Shown in pieces: positions 1 to 44,478 of a stretch of 44,478 nt of DNA. The stretch comes from Pirellulales bacterium (lineage in GTDB: Bacteria; Planctomycetota; Planctomycetia; Pirellulales; UBA1268). Numbering within the stretch: the first letter of the stretch is position 1; every line of letters begins with the position of its first letter. The position numbers and the translations under genes are program-made. The stretch lies in assembly GCA_044344765.1 (NCBI GenBank), contig JBIJCJ010000002.1, positions 1-44,478 on the forward strand. Reading direction: 5' to 3'. Under the pieces are notes generated by a model. That model had not been told where the DNA came from. It made no database searches and saw only the letters and a list, made by a program, of their open reading frames with translations.

Positions 1-1
1 G

Positions 2-241
2 ATGCTCGTGCTCCTCGTCGTGGGCGGCGTGAACACCGTGATCAGCCTGTTCTACTACCTCCGCGTGCTCAAGGTGATGACGTTCGACCCGCCGCCGTCC
101 GATCGCGTCGGCGAAGCGTTGCCGCTCGTGTCGCTGTCGGGCGGCGTGGTGACGGCGCTCGCGGTTCCGGTCGTGATCCTCGGGCTGTTCTGGTCCGGCC
201 TGTACGCGGCGGCGCAACTCGCCGGCACGTTTGCCAGTTAG
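2..241 (+). CDS. nuoN: NADH-quinone oxidoreductase subunit N, C-terminal fragment (5' end lies outside the window)
   Basis: The ORF runs from the window edge. Its hydrophobic tail, ...NTVISLFYYLRVLKVMTF...LFWSGLY, is typical of the NuoN/ND2 C-terminus. Confidence 0.65.
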   Translation: MLVLLVVGGVNTVISLFYYLRVLKVMTFDPPPSDRVGEALPLVSLSGGVVTALAVPVVILGLFWSGLYAAAQLAGTFAS

Positions 242-253
242 GGAAACCCGACC

Positions 254-700
254 ATGCCCGCCTCCGCTCCGCTCCGCCGCCTCGTCGCCACCCTCGATTC
301 GTCGCTGGCGATGTACATCGCCGATTCCGGCATCTGGTCCTACCCCGGACCGGAGGAGATCAAACTGGCGCTCGCCGATCTCGTGGGCGACCACAGGAGC
401 CTGCTCGACCGAGCCGGCACGGTGCTCGCCGAGCGGGAGGTGGCGGCCCCACGGACGGCCTACCCGCTCTCGTTCACGGCCCTGCACGACCTCGACCTGA
501 AGAACCTCCTGCCCCGGGTGATCCAGGGGCTCGATGCCCAGGCCGCCGCCTGCGAGTCGGTCGCGGCCGTCGCAGGTGACGACACGACCGCCGTCGAACT
601 GGCCCGCGAGGTCGTGCAGACCAACCGCCGCCACGGCGACCAGCTCCGCCAGCTCCTCGCCAAGAGCCGCGCCGGACTCATGGATGCGAAGGGTGCGTAG
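254..700 (+). CDS. hypothetical protein (148 aa, helical, no recognised motif)
   Basis: ATG ORF 12 nt downstream of the nuoN stop on the same strand. Amino-acid composition looks coding. I recognise no family. Confidence 0.45.
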   Translation: MPASAPLRRLVATLDSSLAMYIADSGIWSYPGPEEIKLALADLVGDHRSLLDRAGTVLAEREVAAPRTAYPLSFTALHDLDLKNLLPRVIQGLDAQAAACESVAAVAGDDTTAVELAREVVQTNRRHGDQLRQLLAKSRAGLMDAKGA

Positions 701-727
701 CCACCTTCTCACTTCTCGGCACTCAGT

Positions 728-1059
728 GCATTCTTGAGCGGTGGTCTTGCACTGTCGTGCATCCTGGAGCGGCGGTCTCCGACCGTCGTGCCGGCTGGTG
801 GGGTGGTCTCCGACCGACGTGCCGGTTGCTGGGAAGCCCGAAGCGCGAGCTGAGGGAATACGCGTCGCTTCACCTGACGCCACCCGCATACCCTCGGCTC
901 GCGCCTCGGGCTTCAAGGACAACGGGGCGTACCATCGAGGAGGGACGCCGAATCGGCCCGGTGTGCCGGCTGGAGCGGCGGTCTTGCACCGTCGTGCATC
1001 CTGTAGCGGCGGTCTCCGACCGTCGTGCATCCTGTAGCGGCGGTCTCCGACCGTCGTGC
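728..1059. repeat. composite intergenic repeat: 3 tandem ~31-bp family-A units (728-822), a central hairpin module (833-914, 18-bp stem), and 3 more family-A units (965-1059)
   Basis: The unit tgcatcctgtagcggcggtctccgaccgtcgtgc occurs twice exactly (995-1028 and 1026-1059), with degenerate copies at 728-760, 758-791, 792-822 and 965-997. In the central module, gaagcccgaagcgcgagc (833-850) pairs with gctcgcgcctcgggcttc (897-914) at 17 of 18 positions. Confidence 0.8.
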
Positions 1060-1092
1060 CGTGCCCGGACGTCGGGTATAACCCTCGGTCCC

Positions 1093-1866
1093 ATGCACCA
1101 CCTCTTTGACAGTCACTGCCACCTCGACCCGATGCGGTTCGGGGCCGAACTTCCCGACGTGCTGGCCCGCGCCCGGGCCGCGGGCGTCACGCGGATGACG
1201 GTCATCGGCACGCGGGCCGCCGACAGCGAGGCGGCCGCGGAACTGGCAGCCCGCGAGTCGGGCGTCGTGGCGGCGGCGGGCATCCATCCCAACGACGTGG
1301 CCGAGACCGAGCCGGGCGAGTGGGACCGGATCGTGCGGCTCGCCGAGGCGGGCCGCGTGGCCGCGATCGGCGAGACCGGGCTCGACTGGTATCGCACCAC
1401 GGCCCCGCCGGAGATGCAGCGTGACTCGTTCGATCGCCACCTCCGGCTGGCCCAGCGGCTCTCGTTGCCGGTCGTGATCCACACGCGGGAGAGCATCCGC
1501 GACGTGCTCGACATGCTCCGCGAGGCGGCCGCTCGCGGGCCGTTGCGGCCGGTGCTCCACGCCTTCACCGGCACGGCGGCCGAGGCGGCCGAGGCCCTCG
1601 ATCTCGGCTGCCACCTCGGCTTCGCGGGGATGGTGACCTTCCGCTCGTCGGCGGACCTCCGCGAGGTGGTGAAGACGGTGCCGCTCGAGCGGCTGCTCGT
1701 GGAGACAGACAGCCCGTTCCTCGCCCCGGAGCCGCTCCGCGGGAAGCGGAACGAGCCGGCGAATGTGGTGCACACGGCCCGCTGCCTGGCCCTGGTGCGG
1801 GGCGAGCCGTTCGCCGACTTCGCGGCCGCGACCACGGCCAACGCCCGCCGCGTGTTCGGCTGCTGA
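1093..1866 (+). CDS. tatD: TatD-family metal-dependent hydrolase/DNase
   Basis: MHHLFDSHCHLD... N-terminus plus IGETGLDWY and LETDSPFLAP motifs. I chose the ATG at 1093 because the upstream part of ORF 757-1866 is made of the repeat units. Confidence 0.85.
   Translation: MHHLFDSHCHLDPMRFGAELPDVLARARAAGVTRMTVIGTRAADSEAAAELAARESGVVAAAGIHPNDVAETEPGEWDRIVRLAEAGRVAAIGETGLDWYRTTAPPEMQRDSFDRHLRLAQRLSLPVVIHTRESIRDVLDMLREAAARGPLRPVLHAFTGTAAEAAEALDLGCHLGFAGMVTFRSSADLREVVKTVPLERLLVETDSPFLAPEPLRGKRNEPANVVHTARCLALVRGEPFADFAAATTANARRVFGC
1828..1866 (+). repeat. left copy of a 39-bp direct repeat (equals the last codons and stop of tatD)
   Basis: gcgaccacggccaacgcccgccgcgtgttcggctgctga recurs at 3061-3099 with 2 mismatches. 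Confidence 0.85.
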
Positions 1867-1881
1867 ACTGCTGCAGGGAGT

Positions 1882-2157
1882 CGTACGGCTCACACTTGAT
1901 CCTCGCGCATGGTCGGCTTTGTCCCGATAGTGGAACAGACATCGGGCGTGACCACGCTTCGGAAGCCCCCGGCGGGAGCCGGGGGGTGACGGGCTGCGCC
2001 GGGATGAGGGGCTGCGCCGTGAAGACGGGTCGCCCCGCGGGTTTTGGGAGAACGCGGGAAGGCGATCCACAAGTCCACGGAGTGGACCGCGTCACCCCCG
2101 GGCTTCCGCCCGGGGCTTTTGGGGAGGAACGTGCGAGGATCAAGTGTGTGCCGTATC
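1882..2157. mobile_element. 276-bp non-coding element bounded by ~27-bp terminal inverted repeats (MITE-like, or a long-stem structured RNA)
   Basis: The reverse complement of 1882-1909 (cgtacggctcacacttgatcctcgcgca) matches 2131-2157 (gtgcgaggatcaagtgtgtgccgtatc) with about 3 mismatches. The interior holds further GC-rich inverted segments and no credible ORF. Confidence 0.55.
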
Positions 2158-2185
2158 AGTCGCGGCGAGCGGCAGTTTCCAACGA

Positions 2186-2707
2186 TCACGATCCCATCAT
2201 CGCGGCGAGCGACCGGGCCGGCAGGAAGAGCCGGTAGGGATTGCCCGGCAATTCCAGGAAATCCCACCGCCGGTAAAAACGCTTGGCTCGTTCATCGACG
2301 CAGTCGAGGATCACGGCTACGAACGCAAATGTGCGGCCAGCGTCGTGGCAATCCCGGAGCGCCTGCGCGAGCAACCGGTCGCCGAGCCGGCTCCCCTGGT
2401 GGCGACGACTGACTCCCAGCCAGGCAACGACGGCCACAGGGAGTCCGCGACGCGGGAGTTTTCTGGCGAATTCAGCCGGCAGGTCGCCGAAATCCACCTG
2501 CCCTGTCGCCAAGGTGTAATACCCTGCAGTGTGACCATCCGGGCCAACCAGAACCTTCGTCGATGACAGCCGCTTGGACTGGTGTTGCAACGCCTTGGTA
2601 TGCAGCCAGTCATTGACCTCGATCTGCCCGCAATCAAACAATCCGCGAGCACGAGATCGGCCGAGGCCCTCGAGGGATAACCCTTGCGGAAACACGACGC
2701 CGCTCAC
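2186..2707 (-). CDS. tacT: GNAT-family acetyltransferase toxin (TacT/AtaT-like)
   Basis: GNAT core ...VAWLGVSRRHQGSRLGDRLLAQAL...RFYRRWDF. A GTG start at 2707 overlaps the antitoxin stop by 4 nt (GTGA). The ATG at 2782 is the alternative start. Confidence 0.75.
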   Translation of the reverse strand: MSGVVFPQGLSLEGLGRSRARGLFDCGQIEVNDWLHTKALQHQSKRLSSTKVLVGPDGHTAGYYTLATGQVDFGDLPAEFARKLPRRGLPVAVVAWLGVSRRHQGSRLGDRLLAQALRDCHDAGRTFAFVAVILDCVDERAKRFYRRWDFLELPGNPYRLFLPARSLAAMMGS

Positions 2708-3000
2708 CGCGCCCCTCGCATCATCGCGCCGAGCCGCCGCTGTGCTGCCGTCAATGCCCGAGGCGACTGGAGCGCCTGCCAAAAGGCTAACTGCTCGGTA
2801 GGCGTCAGGGTGATGGTGCTGTCACGGGCGCTCGCCGCCTCGCGCCGTGCCTGCGGCACCGTGACCGTTCGGACGTAGTCGCTGACGCTGATCCGGCGCA
2901 ATTCAGCTGCGGCCGCCAGCGCCTGCTTGCTTTCTGCGTCCAGCCGAACCATGAGCGTGCTCGACGTTGGGGCGACTTTTGTTTTTTGTGAACGTGGCAT
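2704..3000 (-). CDS. tacA: DUF1778 / ribbon-helix-helix antitoxin (TacA-like)
   Basis: 98 aa, containing ...LMVRLDAESKQALAAAAELRRISVSDYVR... and a C-terminal toxin-binding-like tail. It sits immediately upstream of the GNAT gene and overlaps it. GGAGGG lies 6 nt before the ATG. Confidence 0.75.
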   Translation of the reverse strand: MPRSQKTKVAPTSSTLMVRLDAESKQALAAAAELRRISVSDYVRTVTVPQARREAASARDSTITLTPTEQLAFWQALQSPRALTAAQRRLGAMMRGAR

Positions 3001-3019
3001 TGGCGTCCCTCCGGCTTCG

Positions 3020-3047
3020 AGTGTATTGCATAACGCTATACGAGCAA
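3020..3047 (-). promoter_or_regulatory. candidate sigma-70-type promoter and imperfect palindromic operator for tacAT
   Basis: The minus strand reads TTGCTC-N16-TACACT. The imperfect palindrome gtattgcataacgctatac (3023-3041) sits in a locally AT-rich leader. Confidence 0.3.
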
Positions 3048-3060
3048 GGCCGGGGCGGGG

Positions 3061-3099
3061 GCGACCACGGCCAACGCCCGCCGGGTGTTCGACTGCTGA
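3061..3099 (+). repeat. right copy of the 39-bp direct repeat (a relic tatD 3' end)
   Basis: 37 of 39 positions match 1828-1866. It ends 6 nt before the stop of the convergent kinase gene. Confidence 0.85.
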
Positions 3100-3105
3100 G
3101 CGGAG

Positions 3106-4680
3106 TCAGCCGCGGCGCAGGCGGCCGACCTGGAAGTCGGCGATTGCCGCCGCGCTGACGACGAGCACGGCCACGATCGCGGCCACGTTCCAGCGGAATG
3201 CGGCGGGGTCCGTGGCCAGCAGGATGGCGTAGCCGGCGAGCGCAGCCGCCGCGGCGATCCTCACCAGGCGGCGGTCGAGCCACAGCCCGGCCGCGGACAC
3301 GAGGACCGGGTGGGCGGCGACGAGCGGACTGTCCGCACCGCCCACCATCACCAATAGCGCGGTCACGAACGCCGCGTCGGTGACCACGAACGCGATGCCG
3401 GCCTGCCGCAGCGACAGCCGGCGGATCCCGAGCCACTCGCAGGCCGCCGCACAAGCCGCCCACAGGCCGAGGCCGATGGCGACCGGGCGGTAGAACGGCA
3501 CGGTCGTGGGATCGCCGAGGCAGCGGGCCGCGACGATGGCGATCGTGCCGAGGATGGCGGCCACCCGGAATCCGGCCGCGGGGTAGCGGCGCAGCACGCG
3601 GCCCAGGCGGTGCAACGGGCCGCCACCAGGCGGGGCGATGCGGTCGCCGCGGAGCCAGGCCTCGAGATCGTCGCCGACGGCCGCGGCCGTCGGATACCGG
3701 CGGGCCGGATCCTTCTCCAGGCATCGGAGGCAGATCTGCTGGAGCGCCGTCGGCACCTCCGGATGGAGCCGCCGCGGAGGCACGGGCTCGCGCTCCAGCA
3801 CGTTCATGACCACGAGCAGCCGTGTGTCGCCGGAGAAGGGCGGCCGGCCGGTGAGGGCCGTGTAGAGGATCGCTCCCAGGCCGTAGACGTCGCTGCGGGC
3901 GTCGAGGCCGCGGACTCGGCCTGCGGCCTGCTCCGGGGCCATGTACTCCGGCGTGCCGAGCACCGTGCCGGTGGCGGTAACGCCGTCTTCCGTGGCCGCG
4001 TCGCGGGCCAGGCCGAAGTCTGCCAGGTGTGGTGTGCCTGATGCGTCGAGCAGCACGTTCGAGGGCTTGAGGTCGCGGTGCAGGATGCCGCAGTCGTGGA
4101 GGTGGTGCACGGCCCGCGCCACCGCCGCAATCACGGTCGCCGCCGCGCGGGGCGACAGCGGCCCGGCCCGGAGGCGGGAGCCGAGGTCGTCCCCCGCGAC
4201 GAGATCCATGGCGAAGTAGAGCTGGCCGTCGTGTTCCCCGGCGTCGTGGATGGCGACGATCCCCGGATGTCGCACGCGGGCCGCGAGCCGGGCCTCGGCG
4301 AGGAATCGCCGCCGCTGCTCCGCGGTCGCGAACGCGCCCGCCGACAGCAGCTTCAGGGCCACGTCGCGGCCGAGCCGCTCGTGGCGGGCCCGATACACCA
4401 CGCCCATGCCGCCCCGCCCGAGCTCGGCGCCGACGGCGAACGGCCCGAAGCGCCGGCCGGTGAGCGATTCCGCGCCAGCCGCATGGGCCGCGTCGGGCGC
4501 GACGGTCGAGGCGAGATCGTCGAGGCCGCGGAGGCAGGCCGTCCACGCGGCGAGGGGGGGGCAGGCGGCGAGCAGGCGCCGTTCTTCAGCCGCGTCGGCC
4601 GCCTGGATCGCCGCCAGGTAGCGATCGAGAAGATCGGGATCGACCTCCGCGGCGGCAGCCGGCTCATCGGGCCGCGTCAT
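3106..4680 (-). CDS. Ser/Thr protein kinase with a C-terminal polytopic membrane domain
   Basis: Hanks kinase motifs: GRGGMGVVYRARH, VALK, HRDLKPSNVLL, DFGLAR, GTPEYMAPE. The C-terminal ~190 aa form several hydrophobic helices. The ATG at 4680 overlaps the sigma gene stop (ATGA). Confidence 0.85.
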   Translation of the reverse strand: MTRPDEPAAAAEVDPDLLDRYLAAIQAADAAEERRLLAACPPLAAWTACLRGLDDLASTVAPDAAHAAGAESLTGRRFGPFAVGAELGRGGMGVVYRARHERLGRDVALKLLSAGAFATAEQRRRFLAEARLAARVRHPGIVAIHDAGEHDGQLYFAMDLVAGDDLGSRLRAGPLSPRAAATVIAAVARAVHHLHDCGILHRDLKPSNVLLDASGTPHLADFGLARDAATEDGVTATGTVLGTPEYMAPEQAAGRVRGLDARSDVYGLGAILYTALTGRPPFSGDTRLLVVMNVLEREPVPPRRLHPEVPTALQQICLRCLEKDPARRYPTAAAVGDDLEAWLRGDRIAPPGGGPLHRLGRVLRRYPAAGFRVAAILGTIAIVAARCLGDPTTVPFYRPVAIGLGLWAACAAACEWLGIRRLSLRQAGIAFVVTDAAFVTALLVMVGGADSPLVAAHPVLVSAAGLWLDRRLVRIAAAAALAGYAILLATDPAAFRWNVAAIVAVLVVSAAAIADFQVGRLRRG

Positions 4681-5354
4681 GGCGTCGCCTCGACGCCAGA
4701 AAACTCCGCGGGCAGCCGCTCCTTGAGGGAGGCGATGGCCCGCATCCACAGCATGCGACAGGCGCCGCTCGAACGGCCCATCCGCTGCGCCACCTCCTCG
4801 AAGGGGAGCCGTTCGATGTTCCGCAGGAAGAGCACCTCGCGGTGGTCGTCGGCCAGCCCCTCCATCGCCGCGGCGAGCAGCAGTTCCTGCTCCCAACGGA
4901 TCACCCGCCCGCTCGGCGACGAGGCGGTGTCGATCGGGTGCTCGTGCCAGCCGTGCGACGCGTCGTCGTGCGCGGCCAGCGGCACCTCGCGGCCCGCGTC
5001 GCGCTTCGCCGTGCCCCGGTAGCGCTTGGCGGCATCGAAGGCGTTGTGGGCGACGATCCGTTTCAGCCAGCCGAGCCACTCCTGCGGCGTCTCCCCCGCG
5101 AAGCCGTCGAACCCGCGATGCGCCTCGAGGAGCGACTGCTGCACGACGTCGGAGGCATCGACCTTCGCCCGCAGCCGGCGCTGGAGATGAAACCGCGCGG
5201 CGGTGGCGACGAAACTTCGACAGGCTCCGAACAGCCGATTGCGGGCCGCCGCGTCACCGGCCCGCGCGGCGGCCAGCCAGCCCGCGATCCGCGCGGCGTC
5301 GCCCGCGTCGGCGGATGGCGGGGCGGCGGAGGAGGGCAAGGGAGCATCCGGCAT
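4677..5354 (-). CDS. ECF-family RNA polymerase sigma factor (kinase-linked type)
   Basis: Sigma-70 region 2 (DVVQQSLLEAHRGFDGF...) and region 4 (REVLFLRNIERLPFEEVAQRMGRSSGACRMLWMRA). The start is either the ATG at 5354 or the ATG at 5405. Confidence 0.8.
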   Translation of the reverse strand: MPDAPLPSSAAPPSADAGDAARIAGWLAAARAGDAAARNRLFGACRSFVATAARFHLQRRLRAKVDASDVVQQSLLEAHRGFDGFAGETPQEWLGWLKRIVAHNAFDAAKRYRGTAKRDAGREVPLAAHDDASHGWHEHPIDTASSPSGRVIRWEQELLLAAAMEGLADDHREVLFLRNIERLPFEEVAQRMGRSSGACRMLWMRAIASLKERLPAEFSGVEATP

Positions 5355-5485
5355 GAGAGGAGCACCATTTCGCGGCCAGGCCACCCGAAAAAAGCCGCGT
5401 GACATCCCCTTCGGGCCGTCGCCTGATCAGGGGAGCGGCCCGCCCGACGCGGGTCGAGCCCCCGGCAGGATACACCGTGACCGCG

Positions 5486-6316
5486 ATGACAACCCAGCCA
5501 CGAACGACCCGCCGCGGATCCCACGGGGCCGCCGCCGCGTCGCCCGCGGACGGCCCGATGATCGCCCTGGAAAACGTGGCCAAGGCCTACGGCGGCCGGC
5601 AGGTGCTCCCGGCGACCTCGCTGGCCGTCGCCCGGGGCAGCACCACGGTGCTCATCGGCCCCAGCGGCTGCGGCAAGAGCACGCTGCTGCGGATGATCGT
5701 GGGGCTCGTCACGCCCGACCAGGGCACGGTGACGATCGACGGCCGGCGGCTCGAGGCCGCGTCGATGGCCGACCTGCGGCGGCGGATCGGCTACGTGATC
5801 CAGGATGGCGGGCTGTTTCCGCATCTCACCGGCCGCGACAACGTCGGCCTGCTCGCGCGGCACCTGGGCTGGGAGCCGGCGCGGATCGCCGCGCGGATCG
5901 CGGAGCTCGTCGCCCTCACGCGGCTGCCCGAGGCCGCGCTCGATCGCTTTCCGGCCCAGCTCTCGGGAGGTCAGCGGCAGCGGCTGGGAATCATGCGGGC
6001 GCTGATGCTCGACCCCGCCGCGATCCTCCTCGACGAGCCGATGGGGGCGCTCGACCCGCTCGTGCGGTACGACCTCCAGGAAGACCTGCGGCGGATTTTT
6101 CGCGAGACCGGCAAGACGGTCGTCATGGTCACGCACGACATGGGCGAGGCCGGCTTCTTCGGCGACGAGGTGCTGCTGCTGGGCGACGGCCGCATCGTGC
6201 AGCGCGGCACGCTCGACGACCTGATCCACGCCCCGGCCGACGACTTCGTGCGCCGGTTCGTGTCGGCCCAGCGGTTCCCGGGCCTGTCTGGCAGTGAAGG
6301 GAGGAACGCATCGTGA
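5486..6316 (+). CDS. ABC transporter ATP-binding protein (osmoprotectant/glycine-betaine type)
   Basis: Walker A GPSGCGKST, signature LSGGQRQR, Walker B ILLDEP. The ATG at 5558 is the alternative start. Confidence 0.85.
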   Translation: MTTQPRTTRRGSHGAAAASPADGPMIALENVAKAYGGRQVLPATSLAVARGSTTVLIGPSGCGKSTLLRMIVGLVTPDQGTVTIDGRRLEAASMADLRRRIGYVIQDGGLFPHLTGRDNVGLLARHLGWEPARIAARIAELVALTRLPEAALDRFPAQLSGGQRQRLGIMRALMLDPAAILLDEPMGALDPLVRYDLQEDLRRIFRETGKTVVMVTHDMGEAGFFGDEVLLLGDGRIVQRGTLDDLIHAPADDFVRRFVSAQRFPGLSGSEGRNAS

Positions 6317-6384
6317 GCGGGCGCATGAGAAGGACTGTCGTTGATTCGTGCATGATCCTTTCCGGCACGACGGTTCCAGAAACT

Positions 6385-6490
6385 CCCTCTCCCTCTGGGA
6401 GAGGGGTCGGGGTGAGGGTGCAGGGAATCGGCGCAGCCTCGGAAGCACCCTCACCCGGCCTGCGGCCGGCCTCTCCCAGAGGGAGAGGCG
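6385..6490. repeat. family-B palindromic repeat element (copy 1)
   Basis: ccctctccctctgggagaggggtcggggtgagggtgc ... gcaccctcacccggcctgcggccggcctctcccagagggagaggcg. The arms are inverted repeats. A near-identical copy lies at 21189-21310. Confidence 0.8.
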
Positions 6491-6492
6491 AG

Positions 6493-8073
6493 ATGGCGAG
6501 GTCACAGCGCACCCTGGCGTGTGCGAGATTTCCATCGAGAAGCCGAAAGCGGTCCGGTCGTCTGCCGAGCCGAATCCTCGCCGCGGTCCTGGTGGTCGCG
6601 ACGATGATGGCGCCGATCGCGGCCGCCGCCCCCGCGGCGGGCCCGGTGGTGCGGATCGGCTCCAAGCCGTTCACGGAAGGGATCGTGCTCGGCGAGCTGC
6701 TCGCGGGCGTCGCCCGGCAGGCGGGGGGCGCCGCCGAGCACCGGGCGGCGCTCGGTGGCACGCAGATCGTGTTCGCGGCCCTCGAACGCGGGGAGATCGA
6801 CTGCTACGTCGAGTACAGCGGCACCTTGGAGCGGGAGATCCTCCGCGCCGAAAGCGTCCGGAGCCCCGCGGACGTGGCGGCTGCGCTTGCCCGCCGGGGT
6901 CTTGCCCGGACCGGGCCGCTGGGCTTCGACAACACCTACGCCCTGGGCATGAAGGAGACGGTGGCGGCGCGGGCCGGCATCGAGACGATCTCCGATCTCG
7001 CGGGCCGCGACCTCGCCATCGCGCTCAGCGACGAGTTCGTGCGGCGGGCCGACGGCTGGCCGGCGGTTCGCGATGCCTACGAACTGCGGCAGACCCCGCG
7101 GGTGCTCGATCACGCGCTGGCTTATCGCGGCCTGGAAAGCGGCCACGTCGCGGTCACCGACCTCTACGCCACCGATCCCGAGGTGCGGGCCCACGAGCTG
7201 CGGATCCTGCGGGACGACCGGGGCGTGTTTCGCGAATACAAGGCGTTCGTGCTGTATCGCGCCGACCTCGCGGAGCGGGCGCCGGCATTCCTGGCGGCGC
7301 TCGGGCAGCTCGAGGGGACGATCGATCCGGCGGCGATGCGCGAGATGAACGCCCGGGTGCTGCTCGACGGCGAGCCGGAGCGGACCGTGGCGGCCCGCTT
7401 CCTCCGGGATCGGTTCGGCTGGGAAGTGGCCGACGACACGACGCCCGCCTGGCTGATCGTGGCCCGCGACGTGGGGCGGGCCACGCTCCAGCACCTGGCG
7501 CTCGTGGCCGCGGCATTGATTGCGGCGGTGGCCGTCGCCGTGCCGCTGGGGATATACGCCCATCGCCGGCCGCGGCTGGCCGCCGGCATCCTCGGCGTGG
7601 TCGGCATCCTGCAGACGATTCCGTCGATGGCCGTGCTCGTGTTCATGGTGCCGCTGGTGGGCCTGGGCTGGAAGCCGGCCGTGGTGGCGCTCTTTCTCTA
7701 CGGCCTCCTGCCGATCGTCCGCGGCACGTTCAACGGGCTGGCCGGAATCCCGCAGCAGCTCCGCGAGTCGGCCGAGGTGCTCGGCCTCGACGGGCGTTCC
7801 CGCTTGCGGCTCGTGGAGCTGCCGCTGGCCTCGCGATCGATTCTCGCGGGCATCAAGACGGCGGCCGTGATCGCCGTGGGCACGGCCACGATCGGCGGGC
7901 TGATCGGCGCGGGCGGCTACGGCGAGGCGATCCTGGCCGGAATCCGCCGGGCCGACGTGGGACTGCTCATGCAAGGCGCGGTGCCCGCGGCGGTGCTCGC
8001 CCTGCTGATTCAGGCGGCCTGCGATGGTCTGGAGCGGCTTGTGGTTCCCGCAGGGCTGCGGGCCGGTGGGTAG
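6493..8073 (+). CDS. fused ABC transporter: OpuAC-type substrate-binding domain plus permease (glycine betaine/choline family)
   Basis: The N-terminal half, ...[16 protein letters not shown]...[12 protein letters not shown]..., resembles quaternary-amine binding proteins. The C-terminal half is a 5-6 TM permease with an EAA-like loop ([20 protein letters not shown]). I chose the ATG at 6493 because the upstream part of the ORF is the family-B repeat. Confidence 0.8.
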
Positions 8074-8123
8074 AATCCTCCGCGTCGGGGAAGTCTCAAC
8101 GTGGCGAGAAGTGGTGGCCGGAC

Positions 8124-10637
8124 ATGATCGAGTTTTGTGCGTTTGCGATCGTCGTGCTCGGTGTGCTCGTGGTCCGCATGACCGGCGTGCTGCGCGAAAT
8201 CCAGGAGGCGCAGCGCACCCTGCTCGAGCGGCAGCGGCAGATGGACGCCCTGCTGACGGCGAGTTTCACGGGTCGGGATCAGGCCACGTCTTCCGAGCCG
8301 GCGGTCGTGATCGTGCCCCCGTTCGCCGGGTCCGCCACCCCTGCGCCGATGCCGTCGCCAGTGCCGGCCGCAGAGCCGCCTCCGCTGCCGGCTGTTACGG
8401 CCGCCGCTCCGCAGGCCAAACCGTTCGCCGGTGGGTTCACGGACCTCACGTCCGCCGATCTCGACGTTGCCATTTCCGCACGCGAGGTGGTGCCGGCCGC
8501 GGCCCGCGTCGTCTCGCCGCCACGGCAGCCCTTGCCCCGCGCGGTTCCGAGCCGCTTCGAGACGGCCGCCCGCGACACGCTCGGCAGGATCTGGAACTGG
8601 ATCATCGTCGGTGAGGATCACATCCCGGAGGGGGTTTCCACGGAGTACGCGGTCGCGAGCCAGTGGCTGCTGCGGCTCGGGATCATCGTCCTCGTCGCCG
8701 GCATCGGCTTCTTTCTCAAGTGGTCGATCGACCGCGGCCTGCTCGGGCCCCAGGCCCGCGTGGCCCTCTCCACCGCGGCCGGGCTCGGAATGCTGATCCT
8801 CGGCGCGCGGCTGCTCGGCGGCCGCTACGGAGTGCTGGGCCAAGGCTTCCTCGGCGGCGGCCTGGCCACTCTGTACTTCAGCGTCTTCGCGGCCCACCGG
8901 CTGTTCGGCCTCGTCGACGTCGTCACCGCCTTCGCGCTCATGGCCGCCGTCACCATGCTGGCGGGCGGGATCGCGGTGCGTTTCAACTCGATGCTCGTGG
9001 CCGTGCTCGGGATCATCGGCGGCTACGGCACGCCGCTGATGTTCACGACGGCGGACCCCAACCTGCCGGTCCTGTTCGGCTACCTGCTCGTGCTCGGCTG
9101 CGGCGTGCTGGCGATCTGCTTCTGGCGGAACTGGCCGCTGGTCAACCTGCTGGCGTTCGTGGCGACCTGGTGCCTGGTGCCGCCGGCGCTGGTGCAGTAC
9201 GAGACGAGCCAGTTTCGCGAGGTCTATCCATTCATCGTCGGCTTCTTCGTGCTCTTCTCGACGATGACCTTCCTTTACAAGGTGGTCCGCGGCACGCCCG
9301 CGACGGTCCTCGACCTGTTCGCCCTGTTCGCCAACGCGGCCGTGTTCTTCGGGATCTCCTTCTGGATGGTGGACGACGCCTTCGGCCGGCGGCAGGTGGC
9401 GCTCGTGACGCTCGGCCTGGCCGCCTTCTACACCCTCCACGTGCTCTTCTTCCTCCGGCGCGGGGGCGTGGACCGCGGCCTGCTCGTCTCCTTTCTCGGC
9501 CTCGCCGCCACGTTCGTGGCCGTGACGATGCCGCTGGTGCTCTCGCGGCAGTGGGTCACGGCCAGCTGGGCGATCCAGGCGGTCGTGCTCCTGTGGATGG
9601 CCGAGCGGCTCGAGAGCGGCATCGTGAGACGCATGGGGCTCGCGCTCCTCGGCATCGTGTTCGTGCGGTTCTGCGGCCTTGATCTGGGCCGTACGTTCCT
9701 GCCCGGCGGCAGCGTCGCGGCGGCCGCGGCCGAACTGCCCGTGGGCGGCTACCTGCGGCTCCTCGCCGAGCGGGCGATAGCCTTCGGTATTCCCATCGCG
9801 GCCTTCGGCGTGGCGGCTCGGCTCGTCGGCCGCACGCCGCGGCCCGCCGACCCTGCCAAGTCCGACCGCGGGCACGTCGGTCTCGCCTCATTCCTCTGGC
9901 TCGCCGGGATCGCGGCCCTGCTGTTCTATGTGCACCTTGAAGTCGATCGCACGGCGGAGTTCTTCTTCCCCGCGGCGCGGCTACCGCTGCTGTCGATCGT
10001 CTGGGTCGCCATCGGGGCGATCTTTCTCCGGGAATACGCGGTCGGCGGCAGCTCGTTCGCGTTGGGGCTCGTCGGCTGCGTGGTGATGGCGGTGCTCTTG
10101 AAACTCGTCGCCTGGGACCTGCCGGCCTGGGGCGTGGACGAACGGTTCGTGGCAGGCCCGGGGTACTCGCTGCTCGATGCCGGGCTGCGGGCCCTGGACT
10201 TCGGGGCAGTGATCGCCTTCATGGTGTCGGCCTACGCCGTCACCGGCAGAGCCCGGGCCCGCACGGATGCCCGGCCGCTGCTGGCCGTCGCCTGCCTGGG
10301 CACGCTGTTCGCCTACCTGACCCTGGAGACGAACTCGTTCCTGGCCGCGTATTATCCGGGGTTCCGCGCCGGCGGCGTGTCGATCGTGTGGGCGGTCTTC
10401 GCGCTCGCGCTCGTGCTGGCGGGCATCGCCCGCAACGTCGGGCCGCTCCGGTTGGTCGGGCTCGGGCTGTTCGCGATCGTCTCGGGCAAGGTGTTCCTCC
10501 ACGATCTGGCGAGTCTCGACACGTTCTGGCGGATCGTGGCGTTCATCATCCTCGGCCTGCTGCTGATCGCCGGTTCGTTCGCGTACCTGAAGTATCGCGA
10601 GAAGTTCATGGTCAGGGCCGGGGAGGGGAGGTCATGA
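8124..10637 (+). CDS. large polytopic membrane protein, DUF2339-like
   Basis: N-terminal TM helix, then a coiled segment, a Pro/Ala-rich linker, and about 20 TM helices. This matches the DUF2339 architecture. The ATG at 8124 lies inside the read-through ORF 6348-10637. Confidence 0.7.
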
Positions 10638-11536
10638 GCCGCCCGCATGCGATCCTGATCACCGCGGCGGTTCTTGTCGCCGCGGCCGCGGAGGCCGCCG
10701 CCGGCGGGCGGCGTGGGAAGCCGCTCGTGCTGCCGCCGCTCGAGGCGACGGGCCTCGTCGCGGTGCGGCTCGATGCCGACGTCCATGCCGCCGCCGCCGA
10801 CGGCTACGGCGACCTGCGGATCCTGGATGCTCAGGCCGCCGAGGTTCCCTACATCGTGCGGGACGTGATCACGACGGACCTCTTGATCGGCGGCTTTCGC
10901 GTCGTTCGCGAGCCCGATGAGCGGGCGACGCGGATCACGGTCGATGCCCGCCGGCAGCCCGTCACCGAGTTCACGATCGCCACCGATTCCCGGAACTTCA
11001 GCCGGTCGCTGACGGTGACGCGGCCGGCCGAGCCCGATGGCGACGGGCCACGCCGCCCGCGCAGGCCGATCGCCACGGCCACGATTACACGGATCGACGT
11101 CGCGGGCCTGCGCCGCGAGCAGCTGGCGATCGGGCTGCCCGAGAGCCGCCTGGAGACGTACGAGCTCGTGATCGACGACGGCGACAGCCCGCCACTCGCC
11201 GTGACCGGCGTCACGGCCCGCGGCCCGGCCCGCGAGGTCGTGTTCCTGGCCGAACCGGGCGCGGCCTACCGGCTGGCCTACGGCGGTGAGCTCGCTCCGC
11301 CGCGGTACGACACGGCCGCCATCCGCACGGCGGTTGCCGCCCGGGTGGTCGCGACGCCCGCGACGCTCGGAGCGGAGTCGGTCGTCGCGACGCCACAGCC
11401 CGCGGCCGATCCGCTGTGGCTGCTCGGCGACGGCCGCTTCCAGATCGCCGTGATCGCGACGCTGGCGATCATCCTCGCCGCCGCGCTGTTCCGAGCCGCG
11501 CAGCGGATCGACGCGGCCCCACCATCACCGGAGTGA
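10634..11536 (+). CDS. DUF3999-like secreted/anchored protein
   Basis: Signal peptide, ...[16 protein letters not shown]..., ...[17 protein letters not shown]...[17 protein letters not shown]..., and a C-terminal TM anchor. The ATG overlaps the DUF2339 stop (ATGA). DUF2339/DUF3999 pairing is a common synteny. Confidence 0.55.
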
Positions 11537-11538
11537 CC

Positions 11539-12951
11539 ATGACCGCGACCGCACGGAGGCAGGCGCCGTACGTTTTCTTCGGCCAGACGACGTCGCTGTG
11601 CGGCGAGTGCCTGGCGCTCGTGCCGGCCAAGATCGTGATCGAGGAGGGCCGGGTCTACTACCACAAGCGATGCCGCACCCACGGGCCGCAGAAGGTGCTC
11701 GTGTCCACCGACGCCGCCTACTGGCGGCTGTGCCACGACTACCTCAAGCCGGGCGACCGGCCGCTGGCCTTGCAGACGCACACCGAACGGGGCTGCCCCT
11801 ACGACTGCGGACTCTGCCCTGACCACGAGCAGCACTCGTGCCTGGCACTCATCGACGTCAACGAGGCCTGCAACCTCACCTGCCCGGTCTGCTTCTCCGA
11901 CTCCTCGCCGCAGCGGTCGCTCCACCGGCCGCTGGCCGAGATCGAGCGGATGATGGACGCGCTGGTGCGGAGCGAGGGGGAGCCCGACCTGCTGCAGCTT
12001 TCCGGGGGCGAGCCGACGATCCACCCCGAGATCCTGGAAATCCTCGCGGCGGCCAAGCGGCGGCCGATCCGCCACGTGATGCTCAACACCAACGGCATCC
12101 GCATCGCCGAGGATCCCGAGTTCGTGAAGCGGCTCGCCGATCTGCGGCCGGGGTTCGAGGTCTATTTGCAGTTCGACTCGCTGCGGCCGGAGGCTCACCT
12201 CAATCTCCGCGGCGCGGACCTGACGCGGATCCGCCGCCAGGCCATGGAGAACCTGGAGCGGGCCGGCATCTCCACGACGCTCGTCGTGGTGGTGAAACAG
12301 GGGGTCAACGACGCCGAGATCCCGGCGATCATCGACCACGCCCTCCAGTGGCGGTGCGTCCGCGGCGTCGTCCTCCAGCCGATCCAGGACGCCGGCCGCA
12401 ACGAGGGCTTTGATGCGTCAAAGGATCGTTTTCCCCTCTCCGCCATCCGGCGGCGGATCGTCGATTCCGGCGGCTCGTTCGGGGAAGGCGACATCATCCC
12501 GCTCCCCTGCAATCCGGAGAGCATCGCCATCGGCTACGCCCTGCGGAAGGGAACGCAGATCGCCCCGGTGACCTCGTTCTTTCCCCGGGAGCTGCTCGTC
12601 GAGGCCCTGCCGAATGCGATCACGTTCGAGAAATACCCCGATCTGCACAAGCAGGTGCTCGAGTTCTTCTCGCTCGCGACCGCCGAGTGCAACAACGAGA
12701 AGAAGCTCGCCGAGCTGCTCTGCTGCCTGCCCGAGGTGCCCCTGCCGGCGGGGCTGGGGTATGAAGACACCTTCCGGGTGGTGATCGTGGAGTTCATGGA
12801 CGCCCACAATTTCTGCCTCGGCCGCGTGAAGCGGTCGTGCATCCACTTCGTCACGCCGGAAGAGAAGATCATCCCGTTCGAGACCTACAACCTGTTCTAC
12901 CGCGACGCGGCCGCGCAGGCCCGGATGCGGCGGTCGCTGGAGGGGCGATGA
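11539..12951 (+). CDS. radical SAM enzyme with an N-terminal Cys-rich ribbon and an auxiliary-cluster motif
   Basis: CX3CX2C core CNLTCPVC followed by SGGEPT. N-terminal CGEC...HKRCRTHG. Extra motif GCPYDCGLCPDHEQHSC. Conserved tail ...EFMDAHNFCLGRVKRSCIHF...IPFETYN. The start lies 2 nt after the previous stop. Confidence 0.85.
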   Translation: MTATARRQAPYVFFGQTTSLCGECLALVPAKIVIEEGRVYYHKRCRTHGPQKVLVSTDAAYWRLCHDYLKPGDRPLALQTHTERGCPYDCGLCPDHEQHSCLALIDVNEACNLTCPVCFSDSSPQRSLHRPLAEIERMMDALVRSEGEPDLLQLSGGEPTIHPEILEILAAAKRRPIRHVMLNTNGIRIAEDPEFVKRLADLRPGFEVYLQFDSLRPEAHLNLRGADLTRIRRQAMENLERAGISTTLVVVVKQGVNDAEIPAIIDHALQWRCVRGVVLQPIQDAGRNEGFDASKDRFPLSAIRRRIVDSGGSFGEGDIIPLPCNPESIAIGYALRKGTQIAPVTSFFPRELLVEALPNAITFEKYPDLHKQVLEFFSLATAECNNEKKLAELLCCLPEVPLPAGLGYEDTFRVVIVEFMDAHNFCLGRVKRSCIHFVTPEEKIIPFETYNLFYRDAAAQARMRRSLEGR

Positions 12952-13391
12952 GGGGATTGCTGATCGTGCTCTGTACGTTGGGAACGGTCGCTGCAACGCT
13001 GGCGGGCGGCTGCGGCTTGCTGTTCAGTTTCGCGATGGCGGTGGCGGACCAGAACCGGGGCGAGGCCGCCGGGGGCGCCCTGATGATCGCCCTACCGGTA
13101 CTTGCCGTTACCGGCGCGCTAGCGCTGGCAAACATCGCGCTGATCGCCGCGATCGCCAATGGCCGGGCGCCGCGCCGCAATGTCTGGTTCCTGCTCCTCG
13201 CGATCGTGGACCTCGCCATCGCGAGCGTCCTTGCGGCGGCGGGATTCGCCGGGCAGGGGCCGGTGAACCCGGGCGATGCCTTAACCCTTTTCCTGCCGGT
13301 CATGCTGGCGGTCAAGGGCGGGCTCACGCTCCTGCTTCCCGCGCAGCCGCGCCAGCTGCCACCGGGTGAGAACCCGGAGGAGGCTGCATGA
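12948..13391 (+). CDS. small 4-TM membrane protein, paralog 1
   Basis: MRGLLIVLCTLGTVAATLAGGCGLL.... ATGA overlap with the radical SAM stop. It shares its N-terminus and the ...LAN(I)..., ...RR..., ...D.A.A..., ..VKG.L.. landmarks with the next ORF. Confidence 0.6.
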   Translation: MRGLLIVLCTLGTVAATLAGGCGLLFSFAMAVADQNRGEAAGGALMIALPVLAVTGALALANIALIAAIANGRAPRRNVWFLLLAIVDLAIASVLAAAGFAGQGPVNPGDALTLFLPVMLAVKGGLTLLLPAQPRQLPPGENPEEAA

Positions 13392-13840
13392 GGTGGCTCC
13401 TCGTCGTGCTGACGATGATCGTGGCCCTCGGGGCACTGTTTTCCGGAGGGTGCGCCGTGCTGTCGGTCGGCCAGTACCTTTGGCACGGGCCGCGCGGCGA
13501 GCTTCCGGGCGTGCAGCGGGCCATCGCCTGGATTTCCGCCGGCGTGGGACTCGCGGCCGCCGCGGTGCTGGCCGCCAACATCTGGGTCTTGCTGGCGGCC
13601 TTCGGGCCGCCGTCGCCCCGACGCCGCCTGATCGCGTACGTGCTGGCCTGCATGGACGTCGCCACGGCCGCTGCGGCGCTGGCATGGATCGTGTGGGCCG
13701 ACGGCTGGCACTGGGCTGACTGGCAGTGGTCCTTGCTGGCCAAGGCGGGAGCCGTGGCGCTCGGCGTGAAGGGTGTTCTCATCGGCGCGGTCGTCGGCCG
13801 ATGGTGGGCTTCCGGCACCAGTCGCGTGGGCGATCCGTGA
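13388..13840 (+). CDS. small 4-TM membrane protein, paralog 2
   Basis: MRWLLVVLTMIVALGALFSGGCAVL.... ATGA overlap upstream and GTGA overlap downstream. Confidence 0.6.
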   Translation: MRWLLVVLTMIVALGALFSGGCAVLSVGQYLWHGPRGELPGVQRAIAWISAGVGLAAAAVLAANIWVLLAAFGPPSPRRRLIAYVLACMDVATAAAALAWIVWADGWHWADWQWSLLAKAGAVALGVKGVLIGAVVGRWWASGTSRVGDP

Positions 13841-14550
13841 ACGTCCACACGCAATTCGACATCGCCGCGGCCACCGCCGCGGCGGCGATGACCGTCGCCT
13901 GCTTCTTCTGGCGGCTCAAGGACGCGGCGGCACGGATCGAGCACGCCGGCTTCGGCTACGCCTTCGCCCTCGTGGGCGGTGCGGCCTTGGGCGGCTACGC
14001 GGCGGGCACCGCGAACCTGTGGCTTGCGGGGGAGCCGGGGGTGGCCCGGAGCATCGTGGGGGCGCTCGCCGGGGCGATCGCGGCGATCGAACTCTTCAAG
14101 CGGGCCCGCGGGATCACCGGCTCGACCGGGCTGATCTTCGTGCCGGCCTTCGCCACGAGCGTCGCCATCGGCCGCTGGGGCTGTTTTTATTCGGGGCTCA
14201 CCGACCACACCCACGGCTGCCCCACGACGCTCTCCTGGGGCCACGACTTCGGCGACCAGATTCCCCGCCACGCGGTGCAGCTCTACGAGTCGGCCGCGAT
14301 GGCCGCGTTCCTCATCTTTGCCCTCGTGATGCTCGCCCGCCGTGAGCCGTTCTTCATGAGGAACGGCTTCTACCTGATGGTGTTCTGGTACGCGGCGCAG
14401 CGGTTCGGCTGGGAGTTTCTCAAGCCCTATGCATCGCTGCTTGGGCCGCTCAACCTTTTCCATCTCGTCTGTCTGGGGCTGATGGGGTACGCCATCTGGA
14501 TGCTGCGGCGAAGTCGGCGGTCACAGGCCGCCTTACGAGGAAGGCCGTGA
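13837..14550 (+). CDS. divergent prolipoprotein diacylglyceryl transferase (Lgt)-family membrane protein
   Basis: GRWGCFYSG in place of the canonical GRxGNFxNxE, and RHAVQLYES in place of HPxQLYE. About 7 TM helices. The GTG start at 13837 overlaps the upstream stop. Confidence 0.65.
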   Translation: MNVHTQFDIAAATAAAAMTVACFFWRLKDAAARIEHAGFGYAFALVGGAALGGYAAGTANLWLAGEPGVARSIVGALAGAIAAIELFKRARGITGSTGLIFVPAFATSVAIGRWGCFYSGLTDHTHGCPTTLSWGHDFGDQIPRHAVQLYESAAMAAFLIFALVMLARREPFFMRNGFYLMVFWYAAQRFGWEFLKPYASLLGPLNLFHLVCLGLMGYAIWMLRRSRRSQAALRGRP

Positions 14551-14685
14551 GGGGTTGCCCATGCCCCGGGAGCCGGCGTAGCTGACCAGCGGAGGCAGGA
14601 TGCCGGAGCGCAGGCAGCTCCGAGAGAGCGGAGCCCAGGATGGGCGCAGCGAACGTCCGGCGATGGGGCATGGGCGACCCCGAAC
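14547..14685. repeat. family-C ~135-bp element with terminal inverted repeats (copy 1)
   Basis: ggggttgcccatgcccc (14551-14567) against ggggcatgggcgacccc (14664-14680). Its reverse complement aligns along its whole length with 28673-28809. Confidence 0.65.
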
Positions 14686-14761
14686 CCGCACCACCACGGA
14701 GCCTTTCACCGCCTGCCGCCGCGGGTAGGATGACTGCTTCGTTCTCCCTGGAGCACCCCTC

Positions 14762-15343
14762 ATGGTCCGCACCCCTTCCACGATGCTGCCGCTGGGCACC
14801 GTCGCCCCCGAGTTCGAACTCCCCAACGTCGACGGCCGAATCGTCGACTATGCCGCCGCCGCCGGCCCGCGGGGCACGGTCGTGATGTTCATCTGCAACC
14901 ACTGCCCGTTCGTGAAGCACGTGGCCGACGAACTGGCCCGGCTCGGCCACGAGTACCTGCCCCGCGGCATCGGCTTCGCCGCCATCAGCTCCAACGACGT
15001 CGCCAGCCACCCGGCCGACTCGCCCGAGCAGATGGTGCACGAGGCCGAGGAGCGGGGCTATCCGTTCCCGTATCTCTACGACGAGACGCAGGAGGTGGCG
15101 AAGGCCTATCACGCCGCCTGCACGCCCGACTTCTACCTCTTCGACGCCGACCGCAGGCTCGTGTATCGCGGCCAGCTCGACCCGAGCCGTCCGGGCGGCG
15201 ACCTCCCGGTGACGGGCCGCGACCTGCGGGCCGCGATCGACGCGCTACTCGCCGGTCAGTCGCCGGTGGCCGCGCAGATCCCGAGCCTGGGCTGCAACAT
15301 CAAGTGGAAGCCGGGCAATCACCCGGCCTACTTCAATCCGTGA
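14762..15343 (+). CDS. thioredoxin-fold protein (AhpC/TSA-like thiol-disulfide oxidoreductase)
   Basis: APEFELPNVDG..., CNHCP redox motif, ...TPDFYLFD.... Confidence 0.8.
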   Translation: MVRTPSTMLPLGTVAPEFELPNVDGRIVDYAAAAGPRGTVVMFICNHCPFVKHVADELARLGHEYLPRGIGFAAISSNDVASHPADSPEQMVHEAEERGYPFPYLYDETQEVAKAYHAACTPDFYLFDADRRLVYRGQLDPSRPGGDLPVTGRDLRAAIDALLAGQSPVAAQIPSLGCNIKWKPGNHPAYFNP

Positions 15344-15358
15344 CCGCCGAAAGCGGCG

Positions 15359-15622
15359 TCACCGCGGACGCGGGGCGTCGCCGGGGCGGGCGGGGCCGCG
15401 GTTGGCGAACTTGCCGATGTCCTGCGTGTCGCCCGGCTCGAGCCGCGAGGCCCGCAGGTTCTCCCGCTGGATCGCCTCGTACACCTCCTGGCGGTGCACA
15501 GGAACCTCGGACGGGGCGTTGATTCCGAGCCGGACTTTGTCTCCCCGGATGTCCACGATCGTGACGACGATGTTGTCGCCGATCATGATGCTTTCGTCAC
15601 GTTGTCTGGAGAGCACGAGCAT
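15359..15622 (-). CDS. csrA: carbon storage regulator CsrA (with a ~25 aa C-terminal extension)
   Basis: MLVLSRQRDESIMIGDNIVVTIVDIRGDKVRLGINAPSEVPVHRQEVYE matches the CsrA signature. Confidence 0.9.
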   Translation of the reverse strand: MLVLSRQRDESIMIGDNIVVTIVDIRGDKVRLGINAPSEVPVHRQEVYEAIQRENLRASRLEPGDTQDIGKFANRGPARPGDAPRPR

Positions 15623-15684
15623 CGCGGGGGTCCTTCCTGATCCATGCGTGGCGTCGGCTTTCCTCCGCCGACGGTCACTTGTGA

Positions 15685-16125
15685 TTATGCGCTCTTCCTG
15701 AGCGGCGGACGGTCTTGATTGAGTTCGTATTGCAGAGGCAGCTCGCCGCTCGCAACGACTTGACGGCCGGTGCGGGCTTCGAGGTTGATGACGATCGGCG
15801 CTTTCAAATTGAGCGTGAGGGTTTTGCCGTTGGTGCCGACCACCAGCACGACCTGGGCCTGGCGGATGTCGGCGACGGCGAGGGGGGTGAGCTCGCTACG
15901 CGGGATCCGCACCTGGTAGTCGGGGACGAAGCGGCGCGGGCTGACCACCGCGATGGCCACGTCGCCGCGGGTCGTGCTCTGCAGCCAGCCGAGCGCGTCG
16001 TTGGTGGCGTCGGCGAGCAGGGCCCAGTCGCGGCAATCCTCGAGGCCGGGCAGTCCGCTGGCGAAGTGGATGACGTCGCCCATGTCGACGTCGATCCGTC
16101 CGAACCTGGTGGTGTTGATGCGCAT
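15685..16125 (-). CDS. fliW: flagellar assembly factor FliW (CsrA antagonist)
   Basis: ...FASGLPGLED...W..LQS....D.AIAVVSP..F.PDY.....LNLKAPIVIN... matches the FliW family. It lies directly upstream of csrA. Confidence 0.85.
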   Translation of the reverse strand: MRINTTRFGRIDVDMGDVIHFASGLPGLEDCRDWALLADATNDALGWLQSTTRGDVAIAVVSPRRFVPDYQVRIPRSELTPLAVADIRQAQVVLVVGTNGKTLTLNLKAPIVINLEARTGRQVVASGELPLQYELNQDRPPLRKSA

Positions 16126-16400
16126 GACGCTGGCACTCCTTTGCCTTCCCGGCGAGGCGGGCGGCTTGCCCGGCTCCGCGGACTCCCGTCCGCAGGAGTT
16201 TTGATCGGCAGGCAGGGGGGGCGAGGTGGAGAAAAAAGGACTGGCAAAAAAAGGAGGGTGCGGAAGGCCTTGTCGCGTGGGGACTTCCGGGGAATGGCGG
16301 GGTTTGTTCCGGGGCGTTGACCCGCCGCCAAATTCCTCACAATCGTCATTCCGGGCGATGCGGGCGGTGCCCGACGTCCGCCTGACATGGAGGCTGCGGC

Positions 16401-17075
16401 ATGCGCTGGATGGTGGCGATGGTGGGCTTGGGCATCTGCGGCTGCTCGTCGGCGGCGTACGACGCCGCCTATATGAAGCGGGTCGCGGCGCACCGGGTGG
16501 CCGGCGAGTTCGTGGCCCTGCGGTCCGCGGCCACGTCCGTGGCCGACGGGCGGGCCGAGTTGCGGCTGCCGGCGCTGCTGGTCAACCAGCTCGACGGCAG
16601 TGAGACACCGGCCCGCGCCGTGCCCCCGTTGATCCGCGAGTTTCCGGGGTTCGCGGCCGCCTACGAGGCCCAGGTCGAGTCGGCCGCCGGCCGGCTTCCG
16701 ATCGTGCTCACCGTGGGCGTGGTACCGGCGGCGGAGCGGCGCGATGCCGCCGAGGCGATCCTGCGGCAGGTGCGGCAGGACGAGGATTTCAAGCAGGCGG
16801 CGTGGAGCAAGGGGCGGGAACTGGCCGACGAGTCGGCGGCGATCCGCAAGTGGGACGTCCTCGAGCTCAAGGGACCGCAGCCGTTTCAGGTGACGAAGGC
16901 CGACATCACCGACGAGAAGCGGCTGCCGGGCACGACCGCGGTCTGGATGGCCGCCGATGCGGGGCAGAAGGCGTGTGTGATCCTCGCCTGGCGGGTGCCC
17001 GACGACGTCGCGCAGAGCCTGCCACTGCCCGCGATCGCCGAGCTCACGGCCCGCACCGTGCGGCTCCCCGAGTGA
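16401..17075 (+). CDS. hypothetical secreted protein or lipoprotein
   Basis: N-terminal MRWMVAMVGLGICGCSS (signal peptide with a Cys). No recognisable domain. Confidence 0.5.
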   Translation: MRWMVAMVGLGICGCSSAAYDAAYMKRVAAHRVAGEFVALRSAATSVADGRAELRLPALLVNQLDGSETPARAVPPLIREFPGFAAAYEAQVESAAGRLPIVLTVGVVPAAERRDAAEAILRQVRQDEDFKQAAWSKGRELADESAAIRKWDVLELKGPQPFQVTKADITDEKRLPGTTAVWMAADAGQKACVILAWRVPDDVAQSLPLPAIAELTARTVRLPE

Positions 17076-17084
17076 CCGCGGCGG

Positions 17085-18215
17085 TCACTGCCACATCGGC
17101 TGGGCCCGCCAGGCGGCCAGCGGCGCCAGGATGAGCAGCGGGAGCCAGGCGCCCAGCGACGGGCTGAACATGTCGGCGCCGGCCAGCGCGTGCGCCCCGA
17201 GCACGACCAGGAAGTAGACGACCGTCATTGCCACGCACAGGCCGACGGCGACGAACACACCACGGCGGGACGGCCCGACCACCAGCGGCAGCCCGAGCAG
17301 GACCAGCGCCATGTCGAGCAGCGGCGTGGTGACGCGGGCGTGCACCCGGAGCGGGATGTCGGCGGCCACACCCAGGCTGGGATTGGCGATCGCCCGCACG
17401 AGTTCGGGCGTGGACGAATACTGGCTCCAATTCGTGGAGCCGATCAGTTGCTCGAAGGTCACGTCGCTGGCCACGAAGCACTGTCGCGGCTGGAGCCAGG
17501 CCGCGCCTGCCCGCGTCAGCACCACCGGCCGCCCGCCCGACTCGAGCGGCGCCAGGCCGTCGATGTCGGCCGGCTCGACGACGCCCGACAGCACATAGCC
17601 GGCGGGATGGTCGGGGCCCGCCGGCCGCCAGACCGCCTCGGCGGCGTCGATCTGCGGGCCATAGTCGCCGAGCTGGGGCGGCATCAGCAGGCTGGGGGCG
17701 TCGATCCGCATGGTCGCCGCCTGGGCCGTGCGACCGCGGAAGAGTATTTCGGTGCGGTGGTCGTAGCGGGCCTCGAACGGCGTCGGCTGGTCGCCCGCGA
17801 GATCCTGGGCGTTGCGGGCGAAGGTGTGGCGGATCGACGGGATCACCAGTTCGCGGCTGGCCGCGGCGGTCAGGGCGACGACGGCGGCGAAGACGATCGT
17901 CGGCCGGGCGATCCGCCATCGCGTCACGCCCGCCGCCAGGAGCGCGGTCAGCTCGTTGTGCCGCTCCAGCCAGGAGAGCGCGAACATCGCGCTGGCCAGC
18001 GAGATCACCGGGCTCGTGGCGTCGAAGAACCAGATCAGCCGGTACCCGTAGTAGGCGGCCAAGACCTTGGCCAGGCCGCCGGCATTCCGGGCGTGGGCAC
18101 TGAACTCGTCCATGTTGGTGAAGGCGTCGAACACGAAATACAGGCCGGCGAGGCTCACGAACACGATCACGAACGCGTTCAGCTGGGCGCGCGTGATGTA
18201 GCGGTCGATGAGCAT
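17085..18215 (-). CDS. LptF/LptG-family (YjgP/YjgQ) LPS export permease
   Basis: MLIDRYI...F......L..L.FVFD.. N-terminus, 6 TM helices with a periplasmic insert, and ...ERHNELTALLAAGV.... Confidence 0.8.
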   Translation of the reverse strand: MLIDRYITRAQLNAFVIVFVSLAGLYFVFDAFTNMDEFSAHARNAGGLAKVLAAYYGYRLIWFFDATSPVISLASAMFALSWLERHNELTALLAAGVTRWRIARPTIVFAAVVALTAAASRELVIPSIRHTFARNAQDLAGDQPTPFEARYDHRTEILFRGRTAQAATMRIDAPSLLMPPQLGDYGPQIDAAEAVWRPAGPDHPAGYVLSGVVEPADIDGLAPLESGGRPVVLTRAGAAWLQPRQCFVASDVTFEQLIGSTNWSQYSSTPELVRAIANPSLGVAADIPLRVHARVTTPLLDMALVLLGLPLVVGPSRRGVFVAVGLCVAMTVVYFLVVLGAHALAGADMFSPSLGAWLPLLILAPLAAWRAQPMWQ

Positions 18216-18318
18216 GGGCGCTTGACGCGGGCGGCCGGCGGCCGACGATTGGGGTCATGAACGGGCTGCGGAGGCTAGGAATCCGCCGCCGAAACGTCAA
18301 TCCGGGCTTTGCCCGGGG

Positions 18319-19113
18319 ATGCCACCGATGGCCTGGTTCGAGACACTGCGGCGGCGGGCGGCCACCTGGGCGGGACGGGGGCTCGACCTCCTCTGTCCGC
18401 CACGCTGCGCCATGTGTGGATCCGACCCGGAGGACTCGGGCACCGGGGCGGCCGACGGGCAGGCCGCGGGGGTGTTCGTCTGTCCGGCCTGCGAGCGGGC
18501 GCTGGTCGAACGCAACGGGCGGTGCCCCCGCTGCGCCACGCCCTGCCCTGAAGGCCTCGACTGCGACCGGTGTCGGCGGAGCCGGCCCGGCTGGGAGGGG
18601 CTCGTGGTCCTGGGGGGCTATGGCGACGATCTGCGGACGGCCGTGCTCCGGGCCAAGCGGCCGGGCGCCGAAGCGGTGGCCGCGGCCCTCGGCCGGCTGA
18701 TCGTGCGCCGGCACCGCGACACGCTCGCGGCGTGGCACAGCGACGCGGTCGTGCCGGTGCCGATGCACTGGGCGCGGCGCTCGCTCCGCGGCACGAATGC
18801 GGCCGAGGAGATCGCCCTTCAGGTGGCCGCCGACCTCGGGCTGCCCTGCCGCCGCCTGCTCCGCCGCGCCCGCGCCACGCCGATGCAGAACGAACGCCCC
18901 TTCGCGGAGCGGCCCGCGAACGTCCGCGGCGCCTTCCGTCCGCGCCGGGGCGTGGCGGGCCTGCGGCTGCTGCTCGTGGACGACGTCGTGACCAGCGGTG
19001 GTACGCTGGCGGAATGTCGGCGTGCCTTGATGGACGCCGGCGCCGCCGCCGTGCACGCCGTCGCGGCGGCGCGGGCGGAGCGATCCACGGAGACGAGGGA
19101 CGAGGATGTCTGA
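18319..19113 (+). CDS. comF: ComF-family phosphoribosyltransferase-domain protein
   Basis: N-terminal Cys clusters (CPPRCAMCG...CPACE...CPRC...CDRC) and the PRTase motif LLLVDDVVTSGGT. Confidence 0.75.
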   Translation: MPPMAWFETLRRRAATWAGRGLDLLCPPRCAMCGSDPEDSGTGAADGQAAGVFVCPACERALVERNGRCPRCATPCPEGLDCDRCRRSRPGWEGLVVLGGYGDDLRTAVLRAKRPGAEAVAAALGRLIVRRHRDTLAAWHSDAVVPVPMHWARRSLRGTNAAEEIALQVAADLGLPCRRLLRRARATPMQNERPFAERPANVRGAFRPRRGVAGLRLLLVDDVVTSGGTLAECRRALMDAGAAAVHAVAAARAERSTETRDEDV

Positions 19114-20071
19114 CGGTCGCACGATCAGAGTCGGCACGCGGGGCAGCCCGCTCGCCAGGGTCCAGACCGAGGCGGTCGTCACCCGGCTGCGCGGCCTCGG
19201 GCACGCCGTGGAGGTTGAGACGATCACGACGGTCGGCGACGTGCGCACCGACGTGCCGATCGCCGGCATCGTGCACGAGGCGGGTGGCAGCGACGGCGTG
19301 TTCGTCCGCGAGCTCGAGCGGGCGCTGCTCGAGGGGCGGATCGACGCCGCCGTGCACAGCCTCAAGGATCTGCCCACCGCCGTGCCGGAAGGACTCGCGA
19401 TCGGCTGCGTCCCCGAGCGGGTGACGCCCTTCGACGTGCTGGTCGGCAGGCCCGGCGCGACGCTCGCCGCGTTGCCCGCCGGCGCCGTCGTGGGCACGTC
19501 GAGCATCCGCCGCGTCGTCCAGGTGAAGACCCTGCGGCCGGACGTGACCGTCAAGGCGATCCGTGGCAACGTCGACACCCGCCTGCGGAAGCTCGACGCG
19601 GGCGCGTGCGACTGTCTGATCCTCGCCGGCGCGGGGCTGCACAGGCTCGGCCTCGCGGGGCGGATCTCGGAGGTGCTGTCGCCGCCGGCCTTCTGGCCGG
19701 CCGTCGCCCAAGGAGCGGTGGCCGTGGAGATACGCGCCGCCGACGCGCGGATGCGAGACGCTCTCGCGCCGCTCGACGACGGGTCGGCCCATGCGGCTGT
19801 CCGCGCCGAACGGGCCTGCCTGGCGGCGCTTGCCGGGGGATGCCTGGCGCCGATCGGCGCCTGGGCCAGGACATGCGGCGATCGGCTCACGCTCGGCGCC
19901 GTGGTGTTCGAGGAGCATGCCGGCGCGGTGCGGGCAGTCTCCGCAGACCGCGTGGCCGATTCGGTCGGCGAACGCCCCGAAGCGCTGGGGATGCGCGTGG
20001 CGGAGGCCCTGTGCGCCGCCGGAGCGGCAGACATGCTCGATCGCATGCGGGGCCGCTCGTCGCGATCGTGA
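19106..20071 (+). CDS. hemC: hydroxymethylbilane synthase (porphobilinogen deaminase)
   Basis: IRVGTRGSPLARVQTE..., ...HSLKDLPT..., ...GNVDTRLRKL..., ...ERA.L..L.GGC..PIGA.... Confidence 0.9.
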   Translation: MSDGRTIRVGTRGSPLARVQTEAVVTRLRGLGHAVEVETITTVGDVRTDVPIAGIVHEAGGSDGVFVRELERALLEGRIDAAVHSLKDLPTAVPEGLAIGCVPERVTPFDVLVGRPGATLAALPAGAVVGTSSIRRVVQVKTLRPDVTVKAIRGNVDTRLRKLDAGACDCLILAGAGLHRLGLAGRISEVLSPPAFWPAVAQGAVAVEIRAADARMRDALAPLDDGSAHAAVRAERACLAALAGGCLAPIGAWARTCGDRLTLGAVVFEEHAGAVRAVSADRVADSVGERPEALGMRVAEALCAAGAADMLDRMRGRSSRS

Positions 20072-20352
20072 CCCAGCCGCACGTTTTGGGGCGAACCACG
20101 GCACCTGACGGTGGTTTTATCCCGGCTGCAGGGCTTTCGATCGCGCAGCTGCCACGGCAGCGAGGCACTCCCCGCAAGTGTCCCTCCAACGGTATGGTCC
20201 ATCCACCCTGAGGACGTCCTTATGTTGTTTGTGGGAAGTTCATTCTGTAGATTTCAGCGGCATTGAGAGCTTGTCAGAAGGCTGGCCAGCGGCAAGAAGA
20301 GTGGATTCTCGTAGCGTGTGACGTCACGTCGCAGGCAGAAAGTTGAAACCAG

Positions 20353-20985
20353 ATGTCGATCAAAGTCGTCATTGCGGATGATCACGAGGTGGTGCGGCGC
20401 GGGCTGGTAAGCCTGCTGGCCGGGTCGGAGGTGAAGATCGTCGGTGAAGCCGCCAACGGTGACGAGGCGGTGAAGATGACCAAGAAACTCAAGCCCGACG
20501 TGGTTCTCCTCGACATTCGCATGCCTGGCAAGGACGGGCTGGCGGCCCTGGAAAAGATTCGTGCCGACGCCCCGGCGGTGCGGTGCGTGATGCTGTCCAC
20601 CTTCGACAATCCGACGTACGTCGCCCGGGCAGTGGCCGCCGGGGCTCATGACTACATCCTCAAGGGCAGCAGCCGCAGCGAACTGATCAATTCGATCACC
20701 GGTGCCGCGGCCGGCCAATTGCCGATGCGGGCCGGCGAACTCCGTCGCGTTGCCACCACGATGGCCAACCGTGTGGCGACGCCCGATCCCGACATCCCGC
20801 TCACTCAGCGGGAGACACAGGTGCTCCGGCACATGGCCCTGGGCCTCTCCAACAAGGAGATCGCCCAGTCGCTGACGATCAGCGTGGAGACGGTGAAGGA
20901 GCACGTGCAAAACATCCTCCGCAAGATCGCCGTCTCCGACCGCACGCAGGCGGCGGTCTGGGCCGTGCGCCGCGGCCTGGTGTGA
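20353..20985 (+). CDS. NarL/LuxR-family two-component response regulator
   Basis: REC domain (VVIADDHEVVRRGL...DVVLLDIRMPGKDG) plus a LuxR HTH (LTQRETQVLRHMALGLSNKEIAQSLTISVETVKEHV). Confidence 0.9.
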   Translation: MSIKVVIADDHEVVRRGLVSLLAGSEVKIVGEAANGDEAVKMTKKLKPDVVLLDIRMPGKDGLAALEKIRADAPAVRCVMLSTFDNPTYVARAVAAGAHDYILKGSSRSELINSITGAAAGQLPMRAGELRRVATTMANRVATPDPDIPLTQRETQVLRHMALGLSNKEIAQSLTISVETVKEHVQNILRKIAVSDRTQAAVWAVRRGLV

Positions 20986-20990
20986 CGCAC

Positions 20991-21025
20991 GCGACGTTGG
21001 AGCGGCGGTCTCTGACCGTCGCTCA
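20991..21025. repeat. single family-A repeat unit
   Basis: cgacgttggagcggcggtctctgaccgtcgctcag, 6 nt after the response-regulator stop. Confidence 0.6.
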
Positions 21026-21188
21026 GGCAGCGCTTGAACAGGTGGGCCGGCGTGGGGTCGCGGCCCAAGGGATGCTGTTCATCCTGTTGCTACGGCGAGG
21101 ATGATGACGTTCACGACGATTCGTTCTCGACGTTCACGTTTTTGAGTAGCACAAGACCTTGCTCGCTGCCGGAATACGCATTGCTGTT

Positions 21189-21310
21189 CTCCCTCTCCCT
21201 CTGGGAGAGGGCTGGGGTGAGGGTGCTGAATGGAGTGAGGGTGTTTTTCGTTGCGTCATCGGAGGCACCCTCACCCGGCCTGCGGCCGGCCTCTCCCAGG
21301 GGGAGAGGCG
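21189..21310. repeat. family-B palindromic repeat element (copy 2)
   Basis: ctccctctccctctgggagagggctggggtgagggtgc ... gcaccctcacccggcctgcggccggcctctcccagggggagaggcg. The right arm is nearly identical to 6446-6490. Confidence 0.8.
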
Positions 21311-21545
21311 ATGGGGTCTATCGGAGCGATCCTCCGACGGGTAACTCTTCGAAGTGTGGTGAAAGGCCCAAAGGTCGCATGCGGCTTTTCCTGCGCCCCG
21401 GATTCTTCCGCCTCCCCATCAAGGCAGGTGAGCGGGTCGGTGTGAGGATCGCGAGCGTGCCGGCGCTTCGCCGCAGCGAGCGAACTCATACCGCCCGCTC
21501 ACCGGGTTGGGCCGCACGAACCCGGCCCCGCCCACGACATGCGAC

Positions 21546-22469
21546 CTACCGCGCGCGCGGGTGGGCCTTATCGAAGGCGTCGAGGAGGCGGCTGGTCGTG
21601 ACGTGGGTGTAGATCTGCGTGGTCACGAGGCTCTTGTGGCCGAGCAGTTCCTGGACGCTGCGGATGTCGGCGCCGGCGTCGAGGAGATGCGTGGCGAAGC
21701 TGTGCCGGAGCGTGTGCGGGCTGGCCCGGCCGGTGAGGCCGGCGACGGCCAGGTGCTTCTCCAGGAGCCGGGCCACGCCGCGGACGGAAAGCCGGCCGCC
21801 GAGCTTGTTGGTGAACAGCGGTCGTGAGCCGCGCGGCGCCGTGGCCGCCTGGCGGGGGCGGGCGGCGAGCCATGCCTCCAAGGCGGCGCGGGCGTGGCGG
21901 CCGACGATGCCCAGCCGCTCGCGGCGGCCCTTGCCGCGGACGCGGACGGTCGCGTTGCGCAGGTCGAGGTCGGCGTCGTCGAGTCCGACCAGTTCCCGGA
22001 CGCGGACGCCCGACGAGTACATGAGCTCGAGGATCGCCCGATCCCGCAGGCCCCCGGCCGCCTGCGGCTGCGGAGCCGCCAGGAGCCGGGCGATCTCGGC
22101 GCCGGTGAGGAACTTGGGCAGCTTCCGCGCCCGCCGCGGACCACGGAGCGGCTTCGCGGGGTTGGCCCGAACCCAGCCTTCGCGCTGGCCGAAGGCATAG
22201 AAGCTGCGCATGCTGGCCAGCTTGCGGGCGACGGTGGAGGCGGCGTAACCGGCGGCGTGCAGGCCCGATGCGAACCGCCGTAGGAGTACGGTCGATGCTT
22301 CGCCCGGGCCGCGGCAGCCGGCCGACCGCAGGAACTCCTCGAGCTGGAGGAGGTCCTCGCGGTAGCTCTTGAGCGTCAGCGGCGAGCCCCCCCGCTCCGC
22401 CGAGAGGTACGTCAGAAAGCGGCCGATCGCGGCGGCGAAGTCGGGTGTGTTCGCCGGGGAACGTGGCAT
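21546..22469 (-). CDS. xerC: tyrosine site-specific recombinase, XerC/XerD family
   Basis: N-terminal SAM-like domain (FLTYLSAERGGSPLTLKSYREDL) and catalytic ...HTLRHSFATHLLDAGADIRSVQELLGHKSLVTTQIYTHV. Confidence 0.8.
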   Translation of the reverse strand: MPRSPANTPDFAAAIGRFLTYLSAERGGSPLTLKSYREDLLQLEEFLRSAGCRGPGEASTVLLRRFASGLHAAGYAASTVARKLASMRSFYAFGQREGWVRANPAKPLRGPRRARKLPKFLTGAEIARLLAAPQPQAAGGLRDRAILELMYSSGVRVRELVGLDDADLDLRNATVRVRGKGRRERLGIVGRHARAALEAWLAARPRQAATAPRGSRPLFTNKLGGRLSVRGVARLLEKHLAVAGLTGRASPHTLRHSFATHLLDAGADIRSVQELLGHKSLVTTQIYTHVTTSRLLDAFDKAHPRAR

Positions 22470-22484
22470 CGCGGTGGGCCCGGC

Positions 22485-22718
22485 TTACGCGGGCCGGTCG
22501 GCACGCGGCACGAACTTGATCCGCCGCGGCCGCGGCGTGTTGTTGCGGACCTTCTGACCCAGCACGGCTGCGTCGTACCAGGAGAAGCTCAGGTCCGGAT
22601 TGGCCGCGTGGCGGGCCAGGGCCTGCAGCGCCTCGTCATGGCTGTCGTCGTCGTACAAGAACACGTACCGCTCGCCCCCCTTGACGAGAGCAATGACGTT
22701 GATGTCGCGAGAGGTCAT
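22485..22718 (-). CDS. small hypothetical protein (77 aa)
   Basis: MTSRDINVIALVKGGERYVFLYDDD.... It lies between the PIG-L and xerC genes on the same strand. The longer ORF reaching 22853 is possible. Confidence 0.45.
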   Translation of the reverse strand: MTSRDINVIALVKGGERYVFLYDDDSHDEALQALARHAANPDLSFSWYDAAVLGQKVRNNTPRPRRIKFVPRADRPA

Positions 22719-22932
22719 CGGAGTCCCCGGACGAGTGGCGGATCGGCGCACTCCGACCCGGAAAGGGGTATCGGCCTCCGGGATCCGCCGCGGCCAGCCT
22801 TCCGCAGATCGCCCCCCGAGTTTCCGCGATCGGGCCAGCCGTCCGGAAATCACTCGCCGAGCCGTATGACTCTGGGAAACCTGTGCCGGCGGGGCGGTCG
22901 AAGGCCGGCCGGCAGGCGGGGGCGACGAGGAA

Positions 22933-23613
22933 TCACACGAGGCCGGCGAAGGCCCGGAGGCCGATCGGCTCGCGGGCCCAGAAGGGCTCGCCGTGCGTGG
23001 CCCCGATCACGGAGCCCCACCAGGCGTCGGCGGCCGCGACGCGGTCGAGCACGGTCGGCGCCGGCCCGGGGGCGAACTGGCTGGCATAGCAGGCGAGCGC
23101 CCGCCGCTTGAGCTCCCAGGTCGTGGAGATGTCGACCACGAAGGCCGGGTGGCGGACCATCTTCAGGTGCACGCAGGCGTAGTGGTAGATCCGCTCCGGG
23201 TGCCAGGGCTCGCCCGGGAGGTCGCACTTGGTGAGCTTCGCCCAGAACCGCGCGGCCTCGACGAGCCGTGTCGCCGCCACGTGGTCGGGATGGGCGTCGA
23301 TCCAGTGCGGCGCGAAGAGCCAGCGCGGGCGAACCCTGCGGATCACGCCGGCCAGGGCGGCGCGGGCCGCGAGCGTGGCCCGCAGCCGGCGGTTCGGCAG
23401 GCCGAGGTTCTCGCGCCACGGCACGCCCAGCGCGGCCGTGGCCGCGGCGGTCTCGCGGCCGCGGATCTCGATGGATCCCCGCGGCGTCGGCTCGCCGTCG
23501 GTGAGGTCGAGAATGCCGACCTGCATCCGCTGGGCCAGCATCAGGGCGATCGTGCCTCCCATGCCGAGCTCGGCGTCGTCGGGGTGGGGGGCGATGACGA
23601 GGGCGTCGAGCAT
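22933..23613 (-). CDS. PIG-L/LmbE-family N-acetylglucosaminyl deacetylase (BshB-like)
   Basis: VIAPHPDDAELGMGGT..., ...HPDH... motifs. I chose the ATG at 23613 because the longer ORF reaching 24084 has a non-protein-like Arg/Pro/Ala composition. Confidence 0.8.
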   Translation of the reverse strand: MLDALVIAPHPDDAELGMGGTIALMLAQRMQVGILDLTDGEPTPRGSIEIRGRETAAATAALGVPWRENLGLPNRRLRATLAARAALAGVIRRVRPRWLFAPHWIDAHPDHVAATRLVEAARFWAKLTKCDLPGEPWHPERIYHYACVHLKMVRHPAFVVDISTTWELKRRALACYASQFAPGPAPTVLDRVAAADAWWGSVIGATHGEPFWAREPIGLRAFAGLV

Positions 23614-23717
23614 GGTGCGGACTCCGGAGCGCCGCGCCGGTTGTCCCCGCGCGGCGGCCACGAGCATACTCTGCGGGCAATTCGAAACGACGGAGCCCGG
23701 CACGGCCGGGATGAGCC

Positions 23718-25262
23718 ATGGCAGCGCACGAGCAACACGACGGCCCGGAACGGACCGAGGCCGACGCCTTCGCGGCGGCGTGCCGGCAGGCGCGGCGGGG
23801 GGCCGTGCTGGCATCGATCGACGCGGTTCTGGGGTGGGACGAGCAGACGATGATGCCGCGCGACGCGGCCGGCCATCGGGCGGAGCAGGCGGCGGCCATT
23901 GCGGCCCTCGCGCATCGCGAACGCACCGACCCGCGGCAGGGCGATCGCCTGGCGCGGCTCGCGGCCGGGAGCATGGCGGCCCACGGCACGCCCGACGAGC
24001 GGGCGACGATCCGCCTGCTGGCGAAGGATTTTGCCCGCCAGGCGCGTCTGCCGCAGCGGCTCGTCGAGGAACTGGCCCGCACACGGGTTGGGGCCCAGCA
24101 GGCGTGGGTGGCTGCCCGCGCGGCGTCCGACTGGCCGATGCTCGAGCCGTGGCTGCGAAAGATGTTCGAACTGAAGCGGGAGCAGGCCGCCTGCCAGGAG
24201 CCGGACCTCGATCCGTACGATGCCCTGCTCGACGAATACGAACCCGGCGGCCGTTCGCTGGCGATCGCGGAGCGGTTCGCCGGCCTGCGGGCGGGGCTCG
24301 TGCCCCTCGTGCAAGCCTGTGCCGCGGCCCGGCGCAGGCCCGACGACGCCGTCCTGCGCCGGGCGTATCCGGTGGATGCCCAGCGGCGGTTCGTCACGCA
24401 GGTGGCCGAGCGGATCGGCTTCGACTTCCACCGCGGTCGGCTCGACACCACTGCGCATCCGTTCTGCTCGACGCTGGGGCCCGACGACTGTCGGATCACG
24501 ACCCGGTGGGACGAGCGCTTCCTGCCCACGGCCCTGTTCGGCGTGCTGCACGAGGCCGGGCACGGCCTCTACGAGCAGGGGCTGCGCGGGGAGTGGTACG
24601 GCCTGCCGCCGGGGGAGGCCGCGTCGCTGGGCATTCACGAGTCGCAGTCGCGGCTGTGGGAGAATCTCGTCGGTCGCTCCCGGCCGTTCTGGGACTGGTG
24701 CTTTCCGCTGGCGCAGGCCGCCTTTCCGGCGGCGCTCGGTGACACGGATGCCGCCGCCGTGCACGAGGCGTTGCTGACGGTCAGGCCGTCGTTCATTCGC
24801 GTCGAGGCGGACGAGGTGACCTACAACCTGCACGTCATGCTGCGGTTCGATCTGGAGCGGGCGGTGGTCCAGGGCGAGCTGCCGATCGGCGACCTGCCCG
24901 CCGCCTGGGACGAGCGGTTCGAGCGCGACTTCGGGATGCGGCCGACCTCGGCGGCCGAGGGCGTGCTGCAGGACATCCACTGGAGCGCCGGGCTGATCGG
25001 CTACTTTCCCACCTACACCCTCGGCACCATGTATGCCGCCCAGCTCATGGCGGCGGCCGAGGAGCGGTTGCCCGGCCTCCCGGCCCGGTTCGCCGCCGGG
25101 GAGTTCGGCGACCTGCGGCACTGGCTGCGGCGGGAGGTGCATGCCGCCGGGCGGCTGCTCGAATCGGAGCCGCTCGTGGAGCAGGTGACCGGCAGAACGG
25201 TCTCCGAGGCCTGGCTGCTGGAGAGCCTCGGCCGCCGATACGGCCCCGTCCACGGGCTGTGA
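23718..25262 (+). CDS. M32-family carboxypeptidase (Taq-type metallocarboxypeptidase)
   Basis: HEAGHGLYEQG (HEXXH), IHESQSRLWEN and DIHWS motifs. Confidence 0.9.
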   Translation: MAAHEQHDGPERTEADAFAAACRQARRGAVLASIDAVLGWDEQTMMPRDAAGHRAEQAAAIAALAHRERTDPRQGDRLARLAAGSMAAHGTPDERATIRLLAKDFARQARLPQRLVEELARTRVGAQQAWVAARAASDWPMLEPWLRKMFELKREQAACQEPDLDPYDALLDEYEPGGRSLAIAERFAGLRAGLVPLVQACAAARRRPDDAVLRRAYPVDAQRRFVTQVAERIGFDFHRGRLDTTAHPFCSTLGPDDCRITTRWDERFLPTALFGVLHEAGHGLYEQGLRGEWYGLPPGEAASLGIHESQSRLWENLVGRSRPFWDWCFPLAQAAFPAALGDTDAAAVHEALLTVRPSFIRVEADEVTYNLHVMLRFDLERAVVQGELPIGDLPAAWDERFERDFGMRPTSAAEGVLQDIHWSAGLIGYFPTYTLGTMYAAQLMAAAEERLPGLPARFAAGEFGDLRHWLRREVHAAGRLLESEPLVEQVTGRTVSEAWLLESLGRRYGPVHGL

Positions 25263-25373
25263 CGGGATCGCGTCCCTGTTCGCCCCGGAAAACCCGGTGG
25301 TAGACTTTGCGGGCCCCGCGAAGTGGCGGGCGACGCGACGCACCTTGGGAATGCACGAGCCGGGGAGGTGGTG

Positions 25374-27029
25374 ATGGCCGACGACGACCAGAAGCAAGAT
25401 TCCGCGCCCGATCCCTGGGCCGACATCCTCGCCGGCGACTCCGCCGATCCCCAGCCCGAACTGGCCTTTTCGTTCGACGAAGCGGCTGACAAGACGCCGG
25501 CGGTCGATCCGCCAGAACCTGCGACGCCGATCGGTGCAGTGCCCGCCGCGGCAGCGGCCCCTGACGCGGCGCTGGATGACGATCTGGTCGGCGCCTGGCT
25601 CGACGAGCCCGATGCCGCGAAGCCGCAGCCTGCTGGCGACGCAATCGCGCAGGACGCAGCCGGGCAATCGTCGGCGATCGAGATTGGGACTGGTTCGTCC
25701 GGGATCGTGGCCGACACGGATCTCGATGTCTGGGGTGAGGCTTCTCCCGCGTCCGACACGCTCCCCGCCGAGGCTGATGGTTCGGGCGATGCCTTCGCGT
25801 TCACGGCCAGTGCGGAGCCGGAGGCTGGTGCTGGAGAAGCGGATGATTCGTTTCCCCTCGTCGCGACCACGGGCGACGAGTCATCGGTTTCCGCGCCGGG
25901 GCAGTTGATCGACGACACGCTCGCCGATGCGGCCGTCCTGGCCGGGGCAGCCGCCGGAGCCGTCGCTGCCGCTCCGCGCAAGGCCGGCAAGCCGGCCAAA
26001 AAGAAAAAGGGCGGCCTCGGACAGATGATCGGCGTCGTGCTCGGCGGCGTGATGGCGATCCCGATCACGCTCGGCATCCTGATCTGGGGTTTCCAGAAGG
26101 ATCCTTTCAAGGTCACGAAGCACGTTCCCGAGAGCGTCGCGTTTCTGCTCCCGCAGAAGTTTCAGCCCGGATTCAAGAAATCTGGCTTGGCCCAGGGAGC
26201 GTCACGCACCGTCTCGCCGCTCGATGCGCTCGGCACCGGCGGGGCGCAGGTGGACGATGCATCATCGAGCGCGGGCGACGTTCCCGACCTCGCCGTGGAC
26301 GAGCCCCGGCTAGCGCCGGCGGGTGAGCCTTCAGTTGACGACGTCGCGGTCGTGCCTCCTGCCGACGGCGAGACCTTCGAGGATCCGTTGGCGGCCGCGG
26401 CCCAGCCTGCGGTCACCCCGGCTTCGCCCGATCCGGTCGCGCAGGCTGCCGCGGTGGCAGCGGCAGCGGCGGCGGCAGCCGCCGCCGATCGCCAGCAGCT
26501 CGATGCAGCGGTGGAAGGAGCCCTCACGGCCCTGGCAGCCGTCGAAGAGGTGGCGAACGCCGAGGATCCGTCCCGCAAGGCGTTGCTCGTCGATTTCTAC
26601 AAGGCGCTGGCCAAGGTGGGCGAGGAGCTGGTGATGCTCGAGCACATTTCTGCGGATGCCGGCCGGCCGCTCGCCGAGCCCCCGCAGTCGATCGTCGGCA
26701 TCCATGGTCGTCTCGGCCGGTATCGGGAAGACCTTGTGCGGCTGGGGCGGAATTGGCTCGACTATTCCAAGCGGCCGAGCAGCGGCGTTGTGCTGCCGGT
26801 GACGTTCGAACAGTCGCGGCGGATCGGGCCCTACTGGTCTTCGAAGGTGGCGCTCGCCCTCCCCAAGGGAGCCACGCGGGCACTCACCGTGCTCTCCCGC
26901 GCGGAGCCGGCGGCCGTGCAGGGCGACGCCGTGATCCTCACGGGCATCGCATTCGACGGCGACGTGGTCTGGGCCGCGGACGTGCGGCCGCTCGCGCCGC
27001 AGGGCGGTGGGTTTGGAGGCGGTTTTTGA
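25374..27029 (+). CDS. hypothetical single-pass membrane protein: acidic disordered N-terminus, one TM helix, structured C-terminal domain
   Basis: ~220 aa D/E/A/P-rich region, a KKKKGG stop-transfer followed by the TM helix LGQMIGVVLGGVMAIPITLGILIWGF, then a ~300 aa C-terminal part. No family recognised. Confidence 0.55.
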   Translation: MADDDQKQDSAPDPWADILAGDSADPQPELAFSFDEAADKTPAVDPPEPATPIGAVPAAAAAPDAALDDDLVGAWLDEPDAAKPQPAGDAIAQDAAGQSSAIEIGTGSSGIVADTDLDVWGEASPASDTLPAEADGSGDAFAFTASAEPEAGAGEADDSFPLVATTGDESSVSAPGQLIDDTLADAAVLAGAAAGAVAAAPRKAGKPAKKKKGGLGQMIGVVLGGVMAIPITLGILIWGFQKDPFKVTKHVPESVAFLLPQKFQPGFKKSGLAQGASRTVSPLDALGTGGAQVDDASSSAGDVPDLAVDEPRLAPAGEPSVDDVAVVPPADGETFEDPLAAAAQPAVTPASPDPVAQAAAVAAAAAAAAAADRQQLDAAVEGALTALAAVEEVANAEDPSRKALLVDFYKALAKVGEELVMLEHISADAGRPLAEPPQSIVGIHGRLGRYREDLVRLGRNWLDYSKRPSSGVVLPVTFEQSRRIGPYWSSKVALALPKGATRALTVLSRAEPAAVQGDAVILTGIAFDGDVVWAADVRPLAPQGGGFGGGF

Positions 27030-27069
27030 GCGATCGGCAGACGCCCGGGTCGGGGAAGCGGCACGCAGG

Positions 27070-28524
27070 ATGAAGCGGCAGGTCCAGAGCGTCGCCGCCA
27101 TCCGTGCCGCGGTCGACCAGGGCTTGATGTCGCCGGCTGCGGTCCTCGCCGCGGCCGAAGTCCGCCATCGTGAGACACATCCGCGGCTCAACGCACTGGT
27201 GCAGGAGCGATTCGAAGCCGCCGCCATCGAGGCCCGCGATGGAGTTGGTTCCGTGGCTGGTCGCCTGGCCGGCGTGCCGGTCAGCGTGAAGGAGTGCTTC
27301 GCGGTCGCCGGACTGCGGACGACGCTGGGAATCGAGGCCCGCCGGGGGGCGAGCGACGCGGCCGACGCCGATCTGGTCGACCGCGTGCGTGCGGCCGGCG
27401 CGGTCGTGGTCGGCAAGGCGAACGTGCCGCAGGCGATGCTCCTTCATGAGACCGTCAATCCGGTCTGGGGCCGAACAACTCATCCCCTCGATCCGTCCCG
27501 CGGTCCGGGCGGGTCGAGCGGCGGCGACGCGGCCTTGGTGGCTGCGGGCGTCGTGCCGCTGGGCCTGGGCAATGATCTCGCGGGCAGCCTGCGGCAGCCG
27601 GCCCATGCCTGCGGCATTGCCACGATCATGCCCCGCTCGACCGCACTCGGCACGGGTGGCGCGATCGACACGCTGCCCCATCTGACCGCGGTGCGGCCGC
27701 GAGCCGGGTTCCTCGCCCGCACGGTGGCCGACCTGCGTCTGGCGCTGGGTGCTGTGGGCGTGTCGGCTGCGGCACACCCGGAGCGTCGGCTGACGATCGG
27801 TTGGTGGGACGACGCCGGCCCGATCCCGGCCTCGCCCGCCATCCGGCGGGCCGTGCGTGACGCGGTCGAGCGGCTCGCCGCCGCGGGCGCGACGGTGCGG
27901 CCGCTCGACGGCGGCCTGGCCCGCGATGCAGCCTGGCTGATGATGGCGATCGTCTCGGCTGACGGCGGCGCAGACATCCGCCGGCTGTTCGCGGGGGAGC
28001 GGCCGATTCCCGGTGTGGCCCGGCTCCTGCGGCTGGCCCGGATGCCGCGGGGTGTGCGTCCGCTCGCGGCCGCGGTCGCGCGATTCTGCGGCCGGGGCAT
28101 CGAGGCCGAAGCTCTCGCTCGTACGGGGCCGCGTGATGCCGATGCGTTCGCCGCACTGCTGGCGGCCCGCGAGGCGCTCCGTGGGCGGATCAGCGCGGAA
28201 CTTGCCGGCATCGACGCGATCGTGTGCCCGGTGTCGGCGCTTCCGGCCCTGCGACACGGCACGGCGGCCCGGCTCGTGCTCGCCGCCGCCCCCTGCCTGC
28301 TGGCGAACCTCCTCGAGCTGCCGGCGGGTGCGGTGCCGGTCACGTCGGTGCGGCCGGATGAGGAACGCGGCCGTGGCTTCTCGTTCGACCCCGTGCTGCG
28401 GGCCGCGGGGGCGACCGACCGCGGCAGCCGCGGCCTGCCCGTGGGGGTGCAGGTCGTCGGCGGGCCGCATGCCGACGAGGGAACCGTCCTCGATGTGATG
28501 GCGGCGATCGAGGCCGGGGCGTGA
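27070..28524 (+). CDS. amidase-signature (AS) family amidase
   Basis: The motif GGSSGG (GPGGSSGGDAALVAAG) and the conserved ...VSVKECF... Lys region. Confidence 0.85.
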   Translation: MKRQVQSVAAIRAAVDQGLMSPAAVLAAAEVRHRETHPRLNALVQERFEAAAIEARDGVGSVAGRLAGVPVSVKECFAVAGLRTTLGIEARRGASDAADADLVDRVRAAGAVVVGKANVPQAMLLHETVNPVWGRTTHPLDPSRGPGGSSGGDAALVAAGVVPLGLGNDLAGSLRQPAHACGIATIMPRSTALGTGGAIDTLPHLTAVRPRAGFLARTVADLRLALGAVGVSAAAHPERRLTIGWWDDAGPIPASPAIRRAVRDAVERLAAAGATVRPLDGGLARDAAWLMMAIVSADGGADIRRLFAGERPIPGVARLLRLARMPRGVRPLAAAVARFCGRGIEAEALARTGPRDADAFAALLAAREALRGRISAELAGIDAIVCPVSALPALRHGTAARLVLAAAPCLLANLLELPAGAVPVTSVRPDEERGRGFSFDPVLRAAGATDRGSRGLPVGVQVVGGPHADEGTVLDVMAAIEAGA

Positions 28525-28620
28525 CGTTCGCCCCGTAGCAGCAGTCTCTGGCCGTTGACGTTCAGTCTGTAGCGGTGGTCTCCGACCGTCGACGTTCACT
28601 CTGTAGCGGCGTGTGATGCC
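28524..28620. repeat. about 2.5 tandem family-A repeat units
   Basis: acgttcagtctgtagcggtggtctccgaccgtcgacg (28558-28594) with a degenerate unit on each side. The array starts at the amidase stop codon. Confidence 0.7.
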
Positions 28621-28672
28621 GGTCTTTTTACTACCGGGAGCATTCAACTAGTTGACACTTGATTGGGCACGG

Positions 28673-28809
28673 TTCAGGGTTGCCCATGCCCGCTCGCCGG
28701 CCGTTCGCTCCGGGCATCCATGCCCTCCGCTGACTCGGAGACGCCTGCGCTCTCGCCCCCGGGCTTCGCTGGCCACCTACGCCGGTTCCCTGGACACGGG
28801 CAACCCCTC
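28673..28809. repeat. family-C element (copy 2, inverted relative to copy 1)
   Basis: cagggttgcccatgccc...tacgccggttccctggacacgggcaacccctcac. It aligns with the reverse complement of 14547-14685. Confidence 0.65.
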
Positions 28810-28948
28810 ACGGACTCAACCACCAAAAACGTCAACTACAACGTGCTCTCGGTAGTATGTTTCGCGCCAATGCGAGCGGATTCGTCAAGGCAACGTTACG
28901 ATGTCTGCCTGCTTCTTCATGCGGTTCGCTGTGGCTATTGGCCGTCAT

Positions 28949-29992
28949 TTACCCCGCAGCCAGCCCGCCGAAGGCGTTGTCCACGTGATGGACGCCGCGG
29001 TTGTGGGCGATCGACTTGAGTCGCTCCGCGCGGGTCGCGCAGTACGTGCCGAGCCAACGAGTCTTGCCAACAAGTCTTTGCAGAGTTGACTGCCAATATT
29101 CGGCGCTCGTGCCCAGACGGGCCATGATGCCGGCGACTTCTTCGGTGACTCGCGCCTTGCCTTGGCGGCAGAGTCGGGCCGTCCAGTCCACGAGCACGAG
29201 GTAGCTGGAGAGTGAAAGTCCGGGCAGCATGCCTTCGCGGGAGTCGCCCGAGGCGCTGCGATCCTGGAGCGGGCAGAGCCAGTGGGATTGCTCGAGGTCG
29301 GCTTCGACTTCGGCCGCGGCGACTGATCGGGCTTTTGCGGCGGCCTGGAGGGTGTCCAGCCCGCCGGACGTGCGGGCGTGATCCACCCGCTGCTTGATCG
29401 AGGTGTGCGGGCTGGCTTCGGGAACCTTCGCGATCCCGGCTGCGACGGGGTTGAGGTCGATGTAGGTGCATGTCGCGAGCAGCGCTTCTTCGTCGAGGAT
29501 GGCGATCGACTTGTAGCGGGCTTCCCAGAACGTGCCCTTGCAGCCGTCTTCCTTGTTGGCCAGCCGCGCGAGTGGCTCCTTGAGGGCCTTCATGAACCAG
29601 CCGAGGTCTTGAAGTCGCTGGCGGTAGCGGGCGACACGGGCTGAGTCTTGGCACTCGTGAGCGATCCACGCCTGCAGCGTAGCGGGGTCGTCGGCGTCGA
29701 GGCACGACGGCGGATAGACGGCGATCCAGCGGCGAACGACGTCTTCGTCGGTCCAGTCTTCGGCCACGCCTGGGTCGAGCCGGCAGAGAACGTGGAGGTG
29801 GTTGTCGAGGATGGCGAATCCGCAGACGGAAACGGCGAATTGCCTGGCGAGGGCTTCGAGTCGGGTCTCGATCCAGGCTTTGCGGTGCTCGAAACCCTCC
29901 CCGCAGAGAAAGGCCCGTCGCACGCAGCGTGAAATGCAGTGGTAGTAGCGGGTGATCGCGATGTCTACCAACTGCCGCCTCGGCATCGTCAT
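28949..29992 (-). CDS. IS200/IS605-superfamily HUH (Y1) transposase, REP-associated tyrosine transposase (RAYT)-like
   Basis: HUH motif in ...FAILDNHLHVLC..., catalytic Tyr region ...TCTYIDLNPVAAG..., and the YYHCISRCVRRAFL N-terminus typical of COG1943-type proteins with a long C-terminal extension. Confidence 0.75.
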   Translation of the reverse strand: MTMPRRQLVDIAITRYYHCISRCVRRAFLCGEGFEHRKAWIETRLEALARQFAVSVCGFAILDNHLHVLCRLDPGVAEDWTDEDVVRRWIAVYPPSCLDADDPATLQAWIAHECQDSARVARYRQRLQDLGWFMKALKEPLARLANKEDGCKGTFWEARYKSIAILDEEALLATCTYIDLNPVAAGIAKVPEASPHTSIKQRVDHARTSGGLDTLQAAAKARSVAAAEVEADLEQSHWLCPLQDRSASGDSREGMLPGLSLSSYLVLVDWTARLCRQGKARVTEEVAGIMARLGTSAEYWQSTLQRLVGKTRWLGTYCATRAERLKSIAHNRGVHHVDNAFGGLAAG

Positions 29993-30055
29993 CGCGGGAG
30001 CCTCCTGCGGGATCTAGATACTGAACAACCGTATCCTACGGCTCCCGCGGCCGGT

Positions 30056-30425
30056 CGTCAACGATTACGCTGTCAACGATTACGCCTGTACTTTTTCTTT
30101 TCTAACGATTACGCCTGTCCTTTTTCTTCTTTTCTTCTTTACGCCTGTCCTTTTGGCTCTTTTGGCTCTTTTGGCTCTTTTCCTTTTGGCTTTGGGCTTC
30201 GCCTGTCCTTTTGGTCCCGTCTTCTATTACGCCTGTCCTTTTGGCTTTCGCGCCTGTCCTTTTGGCTTTTTCTTTTGGCTTTGGGCTTCGCCTGTCCTTT
30301 TGGTCCCGTCTTCTATTACGCCTGTCCTTTTGGCTTTTGGCTTTTCTTCCGCCTGTCCTTTTGGCCTCGCTTCTTCCGCCTGTCCTTTTGGCTTCTTTCT
30401 TCCGCCTGTCCTTTTGGCTTTTGGC
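30056..30425. repeat. AT-rich, strand-asymmetric array of ~11 copies of cgcctgtccttttgg, including an 89-bp internal duplication
   Basis: Units start at 30083 (variant), 30112, 30142, 30200, 30230, 30251, 30289, 30319, 30350, 30377 and 30403. Segments 30184-30246 and 30273-30335 are near-identical. aacgattacgc occurs 3 times at 30060-30114. Confidence 0.85.
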
Positions 30426-30460
30426 TTTCAGCAACACGATGAATCCGGGTACAAGATTCA

Positions 30461-30530
30461 CGGCGAGCCTCCTTGCTCAAAGTGAATGGGTGTAGAAGTC
30501 CATCCACTGTGACGGAGGCTCGCCGCTTTT
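30461..30530 (+). terminator. hairpin plus T-run downstream of the array (possible plus-strand terminator)
   Basis: cggcgagcctcc (30461-30472) pairs perfectly with ggaggctcgccg (30514-30525) and is followed by cttttc. The loop is long (41 nt), so the call is weak. Confidence 0.3.
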
Positions 30531-30607
30531 CAGAGGGCAGTTTCAGCCCTGGAATCAGCCCTCAAAAACTGCAAAAGTCGAGCTTAGTGCCAAGTGCGTA
30601 ACTTGGG

Positions 30608-31612
30608 CTAGCCGCCGAGGCGGGCGGTGACGACGCGGGCCATCTGGTCGATGGAGAGCACCTCGCAGGCCGCACCGGCGTCGATCGCCGCCTTGGGCAT
30701 GCTCCACACGACGCTCGTCGCCTCGTCCTGGGCGATCGTGTGCCAGCCCCGGCCCCGGAGGGTCGCCAAGCCCTTCGCGCCGTCCTTGCCCATGCCGGTG
30801 AGCAGGATGGCGGCGCCGATCTGCGGCCAGTGGTCGGCCACGCTCGTGAAGAACACGTCCACGCTGGGGCGGAAGAACACCTCGCGAGGCTCCTCGCGAT
30901 ATTCCAGGGTCCGCGCCTTCGAGAGCACGAGGTGGTCGTTGGTGCCAGCGAGCAGCACGTCTCCGGCCTGCGGCTGCTGCCCGTGCTCCGCCACGCGGAC
31001 GGACCGGCCGGTGCGGTCGCCGAGCCACTTGGCGAGTCCCGGGGCGAACGCGACGTCGACATGCTGAACGACGACGGTGGCCACGTTCCAGTCCTGCGGC
31101 AAGGGGAGGAGCAGGTCGGCGATCGCCTTCGGGCCGCCCGTCGAGGCGCCGATCACCAGGAGCCGGGGCGGCGCGCCGCCGGCCCGCGCCGCCGGCCGCC
31201 TGCGGCTCTCGCCGGCAGGGCCGACGAGCTTGGCGATGACGCCGATCTTCTCGACGAGCGCCCCGGCGCCACTCACCGCGCCCGCCGGGCCGAGCATCGG
31301 CGTATCGACCGCGTCGAGGGCGCCATAGCCCATGGCGTCGTAGACGAGCGAGATGTTGCCGCTCACCGTGGCGGTGACCACGAGGATGGCGCAGGGGGCC
31401 GCCGCCATGATCTGCCGGGTGGCCTGGGCGCCGTCCATGTGCGGCATGAGCAGGTCCATGAGGATCAGGTCGGGACGGTCGCGCTTCGCGAGCGCCACCG
31501 CCTCGACCCCGTTGCCCGCCGTCCACGCGACCTCGTGATCGGGGAGGCTGTCCACGACGCGCCGCAACGCCTCGCAGGCCGCCCGCATGTCGTTGACGAT
31601 GCCGATCCTCAT
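30608..31612 (-). CDS. cheB: protein-glutamate methylesterase CheB (WspF-like), REC plus methylesterase
   Basis: REC domain (IGIVNDM...DLILMDLLMPHMDG) and the CheB catalytic domain (LLVIGASTGGPKA..., ...ILLTGMGKDGA..., ...TIAQDEATSVVWSMP). Confidence 0.9.
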   Translation of the reverse strand: MRIGIVNDMRAACEALRRVVDSLPDHEVAWTAGNGVEAVALAKRDRPDLILMDLLMPHMDGAQATRQIMAAAPCAILVVTATVSGNISLVYDAMGYGALDAVDTPMLGPAGAVSGAGALVEKIGVIAKLVGPAGESRRRPAARAGGAPPRLLVIGASTGGPKAIADLLLPLPQDWNVATVVVQHVDVAFAPGLAKWLGDRTGRSVRVAEHGQQPQAGDVLLAGTNDHLVLSKARTLEYREEPREVFFRPSVDVFFTSVADHWPQIGAAILLTGMGKDGAKGLATLRGRGWHTIAQDEATSVVWSMPKAAIDAGAACEVLSIDQMARVVTARLGG

Positions 31613-31629
31613 GTCACCACTTCCGCTGG

Positions 31630-33945
31630 TCAGCCGGCAGGCTCGCCGATCAGGTCGATGATCGTATCGACGAACGTCTCGTCGTGGAAACTGCTCTTCG
31701 TGAGATAACGGTTGGCGCCGGCATCCAGGCCGCGGATCCGGTCCTCCTCGCGGTCCTTGTACGACACGATCACGATCGGGATCTCGCGGCGGGCCGGATC
31801 CCCCTTGATCAGGCCGACGAGGCCGATGCCGTCCATTCGCGGCATGTCGACGTCGGTGACGACGAGGTCGTAGTGGGCGCCGCGGACCGCGTTCCAGCCG
31901 TCCATGCCGTCGACGGCGACGTCCACCGCGAAGCCGCGGGCCTGGAGCAGTTGCCGCTCCAGCTCGCGAACCGTGATCGAGTCGTCGACCACCAGGATCC
32001 GCTTCCGGTGCCGCGCCTGCTCGGCCAGCCGCTCGAACTCCACCCGCGACAGCCGCCGGCCCATGAGCACGTTGTCGATCGACCGCACGAGGTCTTCGAC
32101 GTCCACGATCAGCACCGGGTCGCCGTTCTCGAGGAGCGACGCGCTGTTGACGTCCTGCACCTTACCGAGCCGCGGGTCCAGCGGGCGGACTTCCAGGTCG
32201 CGCTCGCCGAGGAAGGCGTCGACGATCATTCCGAACTGCTGGCCGCGGTCGCTGATCACGACCACGGGCATCGGATCGGCGGGCGCGGCCCCCGCCGTCT
32301 CGAGGATCTGCGACGCCAGCACGAGCCCGATCGAGACGCCGTCGCGGTCGAAGTATTGGCGGCCCTCGACCGTGCGGATGTCGGCGTGGGGGCAGAACAG
32401 AATCCGGTCGATGCGGGTGAGCGGGAAGGCGTAGGGCTCGCCGCCCACGTCGACCAGCAGGGCGCGGATCACCGACATCGTGATCGGCAGTTGGAGTGTG
32501 AACACCGTCTGCCGGCCCGGCTGGGTGGCGACGCGGACGCTGCCGCCCACCGCCTTGACCATGCTCTGCACGACGTCGAGCCCGACGCCGCGGCCCGAGA
32601 TCTCCGTCACCTGGTCCTTGGTGGAGAAGCCGGGCAGGAAGAGAAACTCGAGCAGTTCGAGCTCGCTGAGCTGGTCGGCGACGGCCTTGGCGACCAGGCC
32701 GCGGGTGATCGCCCGGGCCCGGAGCCGTTCGACGTCGATGCCGCGGCCGTCGTCGGTGAGCGTGATGTGGAGCATGCCCGCGCGGTGGCGGGCCTCGAGC
32801 CGAATCTCCCCCGTCTCCGGCTTGCCGGCGGCGGCCCGCTCCGCCGGGGTCTCGAGCCCGTGGTCGAGGGCGTTGCGGACGAGGTGCGAGAGCGGGGCCT
32901 CGAGCTTGTCGAGAATGTCGCGGTCGACGCCCGTCTGCTCGCCCCGGACCTCGAACCGCACCTGCTTGCCCAGCGTGCGGGCCAGGTCGCGGACGAGCCG
33001 GGGGAAGCCGCGGATGCCGTCGGCCAGCGGCCGCATGCGGCTGACGATCACCTCCTGGTGGAGCCGGTTGGAGAGGTCCTCGTTGCGGCGGGCGAAGCTC
33101 TCGAAGTCCTCGACGTGGCCGGTGAGGTTCGTGAGGCAGGCGTCGGCCCGCTCGCGGATCGTGGCGAGCAGGGCGGCAAGGGCCGGCGGCAGCGGCACCT
33201 CGGCCGCTTTGAGCTTCTCGTCGAAGCCGCCGACCGCGTCGGCGAGATCGACCTGGGCGGAACGAAGCTGGAGCAGGGAATCGACGAACGGCCGCAGCTG
33301 CCGCGTTTCCACCAGCGACTCGCCGGCGAGTCCCACCAGCCGCGTGAGGCTGTCGGCGGAGACCCGGACGACCCGATCGGCGGTCTCGATCGGCCGCGCG
33401 ACCGGCCGGCCGGTCTCTGGCTCCGGCGGCGGTGCGGCGGCGGCCGGGATGCGTTCGGATGCGGTGTCGGCGCGTGATGCGGTGTTAGTGGCGGCGACCG
33501 GCGGGGGCGGTGGCGGTTGGGTTGGCGCCGGCTGCGGCGGGGCCCGCCCGGCCAGCATGTCGTCGAGCGCCGCGACGAGCCCGGCGGCGCGGTCGGGCCA
33601 GGGGCTTGCGTCAGCCAGGGCGTCCTCGGCCTTGGCGATCGACGCCAGAAAGTCGATCGCGGCCAGCAGCAGGTCGGCGTGCTCCGGACGCACGCGAAAC
33701 TGCCCCTTGCCGGCGGCCACGAAGACATCCTCGAGCGCGTGCGCCACGCGGACCGCGGCGTCGAGCCCCACGATGCGGGCCGCCCCCTTCAGCGAGTGGG
33801 CCGCCCGCATCATCGACTCCACGGTGGCGGGCGAGCGTTCCAGTTCCTCGATGGCGAGCACGCCGGACGAGAGCGTGGCGGTCTGGCCTTCCGCCTCCAG
33901 CCGGAACAGCTCCAGCATCGAGAATCCGCTCAGGTCTTCGGCCAC
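31630..33945 (-). CDS. cheA: hybrid CheA histidine kinase with a C-terminal receiver (WspE-like)
   Basis: Hpt (AAHSLKGAARIVG), HATPase (GRGVGLDVV), a CheW-like domain, and REC (ILVVDDSITVRE...DLVVTDVDMPRMDG). GTG start with AAGGAGAG upstream. Confidence 0.9.
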   Translation of the reverse strand: MAEDLSGFSMLELFRLEAEGQTATLSSGVLAIEELERSPATVESMMRAAHSLKGAARIVGLDAAVRVAHALEDVFVAAGKGQFRVRPEHADLLLAAIDFLASIAKAEDALADASPWPDRAAGLVAALDDMLAGRAPPQPAPTQPPPPPPVAATNTASRADTASERIPAAAAPPPEPETGRPVARPIETADRVVRVSADSLTRLVGLAGESLVETRQLRPFVDSLLQLRSAQVDLADAVGGFDEKLKAAEVPLPPALAALLATIRERADACLTNLTGHVEDFESFARRNEDLSNRLHQEVIVSRMRPLADGIRGFPRLVRDLARTLGKQVRFEVRGEQTGVDRDILDKLEAPLSHLVRNALDHGLETPAERAAAGKPETGEIRLEARHRAGMLHITLTDDGRGIDVERLRARAITRGLVAKAVADQLSELELLEFLFLPGFSTKDQVTEISGRGVGLDVVQSMVKAVGGSVRVATQPGRQTVFTLQLPITMSVIRALLVDVGGEPYAFPLTRIDRILFCPHADIRTVEGRQYFDRDGVSIGLVLASQILETAGAAPADPMPVVVISDRGQQFGMIVDAFLGERDLEVRPLDPRLGKVQDVNSASLLENGDPVLIVDVEDLVRSIDNVLMGRRLSRVEFERLAEQARHRKRILVVDDSITVRELERQLLQARGFAVDVAVDGMDGWNAVRGAHYDLVVTDVDMPRMDGIGLVGLIKGDPARREIPIVIVSYKDREEDRIRGLDAGANRYLTKSSFHDETFVDTIIDLIGEPAG

Positions 33946-33964
33946 GATCCTCTCCTTCGCGCAG

Positions 33965-34666
33965 TCAGACCGCGCCCTTGTCTCGCAGCGTGTCGAACAC
34001 CCGGGCCTCGTCGAGCAGGGCGACCGTGTGGTCCTGCCATGCGAAGAGCGCCGACGAGAGCCGGCCGCCCGCGTGGCCGACGGTGGACGGCACGGCCCGG
34101 AGCATGCCCTTGCTCACGCGGTGCACGCCGGCCACCTCGTCCACGCCGAACACCCAGCGGGCGGTCCCCTCCGCGTTCGGCCTCTCGACCACGAGCAGGC
34201 GGGCCGTCGCCGGTTCGCCGGCCGGCGACGATCCGCCCACGATGCCGACGAGGTCGTGCAGCGACGCGCACAGCTGCAGCTGGCCGCGAATGTTCACGAT
34301 CCCCGCGAGCACGCCCCCGGAACGGTGCGGGAGCCGGTGGATGGTGCGGAGCGGCGTCACCTCGACGAGCACCGCGGTGGGCAGGGCCAGCCATTCGCCG
34401 CCGAGCCGGAACACCAGCACGCTCGTCGTGTCGGCGGCCGGGGCGGCCGCGGGTTCCTCGAGAATCGCCCGCCAGTCGTCGAGGTAGCCGGCGGGCGCGG
34501 CACGGTCGAAGAAGGTGCGGGCCGCCGCGGCGAGCACCGGGCAGTTGCGACAATGGATGAACACCTCGAGCTCGTGGCAGCTGCGGTCGCCCGCCACGCC
34601 GATCTGCCGCCAGCACTCGGGCATCGGGGCCTCGACCGCGGCCGGCTGGTGACGGTGGTCGATCAT
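33965..34666 (-). CDS. cheW: CheW-like coupling protein with an N-terminal Cys/His-rich module (WspD position)
   Basis: CWRQIGVAGDRSCHELEVFIHCRNCP is followed by a CheW fold (...VLVFRLGGEWLALP...GIVNIRGQL...). ATGA overlap with the cheR stop. Confidence 0.8.
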   Translation of the reverse strand: MIDHRHQPAAVEAPMPECWRQIGVAGDRSCHELEVFIHCRNCPVLAAAARTFFDRAAPAGYLDDWRAILEEPAAAPAADTTSVLVFRLGGEWLALPTAVLVEVTPLRTIHRLPHRSGGVLAGIVNIRGQLQLCASLHDLVGIVGGSSPAGEPATARLLVVERPNAEGTARWVFGVDEVAGVHRVSKGMLRAVPSTVGHAGGRLSSALFAWQDHTVALLDEARVFDTLRDKGAV

Positions 34667-35961
34667 GTCGCCTCCTTCCGGGCCAGCACGCGGGCGGCGG
34701 ACTGCCGGTACTTCTCGGCCATCCGCGGGTCACCGCGGCGGGTGGCCAGCAGGGCCAGCGCCAGCAGCGCCTCGTCGTGCGTGGCGTCGAGGTAGAGCGT
34801 CTTGTGGAAGCAGCCTTCGGCACGGTCGAGGTCGCCGGCGGCCTGATGCAGCATGCCCATGAGGAAGAACAGCTCGGGAGCCGGCGCCAGCTGCTGCCGG
34901 CAGCGATCGCACAACTCGAGCGCCTCGGCGTGCCGCTGCTGGTTCGCGAGCGCCCCTGCTTCGGCGAGCACGTCGGCGAGCACAGGTGTCGGCTCCTCGG
35001 CCGGCGGTGCCGCGGCGGCCGGCGGGCGGGGCGGCGCCGGCGGGCGGGGCGACGCCGGCGGGCGGGGCGACGCCGGCGGTGGCCGGCGACGGGAGGCGGC
35101 TCGCGCGGTCGGCACGGCCGGCGGTGCGACGGGCCGCACGCCGCGCCGCATGGCGAACACGGCCGTGGCGCCCGCCGGCAGCCAGTCGCCTTTGAGAATC
35201 GGCGGCTCCGCCGCGCCCAGCACGACCACGCCGTCGCGGGTCAGCAGCCGGTCGAGCGCGGCCTCGACGCGACCGCGAGCCTCGGCCGTCAGGTAGATCA
35301 GCAGGTTGCGGCAGAAGATCACGTCGTAGGCCGCGCGGCCGGCCGTGAACGACTTGTCCACAACGTTGGCCTGGGAAAAGACGACGCAGTCCCGCACCGG
35401 GGCCGCGAGCACCGCCCCGCTGCCGTCCGCGGTGAACCACCGGTCGCAGAACGAGCGGTCGGCGTTGCGAAACGCGTTGGCGGAGTAGCGGCCGCGGGCG
35501 GCCCGCGCCAGCGCGACACGGCTCACGTCCACGGCGTCGATCGTGAATTGGGCGGGCGTGAGCCCGGCGTCGAGCAGCGCCATGGCGACGGAGTACGGCT
35601 CCTCGCCGCCGGCGCACGGTGCGCAGAGGATGCGGACCGGCCCGCGGCCGGGGAGGCCGGCCCGCGTCACGACGAAGTCGGCGACGAACTCGAAGACCTG
35701 CCGGTCCCGAAAGAACCAGCTCTCGCCGACGACCACCTCCTCCACGAGCAGGTCGCGTTCGCCGGCATCGCTCCGCACACGGGCCGCGTAGGCGGCCACG
35801 TCGGCCACGCCCGCTGCCGCCATGCGCGTGCGGATCGCCCGCTCCACCGCGGTCGTGCCGATCGTCGTCACGTCGAGCCCGATCCAGTCGCGCAGCACCG
35901 CTTCCACGGCAGCGACGTCCGCGTTGAGCTCCGCGCGGGGATTGACGGTGGCCCGCGTCAC
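34663..35961 (-). CDS. cheR: CheR methyltransferase fused to C-terminal TPR repeats through a Pro-rich linker (WspC-like)
   Basis: ...ESWFFRD..., ...ILCAPCAGGEEPYS..., ...DVIFCRNLLIYL..., and a C-terminal TPR region (...ALELCDRC...FFLMGMLHQAAGDLDRAEGCFHKTLYLD...). The GTG start overlaps the upstream cheW stop (GTGA). Confidence 0.85.
   Translation of the reverse strand: MTRATVNPRAELNADVAAVEAVLRDWIGLDVTTIGTTAVERAIRTRMAAAGVADVAAYAARVRSDAGERDLLVEEVVVGESWFFRDRQVFEFVADFVVTRAGLPGRGPVRILCAPCAGGEEPYSVAMALLDAGLTPAQFTIDAVDVSRVALARAARGRYSANAFRNADRSFCDRWFTADGSGAVLAAPVRDCVVFSQANVVDKSFTAGRAAYDVIFCRNLLIYLTAEARGRVEAALDRLLTRDGVVVLGAAEPPILKGDWLPAGATAVFAMRRGVRPVAPPAVPTARAASRRRPPPASPRPPASPRPPAPPRPPAAAAPPAEEPTPVLADVLAEAGALANQQRHAEALELCDRCRQQLAPAPELFFLMGMLHQAAGDLDRAEGCFHKTLYLDATHDEALLALALLATRRGDPRMAEKYRQSAARVLARKEAT
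35019..35078. repeat. about 3.3 copies of an 18-bp tandem repeat inside cheR, encoding the (P-P-x-S/P-P-R) linker
   Basis: ccggcgggcggggcg(g/a)cg is repeated head to tail. On the minus strand this encodes ASPRPPASPRPPAPPRPP. Confidence 0.7.
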
Positions 35962-36431
35962 GGCGTCGCCTCCCCGGCCGGCGCGGGAAACAGGCCGGCC
36001 GCCAGGTCCGCAGGCAGGAGGCGATCGACGTCGACGACCTGCATCGTGCGGCCGTCGATGCGGAGGAGGCGGCCCAGGAAGGGGGCGGACTCGAGGGCGA
36101 GCGCCGGCAGCGACGTCTCGGCCCGCTCCGCGGCGACGATCGAGATCACGTTTTCCCCGACCAGGCCCAGGCGGGCCGGCCGGCCCTCGCCCGGCGGGAG
36201 ATATTCGACCACGATCACGCGGGTGCTGAGCCGCTCCTCCAGGGCGACGTCGTTCAGCCGCCGGCCCAGGTCGACGAGCGGCACCAGGCTCCCGCGATAG
36301 GTGAACACGCCGCGCACGTAGCCGGGCGTGTGCGGAATCGGCCGGGCCGGCACGAGCGGCAGCACTTCGACGACGCGGCGCGACTCGATCGCGTAGGACT
36401 CGCCCGCCACGGTGAAGGTCAGGAGTTGCAT
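35958..36431 (-). CDS. cheW: CheW coupling protein (WspB position)
   Basis: MQLLTFTVAGESYAIESRRVVEVL...GVFTYRGSLVPLVDL.. is a canonical CheW. Confidence 0.85.
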   Translation of the reverse strand: MQLLTFTVAGESYAIESRRVVEVLPLVPARPIPHTPGYVRGVFTYRGSLVPLVDLGRRLNDVALEERLSTRVIVVEYLPPGEGRPARLGLVGENVISIVAAERAETSLPALALESAPFLGRLLRIDGRTMQVVDVDRLLPADLAAGLFPAPAGEATP

Positions 36432-36451
36432 GGCCGGCGCCCCTCCGGGGT

Positions 36452-38485
36452 TCAGATCGTGAACCGGGAGACTTCCTCCTTCAGGTCGCCGACCGCCCCG
36501 CGCAGGTGGATCGTGGCCTTGTTGAAATCGTCGAGGGACGAGGCCGTGCGCGAGGCGCCCTCCGCCAGGCGGATCATCGCCTCGCGGATCTGTTCGGCGC
36601 CCTGGGACTGGGCCCGCATGCCCTCCGTGACCTGGCCGAAGCGGCCGGAGATGCCCTGCACGGCCGCGATGATCTCGCCGAGCTTGGTGCCGATGTCGCC
36701 GATCTCGCGGACGCCGGCCCGCACCTGCTCGGCGAACTTGTCCATCTCCATGACCCCGGCGGAGACGCTGTATTGCATCTCCTTGACCATCCGTTCGATG
36801 TCGAGGGAGGCGACGGCGGTCTGGTCGGCGAGCCGGCGGATCTCCCGGGCCACGACCAGAAAACCGAGGCCGTATTCGCCCGCCTTCTCGGCCTCGATGG
36901 CGGCGTTGATCGACAGCAGGTTGGTCTGGTCGGCCACCTTGGTGATCGTCGTCACGGCGAGGTTGATGTTGGCCGCCCGCTCGCTGATGACGGCGAGTTT
37001 CGCGCCGAACGACGACGTGCTCTCGGCGAGCTGCCGCATCGTGCCGTCCATCGTGCCGAGACTCACCCGGCCGTCGGCCGCCATGCGGCCGGTGTGGCCC
37101 GCCATGTCGTTGACCTCGGTCATCGTCCGCAGCAGCTCCTGGCTGGTGACGGAGATCTGCTTGACGGCGGCCACGGCCTGGCTCGTCGAGGCGCCATAGT
37201 CGGAGATCACCTGCTGCTGCTCGCTGGCGGTGGCCTGGATCGCCGTGGCCGTCGAGATCAACGCCACGCTCGACCGCTGGATCCGCCCGATGAGCCCGCG
37301 AAGGTCGTTGGTCATGGTTTGGATCGCCGTCAGCAGGGCGCCGGTCTCGTCGTCGGTGGTCGCGGCGACGTCGGCCCGCAGGTCGCCGCCGGCCACCTGC
37401 CTGGCGACGGCAACGGCCGTGCGGATCGGGTTGGAGATCGTGCGGGCGACGACCAGTGCCGCGAGCGTGACGCCCACGATCGTGGCCAGCGACAGGCCGA
37501 TGATGGCGGCCCGCTGGAACCGGACCAGCCCGAAGGCCTCGCGGGCGTCCTGCTTGACGGCGAGGCCCCAGCGGAAGCTGGGCACGTAGCACCAGGCCGC
37601 GGCGACCTCCTGCCCACGGTAGTCGCGGACCGTGCCGTAGCCCCGGTCGCCGCTGGCGGCGGCCTGCGTCGCCTTCGCCTGGTCGGAGCCGATGGGAATC
37701 TGCATCCGGAAGGCGGCGTCGGGGGCGTGCCGCAGCGGCGTGGTCACGAGCACGGCGTTGCCGGTGAGCTGGCCGGCGACGATCTCGCCGGTCTCGCCCA
37801 GGCCGGTCAGGTCCGACAGCGTGCGCCAGATCCGCTCGGGACCCAGGCCCAGGGCGACCACGCCGATCACCCGGCCGCCGGCGAACACGGGGCAGGTCAC
37901 GAAGGCCAGCGGCTGCGCCGCCTTGCCGTAGTTCTGGAAGCCCGAGAGGTCGGACTGGAGCAGCGTTCGCGCCCGATCGAATCCGGCGGCGAGCTCGGAA
38001 GCGGCGAGGCCGCCGCCGAGGATCTGCGTGTCCGGCGGGATCGAGTCGTCGAGGGCGTAGACGACTCGGCCGGTGGTGTCGATGAGCAACAACTGCTCGT
38101 AGCCGTAGGCGGTGGCGACGTAACTGAAATACGAGTCGAAATCGTCGCCCAGGGGTGCCAGCCGAGCCCGCCGTTCGCCCGGGCCCGCGGCCTTGGTCGC
38201 CGCCGAGAGCTCCTGCATCGCCCGCACGAACGTCGGCCCGCGGGCCAGCGCCGAGCCGTCCCGCACCCGCTCGCTCGCGTAGGCCTCGAGCTCCCCGGCC
38301 TTCGCCGCCGCGATCTGCACGAGGTTGTCGCGCACCGCGGCCTCGAGGGCTGTGGCCGCGATCCGGGCCGTGATCACGGTGAGGATGGCGCACGGAATGA
38401 GGGCGATGACGAGGAACCAGAAGAGCAGCCGGCCAGCGATCGACCGCTGCATCGGCCTGTTGTCGGGCGCCGTGGTGGCGTTCAT
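36452..38485 (-). CDS. methyl-accepting chemotaxis protein with a periplasmic double-Cache-like sensor and HAMP (WspA position)
   Basis: TM1, a ~270 aa periplasmic domain, TM2, HAMP, and an MA domain (...[39 protein letters not shown]...). The ATG at 38485 overlaps the upstream stop (ATGA). Confidence 0.85.
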
Positions 38486-39828
38486 CGTCGGCCTCCCCCC
38501 GCATCCGTGGCCGCGCCCACGGGGTTGGACCAGCGGCCGCCCCAGCCGCGATACAGGTCGGCCACGAACGTCTCCCATTCCGATCGCGACCGGGAGATCG
38601 GGAACGGTACGGGCCGGACCGCCGTGCGGCTGCTCCAGACGACGTCGAACTGGCCGTCGCCGCGGATCTTGCCGATGAACACAGGCCGCCAGGTGTGCTG
38701 CGTCTCGGGGTCGACGGCGATGATCCCTTCGGGGGCGTTGCGGCTCTGGTGGCGGAGGGCAGTGCGCACCTGGCGGACGTCCGTCGTGCCGGCCTCGCGG
38801 ACGGCCTGGGCCCAGAGGTGCACGCTGTTGTAGGCCGCGGCAATGACGTCCGAGGTCGTGCGGTCGGCGCCGTAGCGGGCCTTGAATTTCCGCACGAAGG
38901 CGAGGTTTTCGGGCCGTTCCAGGCTCTGGAAGTAGCACCACGCGGCGTAGTTGCCGAGCATGTCTCCCGCCGGCAGGTCGCGGACCTCGTCCTCCGCCAT
39001 CGAGAAGGTGACCACGGGAATCTTTTCCGGGCGGACGCCGGCCTCGCGCAGGCCGCGGGCGAACGCGACCCCGGAATCGCCGGCCACCGAGCTGAGGATC
39101 ACGTCGGGGGCGGCGGCCATGATGCGGCGGACGACGTCGGCGACATCGCGGCCGCCGAACGGCACGTAGGCTTCTCCGACGACTTCCGCGCCGAAGCCCT
39201 TGATCTGATCGGCGGCGATTGCGTTGACGCAGTGCGGCCAGATGTAGTCCGAGCCGACGAGAAAAAAGCGGCGGGCGCCGAGCGTGTCGTGGCACCATTG
39301 CACCGCTGGGGTGATCTGCTGGTTGGGTGCGGCCCCGGTGTAGACGATGTTCGGCGACTGCTCCAGTCCCTCGTACGCCATCGGATAGACCAGCAGATGG
39401 TCGTGGGATTCCACCACGGGGAGCACGCTCTTGCGGCTGGCGCTCGTCCAACACCCGACGATGACGGCGACCCGCTGTTCCACGAGTCGCTCGGCCTCGC
39501 GGGCGAACGTCGGCGGGTCGGACGCCCCGTCGGCCACCACCCAGCGGACGGGCCGGCCGAGGAGACCGCCGGCGGCGTTGATCTCCTCGAGGGCCAAGAC
39601 CTCCGCGTCGATCATCGATCGTTCGCTGACCGCCATCGGCCCGGTGCGGGAGTGCAGCAGGCCGATCACGATCGGCCGCCGATTCACGAGGAAGCGGTCG
39701 ATGCCGAACCAGGCGGCCGCCGCGGCCGCGAGCACGGCCGTCAAGCCGATCCAGCGCCACCAGTGCCGCCAGAAGCGGGGCGCCGGTGCCGGCGCGTCAT
39801 GCGCGGGCGACAGGATGATGTCTCTCAT
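38482..39828 (-). CDS. membrane-anchored type-I periplasmic binding protein, AmiC/UrtA (amide/urea)-like
   Basis: An N-terminal TM anchor, then ...[38 protein letters not shown]...DGASD...[17 protein letters not shown]...YPMAYEG...YTGAAPNQQ.... The alternative start is at 39870. Confidence 0.75.
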
Positions 39829-39913
39829 GGGCACGCTGCAGGCACGCCGGGCCGCGAAGGGAAAAGGCAACGCCTCAATCTTTGCCCATCTTTCCCGACC
39901 GGGCGAACGACCG

Positions 39914-39943
39914 GGGGTGGAAAAATCGGCTTTTTTCCACCCC
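39914..39943. promoter_or_regulatory. perfect 12-bp-arm palindrome in the divergent intergenic region (candidate operator/UAS)
   Basis: ggggtggaaaaa tcggct tttttccacccc. It lies between the start of the che operon and the start of the sigma-54 activator gene. Confidence 0.5.
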
Positions 39944-40126
39944 TTCGTGCGAGGGGGGCGCGTCGCCGGGGGCTTGAAAATGGTCCGTGTGCTGGCTGCC
40001 GTTTTCGGCGTGGTGTATCTTTCAGGGGTGAGTTCAGTCGGGGGCTAACGCATTCGGGGCCGGTGTGCACGCCGGTTGGAATGCCGTGATGATCGGTCTG
40101 CGACGCGGAAGGACGGGCGTTCGCGC

Positions 40127-41266
40127 ATGGGTTCGATGGCAGGCAGCATGGCGGCGGAGACGGCGATTCAGCGAATCGTCGGTGTGTCGCCATGGTCTGA
40201 CCAGGTGCGGCGATCGATCGAATTGGTGGCGGCCCACCACTCCAGCGTGCTCATCATGGGCCCCAGCGGCACGGGCAAGGAATTGATCGCCCGGGCGGTC
40301 CACGCCTGCAGCCCCCGCGCCCAGCGGCCCTTCATTCCCGTCGATTGTGCCGTCACCACCGGTACGCTGTTTGCGAGCCACATGTTCGGGCACGTCAAGG
40401 GCTCGTTCACCGGGGCCACGTCGTCGACGCTGGGCTGCTTTCGCGCCGCCGACGGCGGCACCATTTTTCTCGACGAAATCGGGGAGATGGAACTCGAGCT
40501 GCAGGCCAAACTCCTGCGGGTCCTGCAGCAGCGAACCGTCGTCCCGGTCGGCAGCCACCAGGAGGTCCCGGTGGACGTGCGGGTGCTCGCCGCGACCAAC
40601 CGGGAGCTTTCGCGGGAGGTGGCGGAGGGGCGGTTTCGCGAGGACCTCTTCTACCGGCTCAACGTCGTCGCCATCCAGACGCTGCCGCTCCGCGAGCGGA
40701 CCGAGGACGTGCCCGTGCTCGCGGCCCGGTACCTGGCCGAACTGGCCGCCCGCCACGGCATGCCGCTGTGCACCCTTTCGCCGACCGCGATCGACGTGCT
40801 CCAATCGTATTCCTGGCCGGGCAACGTCCGCGAATTGGAGAACGTGCTGGAGCGGGCGGTGATGTTCTCGTCCGGTGACGAGATCGATCCCGATGCGCTC
40901 GGCGGCCTGATGGGAACGCGGCCCGCGGCCGAGCCGTCGACGGGCGCCGCCCAGCTCGCGGTGGCGGCCAGCCGGGGTATCGTTTCCGCCACGCCGCTGT
41001 CTGGCGTCTATCGAGTGGAGCCGCGGATTCAGCCGGCGCCGAAAGCCGCCGCACCGGCTCCCGCGGAGGCCGGTACGACAGACGTCTGGCCCACGCTCGC
41101 GGACGTGGAGCGAATGCACCTGGAGCGGACGCTGACCGCCACCATGCAGAACAAGTCACTGGCCGCGAAGATGCTGGGCATCGATCGCTCCGTGCTGCGG
41201 CGGAAACTGCAGCGGTACGGACTCGACGAATCGGGCATCCAGTCGGGCGACGGCGGGGATTCCTGA
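40127..41266 (+). CDS. sigma-54-dependent transcriptional activator (AAA+ plus Fis-type HTH) lacking any N-terminal sensory or receiver domain
   Basis: Walker A GPSGTGKE, sigma-54 contact loop GSFTGA (a GAFTGA variant), Walker B IFLDEIG, ...WPGNVRELEN..., and a C-terminal HTH KSLAAKMLGIDRSVLRRKLQRYGL. Only about 15 aa precede the AAA+ core. TTG at 40076 is the alternative start. Confidence 0.85.
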   Translation: MGSMAGSMAAETAIQRIVGVSPWSDQVRRSIELVAAHHSSVLIMGPSGTGKELIARAVHACSPRAQRPFIPVDCAVTTGTLFASHMFGHVKGSFTGATSSTLGCFRAADGGTIFLDEIGEMELELQAKLLRVLQQRTVVPVGSHQEVPVDVRVLAATNRELSREVAEGRFREDLFYRLNVVAIQTLPLRERTEDVPVLAARYLAELAARHGMPLCTLSPTAIDVLQSYSWPGNVRELENVLERAVMFSSGDEIDPDALGGLMGTRPAAEPSTGAAQLAVAASRGIVSATPLSGVYRVEPRIQPAPKAAAPAPAEAGTTDVWPTLADVERMHLERTLTATMQNKSLAAKMLGIDRSVLRRKLQRYGLDESGIQSGDGGDS

Positions 41267-41271
41267 GCCGT

Positions 41272-42126
41272 TCAGCCGGCGCGGGCGCGGAAGGCCGCGA
41301 CGCTCGCGTCGTCGTCGGGGACGCGGAGCCGCAGGGTGGCCGAGGGCGGCGCCCGCCGCTCCTGCGAGAAGCCGCGGCTCCCGCCGGCGAGGAACTCCCG
41401 CAGATGCGCCACCGGGGCGGCGTCGAACTCGGCCCGCAGGGCGTCGAGCACGTCCTTCCAGGGCAGGCCCCGGCGGTAGATCGTGCGGTAGGCCGACTTG
41501 AGGGTGGCGATGTCCTCCGCAGAGTGCCCACTCCGCCGCAGGCCGACGATGTTGAGCCCGACGATGCAGCCGCTTTGGCCGTCGAGGAGCATATAGGGAG
41601 GCACGTCCTGCACCACGCGGGCGTGGCCACCGACCATCGCCAGCCGGCCGACCCGGCAGAACTGGTGGACCGCCACCGCCCCTGACACGAACGCCCGATC
41701 CTCGACGGTGACATGGCCGCCGAGCAGGGCGGCGTTCGCGAAGATGCAGTTGTTGCCGACGACACAGTCGTGGCCGAAGTGCGCGCCGGCCATGACGTAA
41801 TTGTGATTGCCCACGGCCGTCACGGTGCCCGGCTTCAGGGCCCGATGCACGGTCGCGTATTCGCGAAACACGTTGTGGTCGCCGATCCGCACGCCGCCGA
41901 TGTCCTCGGGCCGGGCCACATGCTGCGGCGCGCCGCCGATCACCGCATGCTCGCCGAACTCGTTGTGGCAGCCCGCCCGCACGCCCGACTTTACGACGGC
42001 GCCGCTGGCGACAGAGCAGAAGTCGCCGAGTTCGACGTCCGCCTCGATCGTCGCAAACGGGGCCACTCGCACGCCCACCCCGAGGCGGGCATCCGGACTC
42101 ACGACCGCCAACGGATGGATGCTCAC
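41272..42126 (-). CDS. lpxA: acyl-ACP--UDP-N-acetylglucosamine O-acyltransferase
   Basis: IHPLAVVSPDARLG... followed by hexapeptide repeats and the C-terminal helical domain (...GLNIVGLRRSG.S.EDI..LK.AYR.IYR..L). I chose the GTG at 42126. The ATG at 42180 is the alternative. Confidence 0.85.
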   Translation of the reverse strand: MSIHPLAVVSPDARLGVGVRVAPFATIEADVELGDFCSVASGAVVKSGVRAGCHNEFGEHAVIGGAPQHVARPEDIGGVRIGDHNVFREYATVHRALKPGTVTAVGNHNYVMAGAHFGHDCVVGNNCIFANAALLGGHVTVEDRAFVSGAVAVHQFCRVGRLAMVGGHARVVQDVPPYMLLDGQSGCIVGLNIVGLRRSGHSAEDIATLKSAYRTIYRRGLPWKDVLDALRAEFDAAPVAHLREFLAGGSRGFSQERRAPPSATLRLRVPDDDASVAAFRARAG

Positions 42127-42377
42127 ACGCTGCCTTTCGGGGATCCCTCGGGCCGGGGGCGGCGGAAAACCGCCGCTCATCCGCCGGTGCGACGGGAGCC
42201 GGGGAGGGTTATCGGCCCGACCGGACCCCGGATTCAATGCCAGTTTCGCGGCGGCGCGACACCTTGCCTGGCCTGCCTGGTCTGGGCAGAGTCCGCCGCC
42301 GCCCATCCCCTTTCCGCTGCCAGTCGCTACACTGCCCCACCGACTGCGAAGGTGCGCGGGCGAGGAGGTGCCCCACG

Positions 42378-42695
42378 ATGACGACACGGGAAGAACGGTA
42401 CGAGGCGGCCGAGGCGCTGAAGAACGCGGGCGACCTGGCGGGGGCGGTTGCAGCGCTCGAGGGGGTGGTGGCCGCGGATCCCGACTACCCGCTCGCGCAT
42501 TCGGCACTGGCGGCGTGGTGCACGCGGCTCGAGCGTCATGACGAGGCGATCCGCCACGCCCGCCGGGTCTGCGAACTCGAGCCGAACGACCCGTTCAGCT
42601 ACACCGCATTGAGCGTGGCCTGCATGCGGGGCGGCCGGATCGCCGAGGCCGAGGACGCGCTTGCCAGGTCGCGGATGCTTCAGGGCGGTCACTGA
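42378..42695 (+). CDS. small TPR-repeat protein (105 aa)
   Basis: MTTREERYEAAEALKNAGDLAGAVAALEGVVAADPDYPLAH... contains 2-3 TPR-like helix pairs. Confidence 0.55.
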   Translation: MTTREERYEAAEALKNAGDLAGAVAALEGVVAADPDYPLAHSALAAWCTRLERHDEAIRHARRVCELEPNDPFSYTALSVACMRGGRIAEAEDALARSRMLQGGH

Positions 42696-42711
42696 CCCTG
42701 GCCGCCGCGGA

Positions 42712-44478
42712 TCACGCCTCGGGCTTGGGGAGCGCCGCCTCGAGGGTTTCGAGCCGCACGCGGTCCGTGGATGAGAGCCGGGCCGGCCGCAGTTGCTGCT
42801 TGCGGGCCGCCTCGAGAGACCGTGATGCGGCAGCGGCATCACCGGCCTGGAGTTGGGCGCAGGCGAGGTGCATCAGCTTCGTCGCCGTGGGCTGGAGCAC
42901 GGCTTCCTGAAGATCCTTCAGCGCTGCGCGGACATCCCCCGCGGCCAACGCGACGAGGCCGCGGGTATCGAGCAGGTCGGGGTGCGGCCCGAGTTCGGCG
43001 ATCGCCTTGTCCACCAGCGAGCGGGCCTCGGCGGCCGTGTCCGGCTTGGCGAGATGAAAGGCGAGATTGTTGGTGACGATCGCCGCCTGCATGGGCTCCA
43101 GTCGTGGCCGGGCCAACAGCTCCCGATAGAGGCCCTCGGCGTCGGCCTGGCGGCCCTGGAAGTCGCGGAGCTCGGCGAGCAGCAGTGGCAGCGCGACGGA
43201 CTCGGGATCCTGCCGAATTGCCTTGGCGAACCAGGCGTCGATGCGGTCGGCTGCCGCCTGGTCCTCACCGTCGCGCACCGCCTCGATTGCGACCTGCATC
43301 AGCCGCTCGAGCGGCACTTTGTCGCCCACCTGCTCGAGAAGGTCCAGGGCCTCGCCGGTCCGCTTCTGCCGGCCGAGGAAAGCCGCCCGCGTCAGCGCGC
43401 CTTCGGTCGACAGCCCGGCGAGCTGGGCGAGCACCTTGTCGGCCGCCTTGGCGAAGCCGAGGTCCTCGAACAGTTTGGCGGTGGTCGTCAGCTGCTCCTT
43501 CTGCTCGACGGTCGCGTCGGCCGCCGGCATCAGCTTGCGGGCTGCGGACACCGCCGTCTCGCGGTCGCCCGTGGCGATCGCGAGCCTGGCCTCGACGGCG
43601 CGGGTCATCGGCGACTCCGGCGCGACGCCCTGGAGCCGCCGGATCCAGGTGCGGGCCGTGCTGATTTCGCCATGGTCGAGCATCTTCTCGACGAGCATCG
43701 CCAGGATGGCCGGCGGCGTCTGCGGGGCGGACGCGATCGAGATCAGGCCAGTGCGGCAGTCCTCCCAGTTTCCGGTTCGCTCCTGAAGCTGCGCGAGCTG
43801 GAGCCGCTGGCCCATCGACAGCGGCTGCATCGTCGCCAGCGTCTGGAAGGCCTCGATGCCCGCCCGCCAGTTGACCGGCTCCGGACGCGCGGCGAGGAGC
43901 CGCGCCTTGAGGGCGATGTCGTCCGCCGTGAGCTGCCCATTGACGTCGGCGTTCTTCTGCAAGGTTTGCAACGCCGCTTCGAACGCCCGAAACGTGCCCC
44001 GTTGGCCCACCATCTCGGCGACCATGCGGCGGGCCCACATCTGCGCCGCTTGTGCGTCCCGGGAATCGGTCCGGGCGGCCACGATCGCATCCAGCGTCTC
44101 GCGGGCCGGGGCGAGCCGGCCGCAGCGGAGGAGGAACTCCGCCAGCCGGCGGGCGACGGCGAGATCCTGGGGGACGGCCGTCACCGCCGCGCGGAAGAAA
44201 CGCTCGGCATCATCGAGCCGCCCGAGCATTTCGCTGCCCTGTGCCAGCGCGAGGTCGCGCTGCGGTTCCTGGAGTTTGTCGGCCGCCCGCTCGAGCGTCT
44301 GCTCCGCGGCCTTGCGCTTGCCCTGGGCGAGCTGGAGCGAGCACAGCGTGAGCCACGTCTCGGGCCGATTCGGCGCCGCCTCGACGGCCCGCTCGACGAT
44401 CCCCACCGCCTGGTCCCGCTTGCCCGACCGTTCGAGCAACTGCCCGAGCCAGAGCAGCTCGTCGGCGTTCTTCGAGTC
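42712..44478 (-). CDS. large TPR-repeat protein (5' end outside the window)
   Basis: Continuous TPR-like repeats. The frame stays open from 44439 to the window end at 44478. Confidence 0.7.
   Translation of the reverse strand, partial: DSKNADELLWLGQLLERSGKRDQAVGIVERAVEAAPNRPETWLTLCSLQLAQGKRKAAEQTLERAADKLQEPQRDLALAQGSEMLGRLDDAERFFRAAVTAVPQDLAVARRLAEFLLRCGRLAPARETLDAIVAARTDSRDAQAAQMWARRMVAEMVGQRGTFRAFEAALQTLQKNADVNGQLTADDIALKARLLAARPEPVNWRAGIEAFQTLATMQPLSMGQRLQLAQLQERTGNWEDCRTGLISIASAPQTPPAILAMLVEKMLDHGEISTARTWIRRLQGVAPESPMTRAVEARLAIATGDRETAVSAARKLMPAADATVEQKEQLTTTAKLFEDLGFAKAADKVLAQLAGLSTEGALTRAAFLGRQKRTGEALDLLEQVGDKVPLERLMQVAIEAVRDGEDQAAADRIDAWFAKAIRQDPESVALPLLLAELRDFQGRQADAEGLYRELLARPRLEPMQAAIVTNNLAFHLAKPDTAAEARSLVDKAIAELGPHPDLLDTRGLVALAAGDVRAALKDLQEAVLQPTATKLMHLACAQLQAGDAAAASRSLEAARKQQLRPARLSSTDRVRLETLEAALPKPEA

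Follow-up and report, generated by a model that had tools for sequence, protein, structure and literature searches.

How could a bare toxin-antitoxin operon enter a chromosome between two convergent genes and leave both of them with complete ends? The chromosomal integration of toxin-antitoxin systems "remain[s] unelucidated" according to reviews (PMC7167474), and the question is raised by one locus in a stretch of 44,478 nucleotides from a Pirellulales bacterium (contig JBIJCJ010000002.1; hereafter the window). The initial annotation of this DNA described a toxin-antitoxin cassette inserted between a tatD gene and a convergent kinase gene and bracketed by 39-bp direct repeats that copy the tatD end, and it likened the arrangement to the integration of islands at tRNA genes. 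The host is a freshwater planctomycete, and no tRNA gene lies within the 44-kb window. The features of the locus are collected in Table 1.

Table 1. Features of the tatD-kinase junction in the window.
Feature	Position	Strand	Remarks
tatD-family hydrolase gene	1093-1866	+	Pfam TatD_DNase, E=2.9e-80; NCBIfam YchF/TatD subfamily
Left repeat copy, part 1	1822-1882		45 nt of the tatD 3' end and 16-nt spacer (ACTGCTGCAGGGAGTC); aligns with the empty junctions of L103, L104 and L001 and with 3055-3107
MITE-like element, 275 bp	1883-2157		23-bp terminal inverted repeats 1884-1906 / 2133-2155, 22/23
Left repeat copy, part 2	2158-2175		non-functional kinase 3'-end fragment (AGTCGCGGCGAGCGGCAG); also in L107 and L081
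10-nt filler	2176-2185		TTTCCAACGA; between repeat and toxin stop codon
GNAT toxin gene, TacT/AtaT/KacT type	2186-2707	-	173 aa; GTG start overlaps antitoxin stop codon
TacA/DUF1778 antitoxin gene	2704-3000	-	98 aa; Pfam TacA1, 33 bits against a cutoff of 21
Cassette leader	3001-3054	-	ribosome-binding site GGAGGG; operator-like quasi-palindrome 3023-3041 (GTATTGCATAACGCTATAC); weak -35/-10 candidate
Right repeat copy	3055-3125		non-functional 45-nt tatD-end copy 3055-3099, spacer 3100-3107, functional kinase 3' end
Ser/Thr protein kinase gene, C-terminal membrane region	3106-4680	-	Pfam Pkinase, E=5.8e-51; convergent with tatD

The Pfam matches agree with the identities first proposed for the four genes, and the overlap between the toxin and antitoxin genes is visible as the GTGA at 2704-2707, where the stop codon of tacA meets the start of tacT and the antitoxin gene lies directly upstream in the same operon. 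The kinase start was set from the 524-aa gene calls in two relatives (L103 and L107), the open frame running on to 5079; its stop codon is the TCA at 3106-3108. The TatD protein of the window has no exact database record. The insert proper spans about 0.88 kb (2176-3054), and tacA and tacT are its sole genes according to Pfam. The toxin matches Acetyltransf_1 (23.9 bits against a cutoff of 20.7) and, over residues 14-171, the structures of KacT (5zgn), TacT (5fvj) and AtaT (6ajm), with E-values from 4e-14 to 2e-12; no PADLOC or NCBIfam model matched either protein. Both frames are intact in all alleles despite 6-16% nucleotide divergence. The cassette appears to be a TacAT/AtaRT-type GNAT-RHH pair, whose toxin would acetylate aminoacyl-tRNA and arrest growth unless neutralised by the antitoxin; the intact frames are indirect evidence of this. 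As in TacAT, AtaRT and KacAT, the GNAT toxin gene is preceded and overlapped by a DUF1778/TacA gene, with an operator-like palindrome in the leader here, but the identity of the window toxin to the characterised members is low (E~1e-13).

The GC content is 0.59-0.65 over the cassette against 0.72-0.78 in the flanks, a foreign composition. The leader palindrome is conserved in three other copies of the cassette (L081, L082 and L083), and the weak -35/-10 candidate may represent the cassette promoter, which a consensus promoter scan did not call. Homology of the leader to the cassettes at other loci stops at 3050, and positions 3051-3054 are junction filler. At the other end, the filler next to the toxin stop codon has no homology to the target or to L082, and its last 3 nt match L083. 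A toxin scan of metagenome contigs returned only relatives of at most 71% amino acid identity, none of them informative on the insertion.

That the toxin-antitoxin genes were inserted, as the initial annotation had it, is borne out by empty sites in six relatives (L103, L104, L001, L021, L056 and L065), where tatD runs straight into the kinase gene as it had envisaged. The closest comparison is with L103, whose flanks are 95-97% identical in nucleotides to those of the window and whose TatD is 97% identical in amino acids; 14 nt separate its two stop codons. The occupied site was found in 13 further contigs (L106-L118), with the same two junctions and fillers as in the window. The occupied alleles take three forms: that of the window and L106, which is identical to it and comes from an independent run, that of L107-L113 and that of L114-L118. 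The insert contains neither extra DNA nor a pseudogene in any of these forms. Between the window and L107 the cassette is 94.1% identical and the flanks are 95.8-97.0% identical; the trees of cassette and flanks are congruent, the window being the outgroup in both, and the cassette has diverged together with its flanks. L107, which is occupied, is nearer to the empty L103 than to the window. It may be that L103 lost the cassette, although the distances that suggest so differ little and the strains may recombine with one another. In L002 and L015 a 1558-aa gene occupies this junction; it was considered as a second case of the process and set aside, because there is no target duplication there.

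The flanking repeat is real, and it is longer than was first reported. The 39-nt segment at 1828-1866 recurs at 3061-3099 with 37 of 39 positions identical; these are the only two matches in the window at up to three mismatches, and no match arose in 100 shuffles. A repeat search lengthens the pair to 45 nt (1822-1866 and 3055-3099, 41/45). The similarity does not end at the tatD stop codon as had been thought: when 1883-2157 are removed, 1867-1882 and 2158 to about 2175 align with 3100-3125, that is, with the spacer and the 3' end of the kinase gene. In this form the left copy aligns over about 80 columns with the right copy and with the single copy of L103, L104 and L001, and the sequences diverge sharply on both sides. 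The duplicated unit therefore measures about 73-80 bp (45 nt of the tatD end, a 16-nt spacer and 12-18 nt of the kinase end); it is present once in these three empty sites and twice in the window and L107. The sequence was found only at the tatD end in 80 relatives, and the 44-kb window has no match to it beyond the two copies. A longer segmental duplication unrelated to the cassette had been named as an outcome that would undo the initial interpretation; the repeat does belong to a longer duplication, but to one that is tied to the toxin-antitoxin insertion.

The right boundary of the unit is ambiguous, as a 12-mer of the kinase fragment in the left copy, TCGCGGCGAGCG, recurs in the 3' end of the toxin gene (2199-2210). 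The first 12 nt of that fragment match the kinase end at 11 positions, followed by a 2-nt gap, which breaks the frame, and by six more nucleotides. The functional tatD end is that of the left copy (1822-1866). In the right copy of the window the tatD end carries a Gly-to-Asp change and a CC-to-GG change, and in that of L107 three substitutions, with the full 16-nt spacer kept; the unused halves of both copies are decaying. The right copy of the window does end 6 nt before the kinase stop codon, as the initial annotation observed, but this spacing is peculiar to the strain: relatives have 14 nt between the stop codons, both at empty sites and in their right copies, and the shorter distance reflects a deletion of 8 nt from the right spacer. 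The repeat is wholly target-derived, a block that reaches from the tatD end across the spacer into the kinase end and so protects both genes; it is not a core of 39 bp that the element brings with it. The earlier statements that the tatD end is kept intact by the duplication and that the insert holds no recombinase gene both stand.

The inverted-repeat element within the left copy had been counted among the cargo. It is real (Table 1), but it is a later and separate insertion that splits the left repeat copy. The element is missing from the L081 junction and from the empty sites, where GAGTC|AG(T/C)CGCGG is uninterrupted, and it occupies the same position in L106-L118. Apart from its terminal repeats it has an inner 29-bp inverted repeat (1963-1991 / 2090-2118), it folds as a long hairpin (z=-8.3) and its open reading frames have no Pfam match. 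The window has one copy of it and, outside the orthologous position, none was found in about 1 Mb of the tatD loci of relatives. Terminal inverted repeats, small size, lack of coding capacity, a hairpin and presence/absence polymorphism are shared with MITEs and REPIN-like hairpin elements; the one copy seen, the lack of an identified parent IS and a target duplication of at most 2 bp may set it apart from them. That duplication may be a TC of 2 bp. A TA duplication in the style of IS630/mariner was dropped because the uninterrupted GAGTCAG of L081 and L103 has no TA at the insertion point. A recent transfer of the element between the window and L107 was likewise discarded: their 98.2% identity over the element is equalled by neighbouring stretches and so gives no signal of transfer. 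An Rfam search of 700-3300 gave only a sub-threshold Acido-Lenti-1 match in the element (20.8 bits against a cutoff of 37), which is taken as noise.

Does the cassette carry the repeat with it? The same cassette is present at two unrelated loci, L082 and L083, at 88% and 84% nucleotide identity and without the repeat. Homology is confined there to window positions 2183-3050 and 2183-3043, with no trace of tatD or kinase sequence, and the ends of the insert lie 4-13 nt from these limits. A search for flanking repeats at 20 loci of cassette relatives (L082 and 19 more distant ones) found none above shuffled controls, and long duplication is therefore not a signature of the family as a whole. Within the insert, Pfam and NCBIfam detected no gene for a recombinase, transposase, integrase or other mobile-element function; across the 44 kb they found just two such genes, a XerC/D-like one at a distance of 19 kb (21549-22484) and, at 26 kb, a weak RAYT-like homologue. 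An integron attC site and a Xer/dif module were both rejected because the repeats are duplicated target DNA.

A further state of the locus is represented by the metagenome contig L081, a circular path of 958 bp that consists of the cassette and one hybrid repeat, without the inverted-repeat element. Its ends overlap exactly over 141 nt, and a tandem array would yield the same contig; in either case the junction from promoter through repeat to toxin exists in the reads. The tatD end and spacer of L081 match the empty L103 at 59 of 61 positions (a visual count), and its cassette is closest to that of L107. It is the only circular-path contig found, against 13 linear occupied ones.

The explanation that we consider best, and to which we give somewhat better than even chances, is a single insertion of a promoter-to-stop tacA-tacT operon at the tatD-kinase junction, with long target duplication and without a recombinase encoded by the element. 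An operon of about 0.88 kb would have entered the tail-to-tail junction once, in an ancestor of the Pirellulales lineage, and some 73-80 bp of target would have been duplicated (45 nt of the tatD end, the 14 nt between the stop codons and 12-18 nt of the kinase end). Probably a piece of foreign DNA became linked by illegitimate joining to two target sites some 75-80 bp from each other, through staggered breaks that were filled in or through template switching; the joins carry no diagnostic trace of this mechanism. With both stop codons inside the duplicated block, neither host gene lost its end, and the event survived. Later the 275-bp element landed in the left copy, the unused halves drifted, and in the window strain the right spacer became 8 nt shorter. 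Host recombination between the direct repeats could then have led to precise loss and restored the empty site, and the same recombination could have produced the 958-bp circular or tandemly repeated form.

Part of this evidence could also be read as site-specific integration, in which the block of about 75-80 bp would correspond to attL and attR, the 958-bp circle would carry attP and a tyrosine or serine recombinase would act in trans or have been lost. Direct repeats flank the insert and are single at empty sites, a contig with a circular path holds exactly one hybrid repeat, the window encodes a XerC/D-like protein, and every occupied allele has the same precise junctions, something equally expected from precise site-specific recombination. 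The insertion, the empty sites and the circular or tandem junction agree with what the initial annotation proposed. The repeat itself does not: it consists entirely of target sequence, it is absent from the same cassette at L082 and L083, and its copies diverge in their unused halves, a decay that is unlike att sites in use, while the left copy has been split by the 275-bp element without apparent consequence. No recombinase lies in or beside the insert, and the distant Xer-like gene looks like a housekeeping enzyme. The repeat is GC-rich coding sequence that does not seem to resemble a dif site, and this also counts against the involvement of such an enzyme. All occupied alleles are consistent with one event, with no sign of recurrent targeting. 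Insertion with long target duplication matches the pattern better than integration in the manner of tRNA islands, which we regard as improbable here. Even less probable, to the point of being a marginal reading, is that an integrase-bearing island at the tatD 3' end decayed to a toxin-antitoxin pair between its att repeats. Direct repeats that regenerate the 3' end of a gene are typical of islands, and toxin-antitoxin modules commonly stabilise and outlast them (reviewed in PMC7167474). Yet the ends of the insert are so near the homology limits of the L082 and L083 cassettes that a deletion would have needed to trim the island to exactly the minimal operon, none of the three allele types retains extra DNA or a pseudogene, and the repeat covers the kinase end too, which an island targeting tatD would not need.

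Finally, a non-replicating circle made of the cassette and one tatD-kinase junction could enter empty sites through host RecA, by a single crossover of the Campbell type, leave by the reverse reaction and so spread between related strains. L081 has just this composition, with a tatD end and spacer near those of an empty strain and a cassette nearest to that of an occupied one, and empty and occupied alleles are interleaved among strains that are 95-97% identical. Nevertheless, L081 may be a tandem array and not a free circle, it stands alone against the 13 linear contigs, and the congruent trees of cassette and flanks are those predicted by vertical descent. Moreover, a first insertion that generated the duplication would still be required, so that such a circle would explain the spread of the cassette and not its origin. 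Homology-guided spread is rather unlikely on this evidence, if less so than either form of integrase-mediated entry. About equally speculative is the broader proposition that tacAT with one junction copy constitutes a recombinase-free, homology-guided selfish element, which would cycle between integrated, tandem and 958-bp circular states solely via host homologous recombination on its repeat of about 75-80 bp and re-enter any related genome whose junction is empty. If true, toxin-antitoxin genes would have a parallel to the 'virus-like life cycle' that was proposed, and never demonstrated, for restriction-modification (RM) systems.

If the favored explanation is right, natural populations preserve a single event in several states: empty, occupied in three allelic forms and with a circular or tandem junction, beside the same cassette elsewhere. 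A bare promoter-to-stop toxin-antitoxin operon could accordingly enter a tail-to-tail junction, with damage to neither gene, through a target duplication of about 75-80 bp, and with repeats of this length recombination would be able to reverse or amplify the insertion.

How does this locus compare with known systems? As in integrase islands at tRNA genes or other gene 3' ends, direct repeats regenerate the 3' end of the target, and beside an empty site there is a junction that may be circular (or tandem). In contrast to such islands, there is no integrase here, the end of the neighbouring gene is covered as well, the repeat is not carried at other loci and the cargo is only 0.88 kb. IMEX elements and the pdif modules of Acinetobacter plasmids have small cargo, often toxin-antitoxin genes, that is bracketed by repeats, has no recombinase of its own and depends on the host Xer proteins. 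A small recombinase-free cargo between repeats is common to them and to the present locus, but their repeats are 28-bp XerC/XerD sites, whereas those of the window are duplicated coding and intergenic target DNA without visible dif-like structure.

The closest likeness is to RM gene complexes, for which insertion with long target duplication has been described (Nobusato et al. 2000, Gene 259:99; Furuta, Abe and Kobayashi 2010, PMC2853133), and this mode of entry had already been documented for RM systems. These insert without mobility genes and duplicate 30 to ~400 bp of target, frequently across the stop or start codons of neighbouring genes, and they amplify via the repeats (PMC2853133). A limited search of the literature gave no report of long target duplication for classical toxin-antitoxin systems. 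The class was defined by Furuta et al. (2010) by a direct repeat of more than 30 bp that is single at the empty site, an insert of less than 20 kb without a mobile-element gene, a unique repeat that is neither dispersed nor a tRNA, and RM cargo. The repeat length and its single empty-site copy, the small insert without a mobility gene and the uniqueness of the repeat are all found here, but the cargo is not an RM system; the locus works like the long-target-duplication class while standing outside its defining cargo. That cargo is instead a type II toxin-antitoxin pair with a GNAT toxin predicted to be of the tRNA-acetylating type, to which DNA breakage made by the cargo does not apply, while double-strand cleavage by the RM cargo has been proposed as the common cause in that class (PMC2853133). 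A further difference is the planctomycete host, for which natural competence is not known. In other respects the two are alike: a small addiction-type unit of atypical composition lacks a mobility gene and is flanked by repeats of more than 30 bp that are single at the empty site and that span the flanking stop codons, leaving the genes intact, and L081 fits the cycle of invasion, amplification and release proposed for RM systems (Furuta, Abe and Kobayashi 2010, PMC2853133). A common mode of insertion would give these two kinds of addiction module the same way of being gained and lost, and so link them.

The direct repeat that the initial annotation placed at the tatD end is real and extends further than the 39 nt described. 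The 39-mer, which includes the tatD stop codon, occurs just twice in the 44,478-bp window and never in 100 dinucleotide-preserving shuffles, and a repeat search lengthens the pair to 45 nt. When the inverted-repeat element that splits the left copy (copy 1) is left out, this copy runs on and aligns with the intergenic spacer and last kinase codons of the right copy (copy 2). The alignment of seven sequences (two empty sites, both window copies, both copies of the sister allele L107 and the junction of the circular or tandem contig L081) contains one common block of ~80 columns, at both edges of which similarity drops abruptly. The duplicated unit comprises 45 nt from the end of tatD, a spacer of 16 nt (the final two belonging to the kinase stop codon) and 12-18 nt of the kinase 3' end; its right edge is ambiguous, as a match past 12 nt (11/12) requires a 2-nt gap. 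An exact 12-mer, TCGCGGCGAGCG, is common to the kinase-end fragment of copy 1 and the toxin 3' coding end, an identity that may be a coincidence, a product of gene conversion or microhomology exploited when the insert was first joined.

Features of the window around the cassette and elsewhere
Feature	Position	Strand	Remarks
31-nt tandem-repeat arrays	726-833; 970-1059		~2-3 copies each, 78-93% matches
TatD gene	1093-1866	+	Pfam
39-mer	1828-1866; 3061-3099		2 mismatches
Extended pair	1822-1866; 3055-3099		41/45
Continuation of repeat	1867-1882 + 2158-~2175; 3100-3125		copy 1; copy 2
Inverted-repeat element	1883-2157		275 bp
Arms of element	1884-1906; 2133-2155
Inner inverted repeat	2096-2124; 1963-1991	+; -	GC-rich hairpins
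TCGCGGCGAGCG	2160-2171; 2199-2210		copy 1; toxin gene
GNAT protein (toxin) gene	2186-2707	-	Pfam
TacA1/DUF1778 protein (antitoxin) gene	2704-3000	-	Pfam
Toxin/antitoxin common stretch	2192-2215; 2716-2739		24 nt, 83%
Ser/Thr kinase gene	ends at 3106	-	Pfam
XerC/D-like tyrosine recombinase	21549-22484	-	312 aa; above NCBIfam tyrosine recombinase subfamily cutoff
RAYT-like Y1 transposase homolog, weak	28952-30013	-	354 aa; Pfam 24.4 bits; NCBIfam 41.5 bits (cutoff 80)
T-rich patch	30001-30600		50% GC
CGCCTGTCCTTTTGG copies	30142-30417		9 exact

The GTGA overlap, in which the stop codon of the antitoxin meets the GTG start of the toxin, was annotated correctly. Over almost all its length the toxin is similar in sequence to KacT, TacT and AtaT, whose structures have been solved (E~1e-13), both reading frames are unbroken in all alleles, and the cassette's GC content is 0.59-0.65 against 0.72-0.78 in the flanks. 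The toxin and antitoxin genes also have a short stretch in common at their 3' coding ends. Upstream of tatD, the 31-nt tandem arrays give several offset BLAST matches to the empty-site relative L103, which suggests that their copy number may vary between strains.

The empty site that had been predicted, with tatD running straight into the kinase gene, exists in relatives; the toxin-antitoxin genes are indeed an insertion, and one that preserved the tatD end. A tatD protein scan with one genome per species gave 80 loci, exclusively in planctomycete MAGs and for the most part of freshwater origin, none of which carries the toxin or the antitoxin gene of the cassette; in L001, L021, L056 and L065 the convergent kinase gene directly follows tatD. 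Closer relatives were retrieved by protein look-ups: L103 (tatD 97% identical in amino acids, flanks 95-97% in nucleotides), whose positions 2128-2189 align to copy 1 and also to copy 2, and L104 (tatD 94% identical). In these relatives the two stop codons are 14 nt apart. The 6-nt distance from copy 2 to the kinase stop codon, also noted initially, is present in the window and results from an 8-nt spacer deletion specific to this strain. In two related species (L002 8816-13492, also L015) a 1558-aa gene with DUF4132, DUF5724 and HEAT domains sits at the same junction, and the occupants therefore differ by lineage; there the tatD C-terminus differs past RVFG, and visual inspection of the junction sequences revealed no target duplication. 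Synteny is broken downstream of tatD in other relatives too: L105 (3284-4554) has a homologue of window 11564-12764 directly after tatD, ~9.7 kb including the kinase gene being missing, and window 8094-11559, where the DUF2339 gene lies, is absent from L001 (13316-15690).

The occupied arrangement is not an assembly artefact, since window 2117-3294 is 100% identical in L106, from an independent sequencing run. A sister allele is found in seven JGI contigs (L107-L113; 95.6% identity to the window over 7.5 kb), and its junction sequences recur in five Logan contigs (L114-L118). Both junctions, the short fillers flanking the cassette and the position of the inverted-repeat element are identical to those of the window, whereas copy 2 of the sister allele retains the full 16-nt spacer. 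The unused repeat halves are decaying in every allele: the tatD fragment of window copy 2 carries Gly-to-Asp and CC-to-GG changes, L107 copy 2 has three substitutions, and the copy 1 kinase fragment contains a gap breaking the frame.

The annotated inverted-repeat-bounded element also stands, and it is a secondary insertion: GAGTC|AG(T/C)CGCGG is unbroken in L081, L103, L104, L001 and copy 2, and split by 275 bp in the window and L107-type versions of copy 1, where no more than 2 bp (TC) of target are duplicated. The element folds into a long hairpin (MFE -91.9 kcal/mol, z=-8.3) and has no ORF recognised by Pfam. It is present once in the window, no further copies occur in ~1 Mb of relatives' loci, and the divergence profile shows no sign of its recent transfer; it is called MITE-like by structure alone. 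Its inner inverted repeat, followed on the + strand by a short T run (CCCCGGGCTTCCGCCCGGGGCTTTTGGGG), might act as a terminator of the convergent tatD and tacAT transcripts; a scan with the terminator consensus made no call there.

L081, a JGI contig of 1,099 bp, encodes a toxin with 95% identity to that of the window. The contig opens and closes with the same 141 bases and is therefore a circular path of a 958-bp unit; by default, the k-mers of the MEGAHIT assembler go up to 141. The unit consists of toxin, antitoxin, leader, one repeat (tatD end, full spacer and a copy-1-type kinase fragment), filler and toxin stop codon, without the inverted-repeat element. Since a 141-mer must cross the 93 nt between the cassette ends, reads with this junction must exist, and L081 thus represents a circle that was excised or else a tandem array; each would be the product of recombination between repeat copies. 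Its tatD end and spacer match L103 at 59/61 positions (visual count) and its cassette is nearest to that of L107, and so it must derive from a third occupied allele lacking the inverted-repeat element, which was not found as a linear contig.

The same operon occurs in unrelated surroundings in L082 (10.3 kb) and L083, at 88% and 84% nucleotide identity. Homology is limited to window 2183-3050 and 2183-3043 respectively: it starts 3 nt past the stop codon of the toxin and ceases where the operator-bearing leader ends. The cassette moves as a minimal unit. In L082, 4 nt separate the toxin stop codon from that of a convergent peptidase S9 gene. No flanking direct repeats above shuffled controls were found in L082 and 19 more distant relatives; the tatD/kinase block is therefore not carried by the cassette and is a duplication of this target.

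Several scenarios may explain this structure. The initial annotation, whose interpretation is borne out in part, favored site-specific integration; recombination of this kind at a 39-bp core is not the best reading. Two defining features of classical att-mediated integration are missing: the repeat is not the element's own and, as had already been observed, the insert encodes no integrase, transposase or other recombinase. As to a third, the excised circle, L081 would look the same if it came from a tandem array. Among the ORFs scanned across the window, the XerC/D-like protein falls slightly under both equivalog cutoffs and is probably a housekeeping enzyme, another is weakly similar to IS200-like Y1 and REP-associated tyrosine transposases, and the remainder are ordinary cellular genes or have no Pfam family match; there are no tRNA genes in the window. 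Directly upstream of the RAYT-like gene lies a T-rich patch within a 70% GC genome, in which CGCCTGTCCTTTTGG recurs at irregular spacings of 21-58 nt and two ORFs tested had no Pfam match.

Alternatively, cassette and repeat could together form a homology-guided, recombinase-free mobile unit, which we consider unlikely. We rather favor, with some reservation, a single illegitimate insertion of the cassette, which would have duplicated ~75-80 bp of target and been followed by homologous recombination between the repeat copies and by the later insertion of the inverted-repeat element. The cassette identities are 94.1% (window-L107), 93.4% (window-L081) and 97.9% (L107-L081); those of tatD and the kinase region are 97.0% and 95.8% (window-L107), 96.7% and 95.4% (window-L103) and 97.5% and 96.9% (L107-L103). 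The cassette and flank trees are congruent, the window being the outgroup in both, which fits one old insertion and vertical inheritance. The empty-site L103 is nested among occupied strains and, although the distance differences are small, this suggests precise loss via repeat recombination or replacement of the locus by between-strain recombination.

How toxin-antitoxin systems integrate was still unelucidated according to a 2020 review (PMC7167474). Nobusato et al. (2000) and Furuta et al. (2010, PMC2853133) defined insertion with long target duplication as a class for restriction-modification (RM) systems, and in the searchable literature we found it for these systems only. The inserts are shorter than 20 kb, lack mobility genes and are flanked by direct repeats longer than 30 bp, which occur once in the genome with the empty site and often span start or stop codons of the flanking genes, which are kept intact; the authors cite evidence of repeat-driven amplification and proposed a cycle of invasion, amplification and release (PMC2853133). 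The value of the present locus lies mainly in being a natural system where one event can be seen in its empty, its occupied and its circular-or-tandem state. It falls within the published operational definition of the class, but its cargo is a GNAT/RHH toxin-antitoxin pair, and the cause suggested for RM systems, a cargo that itself breaks DNA, is therefore inapplicable here.

Follow-up and report, generated by a model that had tools for sequence, protein, structure and literature searches.

The first 44,478 nt of contig JBIJCJ010000002.1 of a Pirellulales bacterium (assembly GCA_044344765.1), referred to here as the window, contain six contiguous open reading frames on the forward strand between positions 8124 and 14550. 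The first encodes a polytopic DUF2339 membrane protein (8124..10637; Pfam PF10101, 300 bits with a gathering score of 33.6; about 20 hydrophobic segments), and the second a DUF3999-like protein with a signal peptide and a C-terminal transmembrane (TM) segment (10634..11536). These are followed by the genes for a Tes/GDGT-MAS-like radical SAM enzyme (rSAM) of 470 aa with no TM segment (11539..12951; Pfam Radical_SAM and Zn_ribbon_HMPTM), for two small membrane proteins of 147 aa (P4, 12948..13391) and 150 aa (P5, 13388..13840), each with four hydrophobic segments, and for a divergent Lgt paralogue of 237 aa (13837..14550).

Re-reading of the sequence confirmed the positions and common strand given for these genes in the earlier note, along with all five junctions: ATGA overlaps at 10634-10637 (DUF2339/DUF3999), 12948-12951 (rSAM/P4) and 13388-13391 (P4/P5), a GTGA overlap at 13837-13840 (P5/Lgt-like gene), and TGA-CC-ATG with a 2-nt gap at 11537-11538 (DUF3999/rSAM). 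Most of the starts are preceded by a Shine-Dalgarno-like GGAG or GGAGG, and the GTG start of the Lgt-like gene aligns with the M-N-V-H start of its homologues. The count of five membrane proteins among the six products also holds, a simple hydropathy scan having detected hydrophobic segments in all products except rSAM. The upstream limit of the unit is soft, given that a same-strand ABC-transporter gene ends at 8073, 50 nt before DUF2339, and promoters could lie within the coding sequences despite the tight junctions. A scan for promoters and terminators was uninformative, with no promoter-like sites and terminator-like sites at about the frequency expected from shuffling. Downstream, 211 nt after the Lgt-like gene, lies an AhpC/Redoxin-family gene (14762..15343, forward strand), part of the conserved backbone of planctomycetes and found both with and without the rSAM cassette.

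Two independent modules at the locus

The earlier note interpreted the six genes as a single envelope-remodelling machine and described DUF2339/DUF3999 as welded to the radical SAM enzyme and the Lgt-family transferase. The tight junctions, which recur in five relatives with the same close spacing of DUF3999 and rSAM (2-6 nt, the window included), are compatible with this interpretation; however, the distribution of the genes is not. DUF2339 and DUF3999 do form a widespread pair, as had been stated, and occur together in 74 of the 80 DUF2339 loci. The rSAM cassette is present in eight of these 80 loci, all eight at least 73% identical, and neither DUF2339 nor DUF3999 was found in any of the 83 loci retrieved through rSAM. 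Furthermore, each module is found alone at the site between TatD and AhpC: four close relatives (L002, L004, L005 and L084) carry the cassette without the DUF pair, rSAM following TatD, whereas the relative L092 carries the DUF pair without the cassette, with the AhpC gene directly after it. In the window, TatD and rSAM are separated by a lineage-specific block (1867..11538, mixed strands) that encodes, in order, GNAT(-), a Ser/Thr kinase(-), an ECF sigma factor(-), an ABC ATPase(+), an OpuAC-permease(+), DUF2339(+) and DUF3999(+), and that is missing in the relatives where rSAM directly follows TatD. In three other relatives (L086, L089 and L091), a minus-strand gene intervenes between DUF3999 and rSAM.

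The DUF3999 gene of the window itself argues against the six-gene machine. By comparison with four orthologues of 466-477 aa (in L085, L088, L092 and L160), its product has lost approximately 166 internal residues, in frame, and it scores 27.8 bits against Pfam PF13163, under the gathering score of 30; its orthology to the full-length neighbours of DUF2339 is nevertheless clear. DUF3999 is the partner of DUF2339, not of the rSAM cassette, and the region 8124-14550 consists of two independent modules set head to tail by a lineage-specific rearrangement. The earlier note had regarded adjacency in this genome only as fatal to its proposal; the adjacency does extend beyond a single genome, but it is confined to one shallow planctomycete lineage. 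The six-gene unit is not conserved, and the notion that it functions as one machine is already largely refuted and very improbable.

Components of the radical SAM/Lgt-like module

The segment 11539-14550 is a conserved, undescribed three-component membrane module that combines rSAM, small membrane proteins and a divergent Lgt paralogue. The Lgt-like gene adjoins rSAM in 81 of 83 loci, both exceptions being contig ends, and the loci come from at least 595 species; in the neighbourhood survey of rSAM loci, no other gene family was found to be conserved around the pair. LGT-rSAM fusions of 656-825 aa make up at least 57 protein clusters (90% identity); the groups that carry them include Tepidisphaerales and Verrucomicrobiota, and the contigs concerned reach 6.2 Mb. 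The module is also present in Aquisphaera giovannonii, in Opitutaceae and on a plasmid of Chondrinema (Bacteroidota). The near-universal adjacency, the natural fusions and the conserved Cys motif of the small proteins support the part of the original proposal that joined these components into one functional unit. The statement that no system of such composition had been described likewise stands for the smaller module, for which we found no published description.

At the sequence level, rSAM is a homologue of the lipid-tail-coupling enzyme GDGT-MAS (Tes; M. jannaschii MJ0619, PDB 7TOL; E=1.9e-64, homology in two stretches), with three of the four metal sites of the latter conserved. These are the rubredoxin-type site CX2CX20CX2H (C21, C24, C45 and H48), the N-terminal Cys3-His cluster (C86/C90/C93 within GCPYDCGLCPxH) and the radical SAM cluster CX3CX2C (C111/C115/C118), all invariant in alignment A1. 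The two enzymes differ in that rSAM is bacterial, is linked to an Lgt paralogue and falls below the cut-off of the NCBIfam Tes model (263.7 bits against 450, over model positions 1-311 of 486 only). In addition, most of the candidate C-terminal-cluster cysteines of GDGT-MAS are not kept, those of rSAM being rearranged (C384, C395, C396, C426 and C434), and Met439 and Tyr459, which are completely conserved in 1000 archaeal homologues, are replaced by V417 and F437, both also invariant in alignment A1. With these residues and most of the C-terminal cysteines not conserved, the radical chemistry may be something other than a tail-to-tail coupling.

Among named families, the best score was obtained with TrsS (NF045646), reportedly the radical SAM (seleno)protein family of Haft and Tolstoy 2025. 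The alignment is full-length, but the score (297.5 bits) is far under the cut-off of 490, as are those of ten further representatives of the superfamily, and the rSAM frame contains no in-frame TGA. Mss, the membrane-spanning lipid synthase reported from Thermotoga (Sahonero-Canavesi, 2022), is likewise a bacterial radical SAM enzyme, one for which coupling of lipid tails has been proposed; it belongs, however, to another radical SAM lineage and has no reported Lgt-like partner or Cys mini-protein.

The small proteins carry the motifs TLAGG-C22-GLLF (P4, Cys codon 13011-13013) and LFSGG-C22-AVL (P5, Cys codon 13451-13453), each in the first TM segment. They are paralogous, as described, in the region of this common motif, but their similarity is weak (E=2e-4, over the N-terminal 42 residues). 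P4 matches no Pfam family in a profile search and is similar over its full length to a 127-aa protein encoded after rSAM in Aestuariivirga (E=1e-7). A motif-bearing ORF, in 1-4 tandem copies, is located within 1.2 kb after rSAM in 70 of 84 loci, compared to 9 of 1166 control windows (0.8%) in an identical scan; the 14 loci in which the motif filter found no mini-protein include contig ends and cases below the filter threshold. The TM motif G-[G/L]-C is nearly invariant (G at -2 in 94%, Cys in 100%), although the search pattern itself demanded Cys and limited positions -2 and -1; Leu occupies position -1 in 49 of 101 mini-proteins. The Cys resides within a hydrophobic span, with a median of 19 uncharged residues on its N-terminal side and 10 on its C-terminal side, or, in distant systems, in the last TM segment close to where this reaches the periplasm. 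The mini-proteins are otherwise very variable and often multi-copy, such that G-[G/L]-C in an in-to-out TM helix is their only strongly conserved feature. Tandem arrays of one to four fast-evolving small ORFs with a single conserved motif beside a radical SAM gene are also typical of peptide-maturase (RiPP-like) cassettes; unlike those, the present module encodes polytopic membrane proteins, has neither SPASM nor RRE, and includes a lipid transferase as the partner.

The Lgt-like protein passes the Pfam PF01790 threshold (61.4 bits, gathering score 24.9), aligning to profile positions 85-238 of 240 only. Its AF2 model (pLDDT 81.8) contains seven long helices and has the seven-TM Lgt fold, the only credible Foldseek match being 5AZB (probability 1.00, TMq 0.50). 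Residues were mapped by profile alignment to E. coli Lgt (EC 2.5.1.145, PDB 5AZB/5AZC), and invariance was assessed in 77 and 18 homologues. Lgt residues R143, Y235, R239 and E243 correspond to R113, Y185, R189 and E193, all invariant, and the RHPxQLYE stretch of Lgt is conserved as RHPVQLYE. In contrast, the Lgt signature G142-R-L-G-N146-F-I-N-G-E151-L-W-G154 reads G112-R-W-G-C116-F-Y-S-G-L121-T-D-H, so that N146 is replaced by a Cys invariant in the 77 homologues and E151 by Leu, and the HGGL motif aligns to S72-I-V74-G-A-L, with V in place of H103. Between TM4 and TM5, E. coli Lgt has a periplasmic head domain of about 50 residues (PMC4728403); the Lgt-like protein has only about 25 there (120-145), and its model shows a single 4-residue helix in this part. 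Mutagenesis of E. coli Lgt has shown that H103 and E151 are essential, and roles in lipobox-peptide binding and phosphatidylglycerol selection have been proposed for them (PMC4728403). Because both residues are replaced, the donor and the acceptor may both differ from those of Lgt.

These features bear on another explanation, in which the Lgt-like gene would serve as the housekeeping lgt and the small proteins would be lipoproteins of the ordinary kind, with rSAM next to them but unrelated. Databases indeed name the product prolipoprotein diacylglyceryl transferase, and P4 (LAGGC22) and P5 (FSGGC22) formally fit a PROSITE-type lipobox rule ([LVI][ASTVI][GAS]C, Cys at position 15-35, K/R in the first 7 residues). 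Across the mini-protein family, however, the core pattern is matched by only 37 of 101 members and the full rule by 22 of 101, and the Leu present at -1 in half of them is incompatible with a canonical lipobox. Moreover, the Lgt-like protein scores 23.1 bits against the lgt equivalog TIGR00544 (cut-off 118.9), lacks two residues essential in E. coli as well as N146 and most of the head domain, and is always encoded beside, or fused to, a radical SAM enzyme. The view that this is not an ordinary lgt is accordingly sustained, and the housekeeping explanation can be given hardly any credence.

Possible chemistry of the module

The combination of a Tes-like enzyme, an Lgt paralogue and Cys-bearing mini-proteins suggests dedicated lipid transfer to the mini-protein Cys, coupled to radical tailoring of the lipid and independent of the DUF pair, a reading that, in our judgement, has an even chance of being correct. 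We infer the lipid donor, the acceptor, the order of the steps and the product as follows. The mini-proteins, one to four per module and with their lipobox-like G-[G/L]-C, would be the substrates. The Lgt-like enzyme, which retains the Y235/E243 network and the Arg pair (equivalent to R143 and R239) predicted to bind the phospholipid phosphate, would take a glycerolipid moiety from a phospholipid of the outer leaflet and attach it to the buried Cys, as Lgt does for lipobox cysteines. As in Lgt, the proposed acceptor is a Cys that follows small residues and lies where an in-to-out hydrophobic helix reaches the periplasmic side; the putative acceptors here differ in being dedicated mini-proteins with more hydrophobic residues after the Cys and often Leu at -1. 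The cytoplasmic rSAM would dock on the Lgt-like protein at its cytoplasmic C-terminus, where the two are fused in many organisms, and would direct a 5'-deoxyadenosyl radical at an unactivated alkyl-chain carbon of the lipid, leading to C-C or C-S coupling. For a cytoplasmic enzyme to reach a lipid of the periplasmic leaflet, we assume Tes-like access across the bilayer. The mini-protein would thereby acquire a lipid anchor that is cross-linked or spans the membrane.

Alternatively, the product might be a modified membrane lipid in free form, such as a macrocyclic or membrane-spanning one; the Lgt-like protein would then transfer a lipid (glyceryl) group to an acceptor that is itself a lipid, and the mini-proteins would be scaffolds or regulators. 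In keeping with this scenario, rSAM is homologous to GDGT-MAS, and the parts of Lgt proposed to select the donor (E151) and to bind the peptide (HGGL motif) are both changed. Synthesis of brGDGT-type lipids has also been proposed for bacterial Tes homologues, those of Proteobacteria among them (Zeng et al., 2022; PMC8941075). Against it stand the replacement of Met439 and Tyr459, invariant in archaeal Tes, and the fact that the one strongly conserved feature of the mini-proteins is a TM Cys presented with a lipobox-like n-region/h-region logic. Furthermore, the hosts include Bradyrhizobium and Sphingomonas, which to our knowledge are not known producers of membrane-spanning lipids. Overall, production of a free lipid seems rather unlikely.

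In a third scenario, the Tes-like rSAM would couple a lipid-tail carbon directly to the mini-protein Cys sulfur, the Lgt-like protein serving to deliver or position the lipid. In Tes, the intermediate is bonded through carbon to a sulfide of an auxiliary cluster (PMC9433317); here the protein thiol would take the place of that cluster sulfide. The location of the Cys inside the hydrophobic span and the remodelling of precisely the C-terminal cluster region of rSAM speak for such a reaction. It is, however, without precedent and would require a cytoplasmic enzyme to reach a TM-embedded thiol; in addition, the retention in the Lgt-like protein of residues binding the donor's glycerol phosphate points to a transfer catalysed by this protein itself. 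We consider direct coupling quite improbable.

Under the preferred reading, lipid transfer to the mini-protein Cys with radical tailoring of the lipid, the mini-proteins are substrates, but they could be accessory subunits instead. Of the two modules that meet at this locus, it is the widespread trio of radical SAM enzyme, mini-proteins and Lgt-like protein that is of interest.

The six-gene run and the DUF2339/DUF3999 pair

The six open reading frames that the earlier note had taken for a single membrane operon (8124-14550) all lie on the plus strand, and reading the sequence at each junction confirmed how tightly they are packed. The gene for DUF2339 (8124-10637) overlaps that for the DUF3999-like protein (10634-11536) by ATGA (10634-10637); the latter is separated from the radical SAM (rSAM) gene by a 2-nt gap, TGA-CC-ATG, around 11534-11541; ATGA links rSAM to the first small membrane protein, P4 (12948-13391), at 12948-12951 and P4 to the second, P5 (13388-13840), at 13388-13391; and GTGA (13837-13840) joins P5 to the Lgt-like gene. 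In searches of Pfam and NCBIfam, DUF2339 is matched at 300 bits, DUF3999 at 27.8 bits (slightly below the threshold of 30) and LGT at 61 bits, the rSAM protein contains Radical_SAM and Zn_ribbon_HMPTM domains, and P4 and P5 match no family in either collection, with sub-threshold noise only. TM-like segments are present in five of the six products (hydropathy scan). The G+C content of the window is ~70%; a scan of 5000-16500 gave no promoter-like sites and about as many terminator-like sites as expected from shuffling, which is uninformative either way, and searches of the window for tRNAs and Rfam families returned no matches. Where the "operon" begins is an arbitrary choice, because a same-strand ABC-transporter operon, in which an ABC ATPase gene (5399-6316, plus strand) overlaps that for the fused OpuAC substrate-binding/permease protein of a glycine-betaine-type transporter (6313-8073, plus strand), lies only 50 nt from DUF2339.

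An alignment of the rSAM was searched against one genome per GTDB species, which yielded relatives in at least 595 species, with 80 loci kept, and the window's proteins were compared by phmmer with the six-frame ORFs of 83 loci. Neither DUF2339 nor DUF3999 was found in any of the 83 loci reached through rSAM. In a metagenome scan with DUF2339, 74 of 80 loci have DUF3999 as the next gene, and the two therefore form a genuine and widespread pair, as had been claimed; the rSAM cassette (11539-14550) follows the pair in 8 of these 80, and in each of the eight DUF2339 shares at least 73% identity with the window protein. Within the planctomycete clade of the window, what lies between TatD and an AhpC-family gene differs from locus to locus: the cassette follows TatD without the pair in four loci of relatives (L002, L004, L005 and L084), TatD, the pair and AhpC occur without the cassette in L092, a minus-strand gene of ~330 aa stands between pair and cassette in L086 and L089 (degraded in L091), and the tight arrangement of the window recurs in L085, L088, L090, L153 and L160. 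In the window, TatD is separated from rSAM by a 9.7-kb block (1867-11538) that contains GNAT, Ser/Thr kinase, ECF sigma and ABC transporter genes and the DUF pair. Furthermore, the window DUF3999 gene, possibly a degenerating or shortened version, lacks ~166 central residues in frame (..VRDVITTD jumps to LLIGGFRVV...), the proteins of four relatives being 466-477 aa long, and this internal loss accounts for the sub-threshold Pfam score.

The rare co-occurrence, the variable site and the DUF3999 deletion identify the six-gene run as a recent juxtaposition, so that a "welded" six-gene envelope machine, for all its tight junctions, is highly improbable. The DUF pair is best left out of the system, with interest moving to 11539-14550; this removes a misleading functional link, and from this locus no function is inferable for DUF2339/DUF3999.

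AhpC was ruled out as a member of the module: it follows the site in planctomycetes with or without the cassette and is absent from proteobacterial loci. The Ser/Thr protein kinase and ECF sigma factor genes, adjacent on the minus strand (3106-5405), travel with the DUF pair in those relatives where the block is inserted (L085, L086, L089, L090, L091 and L160), and the ABC ATPase/OpuAC genes (5399-8073) are present in some relatives only (L085, L086 and L090). Elsewhere in the window, a REP-associated (IS200/Y1-type) transposase-like ORF (28949-29992, minus strand) adjoins a degenerate tandem array on CGCCTGTCCTTTTGG (30057-30421) in the lowest-GC kilobase (0.59), and CheB- and CheA-like genes come next (30608-33945).

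Linkage and fusion of rSAM and the Lgt-like protein

The Lgt-like protein adjoins rSAM in 81 of the 83 loci (phmmer, six-frame ORFs), the two misses starting at a contig end, and clustering of all flanking ORFs revealed no other family conserved around this pair. The gene order is Lgt-like, rSAM, small ORF in Alphaproteobacteria, each gene overlapping the next, and rSAM, small ORF(s), Lgt-like in planctomycetes. One superfamily representative, P0244 (733 aa), combines LGT, Zn-ribbon and Radical_SAM in a single protein, and with P0244 as the query at least 57 clusters of LGT-rSAM fusions were recovered (656-825 aa, 48-88% identical to it), in Tepidisphaerales, Verrucomicrobiota and other hosts, on contigs of up to 6.2 Mb. 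These fusions are Rosetta-stone evidence of the two proteins acting together. The C-terminus of Lgt is reportedly cytoplasmic in the topology published by Pailler et al. in 2012, and the fusion therefore places rSAM in the cytoplasm. Co-occurrence, co-orientation, translational coupling and the repeated fusion of two of the components mark rSAM, the small membrane proteins and the Lgt-like protein as a unit; this part of the earlier interpretation stands, and the inclusion of the DUF pair in the system does not.

The rSAM gene keeps its Lgt-like neighbor down to an rSAM identity of ~46% (Chondrinema, Bacteroidota), but at 39% the linkage is gone: a Mycolicibacterium plasmid homologue is surrounded by genes for CcdA, a disulfide oxidoreductase and a methyltransferase, without Lgt. 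In this locus (L170, Mycolicibacterium vanbaalenii plasmid NZ_CP126902.1) the Tes-like rSAM is also near a second rSAM, a different, uncharacterised superfamily context. Between Planctomycetota and Alphaproteobacteria the rSAM proteins are 72-78% identical (window versus L001-L083), much more than is typical for different phyla, and the module is also found on a Bacteroidota plasmid, NZ_CP111057.1; the high identity and the plasmid location suggest that the module has been transferred horizontally, is under very strong constraint, or a combination of the two.

In two fusion loci (L165:3580-5004 and L166:3703-5001), the gene for a conserved multi-TM, Cys-rich protein of 432-474 aa runs into the beginning of the fusion gene. 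As a rhodanese-like partner of the two fusions it is no more than a lead (Pfam 19 bits versus a threshold of 22.2 in one, no match in the other); a weak rhodanese-like stretch (CNGGIQS) in one of the upstream proteins hints at possible sulfur-transfer chemistry in that branch.

Two divergent enzymes

Direct phmmer comparison of the Lgt-like protein with the PDB gave no match, but E. coli Lgt (5AZB) was matched once a profile built from 20 homologues was used, and in a fold search with the AF2 model (pLDDT 81.8, seven long helices) Lgt is the only credible hit (probability 1.00, TM 0.50). R143, Y235, R239, E243 and RHPxQLYE of E. coli Lgt are kept, whereas H103 is replaced by V, N146 by C (invariant among 77 homologues) and E151 by L, and the head domain has shrunk to ~25 residues; GRxGC is found in 117 of 120 database homologues and in most LGT-rSAM fusions. 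In E. coli, H103 and E151 mutants are inactive, and the two residues have been proposed to bind the lipobox peptide and select phosphatidylglycerol (PMC4728403). Thus, the lipid-phosphate-binding residues are kept and those implicated in donor selection and peptide binding are changed. Given the residue pattern, the reduced head and the failure to reach the lgt equivalog cut-off (23 versus 118.9 bits), this is not a standard Lgt, although it is probably, judging from its sequence, an Lgt-fold enzyme that still binds a glycerophospholipid. The same evidence makes it hardly credible that the gene is the housekeeping lgt, widely used as the name "prolipoprotein diacylglyceryl transferase" is in databases. 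For the rSAM, database names include "dihydro-6-hydroxymethylpterin dimethyltransferase" and even "AlbA", and both enzymes are probably misnamed in this clade.

The sequence match (E=1.9e-64) establishes homology between the rSAM and GDGT-MAS, a tetraether synthase of known structure (7TOL); an AF2 model from a shallow alignment (A1; pLDDT 53.8) was too poor for a fold search and was left unused. The rubredoxin motif C21x2C24x20C45x2H48, the N-terminal cluster motif GC86PYDC90GLC93PDH and the CX3CX2C motif (C111/C115/C118) all match those described (PMC9433317), so that three of the four metal sites are kept. The C-terminal cysteines, however, are placed otherwise (C384, C395, C396, C426 and C434), and Met439 and Tyr459, reported to be completely conserved across 1000 archaeal homologues (PMC9433317), align to V417 and F437, both invariant in the rSAMs of the module. 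The protein also scores below the NCBIfam cut-offs for Tes (264 versus 450 bits) and TrsS (297 versus 490 bits), and none of ten other representatives of the superfamily (653 representative clusters at E<=1e-30) reached either. Bacterial Tes homologues have been noted in "various Proteobacteria", with the suggestion of brGDGT synthesis (PMC8941075). Synthesis on free lipids, with the small proteins of the module as accessory subunits, is a possible but rather doubtful reading.

Mini-proteins and a candidate lipidation pathway

Downstream of rSAM, 70 of 84 loci have between one and four ORFs of 59-190 aa in tandem, as detected with a filter for a hydrophobic run and then [P/S/A]-G-[G/L]-C-[A/S/G/T]-L-L-F that matches 9 of 1166 control windows. 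Both P4 (..TLAGG-C22-GLLF) and P5 (..LFSGG-C22-AVL) belong to this family, and the small protein of Aestuariivirga aligns with P4 over its full length. In distant systems (rSAM ~46-55% identical) the cysteine instead lies near the periplasmic end of the last TM segment, with the C-termini ..LAFGLCITILKNLH, ..LAAGLCFAMAR, ..LTICGRSFL and ..GAGVCGSFF. The common order, basic residues (inside), 13-25 hydrophobic residues, small residues and Cys, is that of lipoprotein signal peptides; the PROSITE-type lipobox core fits only 37 of 101 mini-proteins, position -1 is Leu in half of them, and ~10 further uncharged residues come after the Cys. These variable proteins retain one cysteine in a fixed membrane context. 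In Aquisphaera giovannonii (CP042997.1, locus L167, 6431-8210), mini-proteins of 155 and 151 aa, with a 230-aa polytopic protein between them, combine an N-terminal CxxC...CxxC zinc-ribbon-like segment with a Cys in ..IYCS or ..AYCS in a C-terminal TM segment.

We tentatively propose that the module represents an unrecognised post-translational lipidation pathway, found in at least five bacterial phyla, in which a Cys-variant Lgt paralogue and a Tes-type rSAM, often fused, attach a glycerolipid to the TM cysteine of mini-proteins and then radical-couple its alkyl chain(s), producing a protein-bound macrocyclic or membrane-spanning lipid. The mini-proteins would be the substrates, the Lgt-like enzyme would move the glycerolipid onto their cysteine at the outer leaflet, and the Tes-like rSAM, docked to the transferase on its cytoplasmic side, would activate a C-H bond of the lipid chain by radical chemistry prior to coupling; GDGT-MAS functionalises terminal lipid carbons. 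That a lipid tail is instead joined directly to this cysteine, by a radical C-S bond, appears unlikely.

Targeted full-text literature searches gave no account of this module, in agreement with the earlier note, whose author knew of no described system of this composition, and a 2026 review of lipid-modifying rSAM enzymes contains no Lgt or lipoprotein link. We take the module for a putative form of Lgt-type lipidation that employs a radical SAM enzyme and acts on dedicated substrates; a new class of lipid, protein-bound and cross-linked by radical chemistry, is the more speculative reading. If lipidation proceeds as proposed, bacteria would have a second protein-lipidation route of the Lgt type, distinct in its substrates and in the participation of a radical SAM enzyme, and this would bear both on lipoprotein biogenesis, an antibiotic target area, and on the radical SAM enzymology of unactivated lipid carbons. 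The module offers a concrete setting in which to test hundreds of Tes homologues from bacteria, among them those of cultivable Bradyrhizobium, Rhodoplanes, Dongia, Aquisphaera and Chondrinema, which had been proposed as brGDGT synthases without evidence. As a corollary, should the proposal be true, a large clade of these homologues, which are now relied on to mark brGDGT producers, would not consist of tetraether synthases acting on free lipids, and if the clade acts on protein-bound lipid, counts of Tes homologues in metagenomes would overstate brGDGT producers.

Follow-up and report, generated by a model that had tools for sequence, protein, structure and literature searches.

Genomic context of a radical SAM gene in Pirellulales

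The window analyzed here, a stretch of 44,478 nucleotides from a freshwater Pirellulales bacterium, carries a radical S-adenosylmethionine (SAM) gene on the forward strand (11539–12951) that encodes a protein of 470 amino acids. We judged the reading frame to be real; its ATG at 11539 lies 2 nt past the upstream stop, with GGAG 8 nt to its 5′ side. The gene is followed on the same strand by two small membrane proteins of about four transmembrane (TM) segments each, the first of 147 aa (12948–13391) and the second of 150 aa (13388–13840), and by a divergent Lgt-family paralog of 237 aa (13837–14550). The ATG of the first small protein overlaps the radical SAM stop (ATGA), that of the second overlaps the stop of the first (ATGA), and the GTG of the Lgt paralog overlaps the stop of the second (GTGA), so that the four genes of this module are translationally coupled in the window. 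The membrane operon described in an earlier note on this DNA is thus real and can be defined more specifically, as a conserved Lgt paralog with small cysteine-bearing membrane proteins.

Other genes flank the module. A DUF3999-like membrane-anchored protein (10634–11536, forward strand) ends 2 nt before the radical SAM ATG and is translationally coupled to a DUF2339 gene upstream (ATGA at 10634). Both were rejected as module members, since neither had a match elsewhere among the 85 remaining loci, and a Crp/Fnr regulator and typA were set aside as local Bradyrhizobiaceae synteny only. Downstream, an AhpC/TSA-type thioredoxin-fold protein with a CNHC motif (14762–15343, forward strand), possibly an accessory thiol reductase, adjoins the module only in Pirellulales-type loci (L002, L003, L006, L008 and the window) and is absent from alphaproteobacterial loci.

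Fold and metal sites shared with GDGT-MAS

The radical SAM protein has no predicted TM segment. It matches the Pfam family Radical_SAM (PF04055) with an E value of 6.2e-23 and 82.2 bits against a gathering threshold of 29.5, which places it in the superfamily, and Zn_ribbon_HMPTM (PF23545) with an E value of 6.1e-17. Its sequence matches PDB 7TOL, the structure of GDGT-MAS/MJ0619 (Tes), the archaeal synthase of tetraether lipids, with an E value of 1.9e-64 and about 30% identity. An AF2 model built from a 71-sequence alignment reached a pLDDT of 88 (an earlier run on a shallow alignment, limited to homologues sharing 72% identity or more with the window protein, gave a pLDDT of 54 and was discarded). 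Foldseek aligned the model to 7TOL with a TMq of 0.80, the next best match being at most 0.41, and GDGT-MAS/MJ0619 is the sole full-length relative by both sequence and structure in the PDB; behind it, the core most resembles the structures of SuiB and SkfB, two RiPP maturases. The PF23545 domain, the 7TOL match and the TMq of 0.80 assign the protein to the COG1964-type superfamily of Tes, GDGT-MAS and TrsS, defined by a Zn_ribbon_HMPTM domain joined to a radical SAM domain. The resemblance to COG1964-type enzymes proposed earlier therefore holds at the level of the superfamily, where GDGT-MAS and "MJ0619-like" enzymes, previously listed as separate, are the same protein.

The name HMPTM derives from an old annotation of MJ0619, and many homologues are still named 7,8-dihydro-6-hydroxymethylpterin dimethyltransferase by JGI, so that a pterin C-methyltransferase has to be considered. 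MJ0619 has since been re-assigned as GDGT-MAS by structure and biochemistry, and the authors of that work failed to corroborate the earlier activity (PMC9433317), which effectively refutes the pterin reading for the founding member. The conserved neighborhood contains no pterin or H4MPT genes, and we regard this function as scarcely credible for the window protein.

All four cysteine features reported earlier are present, and the Pfam and 7TOL E values place them far beyond chance. The N-terminal rubredoxin-like ribbon (residues 14–56; 11578–11706, forward strand), covered by PF23545, reads C21-x2-C24-x20-C45-x2-H48; its spacing is x20 instead of the x21 first given, and is identical to that of the GDGT-MAS site C9X2C12X20C33X2H36 (PMC9433317). 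Among aligned relatives C21, C24 and C45 are invariant, and H48 is kept in at least 90% of sequences. The second feature, previously described as an extra cluster-like motif, is an N-terminal auxiliary [4Fe-4S] motif (C86-x3-C90-x2-C93-PDH96 with H99 and C101; 11794–11841, forward strand) that reads in full GC86PYDC90GLC93PDH96EQH99SC101 and is invariant within the clade. It aligns with GCPYDCGLCPNH of GDGT-MAS and so corresponds to the [4Fe-4S]N site, formed there by C73, C77, C80 and a histidine. The third is the radical SAM cluster motif C111NLTC115PVC118 (11869–11892, forward strand), a canonical CX3CX2C as stated earlier, which is invariant across the 71 sequences; the SGGEPT motif is likewise invariant in the clade alignments. 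The fourth is the C-terminal tail, EFMDAHNFC426LGRVKRSC434IHF...IPFE448TYN.

A bacterial branch apart from Tes and TrsS

The conserved tail is there as first reported, but it differs from Tes at positions that matter. In MJ0619, [4Fe-4S]C has Met439 as its labile ligand, and this residue, like Tyr459, shows no variation among 1000 archaeal homologues (PMC9433317); the window protein has V417 and F437 in their place. The C-terminal cluster trio C455/C456/C470 of MJ0619, itself assigned from the alignment, corresponds to S433/C434/E448, so that C434 alone is kept. This remodelled auxiliary-cluster region (12688–12891, forward strand) also holds new cysteines, namely C395, C396 and C426, which are invariant in the clade, and C384, although part of it (residues 376–404) has low AF2 confidence (pLDDT below 50). 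The alignment suggests that the C-terminal cluster site has been re-wired relative to Tes, with C395, C396, C426 and C384 as candidate alternative ligands. In addition, about 32 residues are missing from the helical region that makes up the second lipid pocket in GDGT-MAS. GDGT-MAS itself stays active when mutated to M439A or Y459F; loss of these two residues hence weakens a claim of orthology rather than one of shared chemistry.

Profile scores agree with this separation. The best NCBIfam models are TrsS followed by Tes, and the protein falls below the cut-offs of both: it scores 297.5 bits against 490 for TrsS (NF045646), whose true representatives score 490–595, and 263.7 bits against 450 for Tes (NF045702), whose true representatives score 480–610. 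The window protein also lies in a clade separate from that of Tes. True TrsS proteins (P0222, P0240, P0243, P0227 and P0249) cluster beside Tes, far from the window clade. Judged by cut-offs, clade and residues, the window protein is neither a Tes orthologue nor a TrsS; it is a bacterial relative of the archaeal lipid-tail-fusing enzyme that belongs to a separate, uncharacterised branch.

TrsS, a relative of Tes, is a radical SAM (seleno)protein. Chemistry of this kind, or on organometalloid (Se/As) compounds, would fit with TrsS being the best NCBIfam match over its full length (297.5 bits) and with the ArsP_1, MIP and methyltransferase genes found beside some sister clades. Beyond the missed 490-bit cut-off and the position of true TrsS next to Tes, the window gene contains neither an in-frame TGA nor a selenocysteine codon, and selenium and arsenic genes are absent from the window module and from alphaproteobacterial loci, which together make this reading very improbable. 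Across the superfamily, other clades adjoin unrelated genes (methyltransferases, ArsP_1, MMPL and CutA1), indicating that a lipid substrate does not follow from the fold.

The window clade is large, comprising freshwater Pirellulales, including the window, and many aerobic Alphaproteobacteria, with members in cultured Bradyrhizobium (including Bradyrhizobium japonicum) and Rhodoplanes; genetically tractable hosts thus carry it.

Conserved partners of the radical SAM protein

The Lgt paralog adjoins the radical SAM gene on the same strand in 83 of the 86 loci, in two phyla, the three exceptions being contig ends, and the same pairing was seen in relatives with 49% and 38% identity. It belongs to the Pfam LGT family (PF01790, 60.5 bits against a threshold of 24.9) and scores only 22.4 bits against the Lgt equivalog model TIGR00544, with a cut-off of 118.9. 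In E. coli Lgt numbering it keeps G142-R143, G145, G150, E202, Y235 and R239, among them three of the five catalytic residues (H103, R143, N146, Y235 and R239); H103 is replaced by V in the window, and N146 by an invariant Cys. Lacking H103 and N146, the paralog may not be a transferase at all. A sequence search of the PDB with it gave no match. For neither the paralog nor the small proteins did we find a specific Pfam or NCBIfam family, the matches being sub-threshold and of hairpin type; one to Phage_holin_3_6 (E 0.0014, sub-threshold) was taken as noise of hydrophobic composition. A 185-aa neighbor of P0127 was considered as an Lgt and rejected as not Lgt-like. In the literature searched, no relevant paper connected Tes-like enzymes with Lgt, diacylglyceryl transferase, Bradyrhizobium or COG1964.

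Beside this pair, 65 of the 86 loci encode between one and three small membrane proteins that carry a conserved lipobox-like motif, L-[LF]-[PAS]-G-x-C; the pattern used found no match in the other 21, and its background is four unrelated matches in 541 kb of flanking sequence searched in all frames. In a logo of 93 unique motif copies, positions that the pattern leaves unfixed are also conserved, such as F at +4 (57%) and G at −9 (66%). The two window copies read TLAGGC22GLLF, behind an MR n-region, and ALFSGGC22AVL, and both begin with M-R, continue with about 19 hydrophobic residues and reach (A/S)-G-G-C22. As read from the sequence, this layout resembles a lipoprotein signal peptide, with its positively charged n-region and hydrophobic h-region. 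Compared with the lipobox [LVI][ASTVI][GAS]C, the window copies fit at −1 and −2 but not at −3, and the Bradyrhizobium-type motif LLLPG[LI]C, with L or I at −1, breaks the canonical form. In the TM prediction, the cysteine lies some two-thirds along TM1, closer to its periplasmic end. At one distant locus an ICMT/PEMT-domain protein follows the pair, and the adjacent small protein ends in ...AGVVCY at its stop codon.

Short, tandem, paralogous genes with one invariant Cys, lying beside a radical SAM gene, could also mark the direct substrates of a RiPP-like peptide- or protein-modifying enzyme, which would form, for example, a thioether or cross-link at that Cys, while the Lgt paralog would be independent or a scaffold. 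The ranking of SuiB and SkfB directly after GDGT-MAS is in keeping with such a maturase, but these matches span only the generic radical SAM core (TMq at most 0.41), and the full-length fold is that of the lipid enzyme. No RRE or SPASM-type domain was found in the radical SAM protein with Pfam, and a Cys towards the periplasmic side of TM1 would be hard to reach from the cytoplasm. We consider this explanation quite unlikely.

Proposed function

Through its conserved neighbors, the Lgt paralog and the small membrane proteins with their cysteine, the enzyme is linked to glycerolipid handling, and these partners point to an undescribed membrane-lipid or protein-lipidation system. Our leading interpretation, to which we give a probability of roughly 40%, is that the radical SAM protein carries out a radical reaction on the lipid tails of a diacylglyceryl group, which the Lgt paralog would handle and for which the Cys of the small proteins is the likely acceptor. 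The radical SAM protein would thus be the catalytic subunit of a membrane module in three parts that is conserved in bacteria. From the fold, the metal-site motifs, the operon structure, the synteny, the residues retained by the Lgt paralog and the Cys motif, all of which are observed, we infer a substrate, an acceptor, an order of steps and a product as follows. The membrane-embedded Lgt paralog, which keeps the two essential Lgt arginines, would bind phosphatidylglycerol and move its diacylglyceryl group onto a thiol, provided by the invariant Cys that ends the N-terminal hydrophobic segment of the small proteins, which number one to three and are of hairpin or 4-TM type. The cytoplasmic GDGT-MAS-like enzyme would cleave SAM, and the resulting 5′-deoxyadenosyl radical would attack a lipid alkyl chain bound inside a hydrophobic tunnel, removing hydrogen from one of its unactivated carbons. 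The diacylglyceryl tails would then be altered by tail-to-tail C–C coupling, cyclisation or C–S capture, via the putatively re-wired C-terminal Fe-S site.

The match of the fold and of three of the four metal sites to GDGT-MAS counts in favor of this interpretation, as do the action of GDGT-MAS on glycerolipid tails, the pairing with the Lgt paralog and the residues it keeps, the Cys motif of the small proteins and the overlaps between the four genes. Against it stand a problem of hand-over geometry, since the Lgt active site faces the periplasmic leaflet and the radical SAM protein is necessarily cytoplasmic, the loss of H103 and N146 from the paralog, the departures of the Cys motif from normal lipoproteins, the 21 loci with no motif match and the unrelated neighbors of other clades. 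As of 2025, moreover, bacterial Tes homologues were explicitly described as having no confirmed function (PMC11868695). A more specific version, which we advance as somewhat unlikely, is a form of protein–lipid conjugation not yet described: the dedicated Lgt paralog would lipidate an intramembrane Cys of the hairpin proteins, and the Tes-type enzyme would cross-link or cyclise the tails or capture a tail radical on the thiol, giving a protein-anchored macrocyclic or membrane-spanning lipid in aerobic Alphaproteobacteria and Planctomycetes.

The module could instead encode a true bacterial membrane-spanning-lipid synthase that joins the tails of two free phospholipids, yielding products of the diabolic-acid or brGDGT type, with the Lgt paralog and the small proteins as a dock or lipid-presenting accessory. 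The fold and cofactor layout common to GDGT-MAS, membrane partners consistent with access to lipids, and the proposal that bacterial Tes homologues synthesize brGDGTs (PMC8941075) all speak for it. However, the protein lies under the Tes cut-off and outside the Tes clade, has replaced Met439 and Tyr459, has lost two of the three C-terminal Cys, and is shorter by about 32 residues at the second pocket, and this reading leaves the invariant Cys of the small proteins unexplained. Some of its hosts are well-studied aerobes, Bradyrhizobium japonicum being one, and we know of no report of membrane-spanning diacids or tetraethers from such organisms. Moreover, Tes homologues are missing from most known producers of iso-diabolic acid (PMC13159169). 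A free-lipid synthase is therefore unlikely in our view. The separate clade, the lost residues, the shorter pocket and the contexts of other clades mean that the membrane-spanning or branched lipids suggested in the earlier note are not implied by homology, and for the methylation of membrane lipids raised alongside them we found no evidence.

These results bear on how homologues of this family are counted. Bacterial Tes homologues have been tallied by BLAST thresholds (E < 1e-50, identity above 20–30%) and used to nominate producers of brGDGTs, a palaeoclimate biomarker, including Planctomycetota (PMC8941075, PMC11868695). With its E value of 1.9e-64 and about 30% identity to MJ0619, the window clade passes these thresholds, yet it differs at the intermediate-forming cluster, lives in aerobes and has partners of its own, so such gene counts likely over-call tetraether potential. 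The partnership of an Lgt paralog with Cys-bearing hairpin proteins offers a concrete, testable hypothesis for one large bacterial branch of the enzyme family, and the module may show that Lgt-type chemistry has a second role outside the classical lipoproteins.

Comparison with known systems

Several known systems frame the module proposed here. E. coli Lgt (b2828), the phosphatidylglycerol:prolipoprotein diacylglyceryl transferase that lipidates lipoproteins, and the paralog are 20–23% identical and share an RHPxQLYE-like motif; the paralog has a shortened head domain, and in the window clade it lacks the first TM helix and Y26. Unlike in normal lipoproteins, the motif Cys of the small proteins precedes 6–10 further hydrophobic residues. 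The Mss enzymes of Thermotoga and Thermoanaerobacter, which are bacterial membrane-spanning lipid synthases, are radical SAM proteins for which a Tes-like coupling of lipid tails has been proposed; they come from anaerobes and form another radical SAM family, described as only remotely related to Tes (PMC13159169). TrsS is closer, with a similar length, the same N-terminal metal motifs and a full-length uninterrupted alignment (residues 16–456 against profile positions 2–435 of 441); true TrsS keeps the cysteines at C433/C448 and a Met at column 417, where the window protein has S433, E448 and V417.

GDGT-MAS stores its first radical as a C–S bond on the C-terminal cluster and acts on the tail termini of glycerolipids, as demonstrated with a synthetic archaetidylglycerol substrate (PMC9433317). 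Tes, which converts diether lipids to macrocyclic or tetraether lipids, is archaeal, and archaea lack an Lgt homologue (PMC12462473), whereas the window clade is bacterial, occurs in aerobes and is nearly always accompanied by an Lgt paralog. What GDGT-MAS/Tes (MJ0619, PDB 7TOL/7TOM) and the window protein have in common is the four-domain fold, the CxxC-x20-CxxH iron site, the [4Fe-4S]N CX3CX2C motif with its His, the SAM-binding CX3CX2C, SGGEPT, and the C-terminal FxD...C-I-H...IPFxTYN scaffold.

Family and fold of the radical SAM protein

The radical SAM protein is encoded by a clean open reading frame of 470 codons (11539-12951, + strand), whose ATG lies 2 nt past the stop of the upstream gene and 8 nt after a GGAG. 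The four cysteine-containing features described in the earlier note are all present in the translation, among them the canonical SAM cluster motif C111NLTC115PVC118 and the extra motif GC86PYDC90GLC93PDH96, which corresponds to the N-terminal auxiliary cluster of GDGT-MAS (C73, C77, C80 and a conserved His). The N-terminal ribbon reads C21-x2-C24-x20-C45-x2-H48, with x20 instead of the x21 reported, exactly the spacing of the GDGT-MAS rubredoxin-like iron site, C9X2C12X20C33X2H36 (PMC9433317). The superfamily named in that note is confirmed as well: Pfam (Zn_ribbon_HMPTM, E 6.1e-17; Radical_SAM, E 6.2e-23), sequence matching and structure modelling agree. The sole strong PDB sequence match is GDGT-MAS/MJ0619 (7TOL, E 1.9e-64), one protein and not the two enzymes first listed, aligned in two blocks (residues 16-324 and 387-458). 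An AlphaFold2 model (pLDDT 88.1, pTM 0.88), built from the 71-sequence alignment of the window protein with 14 close relatives and 56 full-length cluster representatives, superposes on 7TOL and 7TOM with TM-scores of 0.80 and 0.79; the remaining PDB structure matches (SuiB, SkfB, MoaA and viperin) cover the generic core alone (TM ≤0.41).

Within this superfamily, the window protein is neither Tes nor TrsS. Both NCBIfam equivalog models match below their cut-offs, TrsS with 297.5 bits (cut-off 490) and Tes with 263.7 bits (cut-off 450). Among the 70 aligned homologues, five reach the TrsS cut-off (P0222, P0240, P0243, P0227 and P0249) and two that of Tes (P0252 and P0255). Searching 1.84 billion cluster representatives with HMMER yielded 653 proteins at E ≤ 1e-30, the closest beyond the window protein's own 50% cluster being only 49% identical. 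In a rough neighbour-joining tree, the TrsS and Tes groups are neighbours, with MJ0619, nested in a large group that retains a C-terminal Cys-Cys...Cys pattern. In another part of the tree, the window protein groups with its alphaproteobacterial relatives and next with P0121 and P0123. We regard a TrsS-like metalloid chemistry as highly improbable and give still less credence to the obsolete label of pterin methylase.

The C-terminal auxiliary site of the window clade also appears, from the alignment, to be re-wired relative to GDGT-MAS. Met439 and Tyr459 (MJ0619 numbering is chain number minus 20, verified on C9, M439 and Y459) are completely conserved in 1000 archaeal homologues, and the variants M439A and Y459F retain activity (PMC9433317); the window protein has V417 and F437. 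Its equivalents of C438, C455 and C470 are I416, S433 and E448, with C456 kept as C434. Most other bacterial representatives keep C455, C456 and C470, often with His at column 417; invariant in the window clade are C395, C396, C426 and C434, plus C384, C324 and C273. Relatives at 49% identity already possess C395/C396 and have already lost C455 and C470. The stretch between the two matched blocks, which in GDGT-MAS is a helical region shaping the second lipid pocket, counts 62 residues against 94 in MJ0619, and it is here alone that model confidence is low (residues 376-404). Since the first substrate radical is held at the GDGT-MAS C-terminal cluster as a C-S bond (PMC9433317), the C-terminal site is the part of the enzyme likeliest to decide which bond is finally made.

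A conserved module with an Lgt paralog and small membrane proteins

The main new result is the conserved partner set of the radical SAM gene, an Lgt paralog and small membrane proteins. Using an Lgt-like neighbour as query against 86 loci (the window and 85 others), we found a same-strand Lgt-family ORF beside the radical SAM gene in 83 (in the window at 13837-14550, + strand); in the other three the contig stops at that gene. Because these neighbours score far under the Lgt equivalog cut-offs, they are paralogs, not the housekeeping enzyme. In E. coli numbering they retain G104, G108, G142, R143, G145, G150, E202, Y235 and R239, of which R143 and R239 are essential according to structural work on Lgt. 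They differ from E. coli Lgt in a replaced H103, in a Cys for N146 (7/7 paralogs examined) and in a shorter head domain, and those of the window clade lack its first helix. The pairing is kept in relatives at 49% identity (P0121, P0126) and in one at 38% (P0139). The neighbourhoods of P0127, P0135 and P0151 showed no Lgt pairing, their neighbours being CutA1, DsbD-like plus methyltransferase, or O-methyltransferase/ArsP_1/MMPL/MIP.

Two of these distant loci, L088 (P0139) and L093 (P0151), have as neighbours an ArsP_1 permease, a Sulf_transp/ICMT fusion, an MMPL exporter, a MIP channel and methyltransferases; these would be distinct pathways on the same scaffold, possibly organometalloid or exported-lipid. 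At L090 (1-369), P0182 is preceded by an ORF that encodes the C-terminus of another Tes-like protein (...FIPACAYNLFYR), a sign that this organism has tandem paralogs.

One to three small ORFs (median ~91 aa) adjoin the radical SAM/Lgt pair, each with a hydrophobic N-terminal segment and a conserved motif at its end, and without a Pfam or NCBIfam family match. The motif pattern matches 65 of the 86 loci (same strand, ≤2 kb from the pair); 541 kb of flanking sequence, read in all six frames, gave four matches, all in a NuoM-like protein. The logo of 93 unique copies, several of whose positions were left free by the search pattern, has G at -9 (66%), L at -5 (76%), L/F at -4, P/A/S at -3, G at -2 and G/L/A at -1, then the Cys, A/S/G at +1, L at +2 and +3, and F at +4 (57%). 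Both window copies (12948-13391 and 13388-13840, + strand) start M-R and continue with ~19 hydrophobic residues, G-G-C22 and three more predicted helices. Radical SAM, first and second small protein and Lgt paralog genes overlap start-to-stop (ATGA, ATGA, GTGA). In many Bradyrhizobium-type small proteins (28/93 copies; e.g. L083 7443-7942), another semi-conserved Cys precedes the motif Cys by ~18 residues; it lies in R-[SG]-G-C-[LV]-T-A-L at TM1's cytoplasmic end and would be accessible from the cytoplasm.

Genomic setting and hosts

Upstream in the window lie a DUF2339 polytopic membrane protein (~8004-10637) and a DUF3999-like protein (10634-11536), both on the + strand, translationally coupled (ATGA at 10634) and running directly into the radical SAM gene. 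Because neither was detected in any of the other 85 loci, it appears that two operons have been joined locally. The 1429-aa ORF from 6348 is mostly GC-rich read-through, its Pfam match beginning at residue 772. On the 3' side, an AhpC/TSA thioredoxin-fold protein with a CNHC motif (14762-15343, + strand) stands behind the module in every Pirellulales-type locus and is absent from this place in Alphaproteobacteria; it might serve to keep module thiols reduced, or be unrelated. A CsrA-FliW pair (15359-15622 and 15685-16125, - strand) comes immediately downstream, and the order AhpC/TSA, CsrA, FliW, LptF/G is common to the window and the Pirellulales-type contigs L002 and L003. In Bradyrhizobium (L045-L084) the module has a Crp/Fnr-family regulator on one side (18 loci) and typA on the other (29 loci, other Hyphomicrobiales included); this regulator is a hint that expression there depends on oxygen or redox state.

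The window host is a freshwater planktonic Pirellulales bacterium; the top genome match (94% identical) comes from a lake MAG, and lake-water metagenomes contain the locus. A word-index search returned at least 8000 clusters, the best 120 of which are all 72-98% identical to the query. The clade is widespread in Alphaproteobacteria (61-77% identity), with cultured aerobic carriers (Bradyrhizobium japonicum, B. liaoningense, B. canariense, Rhodoplanes elegans, Dongia sedimenti, Desertibaculum subflavum and Alitabrizicola rongguiensis) and MAGs assigned to Reyranella and Phenylobacterium. The gene order is rSAM-small-small-Lgt in the Pirellulales window and Lgt-rSAM-small in Alphaproteobacteria (L001, L004, L009-L085). 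That the radical SAM proteins of Pirellulales and Hyphomicrobiales are 77% identical despite this difference suggests that the module (11539-14550) moved as a whole between phyla by lateral transfer. Locus L007, whose radical SAM protein is 88% identical to that of the window and whose neighbourhood is likewise of the Pirellulales type, was deposited as 'uncultured Candidatus Kuenenia sp.', probably a binning or labelling error.

Proposed role of the module

In the Lgt reaction, a diacylglyceryl group passes from phosphatidylglycerol to the Cys thiol ending a signal-peptide-like hydrophobic segment, and the small proteins carry a Cys positioned as in Lgt substrates, in a motif that is lipobox-like yet distinct: the Bradyrhizobium-type motif has L or I at -1, which the canonical lipobox does not permit. 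This difference would explain the need for a dedicated Lgt paralog. One distant locus offers a further hint: the gene after the pair encodes an ICMT/PEMT-domain protein, and the neighbouring small protein ends ...AGVVCY*. S-lipidated cysteines at the C-terminus are the methylation targets of ICMT enzymes. GDGT-MAS, in turn, abstracts hydrogen at the terminal carbon of glycerolipid tails and uses its C-terminal cluster to resolve the radical, an activity demonstrated on a synthetic archaetidylglycerol substrate (PMC9433317).

The most economical model, to which we assign a probability of about 0.4, is that the Lgt paralog puts a diacylglyceryl unit on the small-protein Cys, or at least holds phosphatidylglycerol beside it, and that the radical SAM enzyme would then act on the tails by Tes-type chemistry, leaving them coupled, cyclised or captured on the thiol. 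What the data show is anatomy and synteny; substrate, acceptor, step order and product are inferred. The chief physical objection is sidedness, as Lgt chemistry belongs to the periplasmic leaflet and radical SAM chemistry to the cytoplasm. The earlier note's proposal, a synthase of membrane-spanning lipids from free phospholipids, draws on the shared superfamily, but the Tes-specific features failed, the hosts weigh against it and the Cys motif is left unexplained, making it unlikely. Slightly less probable again is that the small proteins are themselves modified in a RiPP-like manner.

Comparison with known systems

Bacterial Tes homologues have been proposed as brGDGT synthases, explicitly as an untested assignment (PMC8941075, PMC11868695, PMC13459092). 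A search of the literature other than the TrsS paper turned up no mention of Cys-motif proteins or of an Lgt paralog next to these homologues. As a practical warning, the homology thresholds currently used to infer tetraether producers will take in the window clade. What this clade shares with known systems is the catalytic scaffold; what is new is the re-wired auxiliary site, as read from the alignment, and a conserved, previously undescribed partner set.

Follow-up and report, generated by a model that had tools for sequence, protein, structure and literature searches.

A conserved bacterial gene cassette combining an Lgt-like protein, a Tes-like radical SAM enzyme and small cysteine-bearing membrane proteins: a candidate private protein S-lipidation system

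Layout and distribution of the cassette

The window, i.e. the whole 44,478 nt stretch of Pirellulales DNA analysed, contains a four-gene cassette at 11539–14550 on the + strand:

11539..12951, + strand: radical SAM enzyme (rSAM), 470 aa, member of the Tes/GDGT-MAS clade
12948..13391, + strand: sm1, 147 aa, predicted four-helix membrane protein; starts MRGLLIVLCTLGTVAATLAGGC
13388..13840, + strand: sm2, 150 aa, paralog of sm1; starts MRWLLVVLTMIVALGALFSGGC
13837..14550, + strand: Lgt-like membrane protein, 237 aa, GTG start, seven predicted helices

Consecutive genes overlap by 4 nt: ATGA at 12948–12951 joins the rSAM stop to the sm1 start, ATGA at 13388–13391 joins sm1 to sm2, and GTGA at 13837–13840 joins sm2 to the Lgt-like gene. 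A mechanical ORF call had begun the latter at an upstream GTG (13726); given the GTGA overlap, the gene begins at GTG 13837, a start common to its homologs, and the translational coupling to sm2 that had been read from the sequence stands. GC3 lies between 0.83 and 0.93 in all four genes. The small ORFs are conserved, of high GC3 and translationally coupled, which speaks against their being spurious. A promoter and terminator scan of 11000–15000 returned nothing informative, the terminator-like matches falling within genes. The AhpC/TSA redoxin gene downstream was considered as a core component and rejected: it occurs only in Planctomycete loci and is absent from alphaproteobacterial and distant cassettes. 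csrA and fliW are likewise syntenic in the Planctomycete loci that carry the redoxin gene.

The Lgt-like and rSAM genes occur together in 85 of 85 related loci, as far as contig ends permit a judgement (Pirellulales, Aestuariivirga/Hyphomicrobiales and others). The same holds for distant loci from soil or freshwater metagenomes, in every case where the locus is of sufficient length, at 35–45 % (Lgt-like) and 47–53 % (rSAM) identity to the window, and the pair is also present in independent gene calls. The sequence-only reading had noted the radical SAM gene as lying upstream; it is there, but this understates its position, as the enzyme is an obligate partner of the Lgt-like gene rather than a neighbour. 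Between Planctomycetota and Alphaproteobacteria the identities are 60–68 % for the Lgt-like protein and 71–79 % for rSAM, and sharing at such levels suggests an accessory module passed by horizontal transfer. One carrier is a cultured strain, Aestuariivirga litoralis KCTC 52945. No account of an Lgt-like/rSAM/GGC cassette was found in the searchable literature; the cassette is conserved, uncharacterised and present in many bacteria.

The small membrane proteins and their conserved cysteine

The two tandem ORFs of 147 and 150 aa each carry the GGC leader ascribed to them, with the cysteine at residue 22 in both. In sm1 the N-terminal motif is MR-h(17)-G20-G21-C22 (Cys22 codon TGC, 13011–13013) and the later helices hold N62, D88 and K123; sm2 has the same G20-G21-C22 (Cys22 codon TGC, 13451–13453) and the same N, D and K positions. 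Neither protein matched a Pfam or NCBIfam family. AF2 modelling of sm1 gave four helices at a pLDDT of 74. Across sm1, sm2 and 45 homologs, G20, G21, C22 and D88 are invariant and N62 and K123 near-invariant. The near-invariance of N62, D88 and K123 within the membrane suggests that the four-TM GGC proteins may have a function of their own beyond a substrate role.

Paralogy of sm1 and sm2 holds insofar as a single profile finds both (E 1e-29 and 3e-27) and G20, G21, C22 and D88 are shared. By BLASTP the match is weak, covering the N-terminal 42 aa only (38 % identity, E 2e-4). In Pirellulales loci the place of sm1 is taken by orthologs with 46–69 % identity, and orthologs of sm2 (50–65 %) are found at loci L007, L010, L012–L014 and L019–L021. 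Rather than a recent tandem duplication, the two genes are old orthologous groups drawn from a variable repertoire of 0–5 copies, whose number and type differ even between genomes with 93–98 % identical enzymes (L006 and L008 versus the window).

About 130 small ORFs beside the enzyme pair, at 74 loci, share the N-terminal motif and stand in one to five tandem copies. When 8402 stop-to-stop segments from both strands were searched with the profile, all of these hits lay on the coding strand and adjoined the Lgt-like/rSAM genes. GGC is present in all but one of them, the exception being a GSC at L050; most have the cysteine at residue 19 or 22. Such recurrence of the motif far exceeds chance expectation. 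Alignment of homologs had been proposed as a check on whether the GGC cysteine is conserved; across these proteins it is near-invariant.

The leader had been described as lipobox-like but off the strict consensus, and this is accurate. A-G-G-C in sm1 and S-G-G-C in sm2 deviate from the strict lipobox [LVI]-[ASTVI]-[GAS]-C: position −1 fits, whereas −2 and −3 do not. A PROSITE-style lipoprotein pattern, coded here as K/R within the first 7 residues, an uncharged h-region, [AGS]-C and a cysteine at position 15–35, matches 84 of 124 family sequences, sm1 included; sm2, to which the script assigned no start, fits it by eye. Like lipoprotein signal peptides (PROSITE PS51257), the GGC proteins begin with K/R followed by 15–18 hydrophobic residues, and their cysteine, at position 19–22, is preceded by small residues at both −1 and −2. 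They differ in having Gly at −2 and a residue other than Leu at −3, and in the 6–10 hydrophobic residues that follow the cysteine, which would place it deeper in the membrane than the classical lipobox cysteine. A further difference is that the small proteins are polytopic; the helix bearing the cysteine may even come last, as it does in some distant cassettes.

Distant small ORFs were read one by one; single-linkage clustering had put all of them in one alignment. They include non-homologous two-TM proteins (e.g. LLAGGSCFGF, LAISCCGGG), three-TM proteins with a C-terminal A-x-C-F-G helix and a textbook lipoprotein (MKR...LSLLIGC) overlapping the Lgt-like stop. In each of these the cysteine is flanked by small residues and sits about as deep in an inside-to-outside helix as in the GGC proteins. 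Counts were made with a loosened motif and compared with background ORFs: among small membrane ORFs adjoining the pair, 39 of 69 had the cysteine motif, as against 16 of 123 in the background (Fisher p 4e-10). The automated motif matched no ORF in 13 of 40 distant loci, and at locus L077 the enzyme pair stands without a GGC gene in its vicinity.

The enzyme pair

The Lgt-like protein matches Pfam LGT (PF01790) over residues 84–235 at 60.8 bits, against a cut-off of 24.9, whereas the TIGR00544 equivalog model gives 23.1 bits against a cut-off of 118.9, and other lgt models are also far below their cut-offs. Both features singled out by the sequence-only reading, the altered loop GRWGCFYSG and the retained QLYE motif, are present as G112-R113-W-G-C116-F (Cys codon 14182–14184) and R144-H-A-V-Q-L-Y-E151 (RHAVQLYES); Y185, R189, E193 and K196 follow. 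More than 1600 homologs were found. By its motifs and profile scores the protein belongs to a distinct, large subfamily of which GRxGCF is a hallmark, in agreement with its description as a non-canonical, specialised Lgt. Databases label the family prolipoprotein diacylglyceryl transferase. No second LGT-family match was found in the window or in the other loci retrieved, and a tblastn search of plasmids with the Lgt-like protein found nothing.

With an E. coli Lgt sequence validated against PDB 5AZB, hhalign returned a probability of 98.1 % and an E of 1.3e-13 over E. coli residues 60–288. In E. coli Lgt the phosphate of the donor phospholipid is held by R143, R239, Y235 and E243, of which R143 and R239 count as phosphate-binding and gating residues. 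R143, R239, Y235, E243 and R246 of E. coli Lgt correspond to R113, R189, Y185, E193 and K196, which are invariant or near-invariant in the wide family; the roles of these five E. coli residues, and the essentiality of H103, N146 and G154, have been described (PMC13251419). The E. coli signature loop G142-R143-x-G-N146-F-x-N-G-E151-L-W-G154 is not reproduced, N146 being replaced by Cys and a gap lying opposite E151–G154. H103-G-G-L, in which position 103 is His, Tyr or Trp, aligns to V74-G-A-L. The N-terminal 40 residues, corresponding to the Y26 region, were left unaligned, and there the family has a near-invariant His4-x-x-F-[DE]. AF2 gave seven helices at a pLDDT of 73 from a shallow alignment (15 sequences, at least 66 % identity), so the model may be poor; Foldseek of this model against the PDB yielded no structural match (best E 2), and a profile built from the Lgt-like alignment found no PDB sequence at E≤1.

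Relative to E. coli Lgt (PDB 5AZB/5AZC), the protein retains PF01790, G142-R143-x-G145, F147 and the RHPxQLYE motif, with seven helices predicted, but is shorter (237 versus 291 aa) with a reduced periplasmic head, and its gene sits beside those of a radical SAM enzyme and of the presumed clients. According to published descriptions, N146 of the signature loop is likewise replaced by Cys in Leptospira interrogans Lgt and in M. smegmatis MSMEG_5408 (Y26H, N146C). The former is that organism's general Lgt, unlike the cassette protein with its presumed private clients, and partly complements E. coli despite N146C (PMC13251419); the altered loop alone therefore does not exclude true Lgt activity. 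MSMEG_5408 is a second, non-essential M. smegmatis homolog to which no role has been assigned (PMC13251419; bioRxiv 10.1101/2025.01.07.631728).

The radical SAM enzyme matches PF23545 (61 bits) and PF04055 (82 bits). Besides the CX3CX2C radical SAM cluster it has auxiliary-cluster cysteines and, at the N-terminus, a Zn-ribbon/rubredoxin-like motif. An alignment of 102 homologs shows complete conservation of fifteen cysteines; invariant are C111/C115/C118, C21/C24/C45, C86/C90/C93/C101 and C324/C395/C396/C434. The best-scoring NCBIfam model is TrsS (NF045646), full length at E 1e-88 but with 297.5 bits against a cut-off of 490, and no selenocysteine is evident in rSAM; the Tes model (NF045702) gives 263.7 bits against 450, below the equivalog threshold. 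The GDGT-MAS structures 7TOL/7TOM match at E 1.9e-64, with residues 16–324 and 387–458 aligned and 325–386 not. On profile and alignment evidence, rSAM is a homolog of Tes/GDGT-MAS, i.e. of an enzyme that couples lipid tails through C–C bonds. It shares with archaeal Tes/GDGT-MAS the Zn ribbon, the GCPYDCGLCP auxiliary motif, CNLxCPxC and the C-terminal CIH...IPF, and none of the Tes-type cluster cysteines is missing. However, the hosts here are bacteria without known archaeol lipids, and an adjacent Lgt-like gene, always beside rSAM in the cassettes, is not a described feature of Tes.

Of the private lipidation or thioether pathway put forward in the sequence-only reading, the lipidation side is favoured, in view of the distinct Lgt subfamily, the rSAM pairing and a cysteine kept even in unrelated small proteins. 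The homology to Tes/GDGT-MAS favours lipid remodelling over a RiPP-like peptide thioether. A RiPP-like system also ranks low on other grounds: Pfam detects no SPASM or twitch domain in rSAM, SPASM-family NCBIfam matches cover the radical SAM core only (E 1e-7 to 1e-12), and the small proteins are polytopic membrane proteins, with no short soluble leader–core precursor.

Possible function and significance

The reading preferred here, to which we give a probability of roughly 0.45, is that the cassette is a private protein S-lipidation system whose Tes-like enzyme remodels lipid tails. The substrate role of the small proteins, the identity of the lipid, the order of steps and the rSAM product are all parts that we infer. 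The small proteins would insert with the N-terminus in the cytoplasm, bringing the invariant cysteine, behind two small residues as in a lipoprotein signal peptide, to the stretch of an inside-to-outside helix that lies in the outer leaflet. The Lgt-like enzyme, its catalytic loop remodelled, would hold the phosphate of a donor phospholipid through the residues matching R143, R239, Y235 and E243 and transfer a glycerolipid moiety to the cysteine as a thioether. The cytoplasmic rSAM may then work on acyl tails, either those of the donor lipid or those already attached to the protein, where, by analogy with the Tes family, C–C coupling of unactivated tail carbons could produce a macrocyclic or membrane-spanning anchor. 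Since rSAM would be cytoplasmic and the cysteine in the outer leaflet, we can only surmise that their connection must run through the lipid tails. The small proteins are read as clients rather than fixed subunits because their copy number (0–5), type and architecture (two, three or four TM; cysteine helix first or last) vary. Counted against lipidation are the departure from the strict lipobox, the deep position of the GGC cysteine, the absence of H103, N146 and G154 equivalents, the intramembrane N62, D88 and K123, L077 and the 13 of 40 distant loci where the motif matched no ORF, the opposite membrane sides of rSAM and the cysteine, and the empty Foldseek result for the Lgt-like model. In its most specific form, which we consider unlikely, the cassette would make an undescribed kind of lipoprotein: a transmembrane cysteine S-linked to a glycerolipid whose acyl tails are then C–C coupled by the Tes-like enzyme to a protein-bound macrocyclic or membrane-spanning lipid, whether by joining tails inside one anchor, by linking them to a lipid in the other leaflet or by linking them to the anchor that the paralogous partner carries.

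A somewhat unlikely alternative is that the two enzymes form a membrane complex remodelling free phospholipid, e.g. joining phosphatidylglycerol tails into a macrocyclic or membrane-spanning lipid, with the small proteins as accessory subunits, scaffolds, regulators or transient covalent carriers. The enzyme pair is indeed the universal core, the small proteins being variable and sometimes missing (L077; 13 of 40 distant loci by motif), and the conserved intramembrane N, D and K of the four-TM GGC proteins look like a functional site. Tes-family enzymes act on free membrane lipids (PMC8941075), and bacterial homologs have been proposed, without proof, to make branched GDGT or membrane-spanning lipids (PMC8941075; PMC13159169); yet Tes homologs do not track the known producers of membrane-spanning lipids (PMC13159169). 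Nor would fixed subunits of enzymes so well conserved be expected to switch between two, three and four TM, to move the cysteine helix from first to last, to occur in anything from 0 to 5 copies, or to give way to an ordinary lipoprotein. The sole feature kept throughout is what an Lgt-type enzyme recognises.

It is distinctly improbable that rSAM itself makes the bond to the cysteine, the sulfur capturing a lipid or peptide carbon radical as in sactipeptide and ranthipeptide synthases, and the Lgt-like protein merely binding and presenting phospholipid. Tandem small Cys proteins beside a radical SAM enzyme do resemble rSAM maturase systems, the GGC-family cysteine is buried in hydrophobic residues near the bilayer mid-plane, and Tes chemistry reportedly passes through a carbon–sulfur adduct on an auxiliary cluster (Lloyd et al. 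2022). However, no SPASM/twitch domain or other peptide-recognition element was detected, Pfam showing a Zn ribbon and radical SAM core only; the positive-inside rule puts the cysteine in the outward-facing half of the bilayer, remote from an Fe–S enzyme in the cytoplasm; and the catalytic-type residues retained in the Lgt-like protein, together with its newly acquired invariant Cys, speak for an enzyme and not a passive binder. Ordinary lipoprotein biogenesis, with a housekeeping lgt next to small ORFs that are unrelated or not real genes, would suit the database label and the significant Pfam LGT match, but is scarcely credible given the 23 bits against an equivalog cut-off of 118.9, the missing H103, N146 and G154, the short protein with its reduced head domain and the constant pairing with rSAM. 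Additionally, the sharing between Planctomycetota and Alphaproteobacteria points to a horizontally transferred accessory module, and the small ORFs bear the marks of genuine genes.

Bacterial Tes homologs number in the hundreds to thousands, and their suggested products, branched GDGT and membrane-spanning lipids, serve as palaeoclimate proxies. Here these homologs and the divergent N146C Lgt paralogs, the latter without assigned function, meet as an obligate gene pair, usually with its own Cys-bearing membrane proteins, which provides a concrete, testable hypothesis for both families; Aestuariivirga litoralis KCTC 52945, cultured and with the cassette at L049, is a tractable entry point. If the S-lipidation reading is true, bacterial lipoprotein biogenesis would have a private, client-specific branch with radical chemistry on the anchor. 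If the tail-coupled protein anchor is also real, it would be the first concrete function for bacterial Tes homologs, so far only candidate brGDGT synthases, and for the ‘second Lgt’ N146C paralogs.

The cassette and its Lgt-like protein

The cassette comprises four genes at window positions 11539–14550 (+), each junction being a 4 nt start/stop overlap (ATGA at 12948, ATGA at 13388 and GTGA at 13837). GC3 is 0.83–0.93 in all four.

Genes of the cassette
First cassette gene, + strand: rSAM, a radical SAM protein of 470 aa
12948 on, + strand: sm1, 147 aa
Ending at 13840, + strand: sm2, 150 aa
GTG start at 13837, + strand: Lgt-like gene, Lgt family, 237 aa

The small ORFs and G-G-C motif described in the sequence-only reading are present in sm1 and sm2, with Cys at residue 22 of both, directly after G-G; the Lgt-like motifs it reported, GRWGCFYSG and RHAVQLYES, are likewise read in the window protein. 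The GTG at 13837 lies at the same position where homologs of the Lgt-like protein begin M/V-N-V-H-T.

The Lgt-like protein passes the Pfam LGT model (60.8 bits) but, at 23 bits, falls short of the 118.9-bit cut-off for an Lgt equivalog. An hhalign comparison of its family profile with E. coli Lgt (sequence identical to PDB 5AZB) gave a probability of 98.1 % (E 1.3e-13) and the following correspondences.

E. coli Lgt residues and their window counterparts (hhalign mapping)
H103: V74
R143: R113
N146: C116
E151–G154: gap
Y235: Y185
R239: R189
E243: E193
R246: K196

Residues Y26, H103, R143, N146, G154 and R239 are essential in E. coli Lgt, and R143 and R239 position the phosphatidylglycerol phosphate; the active site faces the outer leaflet and the substrate is the lipoprotein signal peptide (PMC13251419). 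Judged from this mapping, the window protein is a true Lgt-family member with donor-binding residues intact and with catalytic loop and head remodelled, and not a canonical Lgt. N146C homologs have been mentioned in the literature with no function assigned. Lgt of Leptospira interrogans carries N146C and partially complements E. coli, and the second Mycobacterium smegmatis homolog, MSMEG_5408, has both N146C and Y26H (PMC13251419). The AF2 model has seven predicted helices (pLDDT 73), and a Foldseek search of it against the PDB gave no match.

Several flanking genes were also considered. Directly upstream lie genes for a DUF2339 membrane protein (~8000–10637, +) and a DUF3999 protein (10631–11536, +); this pair also occurs in one related locus (L002), and was ruled out as part of the cassette since two others (L001 and L003) have NADH-antiporter-like and TatD genes there. 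An AhpC/TSA-redoxin family gene (14762–15343, +, 193 aa) lies 3′ of the Lgt-like gene and is found at 81–96 % identity in most Planctomycete loci reaching that far, with none in the alphaproteobacterial or distant cassettes. Its position is probably lineage synteny; a part as thiol-redox partner of a Cys-based system is conceivable. Immediately downstream are csrA (15359–15622, −) and fliW (15685–16125, −), identified from ORF translations and from syntenic genes that carry Pfam annotations in loci L001 and L002. A tyrosine recombinase gene (Phage_integrase and SAM-like N domains; 21546–22484, −) adjoins a LuxR-type response regulator (20347–20985), an arrangement shared with L001 that looks like conserved chromosomal XerC/D-like synteny and not a mobile-element edge.

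Conservation of the enzyme pair and the GGC proteins

Homologs of the Lgt-like protein number more than 1600 in a 90 %-clustered database, and GRWGCF is invariant among the close ones. A scan of one genome per species yielded 80 related loci, in Pirellulales and other Planctomycetota, Aestuariivirga and other Hyphomicrobiales, a few Rhodobacterales, Binatia and Gemmatimonadales; one of the loci (L049) is from a cultured strain, Aestuariivirga litoralis KCTC 52945. A radical SAM gene resembling Tes, the archaeal tetraether lipid synthase (GDGT-MAS), adjoins the Lgt-like gene in every locus with enough contig. Gene order is rSAM, small genes, Lgt-like in Planctomycetes and Lgt-like, an optional 146 aa protein, rSAM, small genes in Alphaproteobacteria. 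Since identity between the two phyla is 60–68 % for the Lgt-like protein and 71–79 % for rSAM, the sequences suggest an accessory module spread horizontally. The optional protein, termed smA, is a 4-TM family found between the two enzyme genes in L004 (8687–9127), L049 (~7700–8136) and ~20 other alphaproteobacterial loci. Its conserved motifs are M-x-RADFWCR and DWTADLF; it matched no Pfam family, and profile searches found no relationship to the GGC proteins.

In rSAM, Pfam identifies an HMPTM-type Zn ribbon and a radical SAM core. Among NCBIfam models it scores highest on TrsS (297 bits against a cut-off of 490) and Tes (264 bits against 450). It also matches the Methanocaldococcus jannaschii GDGT-MAS structures 7TOL/7TOM (E 1.9e-64), with the motifs GCPYDCGLCP, CNLxCPxC and C-terminal CIH...IIPF in common. 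In an alignment of 102 homologs, fifteen cysteines never vary. In a Tepidisphaeraceae MAG (L168, 6807–8284) the Tes-like gene is called as a 96 aa Zn ribbon and a 393 aa radical SAM piece, which may reflect a frameshift, assembly error or pseudogene.

Relatives of the small proteins were sought with an iterated profile started from sm1 or sm2, run on stop-to-stop segments of at least 60 aa from both strands of all loci (8402 segments). All of the ~130 matches lie on the coding strand directly beside the two enzyme genes. Conservation of the cysteine, which the sequence-only reading had proposed as a check on its idea, was borne out: GGC is near-invariant in this set, the single deviation being one GSC. 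The aligned N-terminus reads M-[KRH]-h(15-18)-G-G-C, and after start assignment most sequences have the Cys at position 19, chiefly those of Alphaproteobacteria, or at 22, those of Planctomycetes. A PROSITE-style lipoprotein pattern, as coded by the author, fits 84 of 124 sequences. Both 4-TM (110–150 aa) and 2-TM (60–90 aa) forms occur. In the 4-TM forms, sm1 and sm2 included, helices 2–4 contain D88, which never varies, and N62 and K123, which rarely do; the AF2 model has four helices. A profile search of a 5.8-billion-protein database returned 59 relatives, all hypothetical, with no Pfam domain in any.

At least one GGC gene is present in 74 loci (one copy in 36, two in 28, three in 9 and five in 1). 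In 9 of the 12 loci lacking one the contig ends before the expected region; L077 covers that region and has none, L057 may also be without one, and L084 has a partial cassette. The paralogy of sm1 and sm2 is old: they are 27 % identical to each other, and each has orthologs at 46–69 % identity. In L006 and L008 the enzymes are 90–98 % identical to those of the window (93–98 % in L008), and the GGC proteins differ in number and type.

GGC proteins of three closely related cassettes
Window 12948–13840: two, of 147 and 150 aa
L006 652–1930: three, of 175, 121 and 78 aa
L008 4013–4709: two, of 124 and 78 aa

Such turnover of the GGC repertoire is unusually fast for an operon-internal gene.

Distant cassettes

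Searching 1.84 billion representative proteins with a profile returned 2233 Lgt-like relatives at E<=1e-3 (659 at E<=1e-10), and GRxGCF...D.T[YH]G...WG.DFGDG.PRHP.QLYE...Y..RF..EF.KP is conserved down to 27 % identity. With a distant-member profile as query, a word-indexed search retrieved over 7300 clusters, every one annotated as Lgt. Some representatives are about twice the normal length, namely P0185 (502 aa, Lgt-like part C-terminal), P0222 (557 aa, Lgt-like part N-terminal), P0269 (467 aa) and P0305 (463 aa); these may be fusions with another domain.

Metagenome scanning seeded with distant members produced 80 loci, mostly from soil. Wherever the contig permits, a Tes-like rSAM gene lies just downstream, its product 47–53 % identical to that of the window. 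The GGC profile matched nothing in these loci; other small membrane ORFs hold the small-gene positions. Between the two enzyme genes are 2-TM proteins, often in two or three copies, whose first helix ends ...LLAGGSCFGF... or ...LAISCCGGG..., and after rSAM are 3-TM proteins whose last helix contains ...A[AG]CFG... ~8–10 residues before the C-terminus. L166, L087 and L153 each encode a textbook lipoprotein (MKR..LSLLIGC|FY.PTF) whose start falls on the Lgt-like stop codon. A loose motif, Cys within a hydrophobic stretch preceded by small residues, was found in 39 of the 69 small membrane ORFs next to the enzyme genes, versus 16 of 123 at other positions of these loci (odds ratio 8.7, Fisher p 4e-10). 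It is present in 27 of 40 evaluable loci, and looser versions are visible by eye in several of the remaining 13.

Proposed role and alternatives

Constant throughout the set are the enzyme pair and, next to it, at least one small membrane protein. Common to these small proteins is an inside-to-outside helix in which small residues flank a Cys; in the families read residue by residue (GGC, 2-TM between the enzyme genes, and 3-TM), this Cys lies ~18–20 residues from the cytoplasmic K/R. Lipoprotein signal peptides, on which Lgt-type enzymes act, have this geometry. Because their architecture and copy number vary and their repertoire turns over fast, the small proteins fit better as clients than as fixed subunits. 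From the Cys geometry and this client-like variability, a private S-lipidation system is tentatively favoured, with a probability of roughly 0.45. The Lgt-like enzyme would lipidate the Cys of the small membrane proteins, and rSAM would remodel lipid tails, either on the donor or on the anchor once bound to the protein. Tail remodelling is the most economical guess from the family of rSAM, because Tes joins unactivated terminal carbons of lipid tails.

The main rival, itself rather unlikely, is a complex that remodels free lipid, with the small proteins as accessories. It is supported by the N, D and K that the 4-TM forms conserve within the membrane, by the greater depth of the Cys in GGC proteins and by the handful of loci that lack a small gene; the client-like behaviour of the small proteins argues for S-lipidation. 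More doubtful still is a thioether formed at the Cys by rSAM itself, which the buried Cys would accommodate, but which conflicts with membrane topology and with the lack of SPASM or peptide-binding domains in rSAM. Very improbable indeed is that the Lgt-like gene is the housekeeping lgt; the scan for a second LGT-family gene, which covered the window and the fetched loci, had no match in them. The private lipidation put forward in the sequence-only reading gains support from the distant cassettes, whereas its view of rSAM needs amending: this partner is by homology a lipid-tail enzyme and is integral to the system.

Bacterial Tes homologs (456 in one survey) have been treated solely as candidate synthases of brGDGTs or membrane-spanning lipids (PMC8941075); of 14 Acidobacteria that make iso-diabolic acid, only 3 were found to have them (PMC13159169). 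Full-text searches turned up no paper that connects homologs of diacylglyceryl transferase to bacterial Tes or tetraether synthesis. The cassette is undescribed within the searchable literature; the finding is real and conserved, with a chemistry that is proposed from its sequences.

Follow-up and report, generated by a model that had tools for sequence, protein, structure and literature searches.

A hypervariable repeat array between cheB and a RAYT-like gene of a Pirellulales bacterium is probably the amplified recognition-repeat field of that gene

Why does a GC-rich stretch of a bacterial genome contain, next to a chemotaxis gene, an AT-rich field of closely spaced direct repeats? The window, that is, the whole stretch of DNA analyzed here, comprises 44,478 nt of contig JBIJCJ010000002.1 (GCA_044344765.1) of a Pirellulales bacterium, has an overall GC content of 70.7%, and holds one such array. 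An earlier note had proposed for it primarily (i) a minus-strand RNA acting as a CsrA sponge or (ii) a CU-rich plus-strand regulatory RNA, and had listed last the possibility that it is a recognition site of the adjacent HUH transposase. It is this last alternative that is supported by the data presented below, since the motif tracks the homologs of the adjacent gene. Judged from sequence comparisons, the array probably represents an amplified field of recognition repeats upstream of the adjacent RAYT-like HUH/Y1 gene, and nothing links it specifically to chemotaxis or CsrA.

The repeat array and its genomic context

The array and the features that surround it are as follows.

30084 to 30428, plus strand: repeat array with 11 copies of GCCTGTCCTTTT (repeat and motif search)
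30177 to 30337, plus strand: internal duplication of 89 bp (30177-30248 and 30266-30337, 99% identical, 89-nt offset)
30431 to 30607, no strand assigned: spacer that separates the array from the stop codon of cheB and varies among strains, holding a hairpin with a 12-bp stem (30461-30525)
30608 to 31612, minus strand: cheB, a neighbor outside the element (Pfam CheB_methylest and Response_reg)
28949 to 29992, minus strand: HUH/Y1 (RAYT-like) gene encoding 347 amino acids (Pfam Y1_Tnp, 24.5 bits, just over the cut-off)
15359 to 16125, minus strand: fliW-csrA, 15 kb from the array

The 12-nt core GCCTGTCCTTTT, which corresponds to AAAAGGACAGGC when read on the sense strand of the Y1 gene, is found on the plus strand in 10 exact copies and 1 copy with 1 mismatch. 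These copies start at 30084, 30113, 30143, 30201, 30231, 30252, 30290, 30320, 30351, 30378, and 30404, resulting in core-to-core spacings of 29, 30, 58, 30, 21, 38, 30, 31, 27, and 26 nt. The full 15-mer CGCCTGTCCTTTTGG is present in 9 exact copies and 1 copy with 2 mismatches (plus strand, 30112-30417), as compared to a chance expectation of 0.08, and 10 copies were reached in 0 of 100 shuffles. The array of about 11 copies at 21- to 58-bp spacing described in the earlier note is thus real; its internal 89-bp duplication was confirmed, and a recount returned the same number of 16 GGA trinucleotides on the minus strand between 30118 and 30411; AGGA occurs 10 times on this strand. The composition of the segment from 30086 to 30430 is T 49%, C 30%, G 18%, and A 3%. 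With 79% pyrimidines, its former description as almost pure pyrimidine is overstated, while the near absence of A and the low GC content (47.5% versus 70.7% in the window) hold.

The spacers of the array consist mostly of the reiterated 3' part of the motif itself (CTTTTGG, CTTTTGGCT). The core is exact in 10 of the 11 copies and the spacers drift, which suggests that the core is maintained or was very recently copied. The repeat unit is not palindromic, the units do not fold as single-stranded DNA (z of -0.2 and -0.6, i.e., about 0), and a search of the unit for a GTAG or GTGG tag showed that it is absent. A coding reading of the array was rejected; the unit lengths of 21 to 58 nt are not multiples of three, and the ORFs called across the array by other pipelines lack a Pfam match and differ among strains.

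According to Pfam, the genes around the array encode an amidase, the Y1 protein, CheB, and CheA, so that the flanking genes, cheB and the RAYT-like gene, are those named earlier. We also rejected a plasmid or viral origin-type iteron field, as no Rep or initiator gene was detected by Pfam among these neighbors.

The Y1 gene, its product, and its promoter

The Y1 protein contains an HUH motif (H65-L66-H67), the residues W156-E157, and a catalytic-type tyrosine, Y177, in the sequence YIDLNP, with 112 residues between H65 and Y177. The elements H65-L-H67, W156-E157, and Y177-IDLNP are invariant across 34 homologs. The score against the NCBIfam model REP_Tyr_transpos (NF047646) was 41.6 bits, which is under the cut-off of 80. 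An AlphaFold model of moderate confidence (pLDDT 69) had its best fold match in 4ER8, the TnpA-REP of Escherichia coli, followed by the structures of the ISDra2 and IS608 TnpA proteins, whereas a sequence search of the PDB returned one chance-level match only. The intact HUH motif and the catalytic-type tyrosine in the 34-homolog alignment, together with the TnpA-REP-like fold of the model, were counted in favor of a recognition field. The C-terminal half is helical; when modeled alone it reached a pLDDT of 58 and no fold match (best E of 7), and no Pfam match was obtained at E values up to 10. These searches (Pfam to E 10 and the C-terminal fold search) detected neither an HTH nor a DnaA_C-like domain. 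Since the C-terminal model is of low confidence and has no fold match, no DNA-binding domain was assigned to the protein.

The noncoding features that belong to the gene are listed below.

30033 to 30061, minus strand: sigma-70-type promoter of the Y1 gene, TTGACG-N17-TAGGAT (promoter scan)
30057 to 30085, plus strand: two copies of GTCAACGATTACGC, a 15-nt duplication corresponding to the inner portion of the repeat unit, with the -35 box included
29993 to 30049, minus strand: 5' leader of the Y1 gene, with a 10-bp perfect inverted repeat (29993-30002 and 30040-30049)
28870 to 28948, minus strand: 3' flank of the Y1 gene of about 75 nt, around 80% conserved in a subclade of homolog loci

Both boxes of the promoter are conserved at homolog loci, where the equivalent ATAATCCTTGAC segment is present once or twice. 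Because the 15-nt segment with the -35 box is duplicated in the window, the motif lies here 91 nt ahead of the ATG. The 10-bp inverted repeat around the -10 box is partly conserved among homologs and would pair the region just before the ATG in read-through RNA only; its upstream arm is located upstream of the -10 box and should consequently be missing from the promoter-derived mRNA. An occlusion of the start region that is limited to read-through transcripts operates in IS10 and IS200. A small ORF of 34 to 38 amino acids that begins at the stop codon of the Y1 gene was considered for the 3' flank and rejected; at homolog loci the DNA is conserved and the ORF is not, and we therefore regard this flank as noncoding.

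The motif accompanies homologs of the Y1 gene

We scanned 185,579 species genomes for two copies of the motif separated by 5 to 35 nt and obtained more than 118 loci. Among the 80 matches listed, about three quarters were from Planctomycetota metagenome-assembled genomes (MAGs), often with many loci per MAG. A Y1 homolog was present within 8 kb at about a quarter of 118 scan loci. As this sample is biased by the motif, 80 metagenome loci were gathered via the protein alone, 63 of which had at least 150 nt of upstream sequence. In this motif-independent sample the 12-mer, with up to 1 mismatch, was found upstream in sense orientation at 29 of the 63 loci and in the opposite orientation at none (0/63). 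Among full-length homologs of at least 60% identity, all 22 carried GGACAGGC upstream, where about 0.006 occurrences per locus are expected. In the literature, the motif string was matched by unrelated primer sequences only.

A number of observations can be made at these loci. (i) The nearest copy is mostly located 70 to 92 nt ahead of the ATG and abuts the conserved -35 box. (ii) Most homologs possess only 1 to 4 copies. (iii) The gene context differs; a homolog of 86% identity is flanked by a glycoside hydrolase gene and a SecA-containing gene block and not by cheB, and its upstream spacer also differs in length among strains. (iv) Gammaproteobacterial homologs from Pseudoalteromonas and others, which share 34 to 39% identity with the window protein, have an identical 12-mer upstream and inverted copies downstream. 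An example is a Pseudoalteromonas gene annotated in RefSeq as a transposase, with AGACACCCA upstream and TGGGTGTCT twice downstream. (v) Other homologs have motif variants with GACATGC or GACACCC in place of GACAGGC, and in 15 of 19 unbiased cases the variant found upstream is also the one that is present, inverted, downstream at the same locus. (vi) Inner, outer, and downstream copies give one consensus, aAAGGACAGGCAT. (vii) Downstream of the Y1 gene of the window, no copy was detected even at 2 mismatches, inverted copies included, and in the clade of homologs with at least 78% identity the copies are confined to the upstream side.

These data show that the motif flanks the genes of the Y1 family as a conserved feature of defined orientation, positioned directly upstream of the family's own -35 box, and that the family core is (A)AGGACAGGCAT, or the variant of a given clade, always oriented the same way, with inverted downstream copies in many members. 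That the variants track the protein clade across two phyla is evidence that the protein, and not the neighborhood, is what determines the motif, as far as can be judged from the sequences compared. The earlier note had pointed to the presence of the array alongside RAYT copies at other loci as the observation that counts against its RNA readings, and this association is what we found, in all 22 of the closer homologs, in unrelated gene neighborhoods, and in Gammaproteobacteria.

The position of the motif directly upstream of the -35 box and its A-rich sense strand might also be explained by recognition through a host factor, or by the motif being an A-tract or UP-like promoter element and not a Y1 target. 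We consider this improbable, because the same motif is found inverted downstream of the gene and in gene-less doublets, and its variant follows the protein clade, common to two phyla.

The RNA readings of the array

Neither of the two RNA readings is supported. (i) No Rfam match was obtained for the whole window at gathering scores, and nothing relevant was returned for 29900-30700 at E values up to 10. (ii) The segment from 30056 to 30540 did not fold better than its shuffles, with z values of -1.5 for the minus strand and +0.1 for the plus strand. (iii) The promoter scan of both strands revealed no site that could start an array transcript; the sole site detected, as compared to 0.2 expected, is the promoter of the Y1 gene itself, which is downstream of the array. 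No promoter-like site was found on the plus strand between 29900 and 30700. (iv) The hairpin, with a run of T, had been considered a possible terminator. Its perfect 12-bp outer stem (30461-30472 and 30514-30525, enclosing a 41-nt loop with a second stem) is real, but the region failed the terminator scan; on the plus strand the stem is followed by CTTTTC, with four T only, and on the minus strand there is no U-tract. The hairpin and the surrounding spacer are, furthermore, absent from sister strains, which carry other sequence.

For a CU-rich small RNA that would run through the array on the plus strand and end at the hairpin, the CTTTTC after the stem is the point in favor. The missing plus-strand promoter-like site, the z value of +0.1, the short T-run with its failed terminator scan, and the lack of the hairpin and spacer in sister strains make this reading extremely improbable.

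As regards the minus strand, an RNA resulting, for example, from cheA-cheB read-through would contain about 10 AAGGA sites that might titrate a FliW-type CsrA. The window does encode a FliW-partnered CsrA, as had been stated earlier, and the GGA and AGGA counts given above fit such a function, like the many GGA in a short one-strand stretch of CsrB, CsrC, RsmY, and RsmZ. In the minimum free energy fold of the minus strand some of the GGA are placed in 9-nt loops of 3-bp stems; these GCC-AAAAGGACA-GGC stems can loop out GGA in the lineage of the window. No terminator-like site was found on the minus strand between cheB and the array, and for this reason a CsrA-titrating 3' untranslated region (UTR) keeps a small probability. 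However, the fold as a whole is no better than that of shuffles, and the 3-bp stems need a GGC that is specific to this lineage and missing in other arrays. In strains from the same population the array has only 4 to 5 copies next to a different spacer, and the motif follows Y1 genes in any gene context, including those of Gammaproteobacteria. Unlike CsrB, CsrC, RsmY, and RsmZ, the array does not form a discrete transcription unit, matches no Rfam family, and is not linked to csrA, and its motif is a DNA feature of a transposase-like gene family. We thus consider it very improbable that read-through from cheA-cheB makes the array a long 3' UTR that titrates CsrA, which would amount to the co-option of a transposase-derived repeat. 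If true, the array would be the first sponge-like RNA for a FliW-type CsrA, and its strain-variable copy number would tune motility.

Copy number varies among strains with an identical Y1 gene

In ten metagenome contigs the Y1 gene was 100.000% identical to that of the window at the nucleotide level, and in nine of them the whole 424-nt 3' intergenic region was also an exact match. The same contigs differ from the window by 2.3% in cheB and by up to 4.7% in the amidase gene. Their arrays contain 4, 5, 9, or 10 exact copies and are 73 to 76% alignable, with lengths taken from short-read metagenome assemblies, which are prone to mis-assembled repeats; five independent contigs share one allele. 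Another allele, differing by one unit, is shared by the window and locus L005. Because strains with a 100% identical gene hold such different copy numbers, we term the array hypervariable. In sister strains, the spacer at 30431-30607 is replaced by an unrelated dispersed repeat, which is also present at positions 2063-2146 of the window.

In the family as a whole, short tandem reiterations are significantly enriched on the outer side of the motif relative to its inner side (p = 1e-9, n = 186), and typically the outer half of the motif is duplicated along with 5 to 10 flanking bases. The extremes at other homologs are 24 perfect tandem 13-mers downstream of one gene and 8 or more copies upstream of another.

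Part of these data could be accommodated by assuming that a function, as operator or end site, is restricted to the promoter-proximal copy or copies, and that the other approximately 9 copies are products of slippage that have no function and form a neutral, hypervariable minisatellite seeded by the T-run. The low copy number of most homologs, the variation of copy number among near-identical strains without obvious constraint, and the spacers made of reiterated CTTTTGG agree with this idea, whereas the exact cores amid drifting spacers, as well as the independent recurrence of amplification in many lineages and at both ends, argue against it. On balance, we regard a largely neutral array as unlikely, although with an appreciable chance.

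Arrangement of the motif in the wider family

Neighboring cores of opposite orientation were arranged as GGACAGGC...GCCTGTCC, with the A/T runs pointing outward, in 56 cases, as compared to 14 cases in the reverse order. The gaps between opposite cores form two groups, one of 14 to 90 nt and another of about 1230 to 1405 nt, the latter enclosing a Y1 gene. The short inverted doublets examined are gene-less, appear intergenic, and are scattered through Planctomycetota MAGs. Two of them were folded and gave strong single-stranded DNA hairpins (z of -7.1 and -7.4), in contrast to the direct units of the window. The wider family has a REPtron/REPIN-like layout that is built from a non-palindromic half-site. 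As a separate observation, truncated 5' gene fragments abutted by motif copies were seen at one homolog locus.

Comparison with known systems

The closest published systems are the TIRtron/TIRYT and REPtron-like ones. The array can be regarded as a rather ordinary component of a system of the mobile-element type. According to Di Nocera et al. (2013, PMC3733652), TIRYT genes are RAYT-like and have inverted repeats of a non-REP kind on their flanks, at a fixed distance; these TIRs share GGGGWSAS, i.e., GGGG[AT][CG]A[CG], and are also dispersed as singles, dimers, and groups. The Y1 family resembles TIRtrons in having a non-REP repeat at a roughly fixed distance, mostly 70 to 92 nt, from the coding sequence, and in the dispersal of further copies of this repeat. 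In a comparison with the published consensus, its last six positions are matched by GGACAG and GGACAC, and GGGGACACCC is found in distant homologs; in this comparison of consensus sequences only, AAGGACAG fits 6 of the 8 positions and the GGGGACAC of distant homologs fits fully. There are two differences: (i) TIRYTs were equated with TnpAY1 subclass 2.1 in Quentin et al. (2018, PMC6006769), whereas the window protein has the signature of subclass 2.3 and yielded no HTH or DnaA_C-like domain; and (ii) the repeat of the window is amplified to 11 direct copies on one side, the both-sided inverted arrangement being absent.

Subclass 2.3 is characterized by a median length of 325 amino acids, a median HuH-to-Y distance of 110, the motifs WE and Y[IV]DLNP, and extra C-terminal domains; its members are from Alteromonadales and Chromatiales, are phylogenetically nested in subclass 2.1, and have no identifiable REP-like flanking structures (PMC6006769). 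By its signature, the predicted Y1 protein fits this subclass, with 347 amino acids, an HuH-to-Y distance of about 112, WE, YIDLNP, and homologs in Alteromonadales. It differs in having NHLH instead of NHYH, in its Planctomycetota hosts as opposed to Chromatiales and Alteromonadales, and in the conserved non-palindromic flank motif of its family, where no REP-like flanking structures were reported for subclass 2.3.

With the REPtrons (RAYT/TnpA-REP) of E. coli and Pseudomonas the family shares an HUH/Y1 gene with cognate repeats and, at many homolog loci, inverted flanks. Further parallels to REPtrons, BIMEs, and REPINs are the dispersed doublets of Planctomycetota MAGs that form single-stranded DNA hairpins, the intergenic clustered arrays, and 4ER8 as the best structural match. 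In contrast to REPtrons, the unit of the window has neither a palindrome nor a GTAG/GTGG tag, all copies in the window are direct, and the Y1 protein is under the NCBIfam RAYT equivalog cut-off (41.6 versus 80). As the palindromic unit, the tag, and the equivalog score all failed, we did not file the array as canonical REP/RAYT.

Tandem direct repeats beside an HUH endonuclease gene that overlap a promoter are also known from the iterons of HUH Rep proteins (geminivirus and circovirus origins, the AAV RBE). The window differs from these systems in that it lacks both a superfamily 3 helicase Rep and an origin hairpin bearing a nonanucleotide, and nothing in it points to a replicon. Later literature on TIRYT and TnpAY1 beyond PMC3733652 and PMC6006769 was searched for and none was found. 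A non-palindromic flank motif of a 2.3-type gene, its conservation in two phyla, and its tandem amplification and hypervariability are not described in PMC6006769 or in the accessible part of PMC3733652.

Discussion

The proposed recognition field might operate as follows. The Y1 protein would bind the motif AAAAGGACAGGCG and probably nick at or near the edge of the T-run. Binding to the promoter-proximal copy would couple the protein to the expression of its own gene, resulting in autoregulation. Extra copies would arise as the outer edge of the motif, at its T-run, undergoes successive short tandem duplications, through slippage or through resynthesis at a nick; such an outer-edge duplication would explain why the spacers consist of the 3' end of the motif and why copy number differs in near-identical strains. 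We lean slightly toward nick-and-slip as the origin of the extra copies.

All biochemically characterized TnpA/RAYT substrates are, to our knowledge, palindromic, and the array unit is not, which counts against the proposed recognition. The lack of a downstream inverted copy, both in the window and in its clade of at least 78% identity, makes current mobility doubtful. Since the element of the window is one-sided, the array is more likely a putative binding or regulatory field, together with a by-product of enzyme activity, than the end of a currently mobile element.

Several consequences can be derived from this study. An attractive sponge-RNA candidate for FliW-type CsrA is removed. In its place there is a conserved non-palindromic motif of 10 to 12 nt that is tied to a long RAYT-like family with the signature of TnpAY1 subclass 2.3; this motif is common to Planctomycetota and Gammaproteobacteria and covaries with the protein. 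Its outer edge is a hot spot of tandem duplication, which makes the family a substrate for studying DNA recognition by Y1 proteins and the growth of BIME-like clusters.

Motif and left end at other Y1 loci

The short T-rich motif that forms the array upstream of the Y1 gene was found in altered arrangements at loci encoding relatives of the Y1 protein. In one of these, L119, the 13-mer TGCCTGTCCTTTT occurs at positions 3745 to 4045 as 24 perfect units joined head to tail, i.e., the motif amplified without any spacer, and this run is located directly downstream of a frameshifted Y1 homolog. The left end, comprising the motif, the promoter, and the first 36 to 83 Y1 codons, is tandemly duplicated in L063 (1940-3430), L061 (1440-2300), L142, L143, and L147, with the new motif copy directly abutting truncated Y1 gene fragments. 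In L157, whose Y1 homolog is a close one (88% identical), the motif is absent upstream of position 3001. Since similarity to the other homolog loci begins exactly at the -35 box, the L157 sequence suggests a rearrangement breakpoint between motif and promoter.

The taxonomic labels of some homolog loci are doubtful. Y1 homologs with 80 to 86% identity are present on GC-rich contigs assigned to a Chitinophagaceae MAG (L030 and L132) and a "Candidatus Kuenenia" MAG (L049 and L063). Because GC-rich contigs with such homologs seem unlikely for these taxa, the contigs were probably mis-binned.

Other repeats and neighboring genes

The following additional features were noted in the window.

753-1056 and 28553-28610: REP-like units of the CTGTAGCGGCGGTCTCCGACCGTCGTGCAT type, with a GTAG tag and then the imperfect palindrome CGGCGGTC/GACCGTCG
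2063-2146 (and 1960-1991): hairpin-rich repeat
14542-14686 and 28671-28816: dispersed repeat of ~146 nt, the two copies being 80% identical
15359-16125, minus strand: fliW and csrA (146 and 87 aa, respectively), located ~15 kb away from the array
28870-28948: 3' flank of the Y1 gene, ~75 nt straight after the stop codon, ~80% conserved in one sub-clade of homolog loci

The two genes are adjacent, in line with the earlier note, which had described csrA as FliW-partnered.

In sister strains (L001 2018-2245, L003, and L004), a copy of the hairpin-rich repeat (89% identity over 84 nt to the copy at 2063-2146) takes the place of the spacer between array and cheB, which marks the outer edge of the array as a site of repeat turnover. 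The REP-like units constitute a second repeat family, distinct from the array motif and of classical REP appearance; they form a tandem cluster at the first location, and the two copies at the second lie within intergenic DNA downstream of the Y1 gene. The ~146-nt repeat, which also occurs in loci L139, L144, and L049 of related organisms, has internal inverted arms (28677-28691/28792-28806) and looks like a MITE.

Conservation of the Y1 cassette

No conserved peptide is encoded in the 3' flank of the Y1 gene, and other sub-clades have conserved but different 3' flanks. The ~75-nt segment may act as a right-end sequence or a regulatory one.

Over the compared region (28525-29992), all 10 sister-strain metagenome contigs (L001 to L010) carry a Y1 gene with 100.000% identity to that of the window, and in nine the 424-nt intergenic region 3' of the gene shows no difference either. 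The neighboring genes diverge between the window and these contigs, by 2.3% for cheB and 2 to 4.7% for the amidase gene. An identical gene and 3' region between diverged neighbors suggest that the Y1 cassette spread recently by recombination or that another homogenizing process acted on it.
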